DNA from: a virus
Taxonomy: Duplodnaviria > Caudoviricetes
DNA: 55,029 nt
Virus record (IMG/VR): IMGVR_UViG_3300020470_002235
Span: 1-55,029 of that record
Strand: one strand, 5' to 3'
Positions 1 to 55,029 of the stretch are shown piece after piece. Position 1 is the first letter of the stretch. Each line of letters starts with the position of its first letter. A program made the translations under genes and the position numbers. The notes beneath the pieces were generated by a model. That model was given only the letters and a program-made list of their open reading frames with translations. It had not been told where the DNA came from and did no database searches.

Positions 1-87
1 CATGACGTGCAGTAGATTAAACTCACGGTAATATAGTGCTTTCGCTTTCTCTCGCAAAGCCCCCGAAAAAAAATTTTTAAATCGCAT
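1..87 (-). CDS. 5' part of a hypothetical protein running off the left edge (MRFKNFFSGALREKAKALYY...)
   Basis: ATG at 87 with GGAG RBS at 97-100; frame open to position 1; not in the ORF track. Confidence 0.5.
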   Translation of the reverse strand, partial: MRFKNFFSGALREKAKALYYREFNLLHVM

Positions 88-318
88 AATATAAATCTCC
101 AATAACTTTAAGGGTAGGGGTCTAGGTCGCTTCTGAGCTGTCTTAGGAGTCCCAAAATACTGTTTAGCCACTGTCCCTCGAAGGGGTGGGTGGCCTTCTC
201 ATGCCACCCTGCTGATTGTCGGTATCAGAACCCTAGAGTCTTAACGAGTTTATCAGAAAACTTACTGCGGCTTCTGTCGCAATTCACGGCATATACTCTA
301 GTCAAGCCGTTATATACT

Positions 319-347
319 ATTATATCATAGGTGGGTCTGTCCGTCTA
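319..347 (-). promoter_or_regulatory. sigma70-like promoter
   Basis: TAGACG-N17-TATAAT with extended -10 TG on the minus strand. Confidence 0.55.
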
Positions 348-575
348 GTGGAAAACTCTATCTTTCCCATTAACTACTAGTGCGCTGATATTAATATTCC
401 CTCTTGGGTCTATGTAACCATTACTCACACATATATCACACACGCAATCCCACGCCCAGTTCAGGTCAATGTCCTTATTCAGAGCGAGTTGCATTTGTTT
501 AGAGTTAAAGGGTATGACGATAGGTGAGCCATCTGACACGAGACTCCCACGAATACCATTTATAATACTACTCAT
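345..575 (-). CDS. hypothetical protein, probably early and leaderless
   Basis: 76-aa ORF whose ATG is 7 nt downstream of the -10 box at 583-588. Confidence 0.6.
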   Translation of the reverse strand: MSSIINGIRGSLVSDGSPIVIPFNSKQMQLALNKDIDLNWAWDCVCDICVSNGYIDPRGNINISALVVNGKDRVFH

Positions 576-582
576 ATTGGCT

Positions 583-612
583 AGCTTAACACAAAAGTAT
601 AGTCATTGTCAA
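583..612 (-). promoter_or_regulatory. early sigma70-type promoter
   Basis: GC-TTGACA-ATGACT...TGT-TAAGCT with an 18-nt spacer; same design at 925-954 and 10194-10223. Confidence 0.7.
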
Positions 613-663
613 GCGCTTTCGACCCCCTCTGAGACCCCTATGGCCACTGCGTTTCAGAGGTGC

Positions 664-692
664 TTGACAATGCCTTGCGAATATGTTATAAT
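664..692 (+). promoter_or_regulatory. consensus sigma70 promoter on the + strand
   Basis: TTGACA-N17-TATAAT with extended -10 TG; shares GCTTGACAATG with the minus-strand promoters. Confidence 0.8.
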
Positions 693-788
693 GGCTGGCT
701 GGCCTTTGCGTTTTCGGATAGGTACTCTCCCCAAGCCATAAGGAGTGAAGGGTTGCTTTTAGGAGGCTTGATAACTCCCAGCACCTAT

Positions 789-844
789 AAAAAAACCCCC
801 TCTCAGCGTATCTTCTCGTTGGAAAGCCTTCTAAAGAGGGGGGT
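789..844 (-). terminator. intrinsic terminator-like hairpin
   Basis: CCCCCTCT / AGAGGGGG inverted repeat followed by a 7-U tract on the minus strand; the loop is long. Confidence 0.5.
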
Positions 845-924
845 AAATCCCTATCGACACATGGGTTAAGCCGTTACGGTATCTAACAATTCACAATTAA
901 TCTCCCATTACTCATCATGTGGCC

Positions 925-954
925 AGTATAACAGTTATTGAGAGTCATTGTCAA
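925..954 (-). promoter_or_regulatory. early sigma70-type promoter
   Basis: GC-TTGACA-ATGACT...TGT-TATACT with an 18-nt spacer. Confidence 0.7.
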
Positions 955-1324
955 GCATTTATTTTACAGGGGCTTCACACTATTGTTCGCTGCCGCTGCC
1001 ATGGCCGACCCCCCTTACACACCCCTTGATACACTTAGTGTTCACTCACATACATACGGGCACACTCTCCGTCTGCGCCTCATGGCCGTTTCGTCTTCGT
1101 GATTTGGGTTTTGGATTTGCGCTCTCGGGCCCTCTGAGGGCTTGACACCCGACTAAAACTCGTGTTTGTATCCCCGAACAACACCACATAAAGTCGTTTT
1201 TTAATATAGTTCACATACGGAGTCAAAAGGGAATATTATTTTACACTTTCTCACACTTCTACACACATTATATTCAACGCACCTACGCAGTCCTCAGAAT
1301 TATATTAAACGTACGCAGAATCAG

Positions 1325-1540
1325 TTACTTACGTCTCTCCCATACAGTCCCTTTTCTCCAATTATCAGGGTCAAAGTGATTACCCTTACACTTATTGGAT
1401 TCGTCTATGATTTCGTCTGATACCTTTGTCTCCCATATAGAGGGTATGAGTCCGTGTATAAAGAGTATAAATGACATTCTCCATGCGTGTATAAGGTGGG
1501 TTAGATACCCCATGTTTATATCTTTTAGGTGTTGAAACAT
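1325..1540 (-). CDS. small His-containing membrane protein (DUF6356-like)
   Basis: HLxxxxMGYxxH...FIHGLIP pattern. Confidence 0.5.
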   Translation of the reverse strand: MFQHLKDINMGYLTHLIHAWRMSFILFIHGLIPSIWETKVSDEIIDESNKCKGNHFDPDNWRKGTVWERRK

Positions 1541-1546
1541 ATCTTA

Positions 1547-2878
1547 TTATCCCCCCTTTGCACTAATATGAGTCGGCCATACATTCTTTGGACGTTTATA
1601 TTTAGAGTCCTTAGCGTCGTATGTGTGTATACTGGGTTGGGTTTGGTGTGAAACATAGGTTATTACGTTCTTTTCTGTATGGTTTCCTACGTTGTCTACA
1701 TGGTTGAAGTGTGTTCTTAGTTGTTCTAGGTGCGTGGCGTGTTCGGGTGTATTCTCATGTGCGAGGTAATTGATTGCACATATACCCGTTTTTGTGAGTC
1801 TATTCTTTAATCCCCTATAGAAGTTATCATTATATTTAAAGGTGGTTTTATCGTTTGCGAGGTCTAGGATTATTATATCGTATTGTTTGTCTCCCCTATG
1901 TATCCATTTAAATGCATCGTCATTGATTACGTTTATATCCTTAGGCATTTGGAAGTGGTCTTGGGCGATTTGCGTGAGTTCAGGAATGAGTTCTACCACG
2001 TCTATGTTCTTACACTTAGTGTTTTTATGTATCCATGAGGGTATAACTCCACCACCAAGTCCTAGCACAAGTACATTTTTTAGGTCTTCTTCGTCACAAT
2101 AACAGTCTTTGCAGGTGTGTTCCCATACCACATCACATAGTTGTTGGACATAAGGATAATATAGTTCTGTAGGGTTGTTGTTTAGAATGTGGGTCTGAAC
2201 CAACCATGTGTTATGTCCGAAATATAGGGACGTATGCGTATCGGTTTTCTTGACGACAATAGGCATACCCTCATACTCTGATTCATGCACGATAGTCTCT
2301 TGGTTGGGTCTTTTTATGTGTAGGAATCGTTTGTGGTCTCTCATGGGTTCTTCGTAGTGTGTGTATATGTCGAAGGCCATAGATATGCGTGGTTGTGTGT
2401 GTATATTGGTTTTGACTTCGTGTGGGTGTAACATTCCAGCGACGTGTAGTGTACCTCTAACGTTCTCTTGTGGTTCTCCGTCCCAATGCGTATAAGTTGG
2501 GTCTTTTCCGTCTAGGTATATGGAACACGCAAGAAGTTTATTTTGGTCTTCCGTATCGGCGTGGGTGTGTGTACCTATCGATTGGTTTTGGTGGAGTATG
2601 TTTCCCCAACATTGCACCCATAGTTCGTCATGAGGTGTGAACATAGGTAGAGTGAAGATTCTATCAGGGATATTCAGTGGTCTAATATCAGGGTGGGTTA
2701 ATAGATTATAGACCGAATATTGTTTGGTTGTTCCCTGATAGAACGTATTCTTATCTTGGTTGGGTATTGCGAGTATCTTGTGTTCGTCTCGTCTTAGTAT
2801 CCCTGCGATAAATTCACATTCCTCTTCAGTAAGGAAATCAGTAAATTCTGTATGAGAATGTGGGTCTAGATGAACCAT
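1547..2878 (-). CDS. 2OG-Fe(II) oxygenase fused to a spermidine-synthase-like SAM/dcSAM-dependent transferase
   Basis: N-half: HTH, HEV, RISMAFD; C-half: VLVLGLGGG, DVVEL, DDAF, YDIIILD. Confidence 0.75.
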   Translation of the reverse strand: MVHLDPHSHTEFTDFLTEEECEFIAGILRRDEHKILAIPNQDKNTFYQGTTKQYSVYNLLTHPDIRPLNIPDRIFTLPMFTPHDELWVQCWGNILHQNQSIGTHTHADTEDQNKLLACSIYLDGKDPTYTHWDGEPQENVRGTLHVAGMLHPHEVKTNIHTQPRISMAFDIYTHYEEPMRDHKRFLHIKRPNQETIVHESEYEGMPIVVKKTDTHTSLYFGHNTWLVQTHILNNNPTELYYPYVQQLCDVVWEHTCKDCYCDEEDLKNVLVLGLGGGVIPSWIHKNTKCKNIDVVELIPELTQIAQDHFQMPKDINVINDDAFKWIHRGDKQYDIIILDLANDKTTFKYNDNFYRGLKNRLTKTGICAINYLAHENTPEHATHLEQLRTHFNHVDNVGNHTEKNVITYVSHQTQPSIHTYDAKDSKYKRPKNVWPTHISAKGG

Positions 2879-3750
2879 AGTCGTGCATACATATCAGACT
2901 TAATGTCGTCTCTACCGTCTAGATATATGAATCGCACTTGTTTCGATACGTCTCTCCATTCATGATTATATGAGAACAAAGGAGCGTCCATGTCCTCGTC
3001 CATAGGTGGATACCATTCTTGTGGGAAGTATGGACGAATTATCTCTTCGTATTGTGCGTTGAGTTCGTCATTCTTCTCTTGGTCATTCAAATAATAAGGG
3101 CTAAATTGTGCGAGTTTGGTGGGTAGAACGACTCCTTTGAATGAGTCTTCTATAAACTTCCATACTCCACCCTTGTCTTTGTATTCGTCTATGGATTCCC
3201 TTGTAAACTTTTGTTTAATGTCTTTTAGGGTATTTCCTGCGTAACCTATGTACCACTCTGCACGATATTCACATGGATTATCGTCTGTCCACCATTTCAT
3301 AGGTAGTTCTAAGAATGGTAGTGAATTGTCTTGTACCATTTTCATAGTCTCTAAGTCCATTCCATGTCCTTGAGGAAGTTCATGCACGTCCCCAGGCATA
3401 GGCATATTTCCTAGTATTGCAGTCTGACACAAATCAAGAGGCATAAGTCTAGGGTTCCATATCACATTCTTAGAGTATTTCTCTTGCAATAATGGGTGGT
3501 CAAACAGTTCTAGAATATTCCATTCGTCATGTGCATCGGAAGGAATTTGTAATCTTTGGTTTCCCTCTGCATAAGGTATGTGTGTAATTTCAGGTAATAG
3601 ACCTTGACCGTCTCCACCAAAAGAAAAGAAGTTAACTTGGTTAGCTTCCTGTATCATTTTGATGCGATATTTTAGTAGTCTGACAAAAGACTCGTTGATA
3701 ACTTCGGAAGAATGTATCTCCCTACAATGCATGATAATATTTGTTGCCAT
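2866..3750 (-). CDS. hypothetical protein
   Basis: 294-aa ORF; late-promoter-like CTAAATA at about 3778-3784. Confidence 0.75.
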   Translation of the reverse strand: MATNIIMHCREIHSSEVINESFVRLLKYRIKMIQEANQVNFFSFGGDGQGLLPEITHIPYAEGNQRLQIPSDAHDEWNILELFDHPLLQEKYSKNVIWNPRLMPLDLCQTAILGNMPMPGDVHELPQGHGMDLETMKMVQDNSLPFLELPMKWWTDDNPCEYRAEWYIGYAGNTLKDIKQKFTRESIDEYKDKGGVWKFIEDSFKGVVLPTKLAQFSPYYLNDQEKNDELNAQYEEIIRPYFPQEWYPPMDEDMDAPLFSYNHEWRDVSKQVRFIYLDGRDDIKSDMYARLWFI

Positions 3751-3790
3751 TATATAAATCCTATAAAATAATAATAATATTTAGTTTCTT

Positions 3791-3822
3791 AAAACCATAC
3801 CCCTATTTTACTAGAGGTATGG
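3791..3822 (-). terminator. intrinsic terminator
   Basis: CCATACCTCTA-GTAAAA-TAGGGGTATGG hairpin followed by TTTT. Confidence 0.7.
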
Positions 3823-3839
3823 GATTTCCACAAGTGGTT

Positions 3840-3950
3840 TTATGTAATCATATTGACTACTCTAGGTAGTCTACCACTCTTCATAAGTTTATGGGTTTTG
3901 TCTGCGAATATCTTTAGATATAGAACAGACAATGATGCATATTTTCGCAT
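3840..3950 (-). CDS. 36-aa basic micro-protein (MRKYASLSVLYLKIFADKTHKLMKSGRLPRVVNMIT)
   Basis: AGGAG RBS, ATG at 3950, TAA at 3840, terminator downstream; below the ORF-track cutoff. Confidence 0.6.
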   Translation of the reverse strand: MRKYASLSVLYLKIFADKTHKLMKSGRLPRVVNMIT

Positions 3951-4016
3951 TTTTATCTCCTATATTGTATGGTGACTATCCGTGAACTTTGGACTTCGAA
4001 CTTAATCTACTTACTC

Positions 4017-4034
4017 TTGTCACATAATTGTCAC
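4017..4034. promoter_or_regulatory. Pho-box-like direct repeat with 11-bp period
   Basis: TTGTCAC-ATAA-TTGTCAC compared with the PhoB consensus CTGTCAT-A(A/T)A(A/T)-CTGTCAY. Confidence 0.45.
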
Positions 4035-4059
4035 ATTAATATATAGGTGAATCAATGCA

Positions 4060-4242
4060 TTAATCGTCTCTAAAAAACCCAAATCTCTTTAAAGTTAGGC
4101 GACCTTCAGAATCTTCGGAGACTCGCAGTAAGTCACCTATCTTTATGTTTAATTTGTTTGAGAGGTCAGGGTCATCATCAAATGATACGTCCCCGTCCTC
4201 ATTAAGATAAAATCTATAATCTATAAACGTCATCTTATCCAT
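4060..4242 (-). CDS. small protein, AbrB/MazE-like
   Basis: LNIKIGDLLRVSEDSEGRLTLKR resembles the AbrB swapped-hairpin C-half. Confidence 0.45.
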   Translation of the reverse strand: MDKMTFIDYRFYLNEDGDVSFDDDPDLSNKLNIKIGDLLRVSEDSEGRLTLKRFGFFRDD

Positions 4243-4268
4243 ACCGTTCTCCTCATGGATTAGGAAAC

Positions 4269-4344
4269 TGGTGGAGCTGATAGGAATCGAACCTACGACC
4301 TACTGGATGCAAACCAGTCGCTCTCCCTACTGAGCTACAGCCCC
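4269..4344 (-). tRNA. tRNA-Ala(UGC)
   Basis: 76-nt cloverleaf GGGGCTG...CAGCTCC-A-CCA, anticodon TGC, G3:U70 identity pair, TTCGA T-loop, encoded CCA. Confidence 0.97.
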
Positions 4345-4351
4345 AAATCAG

Positions 4352-4534
4352 TTATTTCTTTTTGGTTGTAGTTTTTTTCTTCGCAGTAGTTTTCTTTCTA
4401 CTCTTGTAGACTCTCTTTTTTGACTCGTCTACATTAGGTGTGGATTTGTCGTCTGCAACATAACGACCCTTCTCGTCTCTTGCACGAACAGTGACAAATC
4501 CTAACCAGTCAGTCATTTTAGTGAACCAACCCAT
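4352..4534 (-). CDS. small basic phage protein
   Basis: RARDEKGRYVADDKSTPNVDE motif and Lys-rich tail. Confidence 0.7.
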   Translation of the reverse strand: MGWFTKMTDWLGFVTVRARDEKGRYVADDKSTPNVDESKKRVYKSRKKTTAKKKTTTKKK

Positions 4535-4536
4535 TA

Positions 4537-5187
4537 TTAAAACCCTCTATCAAAGTTATAAGTTAATGATGCGAATACTGAGTCTGCAGCCTGACCTTCG
4601 AACACATCTGTTCCAACGGTTACACTGAAGTTGTATCTGTTTTCTGCACCAAATGATTTACCGACTTGTAATTGAGTAAAGTCTTCATCACCGTCTTCTA
4701 GGTCATGAATACCATGTATCAATTTCAGGTCGAATACATTACCAACTAACCACCCGAACTCATAAGATAATTCTGCGTAGTTGTTGTCGGTGTTTATGTC
4801 ATGATATACGATTGTTGAAAAACCACCAACATTTAGTTGTGTGTACAGTTCTTCAAATGTATCAGCAAGACCGTCATAGGTATATCTGATATACCCTGAG
4901 TCTAATGAAACATTGTCGGATACCTGTAAATCATATCCTGCATACCAATCCACTTCCTTTGAAGTTTCATCATCACCTTCGAACTCAACCTGAGCCATAT
5001 ATGTTCCCACATAGAATCCTAAGTCTGATAATACTTCACCTTGAAAGTGAACAGAAGGTAGTCCTCTTGATTGAGTGACTCCTCTCCAAACGTAATCTGA
5101 GTCGTAACCCACATTACCATTTATTGACCCTGCGAAAGCAGGTATCGATAGGACTGATATAATCAATCCAAGTAATAAATTCTTCAT
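4537..5187 (-). CDS. TorF-family (TIGR02001-like) outer-membrane beta-barrel / putative porin
   Basis: signal peptide (AFA), SDYVWRGVTQS, EVDWYAGY, alternating beta-strands, C-terminal Phe. Confidence 0.8.
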   Translation of the reverse strand: MKNLLLGLIISVLSIPAFAGSINGNVGYDSDYVWRGVTQSRGLPSVHFQGEVLSDLGFYVGTYMAQVEFEGDDETSKEVDWYAGYDLQVSDNVSLDSGYIRYTYDGLADTFEELYTQLNVGGFSTIVYHDINTDNNYAELSYEFGWLVGNVFDLKLIHGIHDLEDGDEDFTQLQVGKSFGAENRYNFSVTVGTDVFEGQAADSVFASLTYNFDRGF

Positions 5188-5199
5188 AATTTACTCCTA

Positions 5200-5433
5200 T
5201 TATTTACTTACGGCAAACTTTTCACGTCTGACTAACTCATTCATTATTTTTTGTTTGAGTTTGCCTTTCCCTTTCTTGTTTACCAACCTTCCACTAGAAT
5301 CCTCTTCTGTACAGGATTCCAATTCCTTTTCTAAGGTCTCAATCGATTGACACTTCATATAATGGTGTTCAATCGTTGTCTTCTTAGTTTGTCTGTCGTA
5401 TCTTTTTGCAGACTCTTTAAATTTAATCGGCAT
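5200..5433 (-). CDS. hypothetical protein
   Basis: 77-aa ORF in a tiled gene string. Confidence 0.7.
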   Translation of the reverse strand: MPIKFKESAKRYDRQTKKTTIEHHYMKCQSIETLEKELESCTEEDSSGRLVNKKGKGKLKQKIMNELVRREKFAVSK

Positions 5434-5435
5434 AA

Positions 5436-5594
5436 TTATCTCCCTTGTCCTCGATATGGTTTGTGTGACCTTTTTTTGCTCTTATTCATCGTGGACATGG
5501 CGATTTTGACTTTTCGTCCTCTACCACCAGTACCAATAGAACTTGATTTTGGTTTTGTGATTATTGAAAATCTTTTTATTCCTGATTTTTTCAT
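5436..5594 (-). CDS. 52-aa highly basic protein ending KPYRGQGR
   Basis: GGAG RBS; fills the gap exactly; the YRGQG tail is recalled from marine T4-like phages; not in the ORF track. Confidence 0.75.
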   Translation of the reverse strand: MKKSGIKRFSIITKPKSSSIGTGGRGRKVKIAMSTMNKSKKRSHKPYRGQGR

Positions 5595-5600
5595 AACTCC

Positions 5601-5705
5601 TTAAGTGATTGCGAATGATACTAATAATAACTGCATAACCTCTACTACTAGTAAGAATGCAGTCAGTGTTGTTAAAATTTTTAATATTGTTATTTGTTTT
5701 CTCAT
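5601..5705 (-). CDS. 34-aa single-TM peptide
   Basis: MRKQITILKILTTLTAFLLVVEVMQLLLVSFAIT; AGGA RBS; fills the gap. Confidence 0.55.
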   Translation of the reverse strand: MRKQITILKILTTLTAFLLVVEVMQLLLVSFAIT

Positions 5706-5714
5706 TAAATTTCC

Positions 5715-6383
5715 TTATAGTTTAATTTGTGTCTTTGGGTGCGTGGGTGCATCTCCCAAAGTGTCATACTCTGTCATACTCTCTTCTAAATGAGGTGCAA
5801 ACCACATTGAGAGTACATATCTTTCCCCTGTAAGGACTGGTTCTACACCATGCCACCTTTCAGTTGAGTTATTAAAAGCAACCATTGACCCCGTAAAAGG
5901 TATTATCTTATGTCCATCTACGGTTAAGTTACCACCAGTGAAATCTTCATTTAGATTGAAGATAACAGTTCCTGTATCACCTTCATCTGAGTCGTCTTTA
6001 TGAAACGGACAAAATGATTCCATTGGGTATTTTAATATTTGCATATATGAAACCATCTCAAAGTCATCACCCCAAGGCACAAACTCATCAACCCATTCTA
6101 AAATCTGCATGAAATCAGGATTAGATGAAAGAATTGTATAAGATTCTCTTCCTTGCTCATTGGTGAACTTAACTCTGTCTTCGTCTTCTTCGTGTAAAGG
6201 TGCAAAATGACCACCATGTTCTTCGTTCATGGATTTGAGTTCAGTGAATGGTGCGACTTCATGCATTTCAATTATTGCATTACAAAGATTCTCAGGAAGA
6301 GCTGCGTGTCCGATTATTAAGATAGGATTGTTCATTACCAATTTCTCACTGGGTGTAAAAAGTTTACTTGGGTATATCTCCAA
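5715..6383 (-). CDS. 2OG-Fe(II) oxygenase, prolyl-4-hydroxylase-like (start probably about 6335)
   Basis: HKD, FTGG, HGVEPV, GERYVLSMW. Confidence 0.85.
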   Translation of the reverse strand: MEIYPSKLFTPSEKLVMNNPILIIGHAALPENLCNAIIEMHEVAPFTELKSMNEEHGGHFAPLHEEDEDRVKFTNEQGRESYTILSSNPDFMQILEWVDEFVPWGDDFEMVSYMQILKYPMESFCPFHKDDSDEGDTGTVIFNLNEDFTGGNLTVDGHKIIPFTGSMVAFNNSTERWHGVEPVLTGERYVLSMWFAPHLEESMTEYDTLGDAPTHPKTQIKL

Positions 6384-7078
6384 GTTTCACCTGTATATTT
6401 AGAGTAGTCATCTATCCATGCTCCGTGAATCCTATTGCCTGGAAATATGACACACCTGTTGAATTTTGCAGGGACTACTCTTTTCAATTCAAATCTATCT
6501 AACACTGGATACAATACGTTCAAGTGTTCGTCATTTGATAACCATGTTCCTTCATAAATTGCAGTTCCACCGTCCTCTTCTTTATCCATGTAGATAATCA
6601 TGTTGAGTGTGGATTCGTTATCAGGTGTATCGAGTTCTGAATCAGTGTGTGGATAATGTTGTATATTCTTATCAAATACACTTAGTGTTTGGAAACAGTT
6701 AAATTCATATATCCTAGACCAGTTATATTCTCCTTTGTGAAAGTATTTTTGACATAAACTTACCACTCTTCCCATTTCATTTTCATATATTCTTGTTGGG
6801 TGTGCTATTTTGTCTGTAATTCTACAGTCATTATAGTCAATACCATTCCTAGTGTTTCGTTCTGTAGTGTATTTCCACATAGGATAATCTCTATTCCTGA
6901 CCCACTCATAAAGTGTATCAGGGTCTTCATAGAAATTATCTATGGTCAACACTTCACCGTCAAACTCTGCATTGAAGGTTGAACTGAATTTAAACAGTTC
7001 GTCTAATACAAATGGTTTACCCATGATTCTCCTCAAGGAATTGATAAGACATATTATCACCTGTTGTGTTGTTATCAA
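6335..7078 (-). CDS. 2OG-Fe(II) oxygenase (DUF6445-like; start probably about 7024)
   Basis: IDNFYEDPD, PHTD, GGTAIY, KFNRCVIF, HGA, R-Y-T-Q. Confidence 0.8.
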   Translation of the reverse strand: MITTQQVIICLINSLRRIMGKPFVLDELFKFSSTFNAEFDGEVLTIDNFYEDPDTLYEWVRNRDYPMWKYTTERNTRNGIDYNDCRITDKIAHPTRIYENEMGRVVSLCQKYFHKGEYNWSRIYEFNCFQTLSVFDKNIQHYPHTDSELDTPDNESTLNMIIYMDKEEDGGTAIYEGTWLSNDEHLNVLYPVLDRFELKRVVPAKFNRCVIFPGNRIHGAWIDDYSKYTGETWRYTQVNFLHPVRNW

Positions 7079-7868
7079 TTATGTCTGCGTGTTTCAAGTT
7101 AAAAGATATTGCAATTCTTTCATAGTCTTCTAGAATTTCTTGTGCAGGTTCTACTGAATGCATTATGTAAGAAGGCCAGAATAGAAACTCACCCTCTACT
7201 GGGTCATAATAGAATGAAGAATCACACCCCTCTACTCCGTCAAAAAATATATTTGGTTGGTCTTCTTTTGTAATAGTTCTATCTACTGCTTGGTGATTTG
7301 CGATTGCACCCATGTTTGGGTTGTAGAACTTTATTGGTTGGTTTGATTTCTCAGTCTTGACATAATATGTTCCTGATATGTGTGAGTTGACATGATTATG
7401 TGTTGCGTGAGAATGTGGGCCGTTGTAGATACTTATCCATGCGAACAAGTGTATATCATTTCTTGATAAATGACCTACTGGTTGTTCAAATACGTTTTGA
7501 CAAAATGCAATGTATGAATCCTTGATTTGATTTGAGAAAAATCTAAACCATTCCTCTCCGTGCATTTTGGTTCTTATCTCTTCGTTGAAATAGGTAGTGT
7601 ATTCTTGGAATACATCTCCGTCCTCTACTTCTCCTACAAGGTTTCTACAACTTTGTGCAACTTCTTCTATGTCTAGGTCTATTTGTCCCCTTAAGAATGG
7701 TGTAGGAAACATATTCATGATATAACCTTCTGCAGGTGTGTATGCGTGAGGTAGTGAACGACCTAGTTGGTCTTTTCTATCGAGACTGAAGGTTCCCTCA
7801 TACAGTATTTTTTCTTCTTTTTGTTCGTTCTCTTCCCTACGAACTTCTTCCATCACTGGTGGTTTCAT
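7017..7868 (-). CDS. 2OG-Fe(II) oxygenase (TIGR02466-like)
   Basis: MFPTP, HNH, ISGTYYV, WPSYIMHSV, RIAISFN. Confidence 0.85.
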   Translation of the reverse strand: MKPPVMEEVRREENEQKEEKILYEGTFSLDRKDQLGRSLPHAYTPAEGYIMNMFPTPFLRGQIDLDIEEVAQSCRNLVGEVEDGDVFQEYTTYFNEEIRTKMHGEEWFRFFSNQIKDSYIAFCQNVFEQPVGHLSRNDIHLFAWISIYNGPHSHATHNHVNSHISGTYYVKTEKSNQPIKFYNPNMGAIANHQAVDRTITKEDQPNIFFDGVEGCDSSFYYDPVEGEFLFWPSYIMHSVEPAQEILEDYERIAISFNLKHADIIDNNTTGDNMSYQFLEENHG

Positions 7869-8028
7869 AATAATATTTCTCTTTATACTTTTCTTTTAAC
7901 CAATCATTCCATTTCGCAACATAATCTTCTTTATCTAGTCTATCAGGTGCTGATATTGGGTCATTGTTTTCGTCACAATAATCTAACCACATTCTTGTGC
8001 AGAATGAATCAAAATAATCTTCATTCAT
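7837..8028 (-). CDS. small hypothetical protein, paralog of 10228-10419
   Basis: FxxFCTxMWxxxCxE motif. Confidence 0.7.
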   Translation of the reverse strand: MNEDYFDSFCTRMWLDYCDENNDPISAPDRLDKEDYVAKWNDWLKEKYKEKYYYETTSDGRSS

Positions 8029-8191
8029 TGGCTTCTACAGTTGTTGCGTACGCATAGAAACCTATTATAAATGCAATTAGTACTACTGGATTTTCCAGTG
8101 CAGTAAAGAATTGTCCTAAAAAATCCCACCCAGTTAATGCTTGTATTGCAACACACAAACCAAATATTCCTGCATATATTTTCCAAATCAT
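8021..8191 (-). CDS. 56-aa two-TM protein, holin candidate
   Basis: MIWKIYAGIFGLCVAIQALTGW...VVLIAFIIGFYAY; ATGA overlap with the o-spanin stop; not in the ORF track. Confidence 0.55.
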   Translation of the reverse strand: MIWKIYAGIFGLCVAIQALTGWDFLGQFFTALENPVVLIAFIIGFYAYATTVEANE

Positions 8192-8685
8192 TTCTCTACC
8201 TCTGCTACTATTGCTTGAGAACCATCTTTCATGGTTACATTACGATACACTACAATCACTTCTCCGAGTTGTTTAATGTATCTCTTAATCTCTTGGTTGT
8301 TCCTAATCATAACCTTATAGTCTCCAATAGTGGTTGCAACAAATACAACTTCACCGTTATTCATATCTTTCATTTCATCTAGAAATCTATCCAAATATGT
8401 ATAACCCTCAGGCCATTCAGGATTCTCTTTTTCTTCCCACGCACAAGTCTTAGGTCTTTTTTCTGTTCCGTCTTCTTGTACAACTTTCTTACATGGGTTG
8501 GCGATTCTCGCTTCTGATACCACATACCATTTTGGTGGTTGTAGGTCTAAAGGTCTAGGAAGTGTGGGTTGAATTATATCAATCTCAACTGGTTTTGAGA
8601 CTATATTTACTTTCTTCTCAGGTAATAACGAACAACTACTCGCTAGTATCGTCAGACTCAAGATTGCTAATGTCTTTAGTGTCAT
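8188..8685 (-). CDS. outer-membrane lipoprotein, o-spanin (Rz1-like)
   Basis: lipobox LASSC, Pro-rich segment, overlaps the end of the upstream i-spanin gene. Confidence 0.75.
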   Translation of the reverse strand: MTLKTLAILSLTILASSCSLLPEKKVNIVSKPVEIDIIQPTLPRPLDLQPPKWYVVSEARIANPCKKVVQEDGTEKRPKTCAWEEKENPEWPEGYTYLDRFLDEMKDMNNGEVVFVATTIGDYKVMIRNNQEIKRYIKQLGEVIVVYRNVTMKDGSQAIVAEVEK

Positions 8686-9019
8686 TTTCTATCCCCTCTA
8701 TTACTTCAACCGTTCCTGCGTTAAATCTATTCTCCATTAATCCTGGCTTGACGGTTGCAAGTTTTTCAAAATTGTGTTTTGAAAGGATTGATAGATATTT
8801 CTCTTTGTCTGCCTCGATTTCTGCGTTCTTTCGAGTCATGTTCTGAAGTGCTTTTGTTTGACGTTCGAAGTTCTCTTTGATTGCTTCGATTGCCTGTTTC
8901 TGTTCTTCCACTGCACTCTCTAATGCAATGTTATTTGCACTTAGTGTTTGGTTTTGGGTGTAAAGGTAATAAGAACTTAATCCGAGTACCAGTATTATCC
9001 CTATAAAAAACTGTTGCAT
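8636..9019 (-). CDS. i-spanin (Rz-like)
   Basis: N-terminal TM followed by a long coiled coil; paired with a lipoprotein gene. Confidence 0.75.
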   Translation of the reverse strand: MQQFFIGIILVLGLSSYYLYTQNQTLSANNIALESAVEEQKQAIEAIKENFERQTKALQNMTRKNAEIEADKEKYLSILSKHNFEKLATVKPGLMENRFNAGTVEVIEGIENDTKDISNLESDDTSE

Positions 9020-9020
9020 A

Positions 9021-9254
9021 TTATAACTCCACTATGCGATAATCAAGACCACTTGAACTCCTTAGTTCAACAATCTTCTTATCTGAATCTTTGAATTTAA
9101 GATGTTTCTCTTTTTGTATAAGAATCTTCTTGGAGATATATTCGTCCTTAAACACATTTCCTGTTAAATCTTGTGTTCTAAAAACGGTTATTTTGTATTC
9201 GGGTGCAAAGTAATACTTTATTGCATTCCAAATTTTTATTATTCTTTTCTTCAC
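9021..9254 (-). CDS. hypothetical protein
   Basis: 77-aa ORF, GTG start with GAGG RBS. Confidence 0.7.
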   Translation of the reverse strand: MKKRIIKIWNAIKYYFAPEYKITVFRTQDLTGNVFKDEYISKKILIQKEKHLKFKDSDKKIVELRSSSGLDYRIVEL

Positions 9255-9270
9255 GATAATTCCTCTTACA

Positions 9271-9296
9271 AATAGACACCCCGAAGGGTGTCTATT
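9271..9296 (-). terminator. cUUCGg hairpin terminator
   Basis: perfect 11-bp stem AATAGACACCC-TTCG-GGGTGTCTATT; UUCG loops are typical of T4-like phages. Confidence 0.8.
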
Positions 9297-9321
9297 ATTT
9301 AGTTAACTAAAAAGTTACATT

Positions 9322-9579
9322 TTAGCTATCATAAGTGAATAGTTCACCACCATTCACAGCTGCTTGACCTGCGGCCAAGATAGCTGCTGAAGGAGCACCT
9401 ATTCTGTAGAATGTATTGCCACCAATAACATTCGTGTAGATGACATGACCCTGAGATTGTAACTTACCAATAGTTCTAGCTGGTGAAGTTAAATCGAAAC
9501 GATTTCTCAGTGTAGTCCATGCTACGTTTTTACCTTTTGAAAGTAGGTTTAACACTTTTTGCGTTTTGGATAAAGCCAT
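9322..9579 (-). CDS. winged-helix DNA-binding protein
   Basis: KVLNLL...LRNRF...ARTIGKLQSQGHVI pattern followed by a beta wing. Confidence 0.65.
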   Translation of the reverse strand: MALSKTQKVLNLLSKGKNVAWTTLRNRFDLTSPARTIGKLQSQGHVIYTNVIGGNTFYRIGAPSAAILAAGQAAVNGGELFTYDS

Positions 9580-9663
9580 TATATTTTTCTCCTAATATAA
9601 GCGATGGTACTTTCCCAAGTCCATCTATTCATTCAACTTAATTGTTGAATTTGTGAGAAGAAA

Positions 9664-10167
9664 TTAAACTACAGACATACCGTTTCTTAATTTCTTCAAT
9701 TCTTTTATAGTATCGGCGGCACTAGTGTGGAGTATTCCGATTCCACCATTTGCCTCCCACGCTTCTATGTTCTTAGGTCTGTCATCTATAAGTACTGAAC
9801 CCTCAAATGCAAACATTGCTTTTTGACTACCAGTCATTGTACAAGTAACAACAACAGAAGGACTAACAAATTCCCTAATCCATTCGTTCTTGTCATACAC
9901 TACCAACTCTCTGTTAACAACCCCTGCGGCTGTTAATATTTCCCAAGGCAATCTTGTGTGTCTAATATATGCAACCAAGTCGTGCATATCTTCCATAGGT
10001 GGTAGTTTTCTGAATAGTCTTTTGTTTGTGAGTTCTTCTTTCCTCGCATCATAGTCGTTTCTTCCGACTTCGTTGTTAGGAAATGGGTCGCCTGTGAGTG
10101 TTTCAACCCCTGTATTGAAGTCTGCGAGGACTCCGTCCATATCTACAAATATTCTTTTCACATTCAT
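9664..10167 (-). CDS. HAD-family 5'(3')-deoxyribonucleotidase-like protein
   Basis: FVDMDGVLADF motif I, ILTA, K, LIDD motif IV. Confidence 0.85.
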   Translation of the reverse strand: MNVKRIFVDMDGVLADFNTGVETLTGDPFPNNEVGRNDYDARKEELTNKRLFRKLPPMEDMHDLVAYIRHTRLPWEILTAAGVVNRELVVYDKNEWIREFVSPSVVVTCTMTGSQKAMFAFEGSVLIDDRPKNIEAWEANGGIGILHTSAADTIKELKKLRNGMSVV

Positions 10168-10193
10168 AATATATTCCTTTCCATTACGTTAAT

Positions 10194-10223
10194 AGCTTAA
10201 CATAATATACCAGTCATTGTCAA
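10194..10223 (-). promoter_or_regulatory. early sigma70-type promoter
   Basis: GCTTGACAATGACT...TGTTAAGCTA, same ends as 583-612. Confidence 0.7.
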
Positions 10224-10227
10224 GCTT

Positions 10228-10419
10228 TTAAGCTGTAAAAATACGTCCGTTTTTAAGGAATTTACTGTATTCTGACTCTAGGTAGGTCTTGTTATGACCG
10301 AAATTAATGTATTCTTCCAAAGTGGAGTATTCTTTGTCTCCCATTTGTCTTCTTTCGTGACAATTCTCTGCCCACATATGGGTACAAAATTCATTAAAAG
10401 TCATTTTATTCTCACTCAT
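10228..10419 (-). CDS. small hypothetical protein (start revised to MSENK)
   Basis: FxxFCTxMW motif; ATG is 7 nt after TATAAT at 10427-10432. Confidence 0.65.
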   Translation of the reverse strand: MSENKMTFNEFCTHMWAENCHERRQMGDKEYSTLEEYINFGHNKTYLESEYSKFLKNGRIFTA

Positions 10420-10426
10420 AGTATCT

Positions 10427-10456
10427 ATTATACCACCCATTATAGGTCGCTGTAAA
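10427..10456 (-). promoter_or_regulatory. sigma70-like promoter
   Basis: AAAACACC-TTTACA-N18-TATAAT. Confidence 0.6.
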
Positions 10457-10464
10457 GGTGTTTT

Positions 10465-10905
10465 TTAAATAAATTTATCTCTTCCAACCCAAAACATATT
10501 GTAGATTTTAGACTCCATTTTGTATGCTTCTTTCTCCCAAGGCTGAAGGGAATATGGTGTTTTTACATAATATTTTCTCTTGAATCTTTGCAATTTGGGT
10601 GATAATTCCCCTTTGATGAACTGTTTTGCGTGGATTAGTTCGTGTGCGAGGTTTAACATCATTTGGTCATGGGTAAATTTCTTACTATTTTCGTCAAATC
10701 TGTTGAGTTCTATGTCCACGTCTTTTTTAGTACCTGCACAAGTGGCATAATGGTACTCTTCCGATTCAGGTTTAATAGACACTATGTGTAACGAAAGGTC
10801 TATATTACGTCTTAATCTTGGGTGCAAGTGATATATCACGTCTTCAATGTAATTGTATATGTCTTTCTTTCTTGCAATCTGACCCGAAATGTCGATGTTT
10901 ATCAT
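10465..10905 (-). CDS. HExxH zinc metallopeptidase-like protein
   Basis: LAHELIHAKQ and PWEKEA. Confidence 0.75.
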   Translation of the reverse strand: MINIDISGQIARKKDIYNYIEDVIYHLHPRLRRNIDLSLHIVSIKPESEEYHYATCAGTKKDVDIELNRFDENSKKFTHDQMMLNLAHELIHAKQFIKGELSPKLQRFKRKYYVKTPYSLQPWEKEAYKMESKIYNMFWVGRDKFI

Positions 10906-11063
10906 TCCGTTTCAACCTCATCTAATAGTTCTACTTCAAGTTCACTCACTTCCTCTCCACAAAAAGGACAAAAATCTATATCATATTGATGTGAATCCAT
11001 TTCATGATGAACTTCACTCTCACTTTTACAAGCATTACAATGTACTCTATAAATCTGTATCAT
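10902..11063 (-). CDS. 53-aa zinc-ribbon protein
   Basis: CNAC...CPFCG with acidic tail; ATGA overlap with the next gene; not in the ORF track. Confidence 0.7.
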   Translation of the reverse strand: MIQIYRVHCNACKSESEVHHEMDSHQYDIDFCPFCGEEVSELEVELLDEVETE

Positions 11064-11298
11064 GTAACTTTTCTCCTAATATTTCTTCCCATGCATTATC
11101 AAAAGACTTCTTCTTTCCGTTAAGTGTAATGAATGGAACCACATGAGGTTCTATTGCAGCCTTTTGAAAATCTTCTCCTTGTATGTATATGCGAACTTCG
11201 TTCTCTATAATATCAAGAGTCTTTAATAGGTGTGTGATTCTCATGTCTTCAACACCCTGTTCATTTCTAGGATTTAGATATGCGTGGATTTGTCTCAT
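11047..11298 (-). CDS. hypothetical protein
   Basis: 83-aa ORF; VPFITLNG is reminiscent of a glutaredoxin fold but there is no CxxC. Confidence 0.6.
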   Translation of the reverse strand: MRQIHAYLNPRNEQGVEDMRITHLLKTLDIIENEVRIYIQGEDFQKAAIEPHVVPFITLNGKKKSFDNAWEEILGEKLHDTDL

Positions 11299-11447
11299 TG
11301 TTCAGTTGGACATATGAATGTCCCGTCTTTATCGTTATAACAAAGTCCGTCTAATATTTCTATAGTCGAACATGATGTGGGAAATAACGCAAGAAAAAAT
11401 ATGCAGAATATTATACCAATAGTACTTATTATGTCATACCATTTCAT
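11295..11447 (-). CDS. 50-aa membrane or lipoprotein-like peptide
   Basis: hydrophobic N-terminus then TSC and two more Cys; ATGA overlaps at both ends. Confidence 0.6.
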   Translation of the reverse strand: MKWYDIISTIGIIFCIFFLALFPTSCSTIEILDGLCYNDKDGTFICPTEQ

Positions 11448-11656
11448 AGTTTAACTGCGAGTAATATAAAGATTCCAAACATAATAATGTTTGCAAAAAA
11501 CATTAGACCTGCGAGTATAGTGTGATACCAAATCCACCTAGTCTTGTATGCGTTTTCTATTGTTAAATCATCAGGGTCAGGTGAATCGTCTATTTGTTTT
11601 TGTACTAAATCGTCTTCTTCTTTACTACCCCATAATATTTGATACCATTTCTTCAT
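11444..11656 (-). CDS. small protein with C-terminal TM (start revised to MKKWY)
   Basis: TAATG overlap with the glutaredoxin stop. Confidence 0.65.
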   Translation of the reverse strand: MKKWYQILWGSKEEDDLVQKQIDDSPDPDDLTIENAYKTRWIWYHTILAGLMFFANIIMFGIFILLAVKL

Positions 11657-11889
11657 TAGTAACCACCATCTCCCGAATGCCAAGTTTGAAATTCTTGGTA
11701 TCCACCAACGTATTCTTCGTCTGCAGTTATTTGAGGGAATGTTCTTGCGTTAGGAAATTTCTCAAAGAGTTCTTCTCTTGTGAAGTCAACGTCTAATTGG
11801 TAATATTCATAATCGTATCCTTCTCGTTCTGCAAGTGCTTTTGCTTTATCACAAAAAGGACATTGTGGTTTTCCATATATTTTTATCAT
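11656..11889 (-). CDS. nrdC: glutaredoxin
   Basis: CPFC, TFPQI, YVGGY; directly follows nrdB. Confidence 0.93.
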   Translation of the reverse strand: MIKIYGKPQCPFCDKAKALAEREGYDYEYYQLDVDFTREELFEKFPNARTFPQITADEEYVGGYQEFQTWHSGDGGY

Positions 11890-12983
11890 AATTTAAATCC
11901 TTTGAATGAGTCGTCTTTAACATCTTGTTTAATACCACCGATAACATACGACTCAATCTCTGTCTCTTGTGGTGCATTCTGTAATCCTCTACTGTTGAAC
12001 CAGTGTGTAGTCCAAGGCAATGGATTATTAGTAGAACTTCTGTCATATATAGGGTTTAGTCCTATTGCTCTCAATCTCTTGTTTGCAATGAACTCAACGT
12101 AGTATCCAAGTAGGTGTGTGGATAAACCAATCATTGAACCATATTTGAATAGAAACTCAGCCCAATCTTTTTCTTGTTTGACTGCATCTTCATACATCTC
12201 ATACACTTCTTTTTCTGAATCTTTCATGACCTTTAACATGACTTTATCTTTCTCATGATTCTGATAACACTTCAATATGTGTTGTGTAATTGCAAGGTGT
12301 TGTGCTTCGTCTCTTGCGATTAGTGATATGATTTTTGCACTCCCTTCCATAAGTTTTGCTTCTCCGAATGCGAATGAACACGCAAAAGAAACGAAGAAAC
12401 GTATCCCTTCTAAGATATTAACTGATACTAGTGCAAGGTAAAGTGCCTTATAAAGGTCGTAATCGTTAATTTTATGACCCATTAATTTACGTCTTCCTAT
12501 GTCAATGAAGTCATCATATTTTTTTGTAACCGATTCTGCACGAGCGATAATAGCTTTCTCTTCTAGTATAGTGTCAAACACCTCACTTGGGTCTGAATAA
12601 ACATTCTTTATAATGTGAGTGTAACTTCTTGAGTGGATTGTTTCCATAAAGTCCCATGTGATTATACATGATTCCAATTCAGGGATTGTTACGAATGGTA
12701 GAAATGCGATTGCAGGAGCACGTCCTTGAACACTATCCAGTAGTGTTTGGTATCTTAAATTAGAAGTGAAGATATGTTTTTGTGCTTCATTTAGTGTTTG
12801 ATAATCACTTCTATCTTTTTGTAAGGATACTTCTTCAGGTCTCCAAAAGAATCCCAACTGTCTCTGCGTGAGTTTATCAAATATGGGATACTTGAACTCG
12901 TCAAATCTTTGTGTGTTTAGTTCTTCTCCAAAGAATATCTTTTCTTTTGTGAAGTCAATTTTCTTTTTATTAAATACGGTCAT
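11886..12983 (-). CDS. nrdB: class Ia ribonucleotide reductase beta subunit
   Basis: FFWRPEE, LLDSVQGR, ETIHSRSY, LEGIRF, RDEAQH, APQETE. Confidence 0.97.
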   Translation of the reverse strand: MTVFNKKKIDFTKEKIFFGEELNTQRFDEFKYPIFDKLTQRQLGFFWRPEEVSLQKDRSDYQTLNEAQKHIFTSNLRYQTLLDSVQGRAPAIAFLPFVTIPELESCIITWDFMETIHSRSYTHIIKNVYSDPSEVFDTILEEKAIIARAESVTKKYDDFIDIGRRKLMGHKINDYDLYKALYLALVSVNILEGIRFFVSFACSFAFGEAKLMEGSAKIISLIARDEAQHLAITQHILKCYQNHEKDKVMLKVMKDSEKEVYEMYEDAVKQEKDWAEFLFKYGSMIGLSTHLLGYYVEFIANKRLRAIGLNPIYDRSSTNNPLPWTTHWFNSRGLQNAPQETEIESYVIGGIKQDVKDDSFKGFKL

Positions 12984-14749
12984 ATTTTTTCACCATGTCT
13001 TAAACCCCAATGTGATATAGGTGAATGATTTGAAAGTGAATGTTCACCATCAAATGATACTTTCCAACCAAGATAGTTTTTCACTTCATGATGTTTCAAA
13101 TCTTTAATATGACCTTCCCACTTTATTTCTTTATTCATTACTTTATTTCTGTATATACTGTTTAACTTAAGATTACTATGGTAATCTTCTAAAAACTTTT
13201 TAGAATATTTAGAATGTGATTCTAATTCTATATCTGCCCATTCTGTTATAGATTCTCCGTTTATATCTGATAACTCTACCATGTTGGGATATAACTTATC
13301 TATGAAATTGTTTTTAGTTGCATACTCTACTAAATCTAATATTTGGCCAACTTCTAACTCCTTATCTCCTTCTTGGTAAAACCTATCTCTAAGAAATCTT
13401 TTCTCATTCCAAAACTCTGATGTTAACCATTCATGTAAATATATATCACATTCAGGCAATTCAGTTTCAAGTAAATCTGCGTGAATATACTCTACATTAT
13501 CTCCTAGAATCCCTTTCATTCTATCGATAAGTTCACCTCTTCTTTCTAGTGCATATACTTTCTTTGCACCATATTTGACTGCAAGATAACATAATATACC
13601 TGAACCTGCACCTAAATCTATAACTACTTTGTCTTTAACATTCTTTGAAATCCAATCTTCATATGATTTGTTTCTCTGAGAATCAGTAAAACAATATGCA
13701 CTTTTAAAGAAGTTTAATGATTCATTACTTACTGATTCATCATGTTTTCTTTTCTCTCTTTCCGATAACTCAGCATTTTCAATGTGTGCATAATTATTAA
13801 CATACTCTTCAGGGTTAAACCAATCATGTTCTCCAGCACTCCACCCATTCCAAAATTCCATTGCCTCATGGAAGTATGATTCTTGTTCATCATTAGAGTG
13901 GTATCTACTCTTCCTACCGTCATATGCAAAAACAAGAGCTCCTCTGTTATTTGCACTTCCTTCATTTTCAAAACCGTAGTATTTTTTATTAAACTTATCA
14001 AAATGGTTTAGTGAACCATCGTGGTTAACAAAATGTAAAAACATATGGTAAGAGTAATCTCCTAAGAAGGTATCTCTCCAATGCACTGCATTTGGGCCTT
14101 GATAAAGTAACACATCACCAACCTCTAGTGTTATTGGAACTCCTTTTCTTTGGTGGTGTGGTATATTTTGACATTCTTCAAAGAACCTATCTTGACCGTC
14201 ACCTCTTGCAAGTCTAACATAGTTTTTATCTTTCTGAACCCAAATCTTCCAAGGCGTGTTGTCGTCTGATTTGTAATTAAGACAAATAGTTGCACTTACT
14301 TCGCATGAAGGTCTGTCACTATGTGCTTTTAGGTATGCACCTCTTTCATATTTTCTTGTATATGCATAAGTCTCTACTAAATTCATATCAAGAACGTTAG
14401 ATAAGTTATCCCTCATCCATCTATGCAATGCAACTGCAGGTGGGAAGGTATGACACCCTTGACTTTTTCTTAAGGATTCTTTAGGTGAATCATGAATAAT
14501 ATCATCTTCTATTTCAAAGAATGTGTCATTCCATTCTTGTTTATGTTCTATGGTCTTCCAAGTATCCATAGCCATATTAATGATTTCTTTAGGAATGAAG
14601 TTTCTTAAAATAACATAACCTTGAGTTTGAAACTCTCTTGTTATTTCATTTGTCCAACCGACTACTTTTTTTGTATCTTCAGGTTGCTCTTTCTGTTCTG
14701 TTTTGATTGTTTTATCTTCATATCGCACAGGCATCGCAGTCTTCCTCAC
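12980..14749 (-). CDS. 2OG-Fe(II) oxygenase fused to a PRMT-like class I SAM methyltransferase
   Basis: HSDRPSCE and HWRD in the N-half; VIDLGAGSGIL, GAKKVYALE, HEWLTSEFWNE and SHW in the C-half. Confidence 0.8.
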   Translation of the reverse strand: MRKTAMPVRYEDKTIKTEQKEQPEDTKKVVGWTNEITREFQTQGYVILRNFIPKEIINMAMDTWKTIEHKQEWNDTFFEIEDDIIHDSPKESLRKSQGCHTFPPAVALHRWMRDNLSNVLDMNLVETYAYTRKYERGAYLKAHSDRPSCEVSATICLNYKSDDNTPWKIWVQKDKNYVRLARGDGQDRFFEECQNIPHHQRKGVPITLEVGDVLLYQGPNAVHWRDTFLGDYSYHMFLHFVNHDGSLNHFDKFNKKYYGFENEGSANNRGALVFAYDGRKSRYHSNDEQESYFHEAMEFWNGWSAGEHDWFNPEEYVNNYAHIENAELSEREKRKHDESVSNESLNFFKSAYCFTDSQRNKSYEDWISKNVKDKVVIDLGAGSGILCYLAVKYGAKKVYALERRGELIDRMKGILGDNVEYIHADLLETELPECDIYLHEWLTSEFWNEKRFLRDRFYQEGDKELEVGQILDLVEYATKNNFIDKLYPNMVELSDINGESITEWADIELESHSKYSKKFLEDYHSNLKLNSIYRNKVMNKEIKWEGHIKDLKHHEVKNYLGWKVSFDGEHSLSNHSPISHWGLRHGEKI

Positions 14750-17030
14750 TATCGGGACTGTCTAACATAGGTGGAATGTAATCATTCATTGCAGAATTTT
14801 CATCTTTTACTACGTCTTCCGTTTTCCCGTCCATTGTATTTTGATAATATGATGTCTTCCAACCATACTTAAAGGTCTTCAACATATCACCTGCGAGTAT
14901 TGATACAGGAACTTCACCATTATCATAGTTTTCAGGATTGTAACTCCAATTCCCACTAATCGCTTGGTCAAAGAACTTCTGCATTACTGCAAGTGTCTTA
15001 ATGTATCCGTCATTGTCTTCCATATCCCATAGTAGTGTATAGAAGTTTTTAAGGATACTATATTGTGGAACCACTTGTTTAAGTGTTCCTTTCTTACTCT
15101 TCTTGACTGATAGGTAGTCTCTAGGTGGTTCGACACCATTTGTTGCATTAGAAACGACGCTAGAGGACTCTGACGGCATTTGTGCAGTCAAGGTTGAGTG
15201 TCTTAGACCATTCTCTTTAATCCTAGTTCTAAGACCTTCCCAATCACATTTTAAATCATTAGGGGTGATTTCATCAACGTCCTTCTTATAGTGGTCAATA
15301 GGTAGTTTACCTTTTGCATACTTTGTTTTATGAAAGTATTCACACGCACCTTTTTCTTCTGCAATATCAGCAGAGGCACATAGAAGTTCATATTGGAACT
15401 TTTCCGTAAGTTCATGAACTAGTCTATGTGCTTCAGGGTCTTCATACCCAACCTTGTTCTTCGCAAGGAAGTGTGCAAGACCAATATATCCAATACCTAG
15501 TGACCTTCGTGCTTTGGTCGAGCGTTTTGCAGCTTCTACAGGATACTCTTGGAAATCTATGAGTTCCTCAAGTCCTCTCACTGCGAGGTCACATAGGTTG
15601 GATAATTCTTCTATTTTAATTGTTCCCACATTGATTGCAGATAGAATACAAAGTGCAATCTCACCTTCTCCGTCTATATGTGTAAGTGGGTCTGTTGGTA
15701 GTGTAATCTCTTGACATAAGTTACTCATGTATACTTTATCATTGAATGAACTATGAGTGTTACAGTGGTCTATATTCATGATATAGATTCTTCCAGTCTC
15801 TGCACGTTCTTTTAACATATCTGTAAATAGTTCTCTCGCACTAACTTTTGTTTGTGGAATAGAATATGCACGTTCATACTTCTCATATAATTCGTCAAAT
15901 TCTTTTGTCCCGAATGCTTCATATAGTCCAGGCACATTGTGTGGACTGAATAGTGTAATGTCTTCGTTATTAATGAATCTCTGATAAAAGAGTTGTGATA
16001 TTTGAATACTGTAATCTAGTTTTCTTACTCTGTTGTCTTCTGTTCCTTTGTTATTTTTGAGGACAAGAATGTCTTCGATTTCTTGGTGCCAAATAGGGAA
16101 ATGAACTGTGGCACTTCCACCTCGTACTCCATTTTGGGTGCAACTTCTAACTGTTGCTTCAAACTTTTTAAGAAATGGTATGACCCCAGTATGTTGGACT
16201 TCTCCACCACGAATTTTGCTTCCAAGTCCTCTAATTCTTCCTGCGTTAATTCCAATTCCAGCTCTTTGTGCGACATATCGTCCGATTGCCATGTCACTCG
16301 TAAAGATTGAATCGAGGGAATCATCTGAATCAACGAGGACACATGAGGCGAACTGTCGTAAGGGTGTCCTAACTCCCGCCATAATAGGTGTTGGTATGTT
16401 AATTTTATAGGTGGATATTGCATCGTAGTATCTTTTGACATAATCTAGTCTCCTATCTTTGTCATACTTGTGGAATAGAGTCATTGCAATTAACATATAC
16501 ATGAATTGAGGTGTTTCAAACACTTCTCCATTACTTCTATCTTGGACGAGGTATTTGTCTACAATCTGTTGTAGTCCTGCGTAGGTGAATGTTATGTCTC
16601 TACTATGTTTAATATATCTGTCACATTGTGCAATCTCTTCTTCAGTATACATATCAAGAATTGCAGGGTCATAGACTCTCTTATCAATGTTTCTTTTGAT
16701 TATATCTAACAATGGTGGATATATTTCTGAATCTTTCCACTTAGTGTTAAACACTTGTTTTTGAATACCATACAATAATAGTCTGGCGGCGACAAATTGG
16801 TAATTGGGATTTTCTAGTGATATTAAATCTGATGCAGATTTTACTAGAATTTTTTGAATGTCTTTTGTTGTAATTCCATCATAGAACTGAAGACCACTAT
16901 TCATTTCTACTAAGGATTCTGATACCCCTGCAATCTTCTTACAGGCCTTATGAACCATTTTATGAATCTTATCCAAGTCAATATTTACTTTTGAACCGTC
17001 CGACTTAACTACTAACATTGGTGAGTTCAT
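14718..17030 (-). CDS. nrdA: class Ia ribonucleotide reductase alpha subunit
   Basis: N-terminal ATP cone, PTPIMAG, ASCVL, SNLCQEI, MPSESSS, KTSYY, C-terminal CDAC. Confidence 0.98.
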   Translation of the reverse strand: MNSPMLVVKSDGSKVNIDLDKIHKMVHKACKKIAGVSESLVEMNSGLQFYDGITTKDIQKILVKSASDLISLENPNYQFVAARLLLYGIQKQVFNTKWKDSEIYPPLLDIIKRNIDKRVYDPAILDMYTEEEIAQCDRYIKHSRDITFTYAGLQQIVDKYLVQDRSNGEVFETPQFMYMLIAMTLFHKYDKDRRLDYVKRYYDAISTYKINIPTPIMAGVRTPLRQFASCVLVDSDDSLDSIFTSDMAIGRYVAQRAGIGINAGRIRGLGSKIRGGEVQHTGVIPFLKKFEATVRSCTQNGVRGGSATVHFPIWHQEIEDILVLKNNKGTEDNRVRKLDYSIQISQLFYQRFINNEDITLFSPHNVPGLYEAFGTKEFDELYEKYERAYSIPQTKVSARELFTDMLKERAETGRIYIMNIDHCNTHSSFNDKVYMSNLCQEITLPTDPLTHIDGEGEIALCILSAINVGTIKIEELSNLCDLAVRGLEELIDFQEYPVEAAKRSTKARRSLGIGYIGLAHFLAKNKVGYEDPEAHRLVHELTEKFQYELLCASADIAEEKGACEYFHKTKYAKGKLPIDHYKKDVDEITPNDLKCDWEGLRTRIKENGLRHSTLTAQMPSESSSVVSNATNGVEPPRDYLSVKKSKKGTLKQVVPQYSILKNFYTLLWDMEDNDGYIKTLAVMQKFFDQAISGNWSYNPENYDNGEVPVSILAGDMLKTFKYGWKTSYYQNTMDGKTEDVVKDENSAMNDYIPPMLDSPDSEEDCDACAI

Positions 17031-18064
17031 ACTTTCTTATACTCCATAAATTTCGCTTTCGCTGAGAGTCCTGAAAAAGAACACTCGTTAATTATACTTA
17101 CTATTTGTTCTGATGATAATCCACTGGATACCATATCATTAATATCTTTCAAATCACTAACTCTTCTATCGTTCCAAATGCAAACTTTCCAACCTTCATT
17201 GATAACGGTATCAATCTTTTTCAAAATTTCAACGTTTCTTGGTTCGTTGTCATATACTAGAATTGCATTTTCTTTAATAGAATCATCTAGTTTTGTGAAG
17301 TCGCTCCCTGCAACAGAAATTGCATTGGGAAGGAAGAGACTATCTATCGGCCCTTCCGTCACATAGATAGTTTTTTTAATGTCCACTTTATGTAGGTTGT
17401 AAATAAGAGGTTCATCGTCATGAAATTTCATTGTCATGTATCGCAATGGACTGTCGTTCATTGCACGACCACTCAAACCAATCAATTCATTCTCCCTATT
17501 AAAAAATGGTATTATAATTCTTGGGTCTGTACCAAGAACTCTATCTTCATACTTCTTTGATAATATTGATAACTGTTGAGGAGCTGGACTATACCAAAGT
17601 TCTTTATGGTGAACTGAAGGAATATGTCTTTCTTCTAGATACTCTCTTGCAACTGAAACTTCACTACAAGGTTTCATAAGAAATTTCAGGTTTTCAACAG
17701 TCATAATATTACTAGTATTTAGAGTTTCGTCTTTCGCTTGGAACTTGAATTTACTGGAACTTGGCAACTTTTTTTTCTTAGGTTTAAGTCCTTTTTCGGT
17801 CAACCACTCTTTCATGTATTCTTTATGAATAACAGGAAAATGTTCTTTTAAAAAGTTGATTGTTGAGGTAGATTTACCACAATTATGACACTTATAGACA
17901 TAACTTTGTTCTATGACAAAGTGGTATCCTCGTGCTTTATGTTGATTTTTTTGGGAATCACCACAATAGGGACATCGGTGATTAAGGGTTGTATCCCCTT
18001 TCCATTTGGCTACGTCCAAGTGGGACACAACCATAGATAAGTATTTTTTCTCTAACCAAAGCAT
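17027..18064 (-). CDS. gp61: T4-like DNA primase
   Basis: CPYCGDS...CHNC zinc finger, TEGPIDS, YDNEPRN, KDINDM. Confidence 0.95.
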   Translation of the reverse strand: MLWLEKKYLSMVVSHLDVAKWKGDTTLNHRCPYCGDSQKNQHKARGYHFVIEQSYVYKCHNCGKSTSTINFLKEHFPVIHKEYMKEWLTEKGLKPKKKKLPSSSKFKFQAKDETLNTSNIMTVENLKFLMKPCSEVSVAREYLEERHIPSVHHKELWYSPAPQQLSILSKKYEDRVLGTDPRIIIPFFNRENELIGLSGRAMNDSPLRYMTMKFHDDEPLIYNLHKVDIKKTIYVTEGPIDSLFLPNAISVAGSDFTKLDDSIKENAILVYDNEPRNVEILKKIDTVINEGWKVCIWNDRRVSDLKDINDMVSSGLSSEQIVSIINECSFSGLSAKAKFMEYKKV

Positions 18065-18071
18065 ATCTCCT

Positions 18072-18100
18072 ATTATACAGGAAATATGCGTTTTTTACAA
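18072..18100 (-). promoter_or_regulatory. sigma70-like promoter of primase
   Basis: AAAACCCC-TTGTAA-N17-TATAAT, ending 7 nt before the ATG. Confidence 0.6.
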
Positions 18101-18107
18101 GGGGTTT

Positions 18108-18323
18108 TTAACCGTCTATAAGTGCTTGGATTTCTGCGAGTTGTGTAGTGTTTGTTGAAACACTTGAATCGTATGCAACTTTCTGAGGGTCATCAGACGC
18201 CATAGAATCATATCCACTAGGTTTTACGGGTTTACCGTCACCTGTTTCAAACCACGCTTTTCTACCCGCTAAATCATCCATGCCTGGAATTGTAGGTGTT
18301 GTGTATCCTGTTGGTGCAGCCAT
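18108..18323 (-). CDS. hypothetical late protein
   Basis: AGGAG RBS; TAAATA upstream. Confidence 0.7.
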   Translation of the reverse strand: MAAPTGYTTPTIPGMDDLAGRKAWFETGDGKPVKPSGYDSMASDDPQKVAYDSSVSTNTTQLAEIQALIDG

Positions 18324-18332
18324 GTTTGTCTC

Positions 18333-19529
18333 CTAATTTGGGTTTCTAGTAGTATTTATCATATCTACGTTCTTTAGACGACTTTTTGGAACTTGTAAAA
18401 CATATCTTTTTTCATTTATTATTGGTCTACTTTTCTCTTCTTCTCGATACACTTGACCAATAGAACTAATCAATAGTAACACTGCAAGTGGGTCAAACAC
18501 GAAAATTAACATATAAATTACCCACCGAACTGCGTTGTCAAGATACTTGACACTGTCCTCTTGACCGTATATTACCTCTGCAATGTACTTAATTGGCCCA
18601 ACTTCTCGTTCTAGTGTAAGTATGACCTGTTCAGAATCAAACTTTTCTAACTTTAACTCATCTATTTTATCATATGTTTGGTCAATTAGTAAGTTGTATT
18701 CGTCTGTTTTTGCAATTATTTCGTCTGCATCACCAGTTGACGCTTGTTGCAGTCTTTTGATTTCTGCGTTTGCACCGTCTATAGTGTCTTGTGCTTGTTT
18801 TCTGTATCTATCGATATTACTCTGTTGTTCTGCAATATCTTCTCTAATCTGTTGTCTTTGTTCCGATTGTTGATTGAACAATTCGTTTGCCTGTGCAACA
18901 TAATCTATTGTTTCAGTCTCTGCACCCTGAAACACTCCACCTTCATCTACAGTAATAACTTCTACACCTTTCTCTCTTAGACTATTAACTGCAGAATCCA
19001 GTGTTGTGATTTGTCCTCTTAAACTTTCTATTTGTCCTTGTGCATAATCAATATCACCTTGAACTCTATCCCACGCACCATCTCTGATTTCTTCTTGTTG
19101 GGAAATTGAACCTGATACGTCAATAGTTGAAACACCTAGTGTACTAATACGACCTTCGTAAGTTTCTATCTTATTTTCTTCTCGTGCAATCAGGTTATCA
19201 ATTCTTGTAACTACTGATTGTGCTTGTGCAGTATCACCTGTTTGTTCTGAGTGTGCTTTTGATAGGTAACCGAATATCCCTAGTGAAGTAATTAACATAA
19301 GGACAACGACCATTGTTGCCATTAACCATTTTTGATAATTGAGTCTTTCCCAAAAGAGATGTAGATAGGCAGCAGTTACAATTTTCCCAAATTCTAATGC
19401 ACCTGCCATTATGACAATACCTAAGAATGCACCTGCAAAGATTGTTGCAAGTCCAAGTACCGAGAAATATGCAGCTATACCTGCAATTCCCACCGATGTA
19501 ATCAGTGCCAGATAATTCAAATATTTCAT
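18333..19529 (-). CDS. membrane protein with long coiled coil
   Basis: three N-terminal TMs, about 230-aa coiled coil, C-terminal TM with FDPLAVLLL. Confidence 0.8.
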   Translation of the reverse strand: MKYLNYLALITSVGIAGIAAYFSVLGLATIFAGAFLGIVIMAGALEFGKIVTAAYLHLFWERLNYQKWLMATMVVVLMLITSLGIFGYLSKAHSEQTGDTAQAQSVVTRIDNLIAREENKIETYEGRISTLGVSTIDVSGSISQQEEIRDGAWDRVQGDIDYAQGQIESLRGQITTLDSAVNSLREKGVEVITVDEGGVFQGAETETIDYVAQANELFNQQSEQRQQIREDIAEQQSNIDRYRKQAQDTIDGANAEIKRLQQASTGDADEIIAKTDEYNLLIDQTYDKIDELKLEKFDSEQVILTLEREVGPIKYIAEVIYGQEDSVKYLDNAVRWVIYMLIFVFDPLAVLLLISSIGQVYREEEKSRPIINEKRYVLQVPKSRLKNVDMINTTRNPN

Positions 19530-19532
19530 AAT

Positions 19533-19802
19533 TTAGTTTTTTCTTTTCAAAACCTCGTATGCATCATCATACATACCTTTCTTCTTTTTCTTCCTTACTA
19601 TTGGTTTATCAGTTGCAACAGCACTTCCTGTTGCGTTCATTGGTGCATCTTCCCACACCTTAAGAGTCTTTTTCATACACTCTTTATTAATCTTTTTAAA
19701 CTTGTTCCAAAAGGCAGCTCTCGTTTGTTTATCGAGTTTATGTCTGTCTTCCCAAGAAGATGGTTTTAATTTTAGTCTATTTTCTTTTTTAGTATAAGTC
19801 AT
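19533..19802 (-). CDS. small basic protein with EDAPxN motif, probably head-associated
   Basis: WEDAPMNATG followed by a basic stretch. Confidence 0.65.
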   Translation of the reverse strand: MTYTKKENRLKLKPSSWEDRHKLDKQTRAAFWNKFKKINKECMKKTLKVWEDAPMNATGSAVATDKPIVRKKKKKGMYDDAYEVLKRKN

Positions 19803-20349
19803 CGCCAGTTACCAGTACTCTATCGTTTTCACAAAATCCTACATAAACCTTTAGTCCAAACACCATGCTGTGTTCTGCAACTATTGTTACTTCAGATTTT
19901 GGAAGATAAGTTTTATCGTTTTGTTCTTGTAATTGTCGTTTAAGACGGTATATATTTCCTACTTGTAAAGAAGGAAGATGAGTAGTTTCAGTAATCATAT
20001 CAGGGTGTAGAATACCTTCTGATTTTAAATGTCTATAGAACTTTTCACATAATTCGTCCATTTGGTCTTCTGTTAACTTTGTTTCTTCTTTCAACAACAA
20101 CAGTGCAACAGCGTAAGATGCGAATGCAGTCTTACCGAACGGAACTTTATTTACGATTCTTTTTAGATTGAATACTAGTCTATGGAGTAAAGTAATTGAG
20201 TTTTTTTCCTTTGTACCTTCAGGTTTCTTCTCTTTGATTCTCATACCTTTATCGTCTATAAGACCATATTTGTATGCATCAAACTTTTTCCAAGGCGTTG
20301 TCAACATCTTTAGAATACGAAATATAATTAATGTATCTACTACTCTCAT
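19789..20349 (-). CDS. conserved T4-like phage late protein
   Basis: TPWxKFDAYKYGLIDDKG and HRLVFNLKR; TAAATA 5 nt upstream of the ATG. Confidence 0.75.
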   Translation of the reverse strand: MRVVDTLIIFRILKMLTTPWKKFDAYKYGLIDDKGMRIKEKKPEGTKEKNSITLLHRLVFNLKRIVNKVPFGKTAFASYAVALLLLKEETKLTEDQMDELCEKFYRHLKSEGILHPDMITETTHLPSLQVGNIYRLKRQLQEQNDKTYLPKSEVTIVAEHSMVFGLKVYVGFCENDRVLVTGDDLY

Positions 20350-20380
20350 ATATCTATTTAGGTCAATAAAACCCTCTAAA

Positions 20381-20456
20381 TGGAGCTGCTGGAGAGATTC
20401 GAACTCACGACCTGCTGATTACAAATCAGCTGCTCTACCAACTGAGCTACAGCAGC
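20381..20456 (-). tRNA. tRNA-Thr(UGU)
   Basis: 76-nt cloverleaf GCTGCTG...CAGCAGC-T-CCA, anticodon TGT, encoded CCA. Confidence 0.97.
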
Positions 20457-20827
20457 TATAATTCTCTTAGTTTTTGTGCGAGTTCATCGTTAACTGGAAT
20501 GTCTGTATTCCACGATTCTTCAACGTATCCTAAGTATAAAAGCATTGTTTTAATGGAAGACCAATAAGAAGGTTCAGTGATTTTGAAATCTAACATTCTC
20601 ATTGATGCATCATATCCAAAGACATTGAATATGGTGATAAGGTGATTTAACATGAGGCGTTCTCTTAACTCACCTGCCTCATGATAACGGTGTAGGAGTC
20701 GTTTAAGGTATCTAAACCTTCGTAAATCTTCTTGGAACTCCTCTAGGTCTGCACATTGAGGGTCATCGTAGTTTTGCAATGCGAATGCACTAAAATTCTT
20801 TACAGTGAGTTTGTCGAATAGACCCAT
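20456..20827 (-). CDS. conserved hypothetical protein of marine T4-like phages
   Basis: YDDPQC, FQEDLRRFRYLKRL, ERLMLNH. Confidence 0.8.
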   Translation of the reverse strand: MGLFDKLTVKNFSAFALQNYDDPQCADLEEFQEDLRRFRYLKRLLHRYHEAGELRERLMLNHLITIFNVFGYDASMRMLDFKITEPSYWSSIKTMLLYLGYVEESWNTDIPVNDELAQKLREL

Positions 20828-20870
20828 ACGTTTTCCATAATATAATTAAATCTAAAAGTATTTAGTACTT

Positions 20871-21272
20871 TTAGATAGAGCCGTAGACTTTAAATGAACC
20901 TGTTTCTAATTTCTCCACTCTAAGGTTTAGTGTAACGACTTCTGTTTTTTCATCAAATTCGTCATGTGGAGTGTCTACGGTTTTACCAAATTGGTCTCCA
21001 TATCTTTTCATATTAACTTGATATTCACCCGTTTCAGTAATTTCAGGGTGTTCATCAAGTGAAAGACCAAGTTGTCCTAGTTTCGCATCAATCTGACCGA
21101 CAGCAGCACTAGGATTTAAAAATTCACTAACTGCACAATGTCCAAGAATGGCATTAATTCTTGATTTGACTTCAGGGTCGTTTATGTCATGGGGAACTTG
21201 TTGACTTTCTAAACCACCCACTTGTGTGCTTCCGTAGTGTCCTTCAGCTATAAATTCTGCAAATTTTTTCAT
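20871..21272 (-). CDS. putative internal head protein
   Basis: N-terminus MKKFAEFIAE resembles the T4 capsid-targeting sequence MKTYQEFIAE. Confidence 0.7.
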   Translation of the reverse strand: MKKFAEFIAEGHYGSTQVGGLESQQVPHDINDPEVKSRINAILGHCAVSEFLNPSAAVGQIDAKLGQLGLSLDEHPEITETGEYQVNMKRYGDQFGKTVDTPHDEFDEKTEVVTLNLRVEKLETGSFKVYGSI

Positions 21273-21276
21273 ATTA

Positions 21277-21540
21277 TTATCCTATTATTCCTACTTTGAC
21301 TGCAAGTACTTCTGCGTGAGCAGCGAATACTTCGTCTGATGCGTTTTTTGAAATTATTTCTGTTGCACCAGCACCTAGTGTGAACGTTCCGATTAGTGAA
21401 TTTGCAGAAGTTTCTACAGATACTAATCTTGCAGTTGAACCACTATTGTGGACTCTTACTGCAGTTGCACTACCAAAGTTTGAACCATTAGTTGTGGACG
21501 TTCCACAAGCTGCTTCTGTTCCTAGTACATTTAATTTCAT
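21277..21540 (-). CDS. small beta-rich virion protein
   Basis: Gly/Ala/Ser/Thr-rich; located in the late cluster. Confidence 0.65.
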   Translation of the reverse strand: MKLNVLGTEAACGTSTTNGSNFGSATAVRVHNSGSTARLVSVETSANSLIGTFTLGAGATEIISKNASDEVFAAHAEVLAVKVGIIG

Positions 21541-21551
21541 GTTAACCTACC

Positions 21552-22124
21552 TTATGCAGCTACTGTAATTGTTCCAGCTGCAGTTCCGATACCTACTACT
21601 GAAGTAATGGTTGCGTTACCACCACCTGCAGTGTCAACTATTGTTGAACCACCTGCGTGTGCTAATGGATTTGCACCGATACTTAATACATCACTTGCAT
21701 TTGTAGCTGCGTTGTTAGCACCTATTGCAAGACTGAATGTAAGTTCGTTTGTCCCACTTCCTGATGCATATGCAAGTGAATGTGGGCCTCTTCCTGAACC
21801 TGAGCCTTGGTTTCCGTTAGTCACAGCGAATGTAGGTGTTCCACTTACAGTCACATTCTCGTTGAATATAACTTTAACTGATAAAGTTCCACCTTCTGAT
21901 TTATCGAATGCAGTTGTAATCCAATCGATTTCAGTGATGTCTGCTTGTCCTATTCCTACTGCAAGGTCAGCTCCAGTTGCAACTAAAATTTCTTCTAGAT
22001 TTCTAGAACCAACTTTCTTTTTAAGAACCCAACCTTCAGGTTTAGCGATAGTGTTTTTCTTGTCTTCTGTCGAAAGATACTTAGGTTTACTTTCGTCAGC
22101 GTCTGATACTCCCCATAATGCCAT
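21552..22124 (-). CDS. virion structural protein with Ig-like C-terminal part
   Basis: MALWG...PEGWV N-terminus; FNENVTVSGTP and YASGSGTNELTF. Confidence 0.7.
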   Translation of the reverse strand: MALWGVSDADESKPKYLSTEDKKNTIAKPEGWVLKKKVGSRNLEEILVATGADLAVGIGQADITEIDWITTAFDKSEGGTLSVKVIFNENVTVSGTPTFAVTNGNQGSGSGRGPHSLAYASGSGTNELTFSLAIGANNAATNASDVLSIGANPLAHAGGSTIVDTAGGGNATITSVVGIGTAAGTITVAA

Positions 22125-22144
22125 TTTGTTTTCCTCTCTTTAGT

Positions 22145-22690
22145 TTATTTATTGGCAAACTTAAGTATGCCATTAAAATTTGTTTTAAAAGACTTTATGT
22201 CTTTCTGTAATAATATAAGGTATTTAGACCGTTCAGGTGTCTTAAGTCGCATTAAAATGTCATGAACTTTCTCTGCATCCTTCCATTTTACCTTCATAGT
22301 CTTCATATCGTCCGTTCTAATTTTTTGGTCACGTTTAGTGTCAATCAGTTTCTTAAACTGCATTAGAATGTTCGCATCAGGTCTAAGTTGCATTCCTTGT
22401 GCATTTGAATCCATTGCCCAAATTGCTCTTTGGATAACTTCATCTTCACCAGCTTCTGCATACTTACCTTTTGCCATTGTGGATATTTTATCCAACATGG
22501 CTCTCAATTCTTTTTCGTTTTTTGCTTTCGCAACGGCACGTGCAACCTTTTGATTACCTGCATCGGACATCATTCCGAAGTCTGCAACCTTTTCCATGAC
22601 TTTGGCGACTTTCTTCGCCTCTCCTTTCATGTAACCTAACTTTTTAATCTTCTCCTTAAAAGTTCGGTATCTAGCGTCTATCTTGTCCAT
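22145..22690 (-). CDS. basic hypothetical protein, probable internal head protein
   Basis: Lys-rich and helical; in the late head-protein cluster. Confidence 0.65.
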   Translation of the reverse strand: MDKIDARYRTFKEKIKKLGYMKGEAKKVAKVMEKVADFGMMSDAGNQKVARAVAKAKNEKELRAMLDKISTMAKGKYAEAGEDEVIQRAIWAMDSNAQGMQLRPDANILMQFKKLIDTKRDQKIRTDDMKTMKVKWKDAEKVHDILMRLKTPERSKYLILLQKDIKSFKTNFNGILKFANK

Positions 22691-23004
22691 TAGAATGCTT
22701 TGTATATTTCGTCATGATTTGCGAAAACTTTCTTAGATTTCTTCATGAGTTCTTGATACATACCAGTTCTAAGTGCAATCAAATCAGAAGACATAGAACC
22801 TTCTATTTTGTGCATTTTCTTTAACAGTTCCATCATCTTCACAACTTTCATTTCTTTCATACTCTTAGCTAAGACTATGATTGCCTCGTTATGGTCATTT
22901 CTGTCCGTCAAAGCAGCAATTTGTCCTACAGTTGCTGGGTCTAATTCTTTCTTCTCTTGAAGAGAATCTTCCCACATTGCACGAATAGTATCAAACTCAT
23001 TCAT
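22690..23004 (-). CDS. hypothetical protein, probable internal head protein
   Basis: N-terminal SLQE motif. Confidence 0.65.
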   Translation of the reverse strand: MNEFDTIRAMWEDSLQEKKELDPATVGQIAALTDRNDHNEAIIVLAKSMKEMKVVKMMELLKKMHKIEGSMSSDLIALRTGMYQELMKKSKKVFANHDEIYKAF

Positions 23005-23008
23005 GAAA

Positions 23009-23287
23009 TTATTCCTCAGATTCTTCTGTTTCTTCTACTTCAGGTGTTTCTTCTACTTCTTCTTTCTTACCGTCTTTACCTTTTTCGTGGTCTGCATTCC
23101 AGTTTGCATCGATATAGTCGTAAAATTCTTTCTTTTTCTCACCACTTAATTCATCAGGTGAAGTGACACCAAACTTTTTCAAAACTGAATCAAAGAACTT
23201 TTTATATTCTGCAGATGATTCGATAACTTTTTTAGACGCTTCTAGTAGGTCGTCTGATAACCCTAATTGAAATCCTGTAAAACTCAT
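23009..23287 (-). CDS. hypothetical protein, probable head protein
   Basis: YKKFF...KFGVTSP...KKEFYDYID; acidic tail. Confidence 0.7.
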   Translation of the reverse strand: MSFTGFQLGLSDDLLEASKKVIESSAEYKKFFDSVLKKFGVTSPDELSGEKKKEFYDYIDANWNADHEKGKDGKKEEVEETPEVEETEESEE

Positions 23288-23619
23288 TGTTCTAATTCTC
23301 CTGATTCGAAATAATCGAATAATTTTTGTTTGTTTTCTTCATTAAGCATCATTGACTTCGCAAGTCTACCTAACATATTTTTTTCTGAAAGTTTTTCTAA
23401 GTCAACAGAATTTTCTTCAGGTTCTTGAGTTTCTTCTGAAACTTCTTCAGTTTCTTCAGTTACTTCCTCTGTAGGTTCTTCCATTTCATTAAGAAGTCCG
23501 TCAATCTCTTCACTGATAACTTCGTCTTCAGTCTTTTCAACTACAGGTTCGTTTGCCTCTTTAAGACCTTCTCGAACTCTTTGTAAGGCTTCTTGCCAGT
23601 TTTCTGTTTTTTGTGTCAT
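23284..23619 (-). CDS. acidic scaffold-like protein
   Basis: very Glu-rich with several LxE sites; TAAATA 5 nt before the ATG. Confidence 0.65.
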   Translation of the reverse strand: MTQKTENWQEALQRVREGLKEANEPVVEKTEDEVISEEIDGLLNEMEEPTEEVTEETEEVSEETQEPEENSVDLEKLSEKNMLGRLAKSMMLNEENKQKLFDYFESGELEQ

Positions 23620-23627
23620 ATCTTTAT

Positions 23628-23879
23628 TTATGTTAATTGGATTCTAACCACCAACTCATCTACTCCCTTTTCTAGGTTTCCCTTCATTAGGTACTCTTTA
23701 CCCGATTCTAATTCAATAGGCATATAACCACGTTCTCTCATATGCCACCCATTACCACTAAGTATGTGCATAGTTTGTTTCATACCTTGCACAACCTCTA
23801 AAGGAACAGAATCATTAAATGTTCTAATTAAATACTTAATCCCTGTTCCATGCTGTTCCGTAACAACATCTTTGGTCAT
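23628..23879 (-). CDS. hypothetical protein
   Basis: 83-aa ORF with CTAAATA upstream. Confidence 0.6.
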   Translation of the reverse strand: MTKDVVTEQHGTGIKYLIRTFNDSVPLEVVQGMKQTMHILSGNGWHMRERGYMPIELESGKEYLMKGNLEKGVDELVVRIQLT

Positions 23880-23900
23880 TGACCTTTCCTATATTTAGTA

Positions 23901-26447
23901 CTAGTTTTTAATTGATTTTAAAAAATCCCTCTTACCCGCTTTGTACATTGCAACAACACCACTATGGTCTGTTATCATATACATTGTTTGGATATTCAGT
24001 AATTCGTCTCTAGAGACACCTCTAATTTCCTTTTTCCAGTATTTCTCTATGTTCTTGTTAAGTTTACCACTTCCTGTTTTTTCAGGTCTATAAGGGTCTT
24101 CCTGTAAACCTAACTCTTCAGTTTTAAACTGAATTGTTGCACCTTTAAGTCTATACTGTTCTCCGAAGTTTGCGTAGTTAAGTGCTTTAACAACGTCTTT
24201 ATTCTTCGAAAGGCCTCTCTTAAGTTTTTCAATCTGTTTAACTGCGTAGTTCATTGCTCCGCCATGGTCAAGTGCGATTTCAACTGCTTTTCTTACAGTC
24301 TTATCTCTAACTTTATTCCTTCTGAAGTAGACTGAAATTTCTTGTCCAGTAAGTTTACTTCCACTCATTTTACTTTCCAGTTTAACAGCTTTTCCTCTAG
24401 GTCTTTTAATGTTTCCACGTCCTCTTTTAACTTTCATTTCTTCTATTTCCTCAAATCTCTTCTCGGCACCTCTTCGAACTTTTTCATCACTGTCTACCCA
24501 GTCTTGTGGTGCATGAGAAATTTTATATCCACTAACCTTAACACCCCATTTACTCAAATGAGATACAATAACGTCTCTTAAGTCTTTCTTTTCATCAGGA
24601 TTATCAAAATACTTTTCGACATCGTCATATAATGAATCGTCACCAAAGACATTATAGATATTAACTAATAGTGTTCTAGCATTCTTTTCACTTGCTTTAA
24701 TTTTTTTACTTAAAAACTGTTTTTGTAGATAAGCTAATTTAGGTTTAGAATCAGGGACAGACCATGTTCCTTCTTGTAAAGATTCACCTTCAGGTACGAA
24801 TGAGTTATTAAGATGTGCAAAGAACTCACCCATCATATCGTCCATGTAATCATCGATAACTTCATCAGTGTCATCAGGGTCATCATTTCGTATGTCTCCG
24901 TTTTCCCATGCAAGATTGTATAATGCTTGATATACTCTATGTTTACCGTGTTCAGGACTTTGTCCTCTCTTTGCAAGCATTTCGATTTCTCTTTTATATT
25001 TCTTTGCAATTTGACCGAGTTTCATTGCACGACCTTCTTCTAATTCAACTTCTTCCATTATACCTATTCTCTTTGCGTGAGCAACTGCTTTCTTAACATC
25101 ATTTTTTGTAAATTTAGAAAGTGAAGGACTCTTATTTGCAGGGCCTACAAAGAATTTAGGAACACGATTAGTTACAAAATCTACTTGACCAATTTGTCCT
25201 GCAGGTATTCCTTCTTTCTCTAATTCTTTGAGAAAGTCTATTGCTTTGTCTACGAACTTAGTATCATTTTGACCAAATGCTTTAGATTTCTTTGATATTT
25301 CTTTTTTATCTTTCTCTAAACCTTGTATTAGAGATTTATAGGTTTGTTTTTCTTCCAATTCTACTTCTTCTTTTCTACTACCTTTCTTCTGTCCGTAATA
25401 GTCTTTAAGGAAATCTTTTGCAACTGATAATGGAATCTTCCAGTCTCTTGCAAGTTCTTTTGCAGTCGCACCTTGCTGAATGTCTATAAGTAAATCACTC
25501 ATTTTACCTTCTTCAAGTTCTTCCTTCTGCATCAATTTCAGGGTTGTCATATCACCAATAATTTTAAGAATATCTTGTTGTGCTTTTAATATAGACTCGT
25601 ATTGTCTATTGAAAGCTTGAGATTGAAGTGTCTTATCACCCATTTTTGTAATCTTAAAGTAGTCTTTCTTTATCTTTTCAATATCTTTGGAAAGTTTCTT
25701 AACTGCGTTGATTTCTTTATCAGTAACTTCTTGAAGATTTTCTTCTTTCATACCCATAACTTTATGTGCAAGGTTAACAAGCATTCGAATACTTGCTTTT
25801 TCCATTTTCTTTTTGTTTGAATCGTTGACTTTTTCATATGCTTTAACGATAACACTCGCAGTAAACATATCTAACATTACACCACTAACTTTAGCTGCAC
25901 CTTTAGTGTCAACAATCTTTTGGATTTCAGGCATTAAGTTTTTTGCTTCTTCTAGAGATTCTCCCAACTTGAGGTTACCACCAGTAATTTTAAAGTTTAG
26001 TCCACCTTTTTTAAACACCTTAAGAACTTCTTTTACATCTTTAACATTTTCAAATTGCAACCATTTACCTTCTTGAACTATGTCCTCGAATGGTTGATTT
26101 CCGCCTGGATATAACTTATTATTAATGTGTTTATATGCCTTAATTGCATCGTTTTTATTTCTAAATTCTAATTCTACAAACTCTGCATCTCTTGCTTCTT
26201 CTAAACTTTCTTCTAGGGGTTTAACAAAGTTATCGTCAAGTTCTTCATTGTAAGGGAAACCTTTAAGGGGATTTTGGAATACCTGCATGAATGACTTTTT
26301 CTGTTTGTTCTTTTTCTCTTGGATTACTTCTTGAATACCTGCAAGATACTTCTCCACATTTTGATATGGTGTATCTTCTTGGTATGCCTTTAAAGTTTCA
26401 GGAGTTCCAACTTCGTGGACTCCATTATCGTGTTTATTTCCCGCCAT
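23901..26447 (-). CDS. large modular protein with repeated E-x-L-x-E linkers, putative internal head polyprotein
   Basis: 848 aa; about 9-10 acidic linkers separate mostly basic modules of about 25-110 aa. Confidence 0.7.
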   Translation of the reverse strand: MAGNKHDNGVHEVGTPETLKAYQEDTPYQNVEKYLAGIQEVIQEKKNKQKKSFMQVFQNPLKGFPYNEELDDNFVKPLEESLEEARDAEFVELEFRNKNDAIKAYKHINNKLYPGGNQPFEDIVQEGKWLQFENVKDVKEVLKVFKKGGLNFKITGGNLKLGESLEEAKNLMPEIQKIVDTKGAAKVSGVMLDMFTASVIVKAYEKVNDSNKKKMEKASIRMLVNLAHKVMGMKEENLQEVTDKEINAVKKLSKDIEKIKKDYFKITKMGDKTLQSQAFNRQYESILKAQQDILKIIGDMTTLKLMQKEELEEGKMSDLLIDIQQGATAKELARDWKIPLSVAKDFLKDYYGQKKGSRKEEVELEEKQTYKSLIQGLEKDKKEISKKSKAFGQNDTKFVDKAIDFLKELEKEGIPAGQIGQVDFVTNRVPKFFVGPANKSPSLSKFTKNDVKKAVAHAKRIGIMEEVELEEGRAMKLGQIAKKYKREIEMLAKRGQSPEHGKHRVYQALYNLAWENGDIRNDDPDDTDEVIDDYMDDMMGEFFAHLNNSFVPEGESLQEGTWSVPDSKPKLAYLQKQFLSKKIKASEKNARTLLVNIYNVFGDDSLYDDVEKYFDNPDEKKDLRDVIVSHLSKWGVKVSGYKISHAPQDWVDSDEKVRRGAEKRFEEIEEMKVKRGRGNIKRPRGKAVKLESKMSGSKLTGQEISVYFRRNKVRDKTVRKAVEIALDHGGAMNYAVKQIEKLKRGLSKNKDVVKALNYANFGEQYRLKGATIQFKTEELGLQEDPYRPEKTGSGKLNKNIEKYWKKEIRGVSRDELLNIQTMYMITDHSGVVAMYKAGKRDFLKSIKN

Positions 26448-26452
26448 TTTAA

Positions 26453-27805
26453 TTATCCCCTTTTTTGATTTGCATAATAGGCTGCAACTGCCATTTTTTT
26501 AATTTCTTCTGCACTTTGGTTTTTAAACTGAGGTGCATTTGACTTTTTAAAATCTTTTATAAAATCACCTATAGTTGCATCTTTACCTAACTTCTCTCGA
26601 AGTCTAGGTTCTGTTCTGTTGTATTTTTGAGACACAATAGATAGGTTTGATTTATCGTTATTCAAAGGATTGTTATCTTTATGATGAACGTCCTTTCCTT
26701 TGATTCCTTTTCTGTTCTTTAACATTCTTCGTGCTTCATTTCTTTTTGCACGTCTTTTAATTTGTTCAGGTTTAGAATGATAATTTTCGTATTCTTTTTT
26801 GTAGTTTCTACCTTCTTTTAAACCTTTCATTAGTTGAGATATTTTTTTCTTATAATCCCTATCATTGACACCCCAACGTTGTGTCCTAACTTTCATCTCT
26901 TTGGATTTCAACAATGTTTCAAAATCTTTTTTAGTGAGAGCTGGAAATGCTCTTTCAAATTCTCGTTGCGTTATATGGCCAAGAAGCATATCTTTTAATG
27001 CACTTTCCCAACCATCTCCTACAGAAGAATCAAAATATGATTTACCTCTTATTTTGGCAACACCTTTTTGGTCACCACGACCATAATCTTCGGATATGTT
27101 ATCTCCCCACTTAAGGAACAACTTTCCTTTTTCTTGTTTCTTATCTGAAACCTTCGCACCAACAAAAGAACCAAGTGTATTTAACATACCAAGACCTTTC
27201 TCTTGGTTTTTCTGAATTTCTTTTCCAACCTGACTTTTAATCTTTTTCATTACAGCGTCAATTATATCACTAATGCCTGCAACTAATTTACCTTCATCAA
27301 CATCTTCTTTAAATCTTATTCTTGCTTTCTTTAGTGCTTTCTTTAAACCGTCAACAACATTATCATAATCAAATCCTCTATTACCATAAGAACTGTCCCA
27401 ATCATCTTCAAAATCTTTCATTACTTGACTGAATTTAACACCATTCTTGTATTTGTATGATTTTACTTGAGCTTCGAAATCTTTTGAAGAATAATTGAAT
27501 GCTTCTTCTACTGACTCATTTGCCTTTCTTTCTGCATCACGTTTCTTTTGTATTGCAGTGTCTATTGATTCTTTCTCTTTTGCACCTGCAAGTCTTTCAT
27601 TTTCTCTTTCATGTTCGTCTTTAAGTGCTTCAATTTCTTGTTCGTGTTTCGCTTTAAGTCGTTCCATTTCCTCAACTTGTCTCGCTTTTGCAAGTGCAGT
27701 CTGAACTGCAACGTTATCTTCTTCTGCAAACAAAGACTTAAAGGTCTCTACTTTATCTTCACGAGAACTTTTTTGTGCGTTAAGTATTTGGTCTAAAATA
27801 TCCAT
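26453..27805 (-). CDS. modular putative internal head protein containing an HNH nuclease module
   Basis: ESVEE, EDVDE, NISE, GLKE and RLRE linkers; KDVHHKDNNPLNN..SNL.....YNR. Confidence 0.7.
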   Translation of the reverse strand: MDILDQILNAQKSSREDKVETFKSLFAEEDNVAVQTALAKARQVEEMERLKAKHEQEIEALKDEHERENERLAGAKEKESIDTAIQKKRDAERKANESVEEAFNYSSKDFEAQVKSYKYKNGVKFSQVMKDFEDDWDSSYGNRGFDYDNVVDGLKKALKKARIRFKEDVDEGKLVAGISDIIDAVMKKIKSQVGKEIQKNQEKGLGMLNTLGSFVGAKVSDKKQEKGKLFLKWGDNISEDYGRGDQKGVAKIRGKSYFDSSVGDGWESALKDMLLGHITQREFERAFPALTKKDFETLLKSKEMKVRTQRWGVNDRDYKKKISQLMKGLKEGRNYKKEYENYHSKPEQIKRRAKRNEARRMLKNRKGIKGKDVHHKDNNPLNNDKSNLSIVSQKYNRTEPRLREKLGKDATIGDFIKDFKKSNAPQFKNQSAEEIKKMAVAAYYANQKRG

Positions 27806-27814
27806 ACAATCTAT

Positions 27815-29113
27815 TTATCTTTTTCTACGGGTTAACTCATGTTGTTTCCATGCGAGAGCAACCTTGTTAGTAGGGAATTTACCCACCCAAGTCATAAGAT
27901 TTCCATATAATTTAGAAGCTTTGTTCTGTAAGGACTTAACAGTATCGTCATTAACGATTTCTATGAAATCTTTACCGAATATTCTTTTAAATGTATTTGC
28001 GTTTTTCTCTACTGCCTCATGTTCTTTTATTAAAATTTCAGGTGGTAGTGTTCTTGCTCTCATTGAATTGAGTCTTTGTGCGAGTTCTAAACTGGTTTTA
28101 ACAAACACCATTTTGTACTCATATCCCAATGCATCTAAATTTTTCTTATATGCTTGTATTTTACCTGCTTTTGCACTTGTAGTGTCAAAGATTAATCCTA
28201 ATCGTTCAGGAACAGCAATATCCATTTGTTTTTGTGCGAGTGCTTTTGCTTTTCCACGAATTTTGTCTCTTTTAGGGTTGACTGCACCACTTCCATTTGC
28301 AGTCATTTTCATAGACATTCCTGCTTCTTTCATGTATCTTTCAAAGTGTGTATCACTATTGATTACTTTAAGTCCTAGTGCCTTAAGTGAGAGTGCATCA
28401 ACCACTGTTGACTTACCACTTCCTGGCCCACCCATTAAGAAAACACATTTGAATATGCCTGGGTCGTAAACACCTTCTTGTAATAAGTCCTCAAACATAT
28501 AATTAGGCATAGTTTCTTCTTTGATACCCATACCACTTCTAACTTCTTTATAAAGTTGTTCTTGGTCTCTCAAGTTATTAGATGCAACACCTTTTTTAAA
28601 TGAATCAAAGTCACCCTCTTCTGCAGCCTTTCTCATTTTACTTGCAGACATTCCTGATACTCCTTCTGCATCAGGGTCTCTTTGACCTGCAGAAATGATT
28701 TCTATTGAATCAAATTTATAGTACCCGTGTCTTCCTTTAGAACCATTATACTTTTTGATAAGTGTTTCAAACTCTCTAACTCGGTCTGAACCTGCAACCA
28801 TACGAAATTCTCTATACCCTTGATTGTATAGTTCTGTAACAATTTCAAAAATTGTTCTTGCAGGTGTTTTTACAAGACCAACCTTTTTACCAAAGAATTT
28901 TCTCATCCATTTTTGTTTTGTATTATAGTCTAATGGATTTGATTTTTTATCATTTGAGTGAGACATAAACACTAGAGGTTTAAAACCACCACCCGATGCC
29001 TTAACTACTTTATCTACCAACGCACCATGTCCAATAGTAGGTGGATTAAATCGACCAAAGGCAATTACTACCTTTTGGGTTGAACTTTCATTAAATTTCT
29101 TAAATGTTTTCAT
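27815..29113 (-). CDS. HIGH-family nucleotidyltransferase (cytidylyltransferase-like) fused to a P-loop kinase
   Basis: FGRFNPPTIGH, AGSDR, MSASKMR; then GGPGSGKS and IFDTT; N-terminus MKTFKKFNE. Confidence 0.85.
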   Translation of the reverse strand: MKTFKKFNESSTQKVVIAFGRFNPPTIGHGALVDKVVKASGGGFKPLVFMSHSNDKKSNPLDYNTKQKWMRKFFGKKVGLVKTPARTIFEIVTELYNQGYREFRMVAGSDRVREFETLIKKYNGSKGRHGYYKFDSIEIISAGQRDPDAEGVSGMSASKMRKAAEEGDFDSFKKGVASNNLRDQEQLYKEVRSGMGIKEETMPNYMFEDLLQEGVYDPGIFKCVFLMGGPGSGKSTVVDALSLKALGLKVINSDTHFERYMKEAGMSMKMTANGSGAVNPKRDKIRGKAKALAQKQMDIAVPERLGLIFDTTSAKAGKIQAYKKNLDALGYEYKMVFVKTSLELAQRLNSMRARTLPPEILIKEHEAVEKNANTFKRIFGKDFIEIVNDDTVKSLQNKASKLYGNLMTWVGKFPTNKVALAWKQHELTRRKR

Positions 29114-29294
29114 CTTGTTTCATTATCCTAAACTTTAATAAAGGTTTACCATTAATTGTAATGTCTCCCTTTTCATTTTTTTCTATACTCTTAACAACCA
29201 TTTTCTTATTCTTAAACTTTCCACCAAGAACCACATCGCCTATACTAATAGGAATGTAAATTGTTTCGTCTAAAAATTCTTTAAATGATTTCAT
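29100..29294 (-). CDS. small beta-barrel-like protein with capsid-targeting-like N-terminus
   Basis: start revised to MKSFKEFLDE (TAATG overlap); IGDVVLGGKFKNK. Confidence 0.7.
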   Translation of the reverse strand: MKSFKEFLDETIYIPISIGDVVLGGKFKNKKMVVKSIEKNEKGDITINGKPLLKFRIMKQDENI

Positions 29295-30499
29295 TACTTG
29301 TCCCATGCCTTAGCGGCGTTAAAATTGTTCTGACTAAACTCCATTCTATCTACTAGTTTAACTGCAGAACCTGTATTGTCTATTGCAACATAACCTTCAG
29401 GATTTACTACTTTAAATCCATTGTCCGTTTTAACAAAAGTTCCGATACTCTTTACTCTATTTAGAGCGGTTATAATTAACTTTTTAGAGTCAATCAAGTG
29501 TCCTTGAAACTTTGCGAGGTTATCTACCATTTTAGAAATTGACCTTAAATCACGCATGATATTATCTCCAATCTCTCTTTTAATTGCTTTTGTTTTTTCT
29601 TGTTTAACCTTTGCGACAATCTTATCTCTCCAATAAGATTCTACATGAGTTAGATAATCTCTCCCATTTGGATTCCATTTACCACTACGGATAAGTGTAT
29701 TAGTGTATGTCTTATATGATGCACCTGCAGCTCCTTTTGAAGTAAGTACATTCTGTACGTCATTAAACTTCTTTAAATCTTTTGCAGTAATTCCGTGAAA
29801 TGCTTTACCTGTATTTGTAAGTGCCTGCGTGAGTGCAAGTGTTTCTTTTGCAGTCATGTTACCATAACCAGTAGTATCTTTATAGGTTGCATCGTCTTGC
29901 CAAACCTTAGACGATGAAGGTGGAAGTTTCGCACCGAATGATGCAGATAGTTTTTCTATTGTTGAACCTTTATAAGTTGTATGCCACACTACACCTAGTG
30001 TTGCAGAATCTATCTCTTTTCCTAGTTTAGAATCTTTTAAAACTGCGTACATAATTGTGTTTGGTTGAAATGTAATGTAACTCTTTCCGTCCATTTTAGT
30101 GTTTTTCTTTTCACCTGAAGTGAACATTAAATCACCCTGTAGGATTTCTTTCATTCCAATCCCCGAAAAGGCATTGAATGCTTCTGTAAATTTTGATTTG
30201 AGTACACCGTTTAGGTCGGGTGAATCGTTGATTTCCTTTACACTAGAATAGTAAAGGGCACCCGTTTTGTTGAATAGTGATTTTTTTGCAACGAAAAACT
30301 TACCTGTTTCGGGGTGAGGGCCACACCAAATTGCAGGTGCTCCGTCCCACTTAACAGTCATATTAACCCTTCCTGATGCGTTACCCTTCATCATATCTCT
30401 TAACTCTCTTAAGAAATTGATAGATGCACGTCCACCCGAAATACCGTAGTTAATTATTTCGTCTTCTAAGTGTTCTAAATGTAAGTTCTTTCCAGCCAT
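29294..30499 (-). CDS. DUF6267-like protein with ATP-dependent ligase-like motifs
   Basis: HLEHLED, TVKWDGAPA (KxDG), LQGDLMF, PEGYVA, VKLVDR. Confidence 0.7.
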   Translation of the reverse strand: MAGKNLHLEHLEDEIINYGISGGRASINFLRELRDMMKGNASGRVNMTVKWDGAPAIWCGPHPETGKFFVAKKSLFNKTGALYYSSVKEINDSPDLNGVLKSKFTEAFNAFSGIGMKEILQGDLMFTSGEKKNTKMDGKSYITFQPNTIMYAVLKDSKLGKEIDSATLGVVWHTTYKGSTIEKLSASFGAKLPPSSSKVWQDDATYKDTTGYGNMTAKETLALTQALTNTGKAFHGITAKDLKKFNDVQNVLTSKGAAGASYKTYTNTLIRSGKWNPNGRDYLTHVESYWRDKIVAKVKQEKTKAIKREIGDNIMRDLRSISKMVDNLAKFQGHLIDSKKLIITALNRVKSIGTFVKTDNGFKVVNPEGYVAIDNTGSAVKLVDRMEFSQNNFNAAKAWDK

Positions 30500-30567
30500 A
30501 TTAAGTCTGTTGCAATTATTATTGTAAGTTTACACTACTATTTATGCATTTGCAAGCACTAATGCAT

Positions 30568-30593
30568 AAAAAAAGGGGTCTGCAGAACCCCTT
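30568..30593 (-). terminator. intrinsic terminator
   Basis: AAGGGGTT-CTGC-AGACCCC followed by 7 T. Confidence 0.8.
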
Positions 30594-30618
30594 AAAACTC
30601 CTATAGGTTTTTGTCGTT

Positions 30619-31032
30619 TTAATCTACTGTTGCAAGCATTTCCACATGGGTTGCTTTCATTATATCTAAATCTGTTTTAATTTGAGCTGCATCAGCATTG
30701 TATTGTGTGTTCTGATTGGTGAAGTAATTCCACTGTTCATATGGGTAAGTGTCGAAATCATTTTGTACCACAGCTGTTACAGTAGGGTTATCCGTTCTCC
30801 ACGCAGGATAAAACTCATTAGCACCTGCACCTGTCCAGTCAATACCGTCTACTGGATTGGAAAAATTTGTCCCATCATAATCATACGTCCTTAACTTATA
30901 CGTCTTATTAACCCCAGTCATCCACTGCCATTCTGTTTCTAGTGTGTTTATTTCTTCAAGATATGAATCGCATTCTGCTTGGGTAAATATAAACCCGTCT
31001 GTAATGTGTGAATTTCCTGATGTTGCTGGCAT
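30619..31032 (-). CDS. hypothetical late protein
   Basis: AGGAG RBS; TATAAATA at about 31054-31061. Confidence 0.75.
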   Translation of the reverse strand: MPATSGNSHITDGFIFTQAECDSYLEEINTLETEWQWMTGVNKTYKLRTYDYDGTNFSNPVDGIDWTGAGANEFYPAWRTDNPTVTAVVQNDFDTYPYEQWNYFTNQNTQYNADAAQIKTDLDIMKATHVEMLATVD

Positions 31033-31056
31033 ATAAATCTCCTGAATTTCTATTAT

Positions 31057-31233
31057 TTATATTTTTTGTAATGGTGTAGACGACAATTTAGTGTCTATTT
31101 TATCAATTTTCTCTGATATTTTTTTGACATCTTCTTCGTTGTTTTCTTTTTTAGCGTCTCTGAGGGCTATTTTTAAGTCAACTTTCTTTTGCAACTCACT
31201 AAGCACCTCATGAGATTTAAGGTTCTTCTTCAT
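31057..31233 (-). CDS. small coiled-coil protein (start revised to MKKNL)
   Basis: ATG is 5 nt after TATAAATA. Confidence 0.6.
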   Translation of the reverse strand: MKKNLKSHEVLSELQKKVDLKIALRDAKKENNEEDVKKISEKIDKIDTKLSSTPLQKI

Positions 31234-31246
31234 ATTACTATTTATA

Positions 31247-32641
31247 TCAGACTTGGAAATCTCCATACTTACTTTCTGATTTTCCTCTATCAAAAACTGG
31301 TGTAGAATCGTCTTCTTCTATCGCAGAATCAATCAATTCTTCTTGTGCTTCTTGTTCACAATCATACAATTTCATTCTTGCACGGTCTACACCTATAACA
31401 AATCTCTTAAATACAGTTGGGTCATTGTATCTATTCTTTAACTGTTTAACGACCATTTGGTCTAATTCTTCTAATTCTTCTGAAGTAATCAATGCAAACA
31501 TGAAATCTGCAGTTGCAGGAAGTCCAAATGACTCTGAAGTATCCGTCAATTCAATATCTGTTGACCCATAACCACTTCTTGTTGTTTGAGTTGCACTCAT
31601 AATTGGTACGTCAAACTCTACTGCAAGTCCTCTTAACTCTTCTGCAATACTTTTAACAAGTGTATAAGAGTTCGCACCAGCACCTGGCCTGATTCTATGA
31701 CTTGCACAAATGTTTAGATAATCAATAAAGATAATATCAGGTGTAAAGTCTTTCTTTATACTTAACTCTTGTAAAAGGTGTCTAAAGTGTCCTGTATGTG
31801 CAGCTGCAGTAGGATATTCTTTAACTATTAATTTACCTTTGGTTTTATTTTTAAGTTTATCAACTTTCTTACCAAACATATTTTTAGTAATATCACTTAA
31901 ATCTTGAATAGGAACATTCATGGTATTCGCATCAATTCTTTCTGCAATCTTTTCCTCTGACATTTCAAGTGTAATGTAAAGAACATTCTTGTTCATCATT
32001 AAATGACTTGAAGCCATATGACACATGAATAATGATTTACCAACACCAGTTCCTGCGAGACAAATATTCAAAGTCTTATTGGGTAATCCACCTTTAGTAA
32101 CTTTATTGAAGTATTCTAAATCAAATGGGATTTTTTCCTCTTCAGTGTGGTAAAATTCCCACCTATCGTCTGCATCTTCTAACTGGTCATGACCAATATG
32201 CGTATCGAAAGACACGGAAAGTGCATCCTTTAAAAGTTCAGGAATATCTCCTCTTGACCGTTGAGACTTCTCATCAAGCACCTCTATAGAGTCCATGACA
32301 GCGATGTAGATAGCCCTATCTTTGCACCATTTTTCTGCCTCGTCTATTAACCAATCTTGTGGGGTTTCGTCTTGATGTGAACCAATTTCCTTTACGATAG
32401 TTTTAGAAGATTTAACAACACCATCTTGTAGACTAGTGTTGTTCTCTAAGTTTATGAGAAGTGCCTCTATCGTAGGAGTTTTGGTATATTTGTCAAAGTA
32501 AGTATTTACTTCTTCAAATACAGTCTTTTCATCGGTCTCAGTGAAGTATTCTGCCTTTAAAAAAGGAAGCACCTTCCGTGCGAACGAATCACTCTGAATC
32601 AGATTCTTGAGTATCGTCTGTTCTATTCTCGCTTGTTCCAT
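31247..32641 (-). CDS. gp41: T4-like replicative helicase
   Basis: [46 protein letters not shown]. Confidence 0.96.
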
Positions 32642-33647
32642 ACTTAAAATACCTTTGTGCGTGTTGTTCTAGTTGTCCCATTACATCTTCTGTAAAGAAC
32701 TTTTCGGGATTGTTGTTAATGGTTTTACCAAATTCAGTTTTACCATTAGGTAGTTTAACACGAGTTCCTTCTTTTGTAAACACATTAAATGCAAGTGCCA
32801 TGTCCAGTAACCCATAATACCTATCCAACCCTTTATCATAAGATAATCTAACATCAACCACTCTGTTTTCAACTGTCATTCTTGACTTGGCGTTTTTACA
32901 GTGAATGATATTACCAATTATCTCTGTACCCTCTTTTTCTTTCTTCTTAGATAAGAAGATAATAGAGGAAGCAGCGTACTTGAGTCCACTACCACCACCC
33001 ATTTCTTTCTGAGGGAACATAGAACCAATCACATCATAAGTGTGATTTGTAACAATCATTGGAATCCCAACTCTACCCAATTTCAATGTCAAGACTCTAA
33101 ATGCACCTTTGGTGATTTGAGCTCTTGTCATATCTTTAGTCTCTTTACCGTCTGCAGTGTCTTCAATTTCTTTAGTAGTTGATAACATACCAAGTGAATC
33201 TAAGACAAACATCATTTTAGGACGTTTGGATTTAGGGGATTCAGCATACTTATCCAGTATGGATATTGCTTGATTTCTGAATTGTTGAACAGTAACGACT
33301 GGAACAATTACAACCCTTGAGGAATCAATTCCTCTTGATTCAATCATATCCTTCGATAATGCAGATTCAGATTCAAAGTAGAATACTGCAGAATCTTTAT
33401 GGTCTTCCAAGAACTGTTTAACCATTCCTAATGCGAAATAAGTTTTTCCAGTTGCAGATTCCCCTGCGATTGCAGTAATTTTGTTTGAAGGTAGTCCACC
33501 GTATAGTGAACCACTTAGAAGTGCGTTGAATATGTGGGAACCAGTATCAATGAACTCGTCCACATCTCCAGCTGCAACTCCTTCAGAAACGATATTTGCA
33601 TATTCATTTCCTGATGCCTTAATAAGGTCTTTTAGAATAGTTGTCAT
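32589..33647 (-). CDS. uvsX: RecA-like recombinase
   Basis: [26 protein letters not shown]. Confidence 0.95.
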
Positions 33648-33676
33648 AAAATTACACCTCTCATAATGTATATTCT

Positions 33677-33706
33677 ATTATACACTAATTTAGGTTATCT
33701 TGTAAG
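33677..33706 (-). promoter_or_regulatory. sigma70-like promoter of uvsX
   Basis: AAAACAC-CTTACA-N18-TATAAT. Confidence 0.55.
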
Positions 33707-33870
33707 GTGTTTTTTGGATAATTTTTTAAGGGATTCGTCTTTGTGTAATCTCACGTCTATGTAATCATGCACAAGAGATTTGAGGGAATGGATTTGGATT
33801 TCTATAATAACTAAACCTGCAACTATGAGTCCTATCATAAAAATATAGAAACAATCCATAGGGGTTATAA

Positions 33871-34389
33871 TCATGAGACCTTGTCAATCTGTTCTTGAGT
33901 AACAGTACCCCTTTCTATTAAGATTCTTCTATGTTCCATGTGTTGAGATTCTACTAGGTCTTTATTTTCACCTGTATATGGAACTGCGTGTGCATCTAGA
34001 ATCATTTGTTCATTTACCGAAACTCTATGTTGACCTTCGAATGTTTGGTGACCACCTTTTTCGTCCATCCAATCTTCGTCTAAATCAGGAGATACAAATA
34101 ACTCTCCAAGTATCCTTCCGAATTTTCCTTTATCGTGAGATACAAGTGTTATATCACCTTCTGAAAGTAAGTGTTTCAAGTGTTCTTTGGAAGCTTTTCC
34201 GAATAGTTTTTCTACTTTATCTCTTGTTCTAGATTCTGGCGTATCGATTCCCATTAAGCGAACTCTTTGTTTTTTAAGAGTTGTAGAGAAGCCTAAATCT
34301 ATATCAACGTCAACAGTATCACCATCTACGATTTTAACGATTGAAACGTGAAATTCTGCTTGTTTAAAAACTTTCTTTTTCTTACCCAT
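33871..34389 (-). CDS. thermonuclease (SNase-like)
   Basis: IVDGDTVD, RLMGIDTPE, KFGRILG. Confidence 0.88.
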   Translation of the reverse strand: MGKKKKVFKQAEFHVSIVKIVDGDTVDVDIDLGFSTTLKKQRVRLMGIDTPESRTRDKVEKLFGKASKEHLKHLLSEGDITLVSHDKGKFGRILGELFVSPDLDEDWMDEKGGHQTFEGQHRVSVNEQMILDAHAVPYTGENKDLVESQHMEHRRILIERGTVTQEQIDKVS

Positions 34390-34393
34390 ACGG

Positions 34394-34813
34394 TTATTTA
34401 TACTGGTTGTGTTTTCTATAGGAAGTTTTTTCTTCCCAGTTCTCTACTGCCTTTTTTATTCCTTCTTCTGCGAGGACTGAACAGTGTAATTTGATTGGTG
34501 GAAGTTCTAGTGCCTTTGCAATTTCTTTATCTTTAATCTCTTTTGCTTCTTCAATAGTCTTCCCAATTAACATTTCAACAAACAAAGTTGAACTTGCAAT
34601 CGCACTACCACACCCATAGGTTTTAAATTTAACGTCTTCTATTGTGTCCCCATTCATCTTGAGGTCTAGTTTCATTACATCACCACAAGCAGGCGCACCC
34701 ACCATTCCAGTTGCCACATTTGGGTCTTTAGGGTCGAACCTACCAACTGAGTGTTTTTCGGGATTTTTGAGTACAGATTCAAATCTATCTACTACCTGTT
34801 TACTATATGCCAT
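34394..34813 (-). CDS. iscU: Fe-S cluster scaffold protein
   Basis: GAPACGDVM, FKTYGCGSAIASS, LPPIKLHCS (three Cys plus an HscA-binding LPPVK-like motif). Confidence 0.95.
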   Translation of the reverse strand: MAYSKQVVDRFESVLKNPEKHSVGRFDPKDPNVATGMVGAPACGDVMKLDLKMNGDTIEDVKFKTYGCGSAIASSTLFVEMLIGKTIEEAKEIKDKEIAKALELPPIKLHCSVLAEEGIKKAVENWEEKTSYRKHNQYK

Positions 34814-34876
34814 TTACCATAATGCCCAAATTGTTAATAAAACGACAATTAGTACTAGGGCTTGTTCTACTGCCAT
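34814..34876 (-). CDS. 20-aa single-TM micropeptide (MAVEQALVLIVVLLTIWALW)
   Basis: ATG 5 nt after TAAATA; its TAA abuts the iscU ATG. Confidence 0.55.
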   Translation of the reverse strand: MAVEQALVLIVVLLTIWALW

Positions 34877-34884
34877 ATATCTAT

Positions 34885-37395
34885 TTATCCGAAGAATGAA
34901 TCCAAACTTGCGACTGGTTCTACATTCCAACCAATTAAACTAATAATGTTTCGAAGTGGTTCAATAAAGGACTTATCAAACTGCATATCATAATCAACAT
35001 ATCCATTCAATTCAAATTCTCTTGGAAGAACATTGATAAACGATATGACGTTTTCGTTGATTGGATTTGGAACTGTAAGGTAAGTGAAGTGTATCTTATC
35101 ACTATTCTTTACGTTCTCATATCGTTTGTGGACGTTCTTCTTCTTGAGTAAGTGGTTATACAGTAATGCACCCCTAACGTGTATAGGTGTACCCTTACCA
35201 TAAATGTTTGTTGCATCTGAATATTGTGCAAGGTTATTACAACCTCTTGGTGATGCAATTTCTTCTACAGGTAGTGTTCTAAATTCCTTTCGTGCAGTCT
35301 CTACGAAGTCCCAAACTTCTTCTTCGGTTCCGTTCATGACAACCTGTAACACTTCAGTTAACTTTTTACGAACCCATTGTGGTGTACTGGACTTTGCAGT
35401 TTCAATCCCCATCATTTTTAGTTTAGGTTCTGCGAGTCGAACACCCTCATTATCTAATACATTGAGAATGTATCTTTTCTTTGCAGTCCATATTCCTCTA
35501 TCTGCAATCACCTCACGACCCATAACCATTTTCTGTTGGAATGCGTTAGTGTAATCTGCAAGGTCTTCATATCCATCAGTCAATACGTCTAGTATTTTAT
35601 TTTGACCAGCCTCATTTAGAAAATCGACAATCCTTGACTTGGGTGTACCTTCAGGAAATATCTCCTGTACCATTTTATCAAAAGTCACATAAATCGAATC
35701 GGTATCCATTGCGATTACATAATCTTCGTCTTCAGTACCTAAAACGTCATTCATGAAGTCGTTTATAGTGTTCTCTGCAGTCTTAATAATCATTTGACCT
35801 GCAGTAGTAATACCTTCTGCAAGATTAGGGTCAAAGAATGCGAAGTATTGATTCGCAAGAGCACCATATGCTGAGTTCAATGCAATCTTTCGAACCATTT
35901 GATTGTTGTTTGCTCTCTTAATAAGAGTATCGAGTTCTTTTCGTCTTGGTTTATCTGCACTCTGATATTCAATTTGATATTCAATCATTTTCCTTTTCCA
36001 GTCCTTTCTTTCTTCATAGAACTTTTCCATAAGTTCAGGAAGGAATCCTTGACGTTCTCTTGAAAACTTAACACCATTAGGTGTAACTGTACAATTCTGT
36101 TCTTTAAGTTCAGACAAGTCATGTTCTCTGTTTAATAACTTATCAATGTTCAAAGTCATAAGGTCACCCTTTATCATTTTCTCAGGTGAAACATTGTACT
36201 GCATAATAATATGTGGATACAGTGAGTTCAAATCAAATGATACAACCCAATCGTGTTTTCCAACAATAGGTTCTTTAACATACGCACCAACAATAGAATG
36301 GTGTTTTGTCTTCTCAAGTTTTTGTGGTGGTGTTTGAATTTTCTGTTCTTTAAGGAAGTTATAGATAATGGTTTCCCAATATTTTACCATACCAAAAGTA
36401 TCTGAATAATTACACTTCGCATTGTAAGCCATTGTCATGGTCAATTCCAATAGACCAAGTTTATCTTCTAGGTCTTCAACAAGTGTAACGTCTTTAACAT
36501 TGTATTCAAGATATAAAGAATAGTTGTTCTTGTAAAGTGTATGCAGGTTTCCATATTCAGAATAATCAATCTTTTGTTTATCCAATTCAAGGTGTGAAAT
36601 ATGGTCAAGTGAATATGATTCTTGATTTACAAATGTTCTTTGTTTGTATAGTGCCATGTAATCAATTACATTAACACCATATAGATTGAACACTACAACT
36701 TTGTTACCATAATTGTTAACGTAATCCCTTACGTCTGACATATTCCAAGGCGAAAACTTTTTATGTGAACCCTCTCCAAATAACTTATCAACACGATTAC
36801 AAAGATAAGTCATATCAAATGCATCAACATTCCAACCAGTAATTATATCAAAACTTTCTTTTCTCCAATACTTAATGAATGCTTCTAGTAAGAATGCTTC
36901 ATTTTCACATTCATGATAAACAACATTTTTAGGACATTCATTCCAAGGCCCAATACCAAAGGTATGTGCATTTTTTCTAAATGGTTTAATTGTGATTGCG
37001 TTGACTTTTTCTTCTGCGAGAGTTGGTTCAGGGAATCCATTTTCTGACTCACACTCAATGTCAAGTGTTGCGATTTTGATTTGGGTATAGTCCCATTCAA
37101 TATCACCATGAAACTTTTCTGCGATATAGGTGTAGATATACTTGTCATATCCATGAATTTCGAATCCATCGACTTGGTTGTATTGTTCACGGAATTTTCT
37201 TGCACCACCCATAGTGTCAAGATTGACTGGTTCTAGAGGTCTTCCGTCAAGAGAACGGAATGCTGTATCACCCTTTTTGGAAAGAACATAATGATTAGGT
37301 CTGTATGCGACCTTCATTAAATGTTGTTTATTTCCCTGATACCCTTTTACGAGTATTTTATCACGAGTACGACATACATTTGTATAAAAGTCCAT
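34885..37395 (-). CDS. gp43: family B DNA polymerase
   Basis: LDIE exonuclease motif, TGWN, SFDLNSLYP, KIALNSAYG, DTDS, KKRY; no intein-sized insert. Confidence 0.98.
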   Translation of the reverse strand: MDFYTNVCRTRDKILVKGYQGNKQHLMKVAYRPNHYVLSKKGDTAFRSLDGRPLEPVNLDTMGGARKFREQYNQVDGFEIHGYDKYIYTYIAEKFHGDIEWDYTQIKIATLDIECESENGFPEPTLAEEKVNAITIKPFRKNAHTFGIGPWNECPKNVVYHECENEAFLLEAFIKYWRKESFDIITGWNVDAFDMTYLCNRVDKLFGEGSHKKFSPWNMSDVRDYVNNYGNKVVVFNLYGVNVIDYMALYKQRTFVNQESYSLDHISHLELDKQKIDYSEYGNLHTLYKNNYSLYLEYNVKDVTLVEDLEDKLGLLELTMTMAYNAKCNYSDTFGMVKYWETIIYNFLKEQKIQTPPQKLEKTKHHSIVGAYVKEPIVGKHDWVVSFDLNSLYPHIIMQYNVSPEKMIKGDLMTLNIDKLLNREHDLSELKEQNCTVTPNGVKFSRERQGFLPELMEKFYEERKDWKRKMIEYQIEYQSADKPRRKELDTLIKRANNNQMVRKIALNSAYGALANQYFAFFDPNLAEGITTAGQMIIKTAENTINDFMNDVLGTEDEDYVIAMDTDSIYVTFDKMVQEIFPEGTPKSRIVDFLNEAGQNKILDVLTDGYEDLADYTNAFQQKMVMGREVIADRGIWTAKKRYILNVLDNEGVRLAEPKLKMMGIETAKSSTPQWVRKKLTEVLQVVMNGTEEEVWDFVETARKEFRTLPVEEIASPRGCNNLAQYSDATNIYGKGTPIHVRGALLYNHLLKKKNVHKRYENVKNSDKIHFTYLTVPNPINENVISFINVLPREFELNGYVDYDMQFDKSFIEPLRNIISLIGWNVEPVASLDSFFG

Positions 37396-37401
37396 AATAT
37401 A

Positions 37402-37430
37402 ATTATACTACAGACTATGTTATTCTACAA
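37402..37430 (-). promoter_or_regulatory. sigma70-like promoter of gp43
   Basis: TTGTAG-N17-TATAAT, ending 6 nt before the ATG. Confidence 0.55.
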
Positions 37431-37680
37431 GATGTTTTGGTGCTGATGGGTGCAATAATTTCTTAACTGCATCAAGTTTGTCTTGTGCATCTGCAAGTTT
37501 AGTTACTTCCATATCCATTGCACCAACTACATCAGGGTGTTCCCCAATACCAGCTGGATTTGATTGAAAGACTTCGATATTTGCCTTTGCAGTTGCAATA
37601 TCACCCTCGTATTTCTTTTCTAATGCTCTTAATAAATCTGCCATATTAATTTCCTGTTGCGACTTTGTAATTTGTTTCAA
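37420..37680 (-). CDS. small helical protein (start probably MADLL, about 37644)
   Basis: NPAGIGEHPD motif. Confidence 0.7.
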   Translation of the reverse strand: MKQITKSQQEINMADLLRALEKKYEGDIATAKANIEVFQSNPAGIGEHPDVVGAMDMEVTKLADAQDKLDAVKKLLHPSAPKHLVE

Positions 37681-37921
37681 GATTTGGTCTAACCTTGAAC
37701 ATGGTTACTATTTGTTTTTTTGGTATTACAAAGTTATATTCTCTTGCGTACGGTAACCATGTCGCAAGATTAATCTCCATTCTATCTTCTACTACTTGTT
37801 GCACACATAATTGTGCATCTTGAATCAAAATGGTATTACTAAAAATGGATTCGGTAACATAACCTATGATTACCTCTCCCCCTAAAAGTTTTACTGCCTT
37901 TATTTCTGTAGTACTAAACAC
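37646..37921 (-). CDS. small beta-rich (Sm-like) hypothetical protein
   Basis: VKLLGGEVIIG and WLPY. Confidence 0.6.
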   Translation of the reverse strand: MFSTTEIKAVKLLGGEVIIGYVTESIFSNTILIQDAQLCVQQVVEDRMEINLATWLPYAREYNFVIPKKQIVTMFKVRPNLETNYKVATGN

Positions 37922-38372
37922 AACCCAAAACTAGTTCCTGTAATTCTTTAGACCTTCGACCAACCTGACCAAACCATCTAGAATCTTCCATTTCGACTGC
38001 GACTCTTTTCCAATCTTCTTCTATAACTGCAGCCCACATATTGTTGAATTTTGCAAACCTAGTTCCACCAAGATTGAAAGTCATGTTAACTAAAACGTGT
38101 TGAATATCTTCAGGAAGTGCATAAAAATCTTCTCCACCTTTTCCTTGAAACACATGGATTGTTTCTTCAACGTGTTTATTAAAATCTGATTCATAGTATT
38201 CATCGACTGTTTCTTGACTTACTGGTGTCCCTGCAGGTTGTCCGTGTTCAGGGTCGTCTTCTTTAATAAGATGTCCAACACCTAGTGTTAAATATCCTAG
38301 TGAATCTGCGTATACTTCGAGGACTTCTCCCTCGTGTCTTTTAATCTGTTCCTTTAGAATCTCTTTGTTCAT
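37914..38372 (-). CDS. T4-type lysozyme (GH24)
   Basis: HEG-x5-YADSLGYLTLGVGHL (E-D-T triad), NMTFNLG, SRWFGQVGRR; start revised to MNKEIL. Confidence 0.92.
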   Translation of the reverse strand: MNKEILKEQIKRHEGEVLEVYADSLGYLTLGVGHLIKEDDPEHGQPAGTPVSQETVDEYYESDFNKHVEETIHVFQGKGGEDFYALPEDIQHVLVNMTFNLGGTRFAKFNNMWAAVIEEDWKRVAVEMEDSRWFGQVGRRSKELQELVLGCV

Positions 38373-38673
38373 TCTTCTCTCTCTCCGCTTGGTGTTCGAT
38401 GAGTTCAACCAATATATCACCCATCAGTGTATTTAATTCCTCAATATTTAGTAGTCCTTTTAGGTACTCTTCACTAGGTTCTACTCCATGAGGAACTCTT
38501 CTTATTGTTCTTTGAAAATTGAGATGAGGTGTTCCGTCTTCCATTTGTACTTTGCCGTACTGATATACTAAACCGTCCCATTCACCACCCTGTAATTCTA
38601 TACCTGCAGTTTTATCATCAGGATTCTCTACAACTCTGTAGACCCCTTCGTCAAATAATTTTCTAGTCGTCAT
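38341..38673 (-). CDS. hypothetical protein
   Basis: GLVYQYGKV and MGDILVELI. Confidence 0.7.
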   Translation of the reverse strand: MTTRKLFDEGVYRVVENPDDKTAGIELQGGEWDGLVYQYGKVQMEDGTPHLNFQRTIRRVPHGVEPSEEYLKGLLNIEELNTLMGDILVELIEHQAEREKNEQRDSKGTD

Positions 38674-39331
38674 TACAAAATGCGATATGGTTTTTACTAT
38701 ATCTTCCTAATCTCTTATACTGTTCATGTACATTACTGAATGAATGTCTCAATCCTTTAATGTAATGTTCATAATTTCTTTGAGTTACAAATGCGTTAAA
38801 GGCAATATAACCCTTGTTAATCTTATTTAGGTTTTCATAAAATTCTGTTGACCTAATCTCTTCAGGCATTCCTTTCGGCCCAGCTATATCAACAAAAATA
38901 TAATCATACTGCGTGGTGCAGGTTTCTACGAACTCAAATGCATCACCAATAACACAAGTAATTCTATCGTCATTAGGCATATGGAAATAGGTTTCTCCTA
39001 TATGTCTAAGGTCAAATATATCAACACTAGTGATATTCATTTGTGTATTTCTATGCAGGTAAGACGGGATAACTCCACCACCAGTTCCTAGAACTAATGC
39101 ACGTTGTTCAACTGTAGGAAGGAAAGGTAGTGTCTTGCGATACTGAAGAACTTCAACCATTTCTTTAGCATAAGTCTTTTGTAATTCATGAGGATATTTC
39201 TTCTTCAATGAAGTTTGATTCAACACACCATCAAACTCTAAAATTATACACTGTTGAGTTTCTCTAACTGCAATCTCAACACCATTTACTATTTCTTTAT
39301 AAATTATTTCACTCATAAATTCTAACTCCAA
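38663..39331 (-). CDS. spermidine-synthase-like SAM/dcSAM-dependent transferase
   Basis: ALVLGTGGG, SVDI, GDAF, YDYIFVD; paralog of the C-half of 1547-2878. Confidence 0.75.
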   Translation of the reverse strand: MELEFMSEIIYKEIVNGVEIAVRETQQCIILEFDGVLNQTSLKKKYPHELQKTYAKEMVEVLQYRKTLPFLPTVEQRALVLGTGGGVIPSYLHRNTQMNITSVDIFDLRHIGETYFHMPNDDRITCVIGDAFEFVETCTTQYDYIFVDIAGPKGMPEEIRSTEFYENLNKINKGYIAFNAFVTQRNYEHYIKGLRHSFSNVHEQYKRLGRYSKNHIAFCNDD

Positions 39332-40355
39332 ATGAACAATCGTTCATAATTGATTTATGGATACCTAGAGACGCTTTTCTTGTTCCCATAGCTCCACCTG
39401 CAAATGTATCTACAACTTCCCTTTCTTGTAAATCTCTCATTGTTACATAGTGCATATACGCACCAATTCTTTTTCTAACCTCTTCAGGTACTTCAACTTC
39501 TTCTTCAAATACCATATGGTCAATAGACTTGTTTACTAATTGATACCCAATTTTCTCATTTAGTAAAAGGTACACAATCAATCCTACAGGTACATCACCA
39601 TATTCAAACAAATAATATTCAACTGAAGGGTCATTCCAATATTCATATTTGGTAATTGCATCTGACATTCCTTTAGATAACCATTTAGTCTTTTCAACGT
39701 CTCTCTTCCAAGTTAAGAATGCATTGTTTATCTTTTCAACTACACCATCAGGTTGGTTTAATTTTCTATAAGAGACTTCAGGATTTTTTAGTAATCTATT
39801 AACACCCTTTTTGGTTCTCCACCTGTTATTCATTTTTTCCATGTTAGTATCAACATGAGAATAATAATTATAAGTTTCAAATTCAGTATGCAATTCTAAT
39901 CCTTTCTTTTCAATCCATAATGATTCTTGTTCATTACCTAAGAATTTTTTACATACATTCTCTCTCAATGCATCGAATACTAATTCTTCATTTAGTAATG
40001 AACCACTTGCACTGATTGGTAATCCTTCAAGTCTTTTATAAATGTGTTGGAACATTTGAACGTGTTTCAGTACTATCACGACCAAGTCTTCCCCAACACT
40101 TACTGTCGCAACTTTTCTTTGCCATTCATTTTTAATCTTATGATATTCGTGAACATATTCTGAAGGAAGTAATCCTTCATAACCATATCTCATTCTTCTT
40201 TGATACTGATAAAAATCTATAAACTTTTTACTGGAAGGTTCCTTGAGAGATAAACACATATCATTAAAGAATAATGAAGGGTCTACTGTTTTTAATGCCT
40301 CTATATCGATGCAGGGAATAGCTTCGAAAGGGTTCAACTCATCCAAAAAACTCAT
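39309..40355 (-). CDS. tandem-GNAT protein resembling DUF2156 / aminoacyl-tRNA-dependent transferases
   Basis: LPI, YNYY, RWRTKKGVNRL, GDVPVGLIV..LLNE....LVNKS and GAMG...SLGIHK line up by eye with the DUF2156 pattern. Confidence 0.55.
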   Translation of the reverse strand: MSFLDELNPFEAIPCIDIEALKTVDPSLFFNDMCLSLKEPSSKKFIDFYQYQRRMRYGYEGLLPSEYVHEYHKIKNEWQRKVATVSVGEDLVVIVLKHVQMFQHIYKRLEGLPISASGSLLNEELVFDALRENVCKKFLGNEQESLWIEKKGLELHTEFETYNYYSHVDTNMEKMNNRWRTKKGVNRLLKNPEVSYRKLNQPDGVVEKINNAFLTWKRDVEKTKWLSKGMSDAITKYEYWNDPSVEYYLFEYGDVPVGLIVYLLLNEKIGYQLVNKSIDHMVFEEEVEVPEEVRKRIGAYMHYVTMRDLQEREVVDTFAGGAMGTRKASLGIHKSIMNDCSFGVRIYE

Positions 40356-41703
40356 CTAGTGTACTCACTCTTGCATCTTTAAAAAAATCTCGAGCTACAC
40401 CTTTTGAAAAACACCAAATATTTTCAATGTAATATTTCTTCATGAACTCGTCCATTGCTTCTTTGTCAAAATTTCCGTCTTCATCTTTGAATACAGATTT
40501 ACCTTGAGGTCTCTGCATGATTCTCATTCCAATCTGACCGTCAAAAAATTCTTCTCCAATATGTCTGATTACTTCGTCTCCTGACCTGTATCTAACACCA
40601 TTGATTTTTGGGTCTAGAATGTTTATGTATAACACTCCACCATTTGCAAGTACATCAAAAGACGCTTGTGCAACTGGTAAATAGAACTCGTCTCTCCACG
40701 CATTATACTCATTAAACTTTGACCATGATTGGTCTTCTTCATGTTCTCCACCCTCATTATATCTCTCTGTTGAAAAATATGGTGGTGAAGTGAATGCACA
40801 ATCGATTGGTGGAAGGTTATTATAATTTAAATCTTCTGCACCACATCTATAAATCTCAACTTCCTTTGAACCAATACAAGCGAAGTAATCTTCTTGTTCA
40901 ACTAATTCAGGTTCTTTACCTGTAAGAATCTTTTCATATGTAATACATTGTTTTTTGTATCTTTCAAATGTCGCAGGGTTTGGGTCTGTTCCTATATAAC
41001 GTTTTGTGTAATTCCCTGCATAAAAACCACATAGTCTGTCACCCCAACCACAAGAAGTATCAAGTACTGTTTCACTCCTAGTGTTGTCATAGATAGATTT
41101 TGCAACAAGTGGTTTGAACTGCGTTGCAATGTATGTTCCCAATCTGAATGCAGAAATGTAAGATTTTTCATCCAACTTTCCACCCATGAGTTCTTCCTGT
41201 CCTTCAACTTGTACTTTTTGTACACCATTGATTCCTCTCCAAATAGGCCCTAAACATCTCCAAATTTCTTTAGAGGTTCCTTCTTCCCAAACTTTTACTG
41301 GTGGTTGGAAACCATAACTTCCACACGCAAGTCTTAAGTCTTGGTGAAAGAAGTTTGATGCATCACTATGAGTAGATGCACAATCAATTAAACCCATACC
41401 CCACTGGTCAAAATCAAAAGTATAATCGTCATACTTTTCCATGACCTCTTGTTCTAGGTTATCTGTAGGTGTGATACATTTACTAGTATCATAATCTCTG
41501 AGTGCAAGAAACATTTCACGCATTCTTTCGAATGAAATTTTCTTAAAAGGGAATGGTGGTCTGTTTTCTGCAATGAAATCTGCGAGTGCTAAACGAAATT
41601 CTTCCTTACCATATTCTTTGGTAATTGCATCAAAAAGGTTACCGTCTAATATAGGTAACCCTTCTGAATTTACATTGTCGGATAGAATTTGTTTTAGAGA
41701 CAC
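40339..41703 (-). CDS. amino (N4-C/N6-A) DNA methyltransferase-like protein
   Basis: VLDTSCGWGDRL SAM motif, GTDPN, FTSPPYF catalytic motif. Confidence 0.85.
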   Translation of the reverse strand: MSLKQILSDNVNSEGLPILDGNLFDAITKEYGKEEFRLALADFIAENRPPFPFKKISFERMREMFLALRDYDTSKCITPTDNLEQEVMEKYDDYTFDFDQWGMGLIDCASTHSDASNFFHQDLRLACGSYGFQPPVKVWEEGTSKEIWRCLGPIWRGINGVQKVQVEGQEELMGGKLDEKSYISAFRLGTYIATQFKPLVAKSIYDNTRSETVLDTSCGWGDRLCGFYAGNYTKRYIGTDPNPATFERYKKQCITYEKILTGKEPELVEQEDYFACIGSKEVEIYRCGAEDLNYNNLPPIDCAFTSPPYFSTERYNEGGEHEEDQSWSKFNEYNAWRDEFYLPVAQASFDVLANGGVLYINILDPKINGVRYRSGDEVIRHIGEEFFDGQIGMRIMQRPQGKSVFKDEDGNFDKEAMDEFMKKYYIENIWCFSKGVARDFFKDARVSTLDEFFG

Positions 41704-42245
41704 TATCTACTTGTTCCAAGATATTCCATTACAGTTTCTGCATCAGAAATTTCGAATGGGTCGGTTCCAATATCATCACCAAAACCTTCTTCGATAAACA
41801 TCTTTTCAACTTTACCGTCATTTAAGACAGCTGCATATCTCCAAGACCTCATACCAAATCCTAGATTTGATTTTCTGACTTCTGCACCAAACTTATGCGT
41901 GAACTCTCCATTTCCATCAGGAAGGAAAGTTATATCTGTTGCTCCTAAAGAGTCTCTCCATTCATTCATAACAAAAGTGTCATTTACTGAAATACAGTAA
42001 ATTCCGTCAATCTGTAATGTTTGGAATTTTTTAAAGTTTTCCTGAAAACCAGGCACTTGTTGTGTACTGCAAGTTGGTGTAAATGCACCAGGCAATCCAA
42101 ATATGATTACTCTCTTACCTGCAAACTCTTCTGTAGTGTTGATATTACTCCACTCTCCGTCTACACGAACTGGAAAATCAACATTAGGAACTTCTTGACC
42201 TACTTCAATAGGCAGTCCCATTTCTGCGTTATTATCACTTGACAT
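41703..42245 (-). CDS. Prx5-type peroxiredoxin
   Basis: LPGAFTPTCS, SVNDTFVM, DGNGEFT, RSWRYA. Confidence 0.93.
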   Translation of the reverse strand: MSSDNNAEMGLPIEVGQEVPNVDFPVRVDGEWSNINTTEEFAGKRVIIFGLPGAFTPTCSTQQVPGFQENFKKFQTLQIDGIYCISVNDTFVMNEWRDSLGATDITFLPDGNGEFTHKFGAEVRKSNLGFGMRSWRYAAVLNDGKVEKMFIEEGFGDDIGTDPFEISDAETVMEYLGTSR

Positions 42246-42276
42246 ATTTTACTCCATAATATAAAAAGATACACCC

Positions 42277-42306
42277 ATTATACTACATAACAGGTGTATC
42301 TGTAAG
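42277..42306 (-). promoter_or_regulatory. sigma70-like promoter
   Basis: AAAACCC-CTTACA-N18-TATAAT. Confidence 0.55.
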
Positions 42307-42313
42307 GGGTTTT

Positions 42314-42739
42314 TTAAGAAATTTTGATTTCTTGAGGTTTGTCTTCTTCAGGTACAATCCTTTCCAAAGAGACACTCAAAATACCATTCTTTAAATCTGC
42401 ACCTTTAACGATTATATCGTCTGCAAGTGTGAATGTTCTTCTGAATGAACGTGATGCAAGTCCTTTGTGGACATAATCAAGTTCGTCTCCTTCCTCTTGT
42501 TTACCTTCTATTGAAAGAAGTTCTTTCTCTTTTGAGATTGAAATTTCTTTCTTGGTAAATCCAGCTACTGCAAGTTCAACAGAAAAGTTTTCTGCATCAT
42601 GTTTTACAATATTGTAAGGTGGATAGTTTACATTAGAGTGCGTGTCTGCACGTTCTAATAATTGAAGAGTTCTGTCGAACCCGATTGCGAATGGGAAAGT
42701 TGTTGTGAATTTCCCGAAGACATCATCGAAGTGTGTCAT
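42314..42739 (-). CDS. hsp20: small heat-shock protein (IbpA-like)
   Basis: NYPPYNI, ELAVAGF, HKGLASRSFRRTF, ADLKNGILSV. Confidence 0.95.
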   Translation of the reverse strand: MTHFDDVFGKFTTTFPFAIGFDRTLQLLERADTHSNVNYPPYNIVKHDAENFSVELAVAGFTKKEISISKEKELLSIEGKQEEGDELDYVHKGLASRSFRRTFTLADDIIVKGADLKNGILSVSLERIVPEEDKPQEIKIS

Positions 42740-42770
42740 AAGTTTCTCCTTTTTTAAGCAAGTTAATATT

Positions 42771-43060
42771 CTAGTCCTCTTATGAGCAACTAGGGCGTAT
42801 GAATCTCTTTGTAACCGAGCTCTTTTTAAGTCCCCTTGTATCCGTCTTACGACTTCAACCCAGTTCCCGAGCTCTTTTCAAGTCACAAAGAGTTCATACT
42901 AAAGTGGAAACTCAGCACGACCTGTTAGCTTCCTAGTTGGGACTCTCCTGACTCAAACATGGAAAGGAATCTATCCCGTGTTGTGGGTTTCCTGTCCGTA
43001 CGGTAACTTAAATACTAGTACTTCTTATCTACCCTTGCTCTCCATTATTATGAATCGCAA
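42771..43060 (-). ncRNA. candidate structured non-coding RNA or long hsp20 leader
   Basis: no sizeable ORF; three stem-loops (42771-42793, 42797-42899, 42906-42992); promoters directly upstream. Confidence 0.6.
42815..42884. repeat. 18-nt direct repeat, 2 copies, 17/18 identical
   Basis: CCGAGCTCTTTT(T/C)AAGTC at 42815-42832 and 42867-42884. Confidence 0.9.
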
Positions 43061-43064
43061 ATAG

Positions 43065-43072
43065 TATTTATA
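43065..43072 (-). promoter_or_regulatory. T4-type late promoter
   Basis: TATAAATA on the minus strand; the TAAATA core recurs before many late genes (20355, 23625, 27812, 31239, 34395, 34882, 50088, 53035). Confidence 0.75.
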
Positions 43073-43087
43073 CAACTTATAGGCCTA

Positions 43088-43115
43088 TTATAAGGTTTTT
43101 TTCAAATATTTCAAG
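43088..43115 (-). promoter_or_regulatory. sigma32-like (or sigma70) promoter upstream of the ncRNA and hsp20
   Basis: CTTGAAA-N13-CCTTATAA compared with the sigma32 consensus CTTGAAA-N13/14-CCCCATNT. Confidence 0.45.
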
Positions 43116-44997
43116 GTGTTTTTTTCAATTTTCTCAATTCTTTATCAATTAAAGGTGCATATATCTTAACTGGGATTGATTTTCCCTTAACATTTATCTC
43201 ATCAAGATACTGCCATTCACAATCAACCTGTTTCTTTGTGAACTCTGAAAATATGATTGGAGTGTCATAATCTCTTGTTTGGACTTCTAATCTAGCTGCA
43301 AGGTTAACTGCATCTCCAACAACTGAATAATCGAATCGTGCTTCACTTCCCATGTTTCCAACAATACATGGGCCTGTGTTAATTCCTGTACCGATAACCA
43401 CTGGTGGTAAATCTAATCCTTCGTCTTTGATTTCCTGATTCATTTTTTCTGTTAACAATTCTATTTCTATTGCAGAATCTAAAGCTCTTTGTGCGTGGTC
43501 GGGACAATCTAAAGGAGCACCCCACCATGCCATCAAACAGTCGCCCATATACTTGTCAATGGTTCCACCATTTTTGAGTACTATTTTTGACATACCGTCT
43601 AGGAATCTATTGATTAATAACACTAGACCTTCAGGGTCGTCATTCTTCATATAAGCTTCTGATATTGGAGTGAACCCAACTATATCTGCAAAAAGGTATG
43701 AAAGTTCCCTTCTATCTCCACCTAATTTCAATAATTCAGGGTGTTTTTGGAGTTCTTCAATCATGTCAGGCGATAAATATTTTTGGAACTGCTTCTTTAT
43801 TTGTTGCTTTTCTTTGAAGGTAACATAGTATTTGTTAAAAGATGCATGACCGAAAACAATCAAGGAGGCCATAGATGAAAAGAAGGTATCGAAGAGAACG
43901 AGACTTGAAGACCAAATATAGAAACTCCCACCCACCTGAAGTCCTACGAGTATTAGAGAAAATGTCCCCGAAAGAGCTGTGGGAAGCTTATAAACCATTA
44001 CCAACACTGTTAAGAGAACTATCAGAAGAAGAACAGATTCTACAAATTCAAGAAAGTAGGATTGCTTTATTTGAGTTCCTGTCAAAGCGGTCTGTATCAG
44101 ATTCGCTTGAACTTCGTGAGGATACATTGTACCCATTGGGGTTGAAACTGGATTGTTCAATCCTTCAGCAGTTACCCCGAACACAAGAATAGAGTTTTCA
44201 GGTAATTCGTCCGTGAAGGAATAACGTTTGAATTTATTCCAGTAACTTATCATTAAATCACCTTGAGGTGTCGTGGAAATTGGTGGTTGTCTTCCGACTC
44301 TAACCCACTCAACACCAACCTCTTCAGTGACTTTCATTTGATAAGACTTTTCGTCATTAAAAGCACGTAACACTTCAACAGCAAGTGAGGGATATATTTG
44401 TCCGTTTGCTTGCATTAAAAGTGGTGCAGAACGTATAGTTCCATCGAAATTTGGTGTTCCTGATATACTAGGAGTTGCAGTAGTTACCCCTACACCATAG
44501 GTGTTTCCCTCTAGTATAGGAATGGGACTGAGGACACCTGGCGTCCCCCATACTGCGTTTTTAGCGTTTCCTGACCCCAAAGTACTAGTTCCGACAAATG
44601 GACTAGACCCTTTTTCGGTCTGAATCGTGGGTGCTGAGGCTAAAATACTCAATCTATTGACCAAAGCAGTCGCAAATTCCTCGTCTCCACCGAATCTATC
44701 GACCTCTGAGAACACTTGCGTGAACACATAAGTGTTAGACCAGTGTGATTCTAGTAGTTTATCTGCGTATATTTTGCGTGGAAATGGTAATTGACCGTAT
44801 TGTTCTACTGACTTTTCGTCAATATCGACTAAAACTATTTCGGGAAGTCCTGATTCGGAATCGTACTCTTGAACACTATGTGTACTATGTAAGTAATCAA
44901 ACCACGACCAAGATATGTTTTCTATGAAATATGGGTTCCAAATCTTAAGTGTAAAGAGTAACCCAATGGTTACTAATACTGTTTTCCAAGAGTACAT
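43111..44997 (-). CDS. CHASE2-domain membrane adenylate cyclase (class III)
   Basis: IVLVDIDEKS, PFPR, DGTIR and TPMG in CHASE2; three TMs; FADIVGFT, IDKYMGD, GINTG, DYSVVGDAVNLAARLE. Confidence 0.93.
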   Translation of the reverse strand: MYSWKTVLVTIGLLFTLKIWNPYFIENISWSWFDYLHSTHSVQEYDSESGLPEIVLVDIDEKSVEQYGQLPFPRKIYADKLLESHWSNTYVFTQVFSEVDRFGGDEEFATALVNRLSILASAPTIQTEKGSSPFVGTSTLGSGNAKNAVWGTPGVLSPIPILEGNTYGVGVTTATPSISGTPNFDGTIRSAPLLMQANGQIYPSLAVEVLRAFNDEKSYQMKVTEEVGVEWVRVGRQPPISTTPQGDLMISYWNKFKRYSFTDELPENSILVFGVTAEGLNNPVSTPMGTMYPHEVQANLIQTALTGTQIKQSYFLEFVESVLLLIVLLTVLVMVYKLPTALSGTFSLILVGLQVGGSFYIWSSSLVLFDTFFSSMASLIVFGHASFNKYYVTFKEKQQIKKQFQKYLSPDMIEELQKHPELLKLGGDRRELSYLFADIVGFTPISEAYMKNDDPEGLVLLINRFLDGMSKIVLKNGGTIDKYMGDCLMAWWGAPLDCPDHAQRALDSAIEIELLTEKMNQEIKDEGLDLPPVVIGTGINTGPCIVGNMGSEARFDYSVVGDAVNLAARLEVQTRDYDTPIIFSEFTKKQVDCEWQYLDEINVKGKSIPVKIYAPLIDKELRKLKKTP

Positions 44998-45152
44998 TAT
45001 TCAATAGTTGGCCACGCAAAGAAAAATATGTATAAACATACTCCTATCAATGCAAGTGCTAGTAATCCTGAAGTTACCGATGACCAAAACTTTTTCTTTT
45101 CGGACTTACGGTAATCTTGGATAAACTCTTCTATCCTCTCTTTACTACTCAT
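44997..45152 (-). CDS. 51-aa single-TM protein (start revised to MSSKE)
   Basis: ATGA and TAATG overlaps with both neighbours. Confidence 0.65.
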   Translation of the reverse strand: MSSKERIEEFIQDYRKSEKKKFWSSVTSGLLALALIGVCLYIFFFAWPTIE

Positions 45153-45409
45153 GAAAATTTCTTCTGTATTTTTTTGTACATATAGTATATAGAGAGTCCA
45201 TAAAATGCTAATACAGACATTGAGATTCCAATATATACTAATTCTGCAGGTGTTAGGAATAGAACATTCCAAACAAAGTTTGCGGCTGCTTCACCGTCAC
45301 CTAGTGTTTCTGGCATTACAAGTTGATTATCTTCAAAGATTTCTAAGAGTTCATCATATTCGTCTTCAGTGAGACATTCATAAAACTCTTTAGGACATTC
45401 TACTTCCAT
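45149..45409 (-). CDS. small membrane protein with acidic N-terminus
   Basis: ECPKEFYECL and C-terminal TM. Confidence 0.65.
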   Translation of the reverse strand: MEVECPKEFYECLTEDEYDELLEIFEDNQLVMPETLGDGEAAANFVWNVLFLTPAELVYIGISMSVLAFYGLSIYYMYKKIQKKFS

Positions 45410-45468
45410 GACACTACCCATGTTAAAACCTTCTCAAGGAATCTTATTGCTTTGGATTTTAGAGACAT
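45400..45468 (-). CDS. 22-aa amphipathic micropeptide (MSLKSKAIRFLEKVLTWVVSWK)
   Basis: TAATG overlap with the curlin-like gene; bridges the gap to the next ORF. Confidence 0.4.
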   Translation of the reverse strand: MSLKSKAIRFLEKVLTWVVSWK

Positions 45469-46133
45469 TAGTCTGATTGAGATACGTTTACAGTGCAACC
45501 ACCCGAAGTGTAACAATTCTGAGTAAGTGTATACTGTTTGTTCGTACTTCCGTCCTGAGATAAATTTAAAGTTGTAGGTTGAGTCCCTTGAAGTCTAATT
45601 TGGGAATTATGATTTCCTGAACCTGTTTGTGATATATCGGTGTCTGACCCAGTTGCACTTCCATAAAAGTAAGTGTGATTATAGTGTGAACCACTTCCCG
45701 ACTGTAAGATTTCATGTTCTACAGAACTAGAATGAATGTCTAGGTTATGTGTGTGGTCTCCATTTTGTTCTACATCAACTGTATTACTATTACCCCATAT
45801 GTGTCTACCATATGTTGCACCACCAGTTTGTGATACTGTTTCAGTATTGTTTGTACCGTCAACGTCACCACCCCAAGATTTTCCTGAACCCCAATATGAT
45901 ACCCAAGAAATTAAATTTCCATTACCTTCTTGCGTAAGGGTAAAGTCATTACCACTATGTGCAAAAGAGAAGTCTATCTTGTTATCATACCCAGTTTGAG
46001 TAATATCTATATCAACACTTCCTGATGCAACTTGGTCAATATGAACGTGGTTGTCTCCACCAAATGCTTTATATGATAATCCTAAACAAAGGATTACCAC
46101 CACACCTGTTAATAATTTAGCTCCTAAATCCAT
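45468..46133 (-). CDS. secreted curlin-repeat protein (CsgA/CsgB-like), His-rich
   Basis: signal peptide; repeated I/L-x-Q-x-G-x-x-N/H units; terminal C-x4-C; start revised to MDLGAK. Confidence 0.75.
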   Translation of the reverse strand: MDLGAKLLTGVVVILCLGLSYKAFGGDNHVHIDQVASGSVDIDITQTGYDNKIDFSFAHSGNDFTLTQEGNGNLISWVSYWGSGKSWGGDVDGTNNTETVSQTGGATYGRHIWGNSNTVDVEQNGDHTHNLDIHSSSVEHEILQSGSGSHYNHTYFYGSATGSDTDISQTGSGNHNSQIRLQGTQPTTLNLSQDGSTNKQYTLTQNCYTSGGCTVNVSQSD

Positions 46134-46134
46134 A

Positions 46135-46287
46135 CTAACCACACAACCATACAAATAATAGAGTAAGGATTACTCCTTCCCCAAATGAAATCCACATCAT
46201 CCAATAGTCGTCCAGTTTCATTGCATCTTGAAATCCGAAGATTTGTCTTTCATGCCATGTTCTGAATTTACTTAATTTATCTAACAT
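46135..46287 (-). CDS. 50-aa membrane protein
   Basis: AGGAG RBS; MLDKLSKFRTWHERQI...WISFGEGVILTLLFVWLCG; not in the ORF track. Confidence 0.7.
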   Translation of the reverse strand: MLDKLSKFRTWHERQIFGFQDAMKLDDYWMMWISFGEGVILTLLFVWLCG

Positions 46288-46295
46288 AACTACTC

Positions 46296-47429
46296 CTAGT
46301 TTGTTTGGGTAATTGTTATATTTATAGACGTACCATCCCCTACCTTAATAAATGATTCTTTTTCGTCTGTTACAGTTCTAATACTTGCTTGTGCAAACAT
46401 GGGAATCCTGATTGAAATAATTCCATTCACTTCCCTATAGAACCATATTTGTCCTAGACCCTTATCTATAATTGTATTATATTGAGAGTCTTTGTCGAAA
46501 CCTGCAACTGTTCCTTCTAATCGAACACTTCCATATTTTGCACGTTCTACATCTATACCAACTTTTCTATCAATATCCAAAACCACGTCAAGTAAATCTT
46601 GTAAAAAGTCAATGTCGAGTAAATCTCTATCTAGCTCTGTATATTCCAGCTCATCATCTTCAAAGTAGTCCGTTTCTAAATCATTGAACTCTAAGAAGTC
46701 TACATCAAGAATATTATTCGCATCATTTTCTCCACCACCTGATTCTTCTGCGACTTGGTCACTAACCTCTTCAGGTGGACTGACAATGAACATATTATCA
46801 ATCATATTAACGTTTACACCATTAACCGTTACAGGTTTTGTTGGTGAATCATCAAAGGTTGATACCATAGTTGCTTGGTATGCCTCATCAAGTGTAACAC
46901 TTCCACCAGCATTTGACACTACAATGACTCCTGAAGGTGAACCCCATTTGTCTGGCAAAAGTAGGACAAGTGAGCGTCCTAATTCGTCAATACTTGTAGT
47001 GAAATCCGTGCCTCTCACTGCGATTGTAGCAGTGGGTGTTCTAATATCAATATTCGCTTTCTTAATTTGGCCACCAAATCCCGAAGCAAATCGAGCGGTG
47101 CCTTGTGCCATTCTTAATGACATTTTTGAGAGTGATGGGTCAGGGTCATAATAGACCTCATCAATCCAAACTTTAGAATGTTCAGTTAGTGAAAGTTCTT
47201 CCGAACCTGAAAACTGAATTTTCATTCGTCCGTTTTGTGTTTGTGCAGTGTCATACATTAAAACATCAGGTTTTTCTGATGCTAAGATTACGGTGTTATC
47301 ACCGTCTCTTGTAAGACCTGCGTAACCTTTTTCCTCTATGATTTCACCAATCGAGTCAGCGTTAACCGACCCGACTAGTAAAATACTAAGAATCGTTATC
47401 GTCTTTTTGAACGATGTCAATATTTCCAT
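46296..47429 (-). CDS. periplasmic FecR-domain protein
   Basis: signal peptide, D-x3-T, GTARFASG, IRTPTATIAVRGTDF, acidic linker. Confidence 0.85.
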   Translation of the reverse strand: MEILTSFKKTITILSILLVGSVNADSIGEIIEEKGYAGLTRDGDNTVILASEKPDVLMYDTAQTQNGRMKIQFSGSEELSLTEHSKVWIDEVYYDPDPSLSKMSLRMAQGTARFASGFGGQIKKANIDIRTPTATIAVRGTDFTTSIDELGRSLVLLLPDKWGSPSGVIVVSNAGGSVTLDEAYQATMVSTFDDSPTKPVTVNGVNVNMIDNMFIVSPPEEVSDQVAEESGGGENDANNILDVDFLEFNDLETDYFEDDELEYTELDRDLLDIDFLQDLLDVVLDIDRKVGIDVERAKYGSVRLEGTVAGFDKDSQYNTIIDKGLGQIWFYREVNGIISIRIPMFAQASIRTVTDEKESFIKVGDGTSINITITQTN

Positions 47430-48117
47430 TAGAAGTCACGAAGGTTACGTCAATAATACCACTACAAGATTGACCATTTGGACAACCTGTATCTGAACCT
47501 GATTTCTGAATGATGTCTATATCATTACTAGAACCAGTTAAGATTGCAGTAATACTATTATCGGTTGCATCTGATTGATTAGTGTTAACGTCATTTGAAG
47601 AACCAGTAATAGTCCAGTTCCAAACAGCATTATCTGAATCAACAACAGTTGTAAATATATTACTAGAACCACTAACTACTAAATCGTAGTTTAAATATTC
47701 TGCAGTTGCATTTGCACCAATATCAATATTCCATGTGTTAGAATCACCAGTAACGGCACTTAACATATTAATGTTATCAGCACTATTTTGACCAATGTTC
47801 CAGTCCATGACATTTGAATTTCCAGTAAATGTAAGGTTAAGAGTCGCTGAGTCAGCAATCATAGGCCCGTATAGTTTGTTACTGTCTCCAAATTGGACAA
47901 GTGTAAACGTGTTACTTGCACCAGTCAAAACCATATCAGCAGATGTTCCTGAGAAATCATCTAAACCAACTTTGTTTCCATAACCTTTCTGCGTGAAATT
48001 CAATACAAGTCCTGTACCTGTTTGATTCAACCATATTTCGTTATCGTCTGCCCCTGCGAATACTGTGGCAGGTAGTAGACCTAATGTTAACATAATGAGT
48101 AATAGTTTATTCTTCAT
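47386..48117 (-). CDS. secreted curlin-like beta-solenoid repeat protein
   Basis: signal peptide; about 8 (T/Q)-G-x-x-N repeats; terminal C-x5-C; start revised to MKNKLL. Confidence 0.75.
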   Translation of the reverse strand: MKNKLLLIMLTLGLLPATVFAGADDNEIWLNQTGTGLVLNFTQKGYGNKVGLDDFSGTSADMVLTGASNTFTLVQFGDSNKLYGPMIADSATLNLTFTGNSNVMDWNIGQNSADNINMLSAVTGDSNTWNIDIGANATAEYLNYDLVVSGSSNIFTTVVDSDNAVWNWTITGSSNDVNTNQSDATDNSITAILTGSSNDIDIIQKSGSDTGCPNGQSCSGIIDVTFVTSNGNIDIVQKDDNDS

Positions 48118-49039
48118 TTGTTTTTCCCTCTGTAACGAGAACAAGTTCATTTTCGTCTAAAAAGTCTGACACTTCCTCTTTTATTTTAGATTCGGTTATC
48201 GGCCAATTTATCTTCCAAAATCCTCTCTCATCACCTTGATAGATTAATTCGAGAACAGCAAGTTCAATCGCAGACCGAGTTGCTTTCGTAACTCCTTCGT
48301 TGGTTGCTACACCGTCCTCTATTTCCACTAATTTCGTATCCATGTCTACGAAACGGAATACATCGTACCCACCACCAGTCGATAAAATTGTCTTAGTGGT
48401 TTGTACATTAAGTAAAATTTCACCAGTAAGTGTTGATATTCCTCTCAAACTTACCGTGACCACATCTCTTCGGTATTGATTCGAAGCGCCAATCCCTAAG
48501 TATCTTGCGCCTCGGCCTCCCGATTCAATGTTAGTATCATAACCAACAATCCCACCGTCAAGTAGGACTCCTGCAAACAAGAGTGGTTGGATACCCGTAG
48601 GTGAATCCTCATTACCCTCTTGATTCGCAAAATCTTCTCTCGCAGAACGAACAATTTGCCTTTCTCTTACAAGTGCATCTAAGTTCGTACGTTCTACTAC
48701 TCTAAACCATTTTCCATTACCTGCAGTTTTAAGTGCATCGATAAGAAACGATTCACCACCTTGTGTTACTGCAGTTGAGAAAGATGCAATTCCGTCTTTG
48801 CTCTTACGTTGTCCCGTTTTATCTAGGAAACCGTAAACTGCAACAATAGGCATTGTTTCTGCAGGTGGTAATTCTAATAATTCTAAATGTGTAGGAAGTT
48901 TAACTGCTTCTGCATCTTCAATACAGGTTCCAATCTTGTCCATGATTGTAGTACTACAAGTGTCATTTACACTTGGAACACTTGCACACCCAGTCGTGAG
49001 CAAGACCATTAATAGTCCTACAAATCCTACACTTTTCAT
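48107..49039 (-). CDS. csgG: curli secretion lipoprotein CsgG
   Basis: lipobox TTGC, VAVYGFLDKTGQRK, STAVTQG, WFRVVER, LVRERQIVR, GGIVGYDTN, GARYLGIG. Confidence 0.95.
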   Translation of the reverse strand: MKSVGFVGLLMVLLTTGCASVPSVNDTCSTTIMDKIGTCIEDAEAVKLPTHLELLELPPAETMPIVAVYGFLDKTGQRKSKDGIASFSTAVTQGGESFLIDALKTAGNGKWFRVVERTNLDALVRERQIVRSAREDFANQEGNEDSPTGIQPLLFAGVLLDGGIVGYDTNIESGGRGARYLGIGASNQYRRDVVTVSLRGISTLTGEILLNVQTTKTILSTGGGYDVFRFVDMDTKLVEIEDGVATNEGVTKATRSAIELAVLELIYQGDERGFWKINWPITESKIKEEVSDFLDENELVLVTEGKTNEE

Positions 49040-49040
49040 T

Positions 49041-49538
49041 TTAAAAACTACCAGTACCTACAGGTATGTCTAATGTTGTTGTGGTTCCATCTGAAGAAAC
49101 AATAGTCAATCTTATGAACTCTACTCCATCTTCTCCTACTAGTTTCTCATATGTAACCGTATTTCCTTCAATAGTGAACATTCCGAATGAAGCTGCTTCT
49201 CCATTACTGAACATATTCTCTACTAATTGTTTCGCTATTTGAGCATAAATTCTACTCTCAACATTTCTTAAAAATTTTGCGAGCGTAGTGTTATCCGCTT
49301 CTCTTTCTGCTTTTGCAATAGCGTCTTTTATATCTTGTTCAATTTTATCACGTCTTGATTTTTCTTGATTTTCAATCGTGAGATAATGTGAACTTTGTCC
49401 AACTCCACTGAAGCTTGGACTCTTAAATTTATGCACAATTTCATCTGCTTCGATTGACGAAGCAAAAAATGTAAGTAGTATTGCATAACCTACTACTAAT
49501 AATTCTTTATCTTTTCTTAGTTTCATCTTTTTTAGCAC
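49041..49538 (-). CDS. csgF: curli assembly protein CsgF
   Basis: signal peptide then EIVHKFKSPSFSG; ESRIYAQIAKQL; directly upstream of csgG. Confidence 0.85.
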   Translation of the reverse strand: MLKKMKLRKDKELLVVGYAILLTFFASSIEADEIVHKFKSPSFSGVGQSSHYLTIENQEKSRRDKIEQDIKDAIAKAEREADNTTLAKFLRNVESRIYAQIAKQLVENMFSNGEAASFGMFTIEGNTVTYEKLVGEDGVEFIRLTIVSSDGTTTTLDIPVGTGSF

Positions 49539-49782
49539 TCTTCTTCTTATCGTTTTCTTTCATTTCTAGGACTACGTCTACCTTCTGCTGTAAACGAATT
49601 AAATCTTGGTCTAACATTCTCACTTGGTCGATAAGTTTTATCAGTGCGAAATGTTGTTTTTCTACTTCAGGTTCTAGGATTTCTCCAACAAACCACCAAA
49701 CATAGTAAACAAAATAACCAAGTCCTACCATCATAACGATAGGAAACCCGTAATCTCCGATAAGTTGTGCCACATTTTCCAT
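49507..49782 (-). CDS. small TM plus coiled-coil protein
   Basis: LIGDYGFPI followed by a TM. Confidence 0.75.
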   Translation of the reverse strand: MENVAQLIGDYGFPIVMMVGLGYFVYYVWWFVGEILEPEVEKQHFALIKLIDQVRMLDQDLIRLQQKVDVVLEMKENDKKKSAKKDETKKR

Positions 49783-49785
49783 AAA

Positions 49786-50082
49786 TTAATCCCTTCTTAC
49801 ATCTATACTTCCATCTTCTATGAAATTCTCTGCACGAGCAACTCTTTCAATGTCGGGTCTAAGTTCTAATGCTTTAGACACCAACAAATCTATTTTAATC
49901 ATTTCATTAGACATTGTTCTTGCACGAGTTTCTAAGGAAGTACAGAACATTGTAAGTGTTTTAATGTCATCAACAACTCCCTCTAGAATCTGTTTGATAA
50001 CAGTAAATATGAAAAACCCCATTACAAGACTTCCTGCAATAGGAGCTCCCACTTCACTTATCAATTCGAATACACTTTCCAT
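49786..50082 (-). CDS. small TM plus coiled-coil protein, paralog of the next gene (start revised to MESVF)
   Basis: LISEVGAPI followed by a TM; ATG 5 nt after TAAATA. Confidence 0.75.
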   Translation of the reverse strand: MESVFELISEVGAPIAGSLVMGFFIFTVIKQILEGVVDDIKTLTMFCTSLETRARTMSNEMIKIDLLVSKALELRPDIERVARAENFIEDGSIDVRRD

Positions 50083-50116
50083 ACCACTATTTAGGGAAGC
50101 GACTCTTTCATTTGAC

Positions 50117-50142
50117 AAAAAAAAGGGGTCTAAAAGACCCCT
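50117..50142 (-). terminator. intrinsic terminator
   Basis: AGGGGTCT-TTT-AGACCCC followed by 8 T. Confidence 0.85.
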
Positions 50143-50166
50143 CTTAAGGTTGTTTCATCAAATCAA

Positions 50167-50463
50167 TTATTTGTGTGATGCAATAGCTTTGACTACTTCC
50201 GCTTTAGAACCACTTCGTTTTACTTTGATGTTGTTCTTATCTGCGTGTTCCAGTAATTGAACTTTAGTGAGTTTTTTCAACTCTGCGACACTAGGTGCCG
50301 ATTTCTTCTTCCTGTTTCTAGCGCCAGGGCCTGGGCCCATCTGTCTGCGACTTTGAACTTTTGAAGGTTTTGTTTTCTTTACTGGTGGTTTTGGGTCACT
50401 TTTACTATTTAAAAAAGTGTACAAAACTGCCAAACCTACTAATGCAATTATAATATATTCCAT
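50167..50463 (-). CDS. membrane-anchored basic protein with C-terminal Rho_N/HeH-like motif
   Basis: N-terminal TM; LKKLTKVQLLEHA...KAEVVKAI. Confidence 0.65.
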   Translation of the reverse strand: MEYIIIALVGLAVLYTFLNSKSDPKPPVKKTKPSKVQSRRQMGPGPGARNRKKKSAPSVAELKKLTKVQLLEHADKNNIKVKRSGSKAEVVKAIASHK

Positions 50464-50495
50464 AATTTTCTCCGTATTTCTAGGTTATAAACTAT

Positions 50496-50669
50496 TTAGT
50501 CCTTTGCTTTACCGACATTCAAAGCTACCCAGTCTAAAAGTTTATACGCTTTTTTGACCAGTCCATCATCTACTGGTGTTGGTGTAAGAGCTGCAACTAA
50601 CGATGCTCCCATTACTAGCCAAGGAATCACCTGTACCCATGCTATAACCCACTGTAAAAATTCTAACAT
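50496..50669 (-). CDS. 57-aa membrane protein, holin-like
   Basis: AGGAG RBS; ASLVAALTPTPVDD...ALNVGKAK; not in the ORF track. Confidence 0.7.
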   Translation of the reverse strand: MLEFLQWVIAWVQVIPWLVMGASLVAALTPTPVDDGLVKKAYKLLDWVALNVGKAKD

Positions 50670-50707
50670 AAAAATTTCTCCTGTTAAAGTTATACTTACA
50701 GGTATAT

Positions 50708-51130
50708 TTAGGTTTTATTGGTGCCGATTGTGTATTTAGTTGTTAATTTCCAGTCGTTTTTATCTTTGAATGGAATGATTTTGATTTGAGATAAAGGTGC
50801 AACTGGGTCTTGTATTTTACTCTTATCGACTACAGAAAGTAGTTTCCATTGTTCAAGAAGTCCAATGATAGTATTTCTACGACCATAATCACCTTCGTCT
50901 ATTGAGGTTGGCTTGCCGTCTAGTTTGAATAGTTCTTTGAAGTGTACAATATAGTACCTTCCACGTTTATGAAGGATATGACAAGATTGAAAAAGTTCGT
51001 TATCTTTACGGGACGCTACACCAATTCTAGATAGTGTCTCTCTTATCTTAAGGAAGTCATCTTTTTCAGGGAAGGTTATCTCGACCAGTTCCGATACTAA
51101 AGATTCATTGTCAATCATTGTTCTTACCAC
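50708..51130 (-). CDS. regA: translational repressor RegA
   Basis: DFLKIRETLSRIG, QSCHILHK, YIVHFKE, RRNTI; follows gp62. Confidence 0.96.
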   Translation of the reverse strand: MVRTMIDNESLVSELVEITFPEKDDFLKIRETLSRIGVASRKDNELFQSCHILHKRGRYYIVHFKELFKLDGKPTSIDEGDYGRRNTIIGLLEQWKLLSVVDKSKIQDPVAPLSQIKIIPFKDKNDWKLTTKYTIGTNKT

Positions 51131-51503
51131 CAGTTTTCATTCTGTTTTTCAATTCACGATACTGCTTATCACTTAACACTTCCATATACTCTTTTGCTTT
51201 TAGTGTTGATATTTGATAATAATTTTTTATAGTATCGAGTTTTTTACTAACATAAGGTTTTTCCCATTTGGAAAACCTTTGTCTTTTTCTAAGAGTATTT
51301 AGTAAAAAGACGTATTGAAGACGGTTATCAAGGTGATGCCGATTATTCAATTCGTTAACAAAGAAAACAGAATCTTGGTGGTAAGACAAAGATTTGTTTA
51401 TAAGAAATGGTTGATATGCTTTCTCTTCGACCTCATCAACCATGAGGTCTTTTTTGTCATAAGAGACTGACTTAACAAAGTCAAAAGGATTACGTTTAGA
51501 CAT
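51111..51503 (-). CDS. gp62: clamp loader small subunit
   Basis: YQPFLINKSLS, LRKRQRFSKW; position between gp44 and regA. Confidence 0.9.
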   Translation of the reverse strand: MSKRNPFDFVKSVSYDKKDLMVDEVEEKAYQPFLINKSLSYHQDSVFFVNELNNRHHLDNRLQYVFLLNTLRKRQRFSKWEKPYVSKKLDTIKNYYQISTLKAKEYMEVLSDKQYRELKNRMKTGGKNND

Positions 51504-51775
51504 TAGTGTTGTTGACTTCTAATATAGGCACGAACTAGTTCATCTCCTGTAAGTACTTCTCCGAATGTATGAATGTGTTTTCCTCTTCTAGTTCTAACAA
51601 TAATACCACTGTTGTATTGTGTATCAGTTACAGTACCCTTCATAGTATCGTGGGGTCTATCATCATACCACATAGAATTTTCAGAATGAATGTGGATAGA
51701 TTTTATACCTTTTGCCCATTCTTCAGCTTCTAGTACCTCTCGTTGATACTGTACTCTTTCGTCATATTGTGTCAT
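51503..51775 (-). CDS. hypothetical protein
   Basis: 90-aa ORF, TAATG-coupled to gp62. Confidence 0.7.
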   Translation of the reverse strand: MTQYDERVQYQREVLEAEEWAKGIKSIHIHSENSMWYDDRPHDTMKGTVTDTQYNSGIIVRTRRGKHIHTFGEVLTGDELVRAYIRSQQH

Positions 51776-51970
51776 GAGTCTTCCCTACTAAAGAAACTCC
51801 AAAAGATTACCCATATTGTTCTGAGTATTGGAAGTCTATGTATATTCATTTTTTCCCCACTGGATTCATAAGTTGAAGAATTGCGATTCGTTGTTTCTCG
51901 ATTTCTGTTTGTTGGTCTTTAATTCTCTTCTCTTGGAATTTTAACCTACTCTTTTGTTGTTCTTCTTGTG

Positions 51971-52912
51971 TCATTTAAATTTACACTCCGACATTATCTC
52001 AGTTAAACAAGCGACAAAGTTAATTTCATCGTCCATAGAAAATGCAGCTTTATATTGATAATCTGCCATAATCAAAACACACGCAGGAACTGAAGTTGGT
52101 TCCAATTCATATTCCAGTGCATTAAATAACTTTCTGAATAGTGTAGTGAAGTCGTTATCAGAATTTTGACCGACCCATTTTCTCATACCTTTCCAGTTCT
52201 TTTCCTTAATCATATTTATTAAGGGTTTTAGTTTCTCTTCGTTTAATGAAGATAACAGTCCTGAATCAATTACACCACTAACTCCATAACGTTGCATTTC
52301 ATTTAGAACACGTCTAAAATCAGGGAAGAATCTCATAATCAATTCTGCAAGTACAGGAGTCTCAGATTTAATTCCTTCACGTTCACATATATCTAAACAC
52401 CTATCTAACATTTCTTTCGCAAGTGTAGGTTTCTCTGTAGGACTAATCTTAAAATCAATTACAGTAGTTCTAGAGTGTAATGCAGGTATGATTCTATTCT
52501 TATAGTTACAAGTGAATATGAATCTACAATTAGAAGAGAACTCTTCTATGAATCCTCTCATTGCAGGTTGAACACTCTCTGCATTAATATAATCTGCCTC
52601 GTCTAGGATAACCACTTTTGGGCCACCACCAAGTGAAACAGTACTCGCAAAGTTTTTGATTTTAGTTCGAAGTGTATCAATCAATCGTCCTTCATCAGAA
52701 CCGTTGATTATGATATAGTCTGCACCAAGTTCATTACATAATGCTCTTGCGATTGTAGTTTTACCACAACCTGCAGAACCACTCAATAGTAGATTAGGAA
52801 TTTCACCTTGTTCTACAAATTGTTTGAATTGGTCTTTAAATTGTTGAGGAAGTATTGTTTCCTCGATTGTTTGTGGTCGATATTTCTCGACAAATAAAAA
52901 TTCTTCAGTCAT
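51971..52912 (-). CDS. gp44: clamp loader large subunit
   Basis: VEKYRP, GSAGCGKTT, ILDEAD, FIFTCN, ALHSR, PDFRR. Confidence 0.96.
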   Translation of the reverse strand: MTEEFLFVEKYRPQTIEETILPQQFKDQFKQFVEQGEIPNLLLSGSAGCGKTTIARALCNELGADYIIINGSDEGRLIDTLRTKIKNFASTVSLGGGPKVVILDEADYINAESVQPAMRGFIEEFSSNCRFIFTCNYKNRIIPALHSRTTVIDFKISPTEKPTLAKEMLDRCLDICEREGIKSETPVLAELIMRFFPDFRRVLNEMQRYGVSGVIDSGLLSSLNEEKLKPLINMIKEKNWKGMRKWVGQNSDNDFTTLFRKLFNALEYELEPTSVPACVLIMADYQYKAAFSMDDEINFVACLTEIMSECKFK

Positions 52913-53042
52913 ATTCTTCTCATAATAAAGTCAAAAATCCCCACCTATTTTTGTGTGTGTATCGCCTGTGTAGAATGATGAGAAGGATACACTCCCATGA
53001 CAAAGTTGAGATAGAACATTTGTCATTTCATTATTATTTATA

Positions 53043-53708
53043 CTAAGAACCGTATTTTGAATCAGGTTCTAGTGCAATAAAATACTCTAAATCTATATCC
53101 GTATTTTTAAAATGCGAGATACCTTTAGAGGAAACTGATACATCATAATTACCAGTTAGAATTTTAAGATTCTCAATCTTAAAGTTCATAGAATACGTTG
53201 TTCCATCACCTTGTCCCACCACTCGTGAGAATGTATTCGAAGCTGCATTCTTCTTGTCACTTACAGTTAGAGATACGGTTGTACCATCTGACTCTAACAC
53301 TAGGTCATTCACACCTAGAACACTTGACGCTTTCTGCAGGTCACCCAACAACGTTGAAGTCACCTTGAAACTAATCTCTGCATCAGGCATTGTTATCATT
53401 TTATCGGGTGCAACAACCATTCCCTCAGATGCATAAAAGTATGCAAGTTTAGAATTATTATCTGCAATCGATAATGAACTTTCCCCAAATTCAAAATCAG
53501 GGTCTTCCAGTAAACTGGTCGCACCCAAAAATTCAGGTAAATTGTATATGGAAAAATCAGTAGGGAACGATTCACTTACAGTCGCAACTGCAAGAATATT
53601 CTTCATATTGGAAATCGTCTCTAGTTTATTTCCAGTCTTAACTCGGATTCCCGAATTAATTGTTGAGAAGTTTTTAAGTACTTCTTTCGTATTATCACTT
53701 ATTTTCAT
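53043..53708 (-). CDS. gp45: sliding clamp (start revised to MKISD)
   Basis: LKNFSTINSGI, IYNLPEFL, FKIENLK, YFIALE. Confidence 0.94.
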   Translation of the reverse strand: MKISDNTKEVLKNFSTINSGIRVKTGNKLETISNMKNILAVATVSESFPTDFSIYNLPEFLGATSLLEDPDFEFGESSLSIADNNSKLAYFYASEGMVVAPDKMITMPDAEISFKVTSTLLGDLQKASSVLGVNDLVLESDGTTVSLTVSDKKNAASNTFSRVVGQGDGTTYSMNFKIENLKILTGNYDVSVSSKGISHFKNTDIDLEYFIALEPDSKYGS

Positions 53709-53985
53709 CACTTTGATTCTCCAAATCATGAATATATAATTGTATGATAGCATAGTGTAAGACTTTCAATAAATCTTTTCTATTCTTACCACCCTTTTTT
53801 CCATATCGTTGTGCATATTTCAATACATTTCCGAGACAGAATCCTTCACCATGACCAGCGTCAATGATGAACTCAGTCGCCTGATATTGGTTCAGACTAT
53901 AATGTTGGTCGTATGTGGAATCAATATACGATTGGAGCTCTTTAATTAGAGCTCCCTCGTTATATTTGTATCCATTTTCAGACAT
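53695..53985 (-). CDS. DUF3310-like protein (start revised to MSENG)
   Basis: HY...GFCLGNVLKYAQRYGKKG...DLLKVLHY. Confidence 0.75.
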   Translation of the reverse strand: MSENGYKYNEGALIKELQSYIDSTYDQHYSLNQYQATEFIIDAGHGEGFCLGNVLKYAQRYGKKGGKNRKDLLKVLHYAIIQLYIHDLENQSDENK

Positions 53986-53992
53986 ATTATCT

Positions 53993-54021
53993 ATTATAAA
54001 CCAGTCAGGTTGATTCGTCAA
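53993..54021 (-). promoter_or_regulatory. sigma70-like promoter
   Basis: AAAACCCCA-TTGACG-N17-TATAAT, ending 7 nt before the ATG. Confidence 0.7.
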
Positions 54022-54028
54022 TGGGGTT

Positions 54029-55029
54029 TTAGACATAATCGTCTTCAATTTCAGTTTCTTCCGAAACTTCAACTTCTACTTCCTCATTAAGGTCAACACC
54101 AGCGTCAATCTTAGTGTAGAGGTCAAGAATTGACAATCTAGTCTCTTCATCGAACCTTGAAATACACATTGTTATTGACTTGATTTTATCACCAAACATT
54201 CTGAATGCATTCACAATGTGAACCAGTCTTCTAGTGGTAACAACGTCATCAATCGCACCTTCATAGTAGGATTTTCTGATTATATCTGCCCAGTCCACTA
54301 ACTTCTCAACGAAGTCTTCGTCAACTGCACCAGTCAATTCCATTTCTTTTGAAAGGATTGATTTCTCAGTTTTCACTGGTGGATATTCTTGTTGCATTGT
54401 AATCGCAAATCTTTCCAACATTGCCTCATTCATGATTTGAGTTCCAATGAACTTTCCATCGTCTGAACCTTGACCTTTGGTATTTGCAGTCGCAAGGATA
54501 GTGAAACCAGGCGCAGGTGTTACCCACTCACCAGTTTTCTTAATTAAGTATCCTTTACCCTCAAGAACTGATTGTAAACACATCAACTTGTTAGAACCCA
54601 AGTCAACCTCATCAAGAAGAAGGACAGCGCCTTTCCTCATTGCTTTGATAACTGGGCCTTCCCTAAACATGATGTCACCACCTTGTAAAGTGTGTCCACC
54701 CATTAAATCATCTTCATCAGTTTCAATGGTAATGTTCACTCTGAAAAGTTCTCTTTTCAGTTGAGCACAAACTTGTTCAACCATTAGAGTTTTACCGTTA
54801 CCACTCAATCCAGTAACAAATACTGGGAAGAAGATTTTGGACTTGATAATCCCTTTAACATCTTTGAAATGTCCAAAAGGAACATAGTTCGACATTTTCT
54901 CAGGAATGATTTTCACATTGTCCAGTACATTAAGTGTCGAAGTTTTAGCTGCGACAGGCATTTGTGAAGGATTATTCACTGCAGGAACTGGAGCAGCTGC
55001 AGGTGCAACACTAGGTGCAATCGGAGTCA
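54029..55029 (-). CDS. CobS/MoxR-like AAA+ ATPase, probably 5'-truncated by the window edge
   Basis: GLSGNGKT, LLLDEVD, ATANTKG, AMLERF; the Pro/Ala-rich linker stays open to the edge. Confidence 0.88.
   Translation of the reverse strand, partial: TPIAPSVAPAAAPVPAVNNPSQMPVAAKTSTLNVLDNVKIIPEKMSNYVPFGHFKDVKGIIKSKIFFPVFVTGLSGNGKTLMVEQVCAQLKRELFRVNITIETDEDDLMGGHTLQGGDIMFREGPVIKAMRKGAVLLLDEVDLGSNKLMCLQSVLEGKGYLIKKTGEWVTPAPGFTILATANTKGQGSDDGKFIGTQIMNEAMLERFAITMQQEYPPVKTEKSILSKEMELTGAVDEDFVEKLVDWADIIRKSYYEGAIDDVVTTRRLVHIVNAFRMFGDKIKSITMCISRFDEETRLSILDLYTKIDAGVDLNEEVEVEVSEETEIEDDYV

What the first reader, a model, noticed from the sequence alone, without database searches (positions are those of the whole stretch)
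12980..14749. Protein-arginine-methyltransferase-like domain fused to a dioxygenase, inserted between nrdA and nrdB
Seen: the C-terminal ~250 aa carry PRMT hallmarks in order: D-x-x-R-x-x-x-Y helix (TDSQRNKSY), motif I (KDKVVIDLGAGSGIL), post-I (GAKKVYALE), a double-E loop with the two Glu nine residues apart (HEWLTSEFWNE; PRMT1 has SEWMGYCLFYE) and a THW-like loop (SPISHW). Established: PRMTs are mainly eukaryotic and bind the Arg guanidinium with the double-E loop. The gene overlaps both nrd genes and its C-half looks more AT-rich. Inference: a minimal phage arginine methyltransferase paired with a hydroxylase or demethylase, acting on phage or host proteins; the RG-containing basic proteins in this window are candidate substrates.
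Basis: partly seen in the sequence, partly recalled or inferred. Interest (0 to 1): 0.8.

Follow-up and report, generated by a model that had tools for sequence, protein, structure and literature searches.

The report
Phage oxygenase fused to mini arginine-methyltransferase
A marine T4-like phage carries one gene that joins an iron/2-oxoglutarate oxygenase to a very compact relative of the protein arginine methyltransferases of eukaryotes, an enzyme type I found no report of in phages.

Summary
The ORF at 12980-14734 (-) is real and uninterrupted. It recurs in independent contigs and overlaps nrdA by 17 nt and nrdB by 4 nt.

C-half (255 aa): a true PRMT-family homologue.
- A family profile hits PRMT3 and PRMT1 in the PDB at about 1e-25.
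- All listed Foldseek PDB hits are PRMTs.
- The D-x-x-R-x-x-x-Y helix, motif I, post-I Glu, both double-E glutamates and the S/T-H-W loop are conserved across the family.
- It is unusually small and ends about 8 residues after the THW-type loop.

N-half: a double-stranded beta-helix 2OG/Fe(II) oxygenase with an invariant H-x-D...H. The database label "ferrochelatase" is not supported.

History:
- The oxygenase is the resident gene of the nrdA-nrdB slot (16 of 16 related loci).
- The methyltransferase is normally a stand-alone, sporadic 250-aa gene between the terminase small and large subunits (42 of 42 loci).
- In one sublineage it moved next to the oxygenase and fused with it.

Methylation of peptidyl arginine is inferred, not shown, and the substrate is unknown. 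The window holds no RGG-rich proteins. This is a new variant of a known enzyme kind, with no close match in GenBank phages or in the papers searched.

The parts
12980..14734 (-). Fused gene (584 aa from the ATG at 14734; the stop codon is 12980-12982)
   Evidence: ORF list; start context; 584-aa identical cluster representative; the same uninterrupted ORF in 6 of 6 related loci
14742..14746 (-). Shine-Dalgarno-like GAGGA, 7 nt upstream of the ATG and inside the 3' end of nrdA
   Evidence: Sequence read
13748..14734 (-). N-half (residues 6-334 of P0001): double-stranded beta-helix 2OG/Fe(II) oxygenase plus a conserved C-terminal extension
   Evidence: AF2 model with pLDDT 91.5; Foldseek PDB hits EvdO1, PHD2, P4H, PhyH at E 3e-9 to 1e-7; phrog_2954 at 4.6e-37
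14315..14323 (-). Codons of H143-S-D145, the candidate H-x-D of the iron-binding triad
   Evidence: Invariant in 13 of 13 and 40 of 40 aligned relatives
14081..14083 (-). Codon of H223, the candidate distal histidine of the triad
   Evidence: Invariant
12983..13747 (-). C-half (residues 335-589 of P0001, stored as P0122): compact PRMT-family methyltransferase domain
   Evidence: PDB phmmer; profile against PDB; AF2 model with pLDDT 88; Foldseek PDB
13661..13684 (-). D356-x-x-R359-x-x-x-Y363 helix (PRMT N-terminal helix motif)
   Evidence: Alignment; D in 145, R in 136 and Y in 125 of 149 representatives
13592..13627 (-). Motif I (V-V-I-D-L-G-A-G-S-G-I-L), the SAM-binding loop
13544..13546 (-). 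E402, the post-I acidic residue
   Evidence: Invariant in 34 of 34; E in 126 and D in 22 of 149
13403..13432 (-). Double-E loop, E440 to E449
   Evidence: Both invariant in 34 of 34; E in 142 and 144 of 149; aligned to the PRMT3 and PRMT1 double-E loop
13007..13015 (-). S579-H580-W581, the THW-type loop, 8 residues before the C-terminus
   Evidence: W invariant in 34 of 34; aligned to T-H-W of PRMT1; H in 93 and W in 135 of 149
14718..17030 (-). nrdA (context; overlaps the fused gene by 17 nt)
   Evidence: Pfam at 1e-134; sequence
11886..12983 (-). nrdB (context; ATGA overlap with the stop of the fused gene)
   Evidence: Pfam at 7e-54; sequence

Best explanation
The gene encodes one polypeptide with two enzymes.

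The N-half is an Fe(II)/2-oxoglutarate oxygenase. It is the usual single gene between nrdA and nrdB in this lineage of marine T4-like (Kyanoviridae-type) phages.

The C-half is a compact (about 250 aa) member of the protein arginine methyltransferase (PRMT) family, and every catalytic signature residue is kept. In related phages it is a stand-alone, sporadically present gene wedged between the terminase small and large subunit genes. In one sublineage a copy landed just downstream of the oxygenase gene, and the loss of the stop and start codons fused the two.

Inferred mechanism:
- The C-half binds SAM through motif I and the post-I Glu.
- It clamps a guanidinium group between E440 and E449, as PRMTs do, and methylates a guanidino nitrogen. 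The target is most likely a peptidyl arginine of a phage or host protein.
- The tethered oxygenase oxidises (most likely hydroxylates) the same substrate or a neighbouring residue.
- The protein is made together with ribonucleotide reductase from overlapping reading frames.

Shown: the gene, the fusion, both folds, family membership by sequence and structure, conservation of the catalytic residues, and the two ancestral gene positions. Inferred: the chemistry, protein as the substrate, and cooperation of the two halves. The substrate is unknown.
For: The gene is real and recurrent.
- Nine database clusters of 580-599 aa cover 98-99% of the query at 68-100% identity.
- One of these clusters has 10 members, and one of those members occurs on 7 contigs, the longest 138 kb.
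- The ORF is uninterrupted in 6 of 6 loci with the order nrdA-fusion-nrdB. L003 and L215 come from the same contig.
- dN/dS between the window and L003 is 0.29 for the N-half and 0.31 for the C-half.

The C-half is a PRMT.
- With the single sequence against the PDB, the 50 best of 96 matches are all arginine methyltransferases, led by PRMT3 at 1.3e-8. The first other protein has E = 5.7e-4.
- With the profile of 34 relatives, 59 of the 60 listed matches are named arginine methyltransferases. PRMT3 scores 7e-26, and PRMT1 aligns over profile positions 13-236 of 243.
- The AF2 model has pLDDT 88. Every listed Foldseek PDB match is a PRMT, with best E = 1.6e-10 and TM 0.5-0.6.
- E440, E449, E402 and W581 are invariant in 34 of 34 relatives. 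D356, R359, Y363 and H580 are kept in at least 90%.
- Among 149 representatives, the counts are E440 142, E449 144, D356 145 and W581 135.

The N-half is an oxygenase.
- The model has pLDDT 91.5. Foldseek matches are EvdO1, PHD2, prolyl 4-hydroxylase, PhyH and HygX.
- H143, D145 and H223 are invariant.

History.
- The oxygenase alone lies directly after nrdA in 16 of 16 loci with full-length relatives, and nrdB follows in 15 of those 16. The sixteenth ends inside the gene.
- The stand-alone methyltransferase is flanked by terminase genes in 42 of 42 viral loci, and by both subunits in 39 of them. The same holds for 25 metagenome loci.
- In a quick tree the 7 fused rows nest inside a clade (SH-aLRT 99) of 25 rows whose other 18 rows are terminase-slot genes.
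- The C-half has the lowest GC of the window.

Precedent. [quoted passage not shown]
Against: - No enzymatic evidence exists. The substrate class (protein, peptide or small guanidino compound) is not determined by any result here.
- The beta-barrel half is much shorter than in solved PRMTs. Pfam's PRMT_C model matches only 1 of 34 family members, and not the window's protein.
- Global Foldseek superpositions have high rmsd (12-14 A over about 300 columns). Only the Rossmann part superposes well (3.6-3.9 A over 166-172 columns).
- I could not inspect coordinates, so the position of the two Glu in the model's active site was not verified.
- Two of the 9 fused clusters (P0005, P0010) have Asp in place of the first Glu.
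- The window has no RGG-rich protein.
- The stand-alone gene is accessory. Only 8 of 77 closely related TerS-TerL junctions carry it, and one variant is degenerate.
- The stand-alone oxygenase and the stand-alone methyltransferase were never seen side by side (0 of 16 and 0 of 42 loci). Outside the fusion there is therefore no evidence that the two work together.
- The 2OG C5-carboxylate-binding residue of the oxygenase was not identified.
Confidence: 0.6

Rival explanations
1. The C-half methylates a guanidino or amino group of a small molecule or a short non-ribosomal or ribosomal peptide (a tailoring pair of oxygenase and methylase, as in secondary-metabolite operons), and not a folded protein.
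For: - Published comparative genomics places the bacterial sister groups of PRMTs in peptide-antibiotic-like operons with peptide dioxygenases (PMC3417536, passage read).
- The best structural matches of the N-half include small-molecule tailoring oxygenases (EvdO1, HygX, OkaE, CurA and WelO5 halogenases) as well as protein hydroxylases.
- The barrel that forms part of the substrate-binding surface in PRMTs is truncated.
- The window holds no RGG-rich protein.
Against: - No NRPS, precursor peptide or other biosynthetic gene lies next to the gene in any context. The neighbours are nrdA and nrdB, or TerS and TerL.
- The nearest solved relatives by sequence are all protein-modifying PRMTs.
Confidence: 0.2
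2. The C-half is a PrmA-like lysine or N-terminal amine methyltransferase of a ribosomal protein.
For: - The Pfam PrmA model matches at its threshold (22 bits, cut-off 22).
- It matches 32 of 34 family members.
- TIGR00406 prmA is the best NCBIfam match.
Against: - The PrmA match covers only 30 residues around motif I (372-401).
- TIGR00406 scores 25-26.5 bits against a cut-off of 183.
- No PrmA structure is among the 60 best profile matches or the listed Foldseek matches, all of which are PRMTs.
- Longer relatives that carry Pfam's PRMT_C domain match the PrmA model too (9 of 10 scanned). The PrmA match therefore reflects the shared SAM-binding region and not PrmA membership.
Confidence: 0.06
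3. The C-half is an rRNA or other nucleic-acid methyltransferase of the KsgA/Erm type.
For: - The Pfam RrnaAD model matches just above threshold (24.7 bits, cut-off 24, residues 372-436).
- NCBIfam Erm gives E = 1.3e-4.
Against: - KsgA-type chains appear only at E = 0.004-0.01 in the PDB search, against 1e-8 for PRMTs.
- They are absent from the best 60 profile matches.
- The Erm score is 21-23 bits against a cut-off of 212.
- The family-wide invariant residues are those of the PRMT guanidinium site.
Confidence: 0.04
4. The two halves oppose each other. The oxygenase is a methyl-arginine demethylase (a JmjC/JMJD6-style eraser) fused to the writer, giving a self-limiting or substrate-editing enzyme.
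For: 2OG oxygenases demethylate N-methyl groups by hydroxylation (general knowledge, and the abstract of PMC4224472 seen in the listing).
Against: - The oxygenase is widespread as a single gene in the nrd slot in phage fragments with no methyltransferase within 7 kb (16 of 16). Its ancestral function therefore did not need the writer nearby.
- Its best structural matches are prolyl hydroxylase, PhyH and tailoring enzymes, and no JmjC demethylase is among the listed rows.
Confidence: 0.05
5. The C-half is inert cargo. It would be a decaying accessory gene that hitch-hiked into junctions between conserved genes and has no activity in the fused state.
For: - Patchy presence (8 of 77 TerS-TerL junctions).
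- A degenerate 182-aa remnant without the first Glu or the barrel in L305 and L306.
- Glu-to-Asp change at the first Glu in 2 of 9 fused clusters.
- Lowest GC of the window.
Against: - dN/dS is 0.31 across the C-half.
- All signature residues are intact in the window and in 7 of 9 fused clusters.
- The full-length ORF is kept in every fused locus examined.
Confidence: 0.05

Closest known systems
Type I protein arginine methyltransferases PRMT1, PRMT3, PRMT8, PRMT6 and CARM1 (eukaryotes)
   Same: - Best sequence and structure matches.
- The same order of D-x-x-R-x-x-x-Y helix, motif I, post-I Glu, double-E loop with the glutamates nine residues apart, a conserved Pro hinge, then beta structure ending in a T/S-H-W loop.
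   Different: - About 250 aa against roughly 310 aa or more for the solved catalytic cores (chain lengths).
- It ends 8 residues after the THW-type loop, whereas the aligned PRMT1 chain continues for 57 residues.
- The window's protein does not match the Pfam PRMT_C model.
- It carries a family-specific 20-residue insert after the double-E loop.
- It is encoded by a phage and fused to an oxygenase.
- Product type (mono-, asymmetric or symmetric dimethyl) cannot be read from the sequence.
Bacterial PRMT-like 'peptide methylases' described by comparative genomics (Aravind and co-workers; PMC3417536, passage read)
   Same: Prokaryotic-world PRMT homologues that are genomically linked to peptide dioxygenases. 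Here the link is a covalent fusion.
   Different: - The published cases are operons of secondary-metabolite type with NRPS and amine oxidases. Here the neighbours are nrdA and nrdB, or the terminase genes.
- In 72 bacterial and archaeal loci the similarity is limited to the Rossmann half (at most 42% identity, no match reaching past residue 180 of 255).
- No relative of this oxygenase lies within 5 kb of them.
TPR-PRMT fusion proteins among metagenome and genome representatives
   Same: They are matched by the same profile at about 1e-25 to 1e-22 and carry PrmA-type plus PRMT_C Pfam matches.
   Different: They have a full-size barrel (PRMT_C matched) and N-terminal TPR repeats (5 of 10 scanned). 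They have no oxygenase.
2OG/Fe(II) oxygenases of the PHD2 / prolyl 4-hydroxylase / PhyH / EvdO1 type
   Same: Double-stranded beta-helix fold (E 3e-9 to 1e-7, TM 0.42-0.44 on the query and up to 0.69 on the target) and an H-x-D...H motif.
   Different: - No Pfam family at E <= 1.
- No PDB sequence match even with a 40-sequence profile at E <= 10.
- About 80 extra conserved C-terminal residues.
- The substrate is unknown.
Cyanophage and pelagiphage 'hypothetical protein with ferrochelatase domain' / PHROG 2954
   Same: The N-half matches phrog_2954 at 4.6e-37 and 145 GenBank phage records at 25-28% identity, many of them annotated as ferrochelatase. That gene set is listed in Sullivan et al. 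2010 (PMC3037559, table passage read).
   Different: The label is not supported here. The fold is a 2OG oxygenase, and no ferrochelatase family was matched. Those cyanophage genes are shorter and lie elsewhere in their genomes.

Membership tests
PRMT family (protein arginine N-methyltransferases) | Class I SAM-binding Rossmann domain with motif I (V/I-x-D-x-G-x-G-x-G) and a post-I acidic residue | tested here: met
   Residues 375-386 and E402. G380, G382 and E402 are invariant in 34 of 34 and align to PRMT3 and PRMT1.
PRMT family (protein arginine N-methyltransferases) | N-terminal helix motif D-x-x-R-x-x-x-Y (the role of these residues in PRMT1 is recalled knowledge) | tested here: met
   D356, R359 and Y363. 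Each is kept in at least 90% of 34. Counts among 149 representatives are 145, 136 and 125.
PRMT family (protein arginine N-methyltransferases) | Double-E loop: two glutamates about nine residues apart that bind the guanidinium | tested here: met
   E440 and E449 are invariant in 34 of 34, are present in 142 and 144 of 149, and align to the PRMT3 and PRMT1 loop. Exception: 2 of 9 fused clusters have Asp at the first position. Their position in the 3D model was not inspected.
PRMT family (protein arginine N-methyltransferases) | THW loop | tested here: met
   S579-H580-W581. W is invariant in 34 of 34 and aligns to T-H-W of PRMT1. At the first position T occurs in 61 and S in 30 of 149; H occurs in 93 and W in 135.
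PRMT family (protein arginine N-methyltransferases) | C-terminal beta-barrel domain (Pfam PRMT_C, PF22528) | tested here: inconclusive
   Beta strands are predicted after the conserved P488 hinge and align to PRMT1 up to the THW loop. The domain stops 8 residues later. PRMT_C matches only 1 of 34 family members, not this protein.
PRMT family (protein arginine N-methyltransferases) | Closest solved relatives by sequence and by fold are PRMTs | tested here: met
   The 50 best single-sequence matches, 59 of the 60 listed profile matches and all listed Foldseek PDB rows are PRMTs.
PRMT family (protein arginine N-methyltransferases) | Homodimer through a dimerisation arm | not tested
   A helix (model residues 180-189 of the domain) lies where the arm of PRMT1 aligns. 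No dimer prediction was run.
PRMT family (protein arginine N-methyltransferases) | Formation of omega-N-methyl-arginine | not testable with these tools
   Needs an enzyme assay.
2OG/Fe(II)-dependent oxygenase superfamily | Double-stranded beta-helix fold | tested here: met
   AF2 model with pLDDT 91.5. All listed Foldseek rows but one (8fni, a trypanosomal RNA-editing complex chain) are named 2OG oxygenases or related halogenases.
2OG/Fe(II)-dependent oxygenase superfamily | H-x-D/E...H iron-binding triad | tested here: met
   H143, D145 and H223 are invariant in 13 of 13 and 40 of 40. H143 and H223 fall in predicted strands. The geometry in the model was not inspected.
2OG/Fe(II)-dependent oxygenase superfamily | Basic residue binding the C5 carboxylate of 2OG | tested here: inconclusive
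   No Arg or Lys lies about 10 residues after H223. Invariant R132, R136 and R225 are candidates.
Ferrochelatase (the label of PHROG 2954 and of RefSeq phage records) | Match to a ferrochelatase family or fold | tested here: not met
   No ferrochelatase family in Pfam at E <= 1 or in NCBIfam. The fold is a beta-helix oxygenase.
PrmA (ribosomal protein L11 methyltransferase) | Score above the curated equivalog cut-off over the full length | tested here: not met
   TIGR00406 scores 25-26.5 bits against a cut-off of 183. The match covers 30-33 residues around motif I.
KsgA/Erm rRNA adenine dimethylases | Full-length match above the curated cut-off | tested here: not met
   Erm scores 21-23 bits against a cut-off of 212. 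RrnaAD matches 65 residues only. PDB KsgA chains score E = 0.004 against 1e-8 for PRMTs.

The most novel reading that the evidence does not exclude
Marine T4-like phages carry a mobile, minimal protein arginine methyltransferase, which would be the first PRMT of a virus of bacteria. It hops between junctions of conserved gene pairs: TerS|TerL, and nrdA|nrdB, the latter reached twice independently. In this lineage it has been welded to a protein hydroxylase. The result is a single early-expressed enzyme that puts two marks, hydroxyl and methyl-arginine, on a host or phage protein. Candidates are the translation apparatus, ribonucleotide reductase and the packaging machinery. If so, arginine methylation is part of phage takeover in the ocean's most abundant bacteria.
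Probability: 0.3. Interest if true: 0.85.

Novelty: new variant of a known kind. Interest (0 to 1): 0.66.

Why it matters
Arginine methylation by PRMTs is treated as a hallmark of eukaryotic regulation. A phage-borne family that keeps the complete catalytic signature in only 250 residues would have three consequences.
- It would be the smallest PRMT scaffold known, useful for structure and mechanism work.
- It would place arginine methylation among the tools of phage-host conflict in the sea.
- It would give a testable link to the proposal that eukaryotic PRMTs descend from prokaryotic peptide methylases that work with dioxygenases.

The result also corrects a propagated annotation. The 'ferrochelatase' label is applied to a widespread marine-phage oxygenase family. 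The work further shows that the TerS|TerL and nrdA|nrdB junctions are exchange points for accessory enzymes.

Tried and rejected
Binding of the two halves. Complex prediction with the N-half (A3) and the C-half (A2) as separate chains returned 'no answer' (score 0.00, mark 0.32). This is neither evidence for nor against binding.

Co-occurrence of the stand-alone oxygenase and the stand-alone methyltransferase in one genome.
- The window's 'genome' is only this 55-kb fragment.
- Ten related viral records are 11-47% complete. They hold either the nrd region or the terminase region, never both.
- Records behind the 110-153 kb metagenome contigs are not held.
- The question therefore stays open.

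Substrate guess from RG motifs. No RGG-rich ORF was found, so this is rejected as evidence.

Promoters.
- The T4-type late promoter motif has no copy within 11500-18300. The whole window has 6, with 5.25 expected.
- Sigma-70-like sites and terminators are not enriched (21 found against 26 expected; 4 against 3).
- No separate transcription unit can therefore be claimed.

Relation to the second oxygenase-transferase fusion of the window (1547-2878). BLASTP finds no similarity between the two N-halves (E = 0.3).

GenBank phages. The C-half has no homologue there. Two records match 36 residues of motif I only.

Literature. Searches for a phage or prokaryotic PRMT found no report of a phage-encoded PRMT. 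The only relevant text was PMC3417536. Subscription journals are not covered. Supplements were closed, so supplementary tables S4 and S6 of PMC3037559, which may list this gene cluster, were not seen.

The tree is the quick version (SH-aLRT only). The careful search did not finish in 300 s and was not resumed. Rows left out were three truncated ORFs (L037-L039), exact duplicates, and 4 of the 9 fused clusters.

The Atlas look-ups only returned unnamed viral clusters. PF23169 HalD came up as a sub-threshold lead (0.89).

Full report
**1. The object**

On the minus strand an ORF runs from 14749 (GTG) to the stop at 12980-12982. The ATG at 14734-14732 is preceded by GAGGA at 14746-14742, and the identical database cluster representative has 584 aa. 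I therefore take 14734 as the start.

The gene lies in a tight minus-strand run: primase-like gene (17027-18064), nrdA (14718-17030), this gene, nrdB (11886-12983) and a glutaredoxin-like ORF (11656-11889). It overlaps nrdA by 17 nt. Its stop shares ATGA with the nrdB start.

No T4-type late promoter motif and no excess of sigma-70-like sites or terminators is found in 11500-18300. Co-expression with the nrd genes is thus the simplest reading.

The window is a 55-kb fragment of a marine T4-like phage. Its closest cultured relatives at the nrd locus are the Pelagibacter phages HTVC008M and Mosig (Kyanoviridae), at 68-70% nucleotide identity over nrdA and nrdB. These carry other small genes in the nrdA-nrdB slot.

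**2. The C-half is a PRMT-family domain**

Pfam gives only threshold-level, short matches: RrnaAD at 24.7 bits and PrmA at 22 bits, both around motif I. NCBIfam equivalogs fail by an order of magnitude in score.

Comparison with solved structures gives a clear answer.
- With the single sequence, the 50 best of 96 PDB matches are all arginine methyltransferases, led by PRMT3 at 1.3e-8. The first non-PRMT is at 5.7e-4.
- I aligned the domain with 33 stand-alone relatives (25-83% identity; A2). With that profile, PRMT3 scores 7e-26. PRMT1 aligns over profile positions 13-236 of 243, through the double-E loop, the Pro hinge and the THW loop. Of the 60 listed matches, 59 are named arginine methyltransferases.
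- An AlphaFold2 model built on A2 has pLDDT 88 and pTM 0.87. In Foldseek against the PDB, every listed row is a PRMT. The best is PRMT3 at 1.6e-10, with query TM 0.5-0.6.
- The whole-length superpositions have high rmsd (12-14 A). The Rossmann-only alignments are tight (3.6-3.9 A over 166-172 columns).

The residues that define the PRMT active site are the most conserved ones in the family.
- E440, E449, E402, W581 and P488 are invariant in 34 of 34 sequences.
- D356, R359, Y363, H439 and H580 are kept in at least 90%.
- Across 149 representatives from the exhaustive search, the counts are D356 145, R359 136 (Lys in the other 13), E440 142, E449 144, W581 135 and H580 93.

That these residues bind SAM and the guanidinium in PRMT1 is recalled textbook knowledge, not a result of a call here.

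**3. What is unusual about the domain**

It is small. Stand-alone members have 248-256 aa. The protein ends 8 residues after S-H-W, whereas the aligned PRMT1 chain continues for 57 residues. Pfam's PRMT_C model matches only 1 of 34 members. By contrast it matches 9 of 10 longer, more distant relatives that I scanned. Five of those carry N-terminal TPR repeats.

The exhaustive profile search finds 12,506 cluster representatives at E <= 0.001 and 50 at E <= 1e-30. The family therefore grades into a large, mostly unannotated prokaryotic and viral PRMT-like population.

The nearest Atlas clusters are 250-317 aa 'hypothetical proteins', 92-100% viral, plus two Bacteroidota-dominated clusters.

In one genome per species of bacteria and archaea, I found only partial matches. 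There were 72 loci, with at most 42% identity and no match reaching past residue 180 of 255.

In 50,697 GenBank phage records there is no homologue, only two records with a 36-residue motif-I match.

BFVD holds one close viral model (D6PIP9, 72% identity) and one 313-aa phage protein with a PRMT-like match.

The names given by sources are 'hypothetical protein' and 'SAM-dependent methyltransferase'.

**4. The N-half is a 2OG/Fe(II) oxygenase**

Pfam finds nothing on residues 1-350 at E <= 1. A 40-sequence profile finds no PDB sequence at E <= 10. PHROGs places residues 39-250 in phrog_2954, labelled 'ferrochelatase' (4.6e-37). In GenBank phages, 145 records match at 25-28% identity, mostly Synechococcus and Prochlorococcus phages and five Pelagibacter phage records. 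Many of these carry the same label.

The label goes back at least to the 'Hyp. with ferrochelatase domain' row of Sullivan et al. 2010 (PMC3037559, table passage read).

The AF2 model (pLDDT 91.5) is a double-stranded beta-helix. Its best PDB matches are EvdO1, PHD2, Pseudomonas prolyl 4-hydroxylase, phytanoyl-CoA hydroxylase, HygX, OkaE and 2OG halogenases (E 3e-9 to 1e-7).

H143-x-D145 and H223 are invariant. The Asp argues for a hydroxylase-type enzyme and against a halogenase-type one. That inference rests on general knowledge of the superfamily. I could not assign the residue that binds the 2OG C5 carboxylate.

**5. How the fusion arose**

The fused form is real. Nine clusters of 580-599 aa exist. 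The ORF is uninterrupted in 6 of 6 loci with the order nrdA-fusion-nrdB, namely L003, L212-L215 and L225. L003 and L215 are the same contig seen in two collections.

Most relatives of either half are separate genes.

*The oxygenase.* About 110 of the 120 listed matches are 323-411 aa proteins that cover only the N-half. In all 16 viral loci with full-length relatives (30-55% identity), the gene lies directly after nrdA, and nrdB follows in 15. The sixteenth locus ends inside the gene. None has a methyltransferase within 7 kb. More distant relatives (64 loci, 27-39% identity) lie elsewhere.

*The methyltransferase.* In 42 of 42 viral loci (L004-L045) it is flanked by the terminase small and large subunit genes. 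Both are present in 39, and the other three are contig ends. This holds both for the 63-86% identity group and for a 36% identity group. The neighbours in L032 are, in order: head-tail adaptor, neck protein, tail sheath stabiliser, TerS, the gene, TerL, sheath and tube. Twenty-five metagenome loci show the same arrangement.

The gene is accessory. Among 77 junctions of closely related TerS and TerL genes, 8 carry it, 66 have the two genes 45 nt or less apart, and 3 carry other inserts. These 77 came from the best 80 of at least 594 matches. One variant (L305, L306) is a 182-aa remnant without the first Glu or the barrel.

*The tree.* A quick maximum-likelihood tree has 41 rows. Truncated and duplicate rows were left out, and 5 of the 9 fused clusters were included. 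The 7 fused rows form one group (support 62). That group sits inside a clade (SH-aLRT 99) of 25 rows whose other 18 members are terminase-slot genes. That clade in turn lies inside larger terminase-slot clades (99 and 88).

*A second arrival at the nrd slot.* A separate clade (92) of about 300-aa PRMT-like genes sits alone between nrdA and nrdB in a more distant phage lineage whose nrdA is about 50% identical. These are L046, L047, L052 and L055 and ten metagenome loci. The nrd slot was therefore reached twice.

*Composition and selection.* The C-half has the lowest GC of the whole window (29.5%), which is consistent with a later arrival. The stand-alone genes are also 1-4 points below their flanks. 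dN/dS between the window and L003 is 0.29 for the N-half and 0.31 for the C-half, so both halves are under purifying selection.

**6. Mechanism and its limits**

Shown: both folds, family membership, intact catalytic signatures, the fusion and its ancestry.

Inferred:
- The C-half methylates a guanidino nitrogen.
- The acceptor is a peptidyl arginine.
- The tethered oxygenase acts on the same substrate.

In favour of cooperation between the halves I have two things. One is the fusion itself. The other is a published statement that the bacterial sister groups of PRMTs lie in operons with peptide dioxygenases (PMC3417536, passage read). Against it, the two genes are never neighbours when separate, and their co-occurrence in whole genomes could not be tested.

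The substrate is open. The window has no RGG-rich protein. The two ancestral positions point in different directions. The terminase slot lies in a late operon, and the nrd slot lies in the replication and nucleotide-metabolism module. This argues either for a substrate that is present throughout infection (host proteins, or a small molecule) or simply for junction-hopping of an accessory gene. Two of the nine fused clusters carry Asp at the first Glu.

**7. Comparison with what is known, and novelty**

The domain passes every sequence-level membership test of the PRMT family that I could run. It is inconclusive on the barrel and untested on dimerisation and chemistry.

I found no paper describing a phage-encoded PRMT in the searchable library. 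Subscription literature is not covered. I file the finding as a new variant of a known kind, for three reasons:
- a minimal, virus-borne PRMT clade;
- a new domain architecture (2OG oxygenase fused to PRMT);
- a defined evolutionary route between two junctions of conserved phage genes.

It exists, but its oxygenase half is not detectably related to this one.

Noticed in passing
window 1547-2878 (-): A second fusion of a putative oxygenase half (H-T-H-A-D motif) with a spermidine-synthase-like transferase half (443 aa). A 222-aa stand-alone relative of the transferase lies at 38663-39331. There is no BLASTP similarity between this N-half and the N-half studied here (E = 0.3).
   Followed up: partly
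L047:5920-6840, also L046, L052, L055 and ten metagenome loci (L247, L248, L250, L262-L266, L271, L275): A distinct PRMT-like gene of about 300 aa keeps both double-E glutamates but has N-N-W in place of T-H-W. It sits alone between nrdA and nrdB, overlapping both, in a more distant phage lineage (nrdA about 50% identical). This is an independent arrival of the family at the same slot.
   Followed up: partly
L305:3383-3931 and L306: A degenerate 182-aa remnant of the PRMT-like gene lies between TerS and TerL. Motif I is altered, the first Glu is replaced (H-N for H-E), and there is no barrel.
   Followed up: partly
L364, L365 (1386 nt) and L367 (2014 nt): Other, unrelated inserts occupy the TerS|TerL junction in related phages. 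The junction is a general accessory-gene slot.
   Followed up: no
window 10465-10905 (-): A 146-aa ORF with an H-E-x-x-H motif (possible zinc metallopeptidase). Its homologue (47% identity) lies 2.3 kb from a distant PRMT-like gene in L048 and L049.
   Followed up: no
phrog_2954 and GenBank/RefSeq cyanophage records (e.g. H1-H40): The 'ferrochelatase' annotation carried by many marine-phage records for this family appears to be wrong. The fold is a 2OG/Fe(II) oxygenase.
   Followed up: yes
window 38663-41703 (-): Three overlapping genes: a 222-aa transferase-like protein, a 348-aa protein and a 454-aa protein with an S-P-P-Y methyltransferase motif.
   Followed up: no

Follow-up and report, generated by a model that had tools for sequence, protein, structure and literature searches.

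An overlapping gene trio of a probable pelagimyophage, comprising a putative amino-methyltransferase, a Fem/MprF-C-type double GNAT and a spermidine-synthase-derived enzyme: a possible route to tRNA-dependent aminoacylation and N-methylation

The stretch of DNA analysed in our study (the window, 55,029 nt in all) derives from an uncultured marine T4-like phage, probably a pelagimyophage, whose host is probably a Gram-negative cell of the SAR11 type. Three overlapping genes had been proposed for it in a reading made from the sequence alone, and we found the corresponding minus-strand open reading frames, here called MT454, mid348 and SpeE222 (Table 1). MT454 and mid348 share 17 nt, and mid348 and SpeE222 share 23 nt with a TTG start or 8 nt with the ATG at 39316; the latter start, which gives a protein of 217 aa, appears more likely because the homologous sequences begin at MSEI. 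It is important to note that these overlaps are nothing special, since the peroxiredoxin gene and MT454 also overlap by 1 nt (TAGTG), and SpeE222 and the next gene (38341-38673) by 11 nt. The trio does lie upstream of gp43, as proposed, but it does not directly adjoin it: between SpeE222 and the polymerase gene (34885-37395) there are four small genes, one of which, two genes downstream of SpeE222, encodes a lysozyme. Homologues of all three genes occur in other contigs at 27-97% identity, which indicates that they are genes and not chance open reading frames.

Table 1. Features of the trio region and of the surrounding window.
Feature	Position	Strand	Description
MT454	40339-41703	minus	454 aa; predicted class-I SAM-dependent amino-methyltransferase
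MT454 motif I	41041-41061	minus	DTSCGWG
MT454 motif II	40975-40992	minus	GTDPNP
MT454 motif III	40831-40845	minus	CGAED
MT454 motif IV	40774-40791	minus	TSPPYF, residues 305-310
mid348	39309-40355	minus	348 aa; soluble double GNAT of Fem / MprF-C (DUF2156) type, putative aminoacyl-tRNA-dependent transferase
mid348 conserved basic segment	39786-39830	minus	NNRWRTKKGVNRLLK
mid348 aromatic-Lys dyad	39354-39359	minus	H333-K334
SpeE222	38663-39331	minus	222 aa; spermidine-synthase-derived class-I enzyme
SpeE222 LGTGGGV	39071-39091	minus	in place of GGGDG
SpeE222 VDIAGP	38876-38893	minus	in place of DSSDP
Promoter-like site	42267-42306	minus	CTTACA-18-TATAAT, between Hsp20 and peroxiredoxin genes; consensus match only
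Phage tRNA-Ala	4269-4344		same window

Near-identical copies of the locus occur in 14 runs from 6 marine studies. Contigs from RNA libraries include exact matches to MT454, and one such contig, from a relative, spans the mid348/SpeE222 junction, with DNA carry-over as a possible source; these contigs leave most of mid348 and SpeE222 uncovered, a gap that carries no meaning. The promoter-like site, which overlaps a 16-bp hairpin followed by a T-run, may possibly be the start of a transcription unit running through the trio. Shuffled sequence would be expected to give 21.7 promoter-like sites and 19 were counted, so this call is weak.

The motifs of MT454 follow the order I-II-III-IV, and both TSPPYF and DTSCGWG are invariant in 21/21 sequences of its family. 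The earlier recognition of an SPPY amino-methyltransferase is thus supported by motif IV itself and by a match to the Pfam family N6_N4_Mtase (32.8 bits, cut-off 26.7; 8.6e-8), which covers the C-terminal half of the protein only and positions 1-108 of the 221 in the profile. No family could be assigned to the N-terminal ~200 residues from profile or structure comparison. The AlphaFold2 model (pLDDT 87.2) retrieved only generic class-I methyltransferases with Foldseek, most of them acting on RNA or small molecules, so the fold cannot separate a DNA substrate from an RNA or small-molecule one. The case for DNA is based on the annotation of distant relatives and on the position of the gene among replication genes. 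MT454 has at least 2093 homologues; its distant tblastn matches are genes annotated as DNA or N4-cytosine methylases in Staphylococcus and Vibrio phages, the neighbouring ESM clusters are auto-named cytosine-N4 DNA methyltransferase, and Type II methyltransferase models of PADLOC also match. The acidic character of the protein (pI 4.7), like its Foldseek neighbours, counts against the explanation favoured below. We consider MT454 to be a predicted amino-group methyltransferase conserved in the replication-gene backbone, with DNA as its putative substrate.

Special attention was given to mid348, which had been assigned by eye to the DUF2156/MprF-C tandem GNATs, though without a membrane domain. 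Structural comparison agrees with this assignment. The AlphaFold2 model (pLDDT 93.7, pTM 0.90) contains two tandem GNAT lobes, and its Foldseek matches in the PDB at ranks 1-14 are FemX, DUF2156 proteins, Sba18/Sbb17, MprF and L-PGS; the probability is 1.00 against FemX, DUF2156, Sba18 and MprF-C, at TM-scores of only 0.45-0.56. No 19-residue window of the protein exceeds a Kyte-Doolittle mean of 1.28, and neither a membrane segment nor an amphipathic anchor was found. In sequence space the relationship is faint: the named clusters nearest to its ESM features are LPG_synthase_C and Acetyltransf_6, and the 39 members of the family gave five weak matches to Acetyltransf_6 and one to LPG_synthase_C, all below threshold. 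For mid348 itself there was no match in Pfam (FemAB, LPG_synthase_C and Acetyltransf_6 included; E <= 0.1), PHROG, NCBIfam or PADLOC, none by tblastn against 50,697 phage records, and none when all six reading frames of the window were searched with PF09924. Searches of PDB sequences with profiles from alignments of 23 (A1) and 39 (A3) sequences returned 0 matches and three chance-level matches, respectively. This want of curated-family and PDB-sequence matches, like the modest TM-scores, weighs against the explanation favoured below. Within the data searched, the family comprises marine viral sequence only. A distant sub-family of six sequences has 20-25% identity to mid348, and its genomic context was not found among viral, genome or metagenome contigs; a search for longer, fused forms of mid348 gave none, which counts weakly against the favoured explanation. 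On the predicted structure, mid348 is a soluble double GNAT of the Fem/MprF-C type that would most likely take an aminoacyl group from charged tRNA.

According to PMC12945691, three features mark the tRNA-dependent GNATs: the double GNAT itself, a Lys that acts in catalysis (in FemX, K305; in DhpH-C, that of F328-K329) and a helix that meets the tRNA acceptor stem with its positive charge. Candidate counterparts of the last two are present in mid348. K334, in the penultimate helix of the model, is found in 39/39 family members, and residue 333 is Y, H or F in all 39; apart from this C-terminal Lys with its preceding aromatic residue, only P113 is invariant. K334 may correspond to FemX K305, the two being matched by sequence position and not by superposition. 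Residues 173-200 have a net charge of +1 to +11 in 23/23 sequences of A1 and 39/39 of A3, and the helices at 177-190 within them are a candidate tRNA helix, equated with that of FemX by charge and not in three dimensions.

The same model raises the question of whether mid348 might be an acyl-CoA-dependent tandem GNAT, that is, an N-acyl or N-acetyl transferase with no use for tRNA. A KRIGA stretch (K295-R296-x-G298-A299) occupies the beta4-alpha3 position of the CoA P-loop, where GNATs bind the CoA pyrophosphate, and this leaves room for an acyl-CoA donor. The tandem acyl-CoA GNATs 2wpw, 7q3a, 5kf2 and VipF are significant Foldseek matches (~1e-6), and the best E-values in BFVD belong to phage GNATs and giant-virus N-myristoyltransferases. 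We nevertheless regard this explanation as quite improbable: the 14 best PDB matches and the highest TM-scores belong to tRNA-dependent or DUF2156 proteins, while the first acyl-CoA GNAT stands at rank 15 (TM 0.28) and the acyl-CoA tandem GNATs reach 0.36-0.45; the invariant Lys after an aromatic residue has putative counterparts in FemX and DhpH-C; and position 296 is R in only 9/39 family members.

The spermidine-synthase likeness reported for the third gene was confirmed by the Pfam family Spermine_synth (PF01564; 33.6 bits, cut-off 22.9; 3.7e-8), by PDB spermidine synthases (3e-6) and by the retained N-terminal beta-domain motif G-x-L-x-Q-(T/S)-S. Weaker matches include Methyltransf_30 in Pfam, METTL13 and TrmR in the PDB, and PRK04457 in NCBIfam (64 bits, far under the cut-off of 304). 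In SpeE, the choice of decarboxylated SAM depends on the Asp of GGGDG, and binding of the diamine on the second Asp in DSSDP. When SpeE222 is aligned to the PDB spermidine synthases, a gap falls at the GGGDG Asp and DIAGP lies opposite DSSDP, and the GTGGGV and DIAGP replacements are present in 11/11 family members. Because the Asp for decarboxylated SAM is absent, and taking these motif roles as generally understood, SpeE222 is probably a SAM-dependent amine N-methyltransferase and not an aminopropyl transferase; putrescine N-methyltransferase is a precedent for the loss of this Asp. Of the two activities proposed earlier, aminopropyl or methyl transfer, the former is therefore weakened and the latter is the likelier.

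Our synteny analysis found an MT454-family gene upstream of mid348 in 27/27 informative contigs (31 in all), directly adjacent in 20 and with one gene between in 7, and a SpeE-like gene downstream of mid348 in 25/26 informative contigs. The co-occurrence in relatives on which the sequence-only reading depended is thus real, but it is not obligatory, as 53 of the 79 scorable related contigs have MT454 without mid348 and SpeE222. Hundreds of related uncultured phages have MT454 in their backbone, where it usually stands alone, and mid348 and SpeE222 are an accessory cassette immediately downstream of MT454-family genes. This cassette occurs in two backbones (Prx-MT-[slot]-orf110-lysozyme...pol43 and pol43-MT-[slot]-UvsX-gp41) and in four distinct parts of the MT tree, the deepest branches included. 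The trees are incongruent: in contig L017, the MT groups with those of L025-L028 and the mid348 with the window type. Elsewhere, the slot after MT454 contains an ACC-deaminase/SbnA-like PLP enzyme, a TtuA/MnmA/QueC-like PP-loop ATPase, an HD domain protein, a 2OG protein resembling a "non-proteinogenic amino acid hydroxylase", or a small RimI-like GNAT. Judging from their sequences, the slot genes would act on amino-acid-like or nucleic-acid substrates, which we count in favour of the explanation preferred below.

As MT454 is often found without the cassette and the slot genes are unrelated, the adjacency could reflect an insertion hot spot. MT454 would then be an ordinary DNA methyltransferase at the left border of this hot spot, and the cassette would aminoacylate a peptidoglycan precursor (as FemX does), the phosphatidylglycerol head group (as MprF does), a polyamine or another small metabolite, with SpeE222 acting on polyamines or on the product. 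The variable slot, empty in most relatives, the nearby lysozyme gene and the soluble stand-alone DUF2156 protein 2hqy are in keeping with this explanation, as is the lone SpeE-like gene of HTVC008M (elsewhere in the genome, with neither MT454 nor mid348 nearby, and as such uninformative). Non-nucleic-acid acceptors are used by every characterised structural neighbour of mid348 (PMC12945691), and cell-wall-related genes and a polyamine gene are reported for pelagimyophages (PMC7029224). We consider this explanation unlikely, given that mid348 was accompanied by an MT454-family gene in every informative contig, that the linkage survives both a change of backbone and an exchange of the cassette type, that SpeE222 lacks the residues for aminopropyl transfer, and that mid348 has neither a membrane segment nor an amphipathic anchor.

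A protein target is very doubtful. It would involve N-terminal aminoacylation of the L/F-transferase or Ate1 kind, followed by N-methylation through a METTL13-like SpeE fold, while MT454, in the manner of HemK, would methylate a glutamine or an amine in a protein of translation or replication. Relatives that modify proteins exist for each of the three folds, among them METTL13, a weak PDB match of SpeE222, and the RimI-like GNAT in the slot of other contigs points the same way. L/F-transferase is counted among the tRNA-dependent GNATs in PMC13219725, an Ate1 GNAT is among the entries listed, and several translation genes are described in pelagimyophages (PMC7029224). However, the Foldseek matches listed for mid348 include neither an L/F-transferase nor an Ate1 structure, the named relatives of MT454 are DNA methyltransferases, and there is no candidate target protein to name.

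The explanation that we favour, with a probability of about 0.4, is that the trio region performs tRNA-dependent aminoacylation and then N-methylation, possibly on a nucleic-acid base; from the genes, folds, motifs and synteny observed, we infer the tRNA donor, the order of the steps and the acceptor. The three genes would form a translationally coupled tailoring module of the phage, in which mid348 would transfer the aminoacyl group of a charged host or phage tRNA to an acceptor that sits between its two GNAT lobes and offers an amine (or hydroxyl), and SpeE222, a descendant of spermidine synthase, would N-methylate the newly added amine using SAM. The tRNA-Ala of the window, named as a possible supplier in the sequence-only reading, may be one such phage tRNA. 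The acceptor would preferably be a nucleic-acid base, phage DNA being the first choice, and the substrate would be shared with MT454. Complex prediction for MT454 and mid348 (score 0.00, "no answer") weighs neither way. A wider proposal, which we judge unlikely, is that pelagimyophage-type phages have a modular system of tRNA-dependent nucleic-acid hypermodification, where the MT454-family enzyme defines or prepares the target base, the Fem-like double GNAT loads the amino acid, and swappable enzymes (SpeE-derived N-methyltransferase, PLP enzyme, PP-loop ATPase, HD protein, 2OG hydroxylase) tailor it. In a bolder variant, MT454 would move the aminocarboxypropyl part of SAM instead of methyl, creating the amine that mid348 acylates.

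To our knowledge, charged tRNA was not recognised as a donor for DNA modification before the study of Mu Mom, and Mom, which belongs to temperate enterobacterial phages, is the sole demonstrated case of aminoacyl transfer from tRNA to DNA. The mid348 locus would be a second candidate, unrelated to Mom, for DNA modification fed by tRNA. In that study, Mom transfers Gly from tRNA to the N6 of adenine in double-stranded DNA (PMC13219725), which is a direct precedent for DNA hypermodification. Two points weigh on the other side: donor and acceptor were not predictable from structure according to the Mom study (PMC13219725), which counts against our favoured explanation, and restriction-modification systems are reported as very rare in sequenced SAR11 genomes (PMC7029224), which weakens an anti-restriction motive. 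The mid348 family is fixed beside a DNA-methyltransferase-like gene, with exchangeable tailoring enzymes around it, and its phages are widely distributed in seawater metagenomes. A DNA or RNA target would bring to light hypermodified bases of a new kind, and a novel way for abundant ocean viruses to exploit host translation intermediates; the modular system, if it exists, would give several new bases bearing amino acids to myophages that rank among the most abundant of the ocean; and if the target is a lipid, the cell wall, a polyamine or a protein, the cassette would be a new type of auxiliary function for SAR11-type phages. The trio is tractable in any case, with three small soluble proteins, relatives that naturally have or lack the cassette, and an invariant Lys.

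Compared with known systems, MT454 resembles the N4-cytosine and N6-adenine DNA methyltransferases in its SPPY motif IV, its motif I and a Pfam score over the cut-off, and differs from them in the half-profile match, an extra N-terminal domain of 200 aa and its low pI. SpeE222 is likened to other offshoots of spermidine synthase (plant putrescine N-methyltransferase, the METTL13 C-domain and the MnmC methyltransferase domain), and its GTGGGV and DIAGP set it apart from spermidine synthase itself. The best structural match of mid348 is FemX of Weissella viridescens (PDB 1ne9, 4ii9; E 7.7e-10, TM 0.56, ~355 columns). Both are soluble double GNATs of ~335-350 aa, and the C-terminal aromatic-Lys dyad and basic helix of mid348 may correspond to the FemABX features given in PMC12945691, but their identity is only 10-11%, mid348 has no FemAB match in Pfam, and its gene belongs to the replication module of a phage instead of a cell-wall operon, with a host that is probably Gram-negative. 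The fold also matches the MprF C-terminal domain and DUF2156 structures 2hqy (stand-alone), 5vrv, 4v36, 9j8q and 7f47, whereas mid348 has neither the flippase or membrane domain of the aminoacyl-phosphatidylglycerol synthases nor an LPG_synthase_C match in Pfam. Among the natural-product GNATs (Orf11/Sba18/Sbb17, PacB, VlmA, DhpH-C), mid348 matches 9wqy, 9wqx and 9wqw at TM 0.49-0.53. Enzymes of the Orf11/Sba18/Sbb17 type are described as soluble and stand-alone, encoded in biosynthetic clusters with tailoring enzymes and acting on small amine acceptors (PMC12945691); their clusters are those of actinomycete antibiotics, whereas mid348 is encoded by a phage, in a cluster headed by a DNA-methyltransferase-like gene. 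Mom was not among the Foldseek matches listed for mid348. As a phage enzyme of GNAT fold with charged tRNA as donor, in which R111 and S124 are essential (PMC13219725), Mom may serve by analogy as a model for mid348, with the difference that Mom is described there as a single GNAT-superfamily enzyme acting alone, whereas mid348 is a double GNAT accompanied by two partners.

In the AlphaFold2 model of mid348 (pLDDT 93.7, pTM 0.90; 23-sequence alignment), the 348-aa protein encoded by the middle gene of the three, we identified a double GNAT fold of the tRNA-dependent-transferase type, which the sequence-only reading had assigned by eye and which the structural matches bear out. When this model was compared with the PDB by Foldseek, ranks 1-6 were taken by FemX of Weissella (best E 7.7e-10, TM 0.56), ranks 7-8 by the soluble DUF2156 protein 2hqy, ranks 9-11 by the tRNA-dependent peptide synthases Sba18/Sbb17, and ranks 12-14 by DUF2156/MprF/L-PGS proteins. 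The ESM Atlas independently gave LPG_synthase_C, Acetyltransf_6, and Mig-14 as the nearest named clusters; sub-threshold Pfam matches in 6 of 39 distant family members were to Acetyltransf_6 (five) and LPG_synthase_C (one), and the top TM in a viral structure library, 0.52, belonged to an uncultured siphovirus protein labelled "FemAB family protein". The first acyl-CoA GNAT appears at rank 15 of the PDB comparison (TM 0.28), with acyl-CoA tandem GNATs at lower ranks (TM 0.36-0.45); these likenesses are what an acyl-CoA donor for mid348 has in its favor, set against the fourteen ranks that precede them, and we consider such a donor distinctly unlikely. Across 39 family members (17-53% identical), P113 and K334 are invariant, the residue before K334 is always Y, H, or F, and residues 173-200 are always net positive. 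The available part of PMC12945691 names a double GNAT, a basic tRNA helix, and a catalytic Lys (K305 in FemX; K329, with F328, in DhpH-C) as common features of tRNA-dependent GNAT transferases. The structure matches confirm the predicted fold, and K334, its aromatic neighbor, and the basic segment are, judged from the sequence, candidate counterparts of these hallmarks.

The mid348 sequence matched no model in Pfam, PHROG, NCBIfam, or PADLOC, none of 50,697 phage records, and no PDB sequence, and it showed no hydrophobic segment pointing to a membrane anchor. Its family is small, with 31 proteins in a set of 5.8 billion, all unnamed or "hypothetical" except for one partial row named DUF497 family protein by its source, and 61 representatives among 1.84 billion clusters.

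Regarding SpeE222, the 222-aa product of the third gene, its proposed likeness to spermidine synthases stood (Pfam Spermine_synth above cut-off; PDB spermidine synthases down to 3e-6), while aminopropyl transfer was weakened: the protein scores far under the cut-offs of the NCBIfam aminopropyltransferase equivalogs, and in the alignment there is a gap where GGGDG has its Asp and DIAGP faces DSSDP, both common to the 11 of 11 family members examined. In spermidine synthases, the first Asp keeps out the SAM carboxylate and the second holds the diamine, and the change to putrescine N-methyltransferase goes with loss of the first. Because these positions are altered, we infer that SpeE222 is a SAM-dependent amine methyltransferase rather than an aminopropyl transferase. 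MT454, the 454-aa product of the first gene, matches Pfam N6_N4_Mtase above cut-off over residues 300-436 only, and its first ~200 residues matched no family. DTSCGWG, GTDPNP, CGAED, and TSPPYF are invariant and in this order across 21 homologues. The AlphaFold2 model (pLDDT 87.2) matches generic class-I methyltransferases only among PDB structures, and the language-model neighbors are viral clusters to which the name cytosine-N4 DNA methyltransferase was assigned automatically. Matches in cultured phages are all distant (24-30% identity), some of them in genes whose annotation reads DNA or N4-cytosine methylase. The family is large, with at least 2093 proteins at E <= 0.001 (4643 candidates) and, in IMG/VR, at least 558 confirmed of 599 candidate stretches.

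The trio was found at exactly the positions first read, as three consecutive minus-strand genes. MT454 overlaps mid348 by 17 nt, and mid348 overlaps SpeE222 by 23 nt, or by 8 nt with the start at ATG 39316 suggested by homologues. As the flanking genes also overlap (peroxiredoxin/MT454 by 1 nt; SpeE222/next gene by 11 nt), the trio belongs to a longer unit of tightly packed genes, with a hairpin and a weak promoter-like site upstream of the peroxiredoxin gene. Nearly the same stretch (0.94 or more of the sampled words) turns up in 14 runs from 6 studies, all seawater or marine, and the source may be among them. RNA-library contigs, which are assembled and may reflect DNA carry-over, cover 40487-40646 and 41204-41402 of MT454 (0-1 differences) and likewise match the peroxiredoxin gene; the mid348/SpeE222 junction is spanned by one such contig, 157 nt long, which comes from a relative and shows 10 differences.

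The window, a 55-kb IMG/VR fragment estimated to be 30% complete, represents the replication region of a T4-like phage, with genes for the gp43 polymerase, gp44, gp45, UvsX, gp41, primase, and NrdA. It also encodes a CsgG/CsgF curli cluster, which is typical of pelagimyophages and of unknown function according to the available part of PMC7029224; because of it, the phage is treated, by analogy, as pelagimyophage-like. One protein joins a CHASE2 sensor to an adenylate/guanylate cyclase domain, an unusual membrane signalling cyclase for a phage; many related contigs carry it ahead of Hsp20 and peroxiredoxin, with 54-98% identity in the best tblastn segment. A 432-aa protein joins an N-terminal cytidylyltransferase-like domain to a C-terminal AAA_33/zeta-type kinase domain, an arrangement that we take to resemble NadR-type NAD salvage enzymes. 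The fragment has a second methyltransferase-like gene, which shares sequence with the 3' end of NrdA, and the C-terminal part of its 589-aa product is weakly like class-I methyltransferases (RrnaAD, PrmA). An iron-sulfur scaffold and a staphylococcal-nuclease-like gene lie between polymerase and UvsX.

Features of the window and of related IMG/VR contigs (L handles)
Feature	Sequence	Position	Strand	Remark
tRNA-Ala(UGC)	window	4269-4344	-	phage tRNA gene
589-aa protein	window	12980-14749	-	
NrdA	window	14718-17030		
tRNA-Thr(UGU)	window	20381-20456	-	phage tRNA gene
HNH endonuclease	window	26453-27805		
432-aa protein	window	27815-29113	-	
Staphylococcal-nuclease-like	window	33871-34389	-	
NifU_N scaffold	window	34394-34813	-	3.3e-38
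SpeE222	window	38663-39331	-	
mid348	window	39309-40355	-	
MT454	window	40339-41703	-	
CHASE2-cyclase	window	43111-44997	-	628 aa
Curli-type secretion cluster	window	45468-49538	-	
Curlin-repeat protein	window	45468-46154	-	curli cluster
FecR-domain protein	window	46296-47429	-	curli cluster
CsgG	window	48107-49039	-	match 1.7e-48
CsgF	window	49041-49538	-	curli cluster
HNH endonuclease	L026	1503-2255		
2OG hydroxylase-like + RimI-like	L035	3162-4155		
PLP enzyme alone	L056	5343-6179		

Gene order was compared in 31 distinct IMG/VR contigs carrying mid348 (28 plus 3 from a later search). The expected co-occurrence of the trio in relatives held from the side of mid348: an MT454-family gene lies upstream in 27 of the 31, the other four (L016, L023, L106, L108) being uninformative with less than 1 kb of upstream sequence. 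It adjoins mid348 directly in 20 of these 27, with a PLP-enzyme gene between them in six and a PP-loop ATPase gene in one (L026). A SpeE-like gene follows mid348 in 25 of 31 contigs; five stop too early, and L026, the only informative contig without it, has a UvsX-like gene instead. The reverse link fails, since mid348 is found in 7 of the best 80 MT454 loci and, among the 98 rows of the MT454 tree, is next in 26, absent in 53 with at least 1.3 kb downstream, and unscorable in 19.

The place directly after MT454, here called the slot, occurs in two backbones, Prx-MT454-[slot]-orf110-lysozyme...pol43, which is that of the window, and pol43-MT454-[slot]-UvsX-gp41, where pol43 is the polymerase gene. 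It may be empty or hold mid348 and SpeE; the same pair behind a PLP enzyme, sometimes joined by an HD protein; a PP-loop ATPase and mid348; an ACC-deaminase/SbnA-like PLP enzyme alone (L056, L095, L105); or a 2OG Asp/Asn-hydroxylase-like gene with a small RimI-like GNAT (L034-L036, L041, L042). The sets without mid348 may represent alternative tailoring for the same substrate. HNH endonuclease genes stand beside replication genes in L026, between pol43 and the MT454 homologue, and in the window; they may be a sign of mobile elements active close to the variable slot.

Both are quick trees whose only support values are SH-aLRT, and long branches were flagged in them. In that of MT454 (98 proteins, after removal of 7 duplicate or foreign loci and of ORFs under 380 aa), the cassette, that is, mid348 with its companion genes, occurs in four places: a 17-row clade including the window (support 100), L017 with L025-L028 (99), L018/L019, and L020/L022 (100), the last two being the deepest branches under midpoint rooting, and its state requires a minimum of 3 changes. 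The tree of mid348, built from 30 rows after fragments shorter than 250 aa were left out, has two types with support 100: type 1 comprises the window clade, L017, and L018/L019, all directly adjoining MT454, and type 2 mostly has a PLP or PP-loop gene in front. The MT454 of L017 groups with L025-L028, yet its mid348 is of the other type; therefore, cassettes moved between lineages while keeping their place behind MT454. This is the pattern predicted by a functional tie to MT454, the alternative being a recombination hot spot at the MT454 3' end.

Our main reading, with a probability of roughly 0.4, is that mid348 would, like its structural kin, draw an aminoacyl group from a charged tRNA and then acylate an amine or hydroxyl of an acceptor held between its lobes, that SpeE222 would next N-methylate the new amine using SAM, and that MT454 would work on the same substrate, most plausibly a nucleic-acid base, with phage DNA as first choice. 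A base is favored because MT454 has the amino-group motif of base methyltransferases and stands among replication genes, because mid348 is always found with MT454 (27 of 27 informative contigs), because the other slot genes include nucleic-acid-type PP-loop (TtuA/MnmA/QueC-like) and HD enzymes, besides enzymes acting on amino-acid moieties, and because of the precedent of Mom, a phage GNAT that puts tRNA-borne glycine on adenine N6 in dsDNA (PMC13219725, available part). The nucleic-acid reading is weakened by the acidity of MT454 (pI 4.7), by its structural neighbors, which are mostly RNA or small-molecule methyltransferases, and by the acceptors of the characterized relatives of mid348, all of them peptidoglycan precursors, lipids, or small molecules. 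Two statements in the available parts of the sources also count against it: the Mom authors stress that structure could not predict donor or acceptor (PMC13219725), and sequenced SAR11 genomes very rarely have restriction-modification systems (PMC7029224). An acceptor other than a nucleic acid has the characterized relatives of mid348 in its favor and the constant company of MT454 against it, and we regard it as unlikely; a protein target is very unlikely.

In a search of full-text literature covering few subscription journals, neither the mid348 family nor the gene trio was described, and the words methyltransferase, spermidine, and acetyltransferase are absent from the available main text of the pelagimyophage paper (PMC7029224). 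The fold class itself is known already, and the annotations of some phages include Fem-like genes; therefore, the novelty lies not in the fold but in a new family of sequences with a conserved genomic setting that is also new, possibly with a new substrate.
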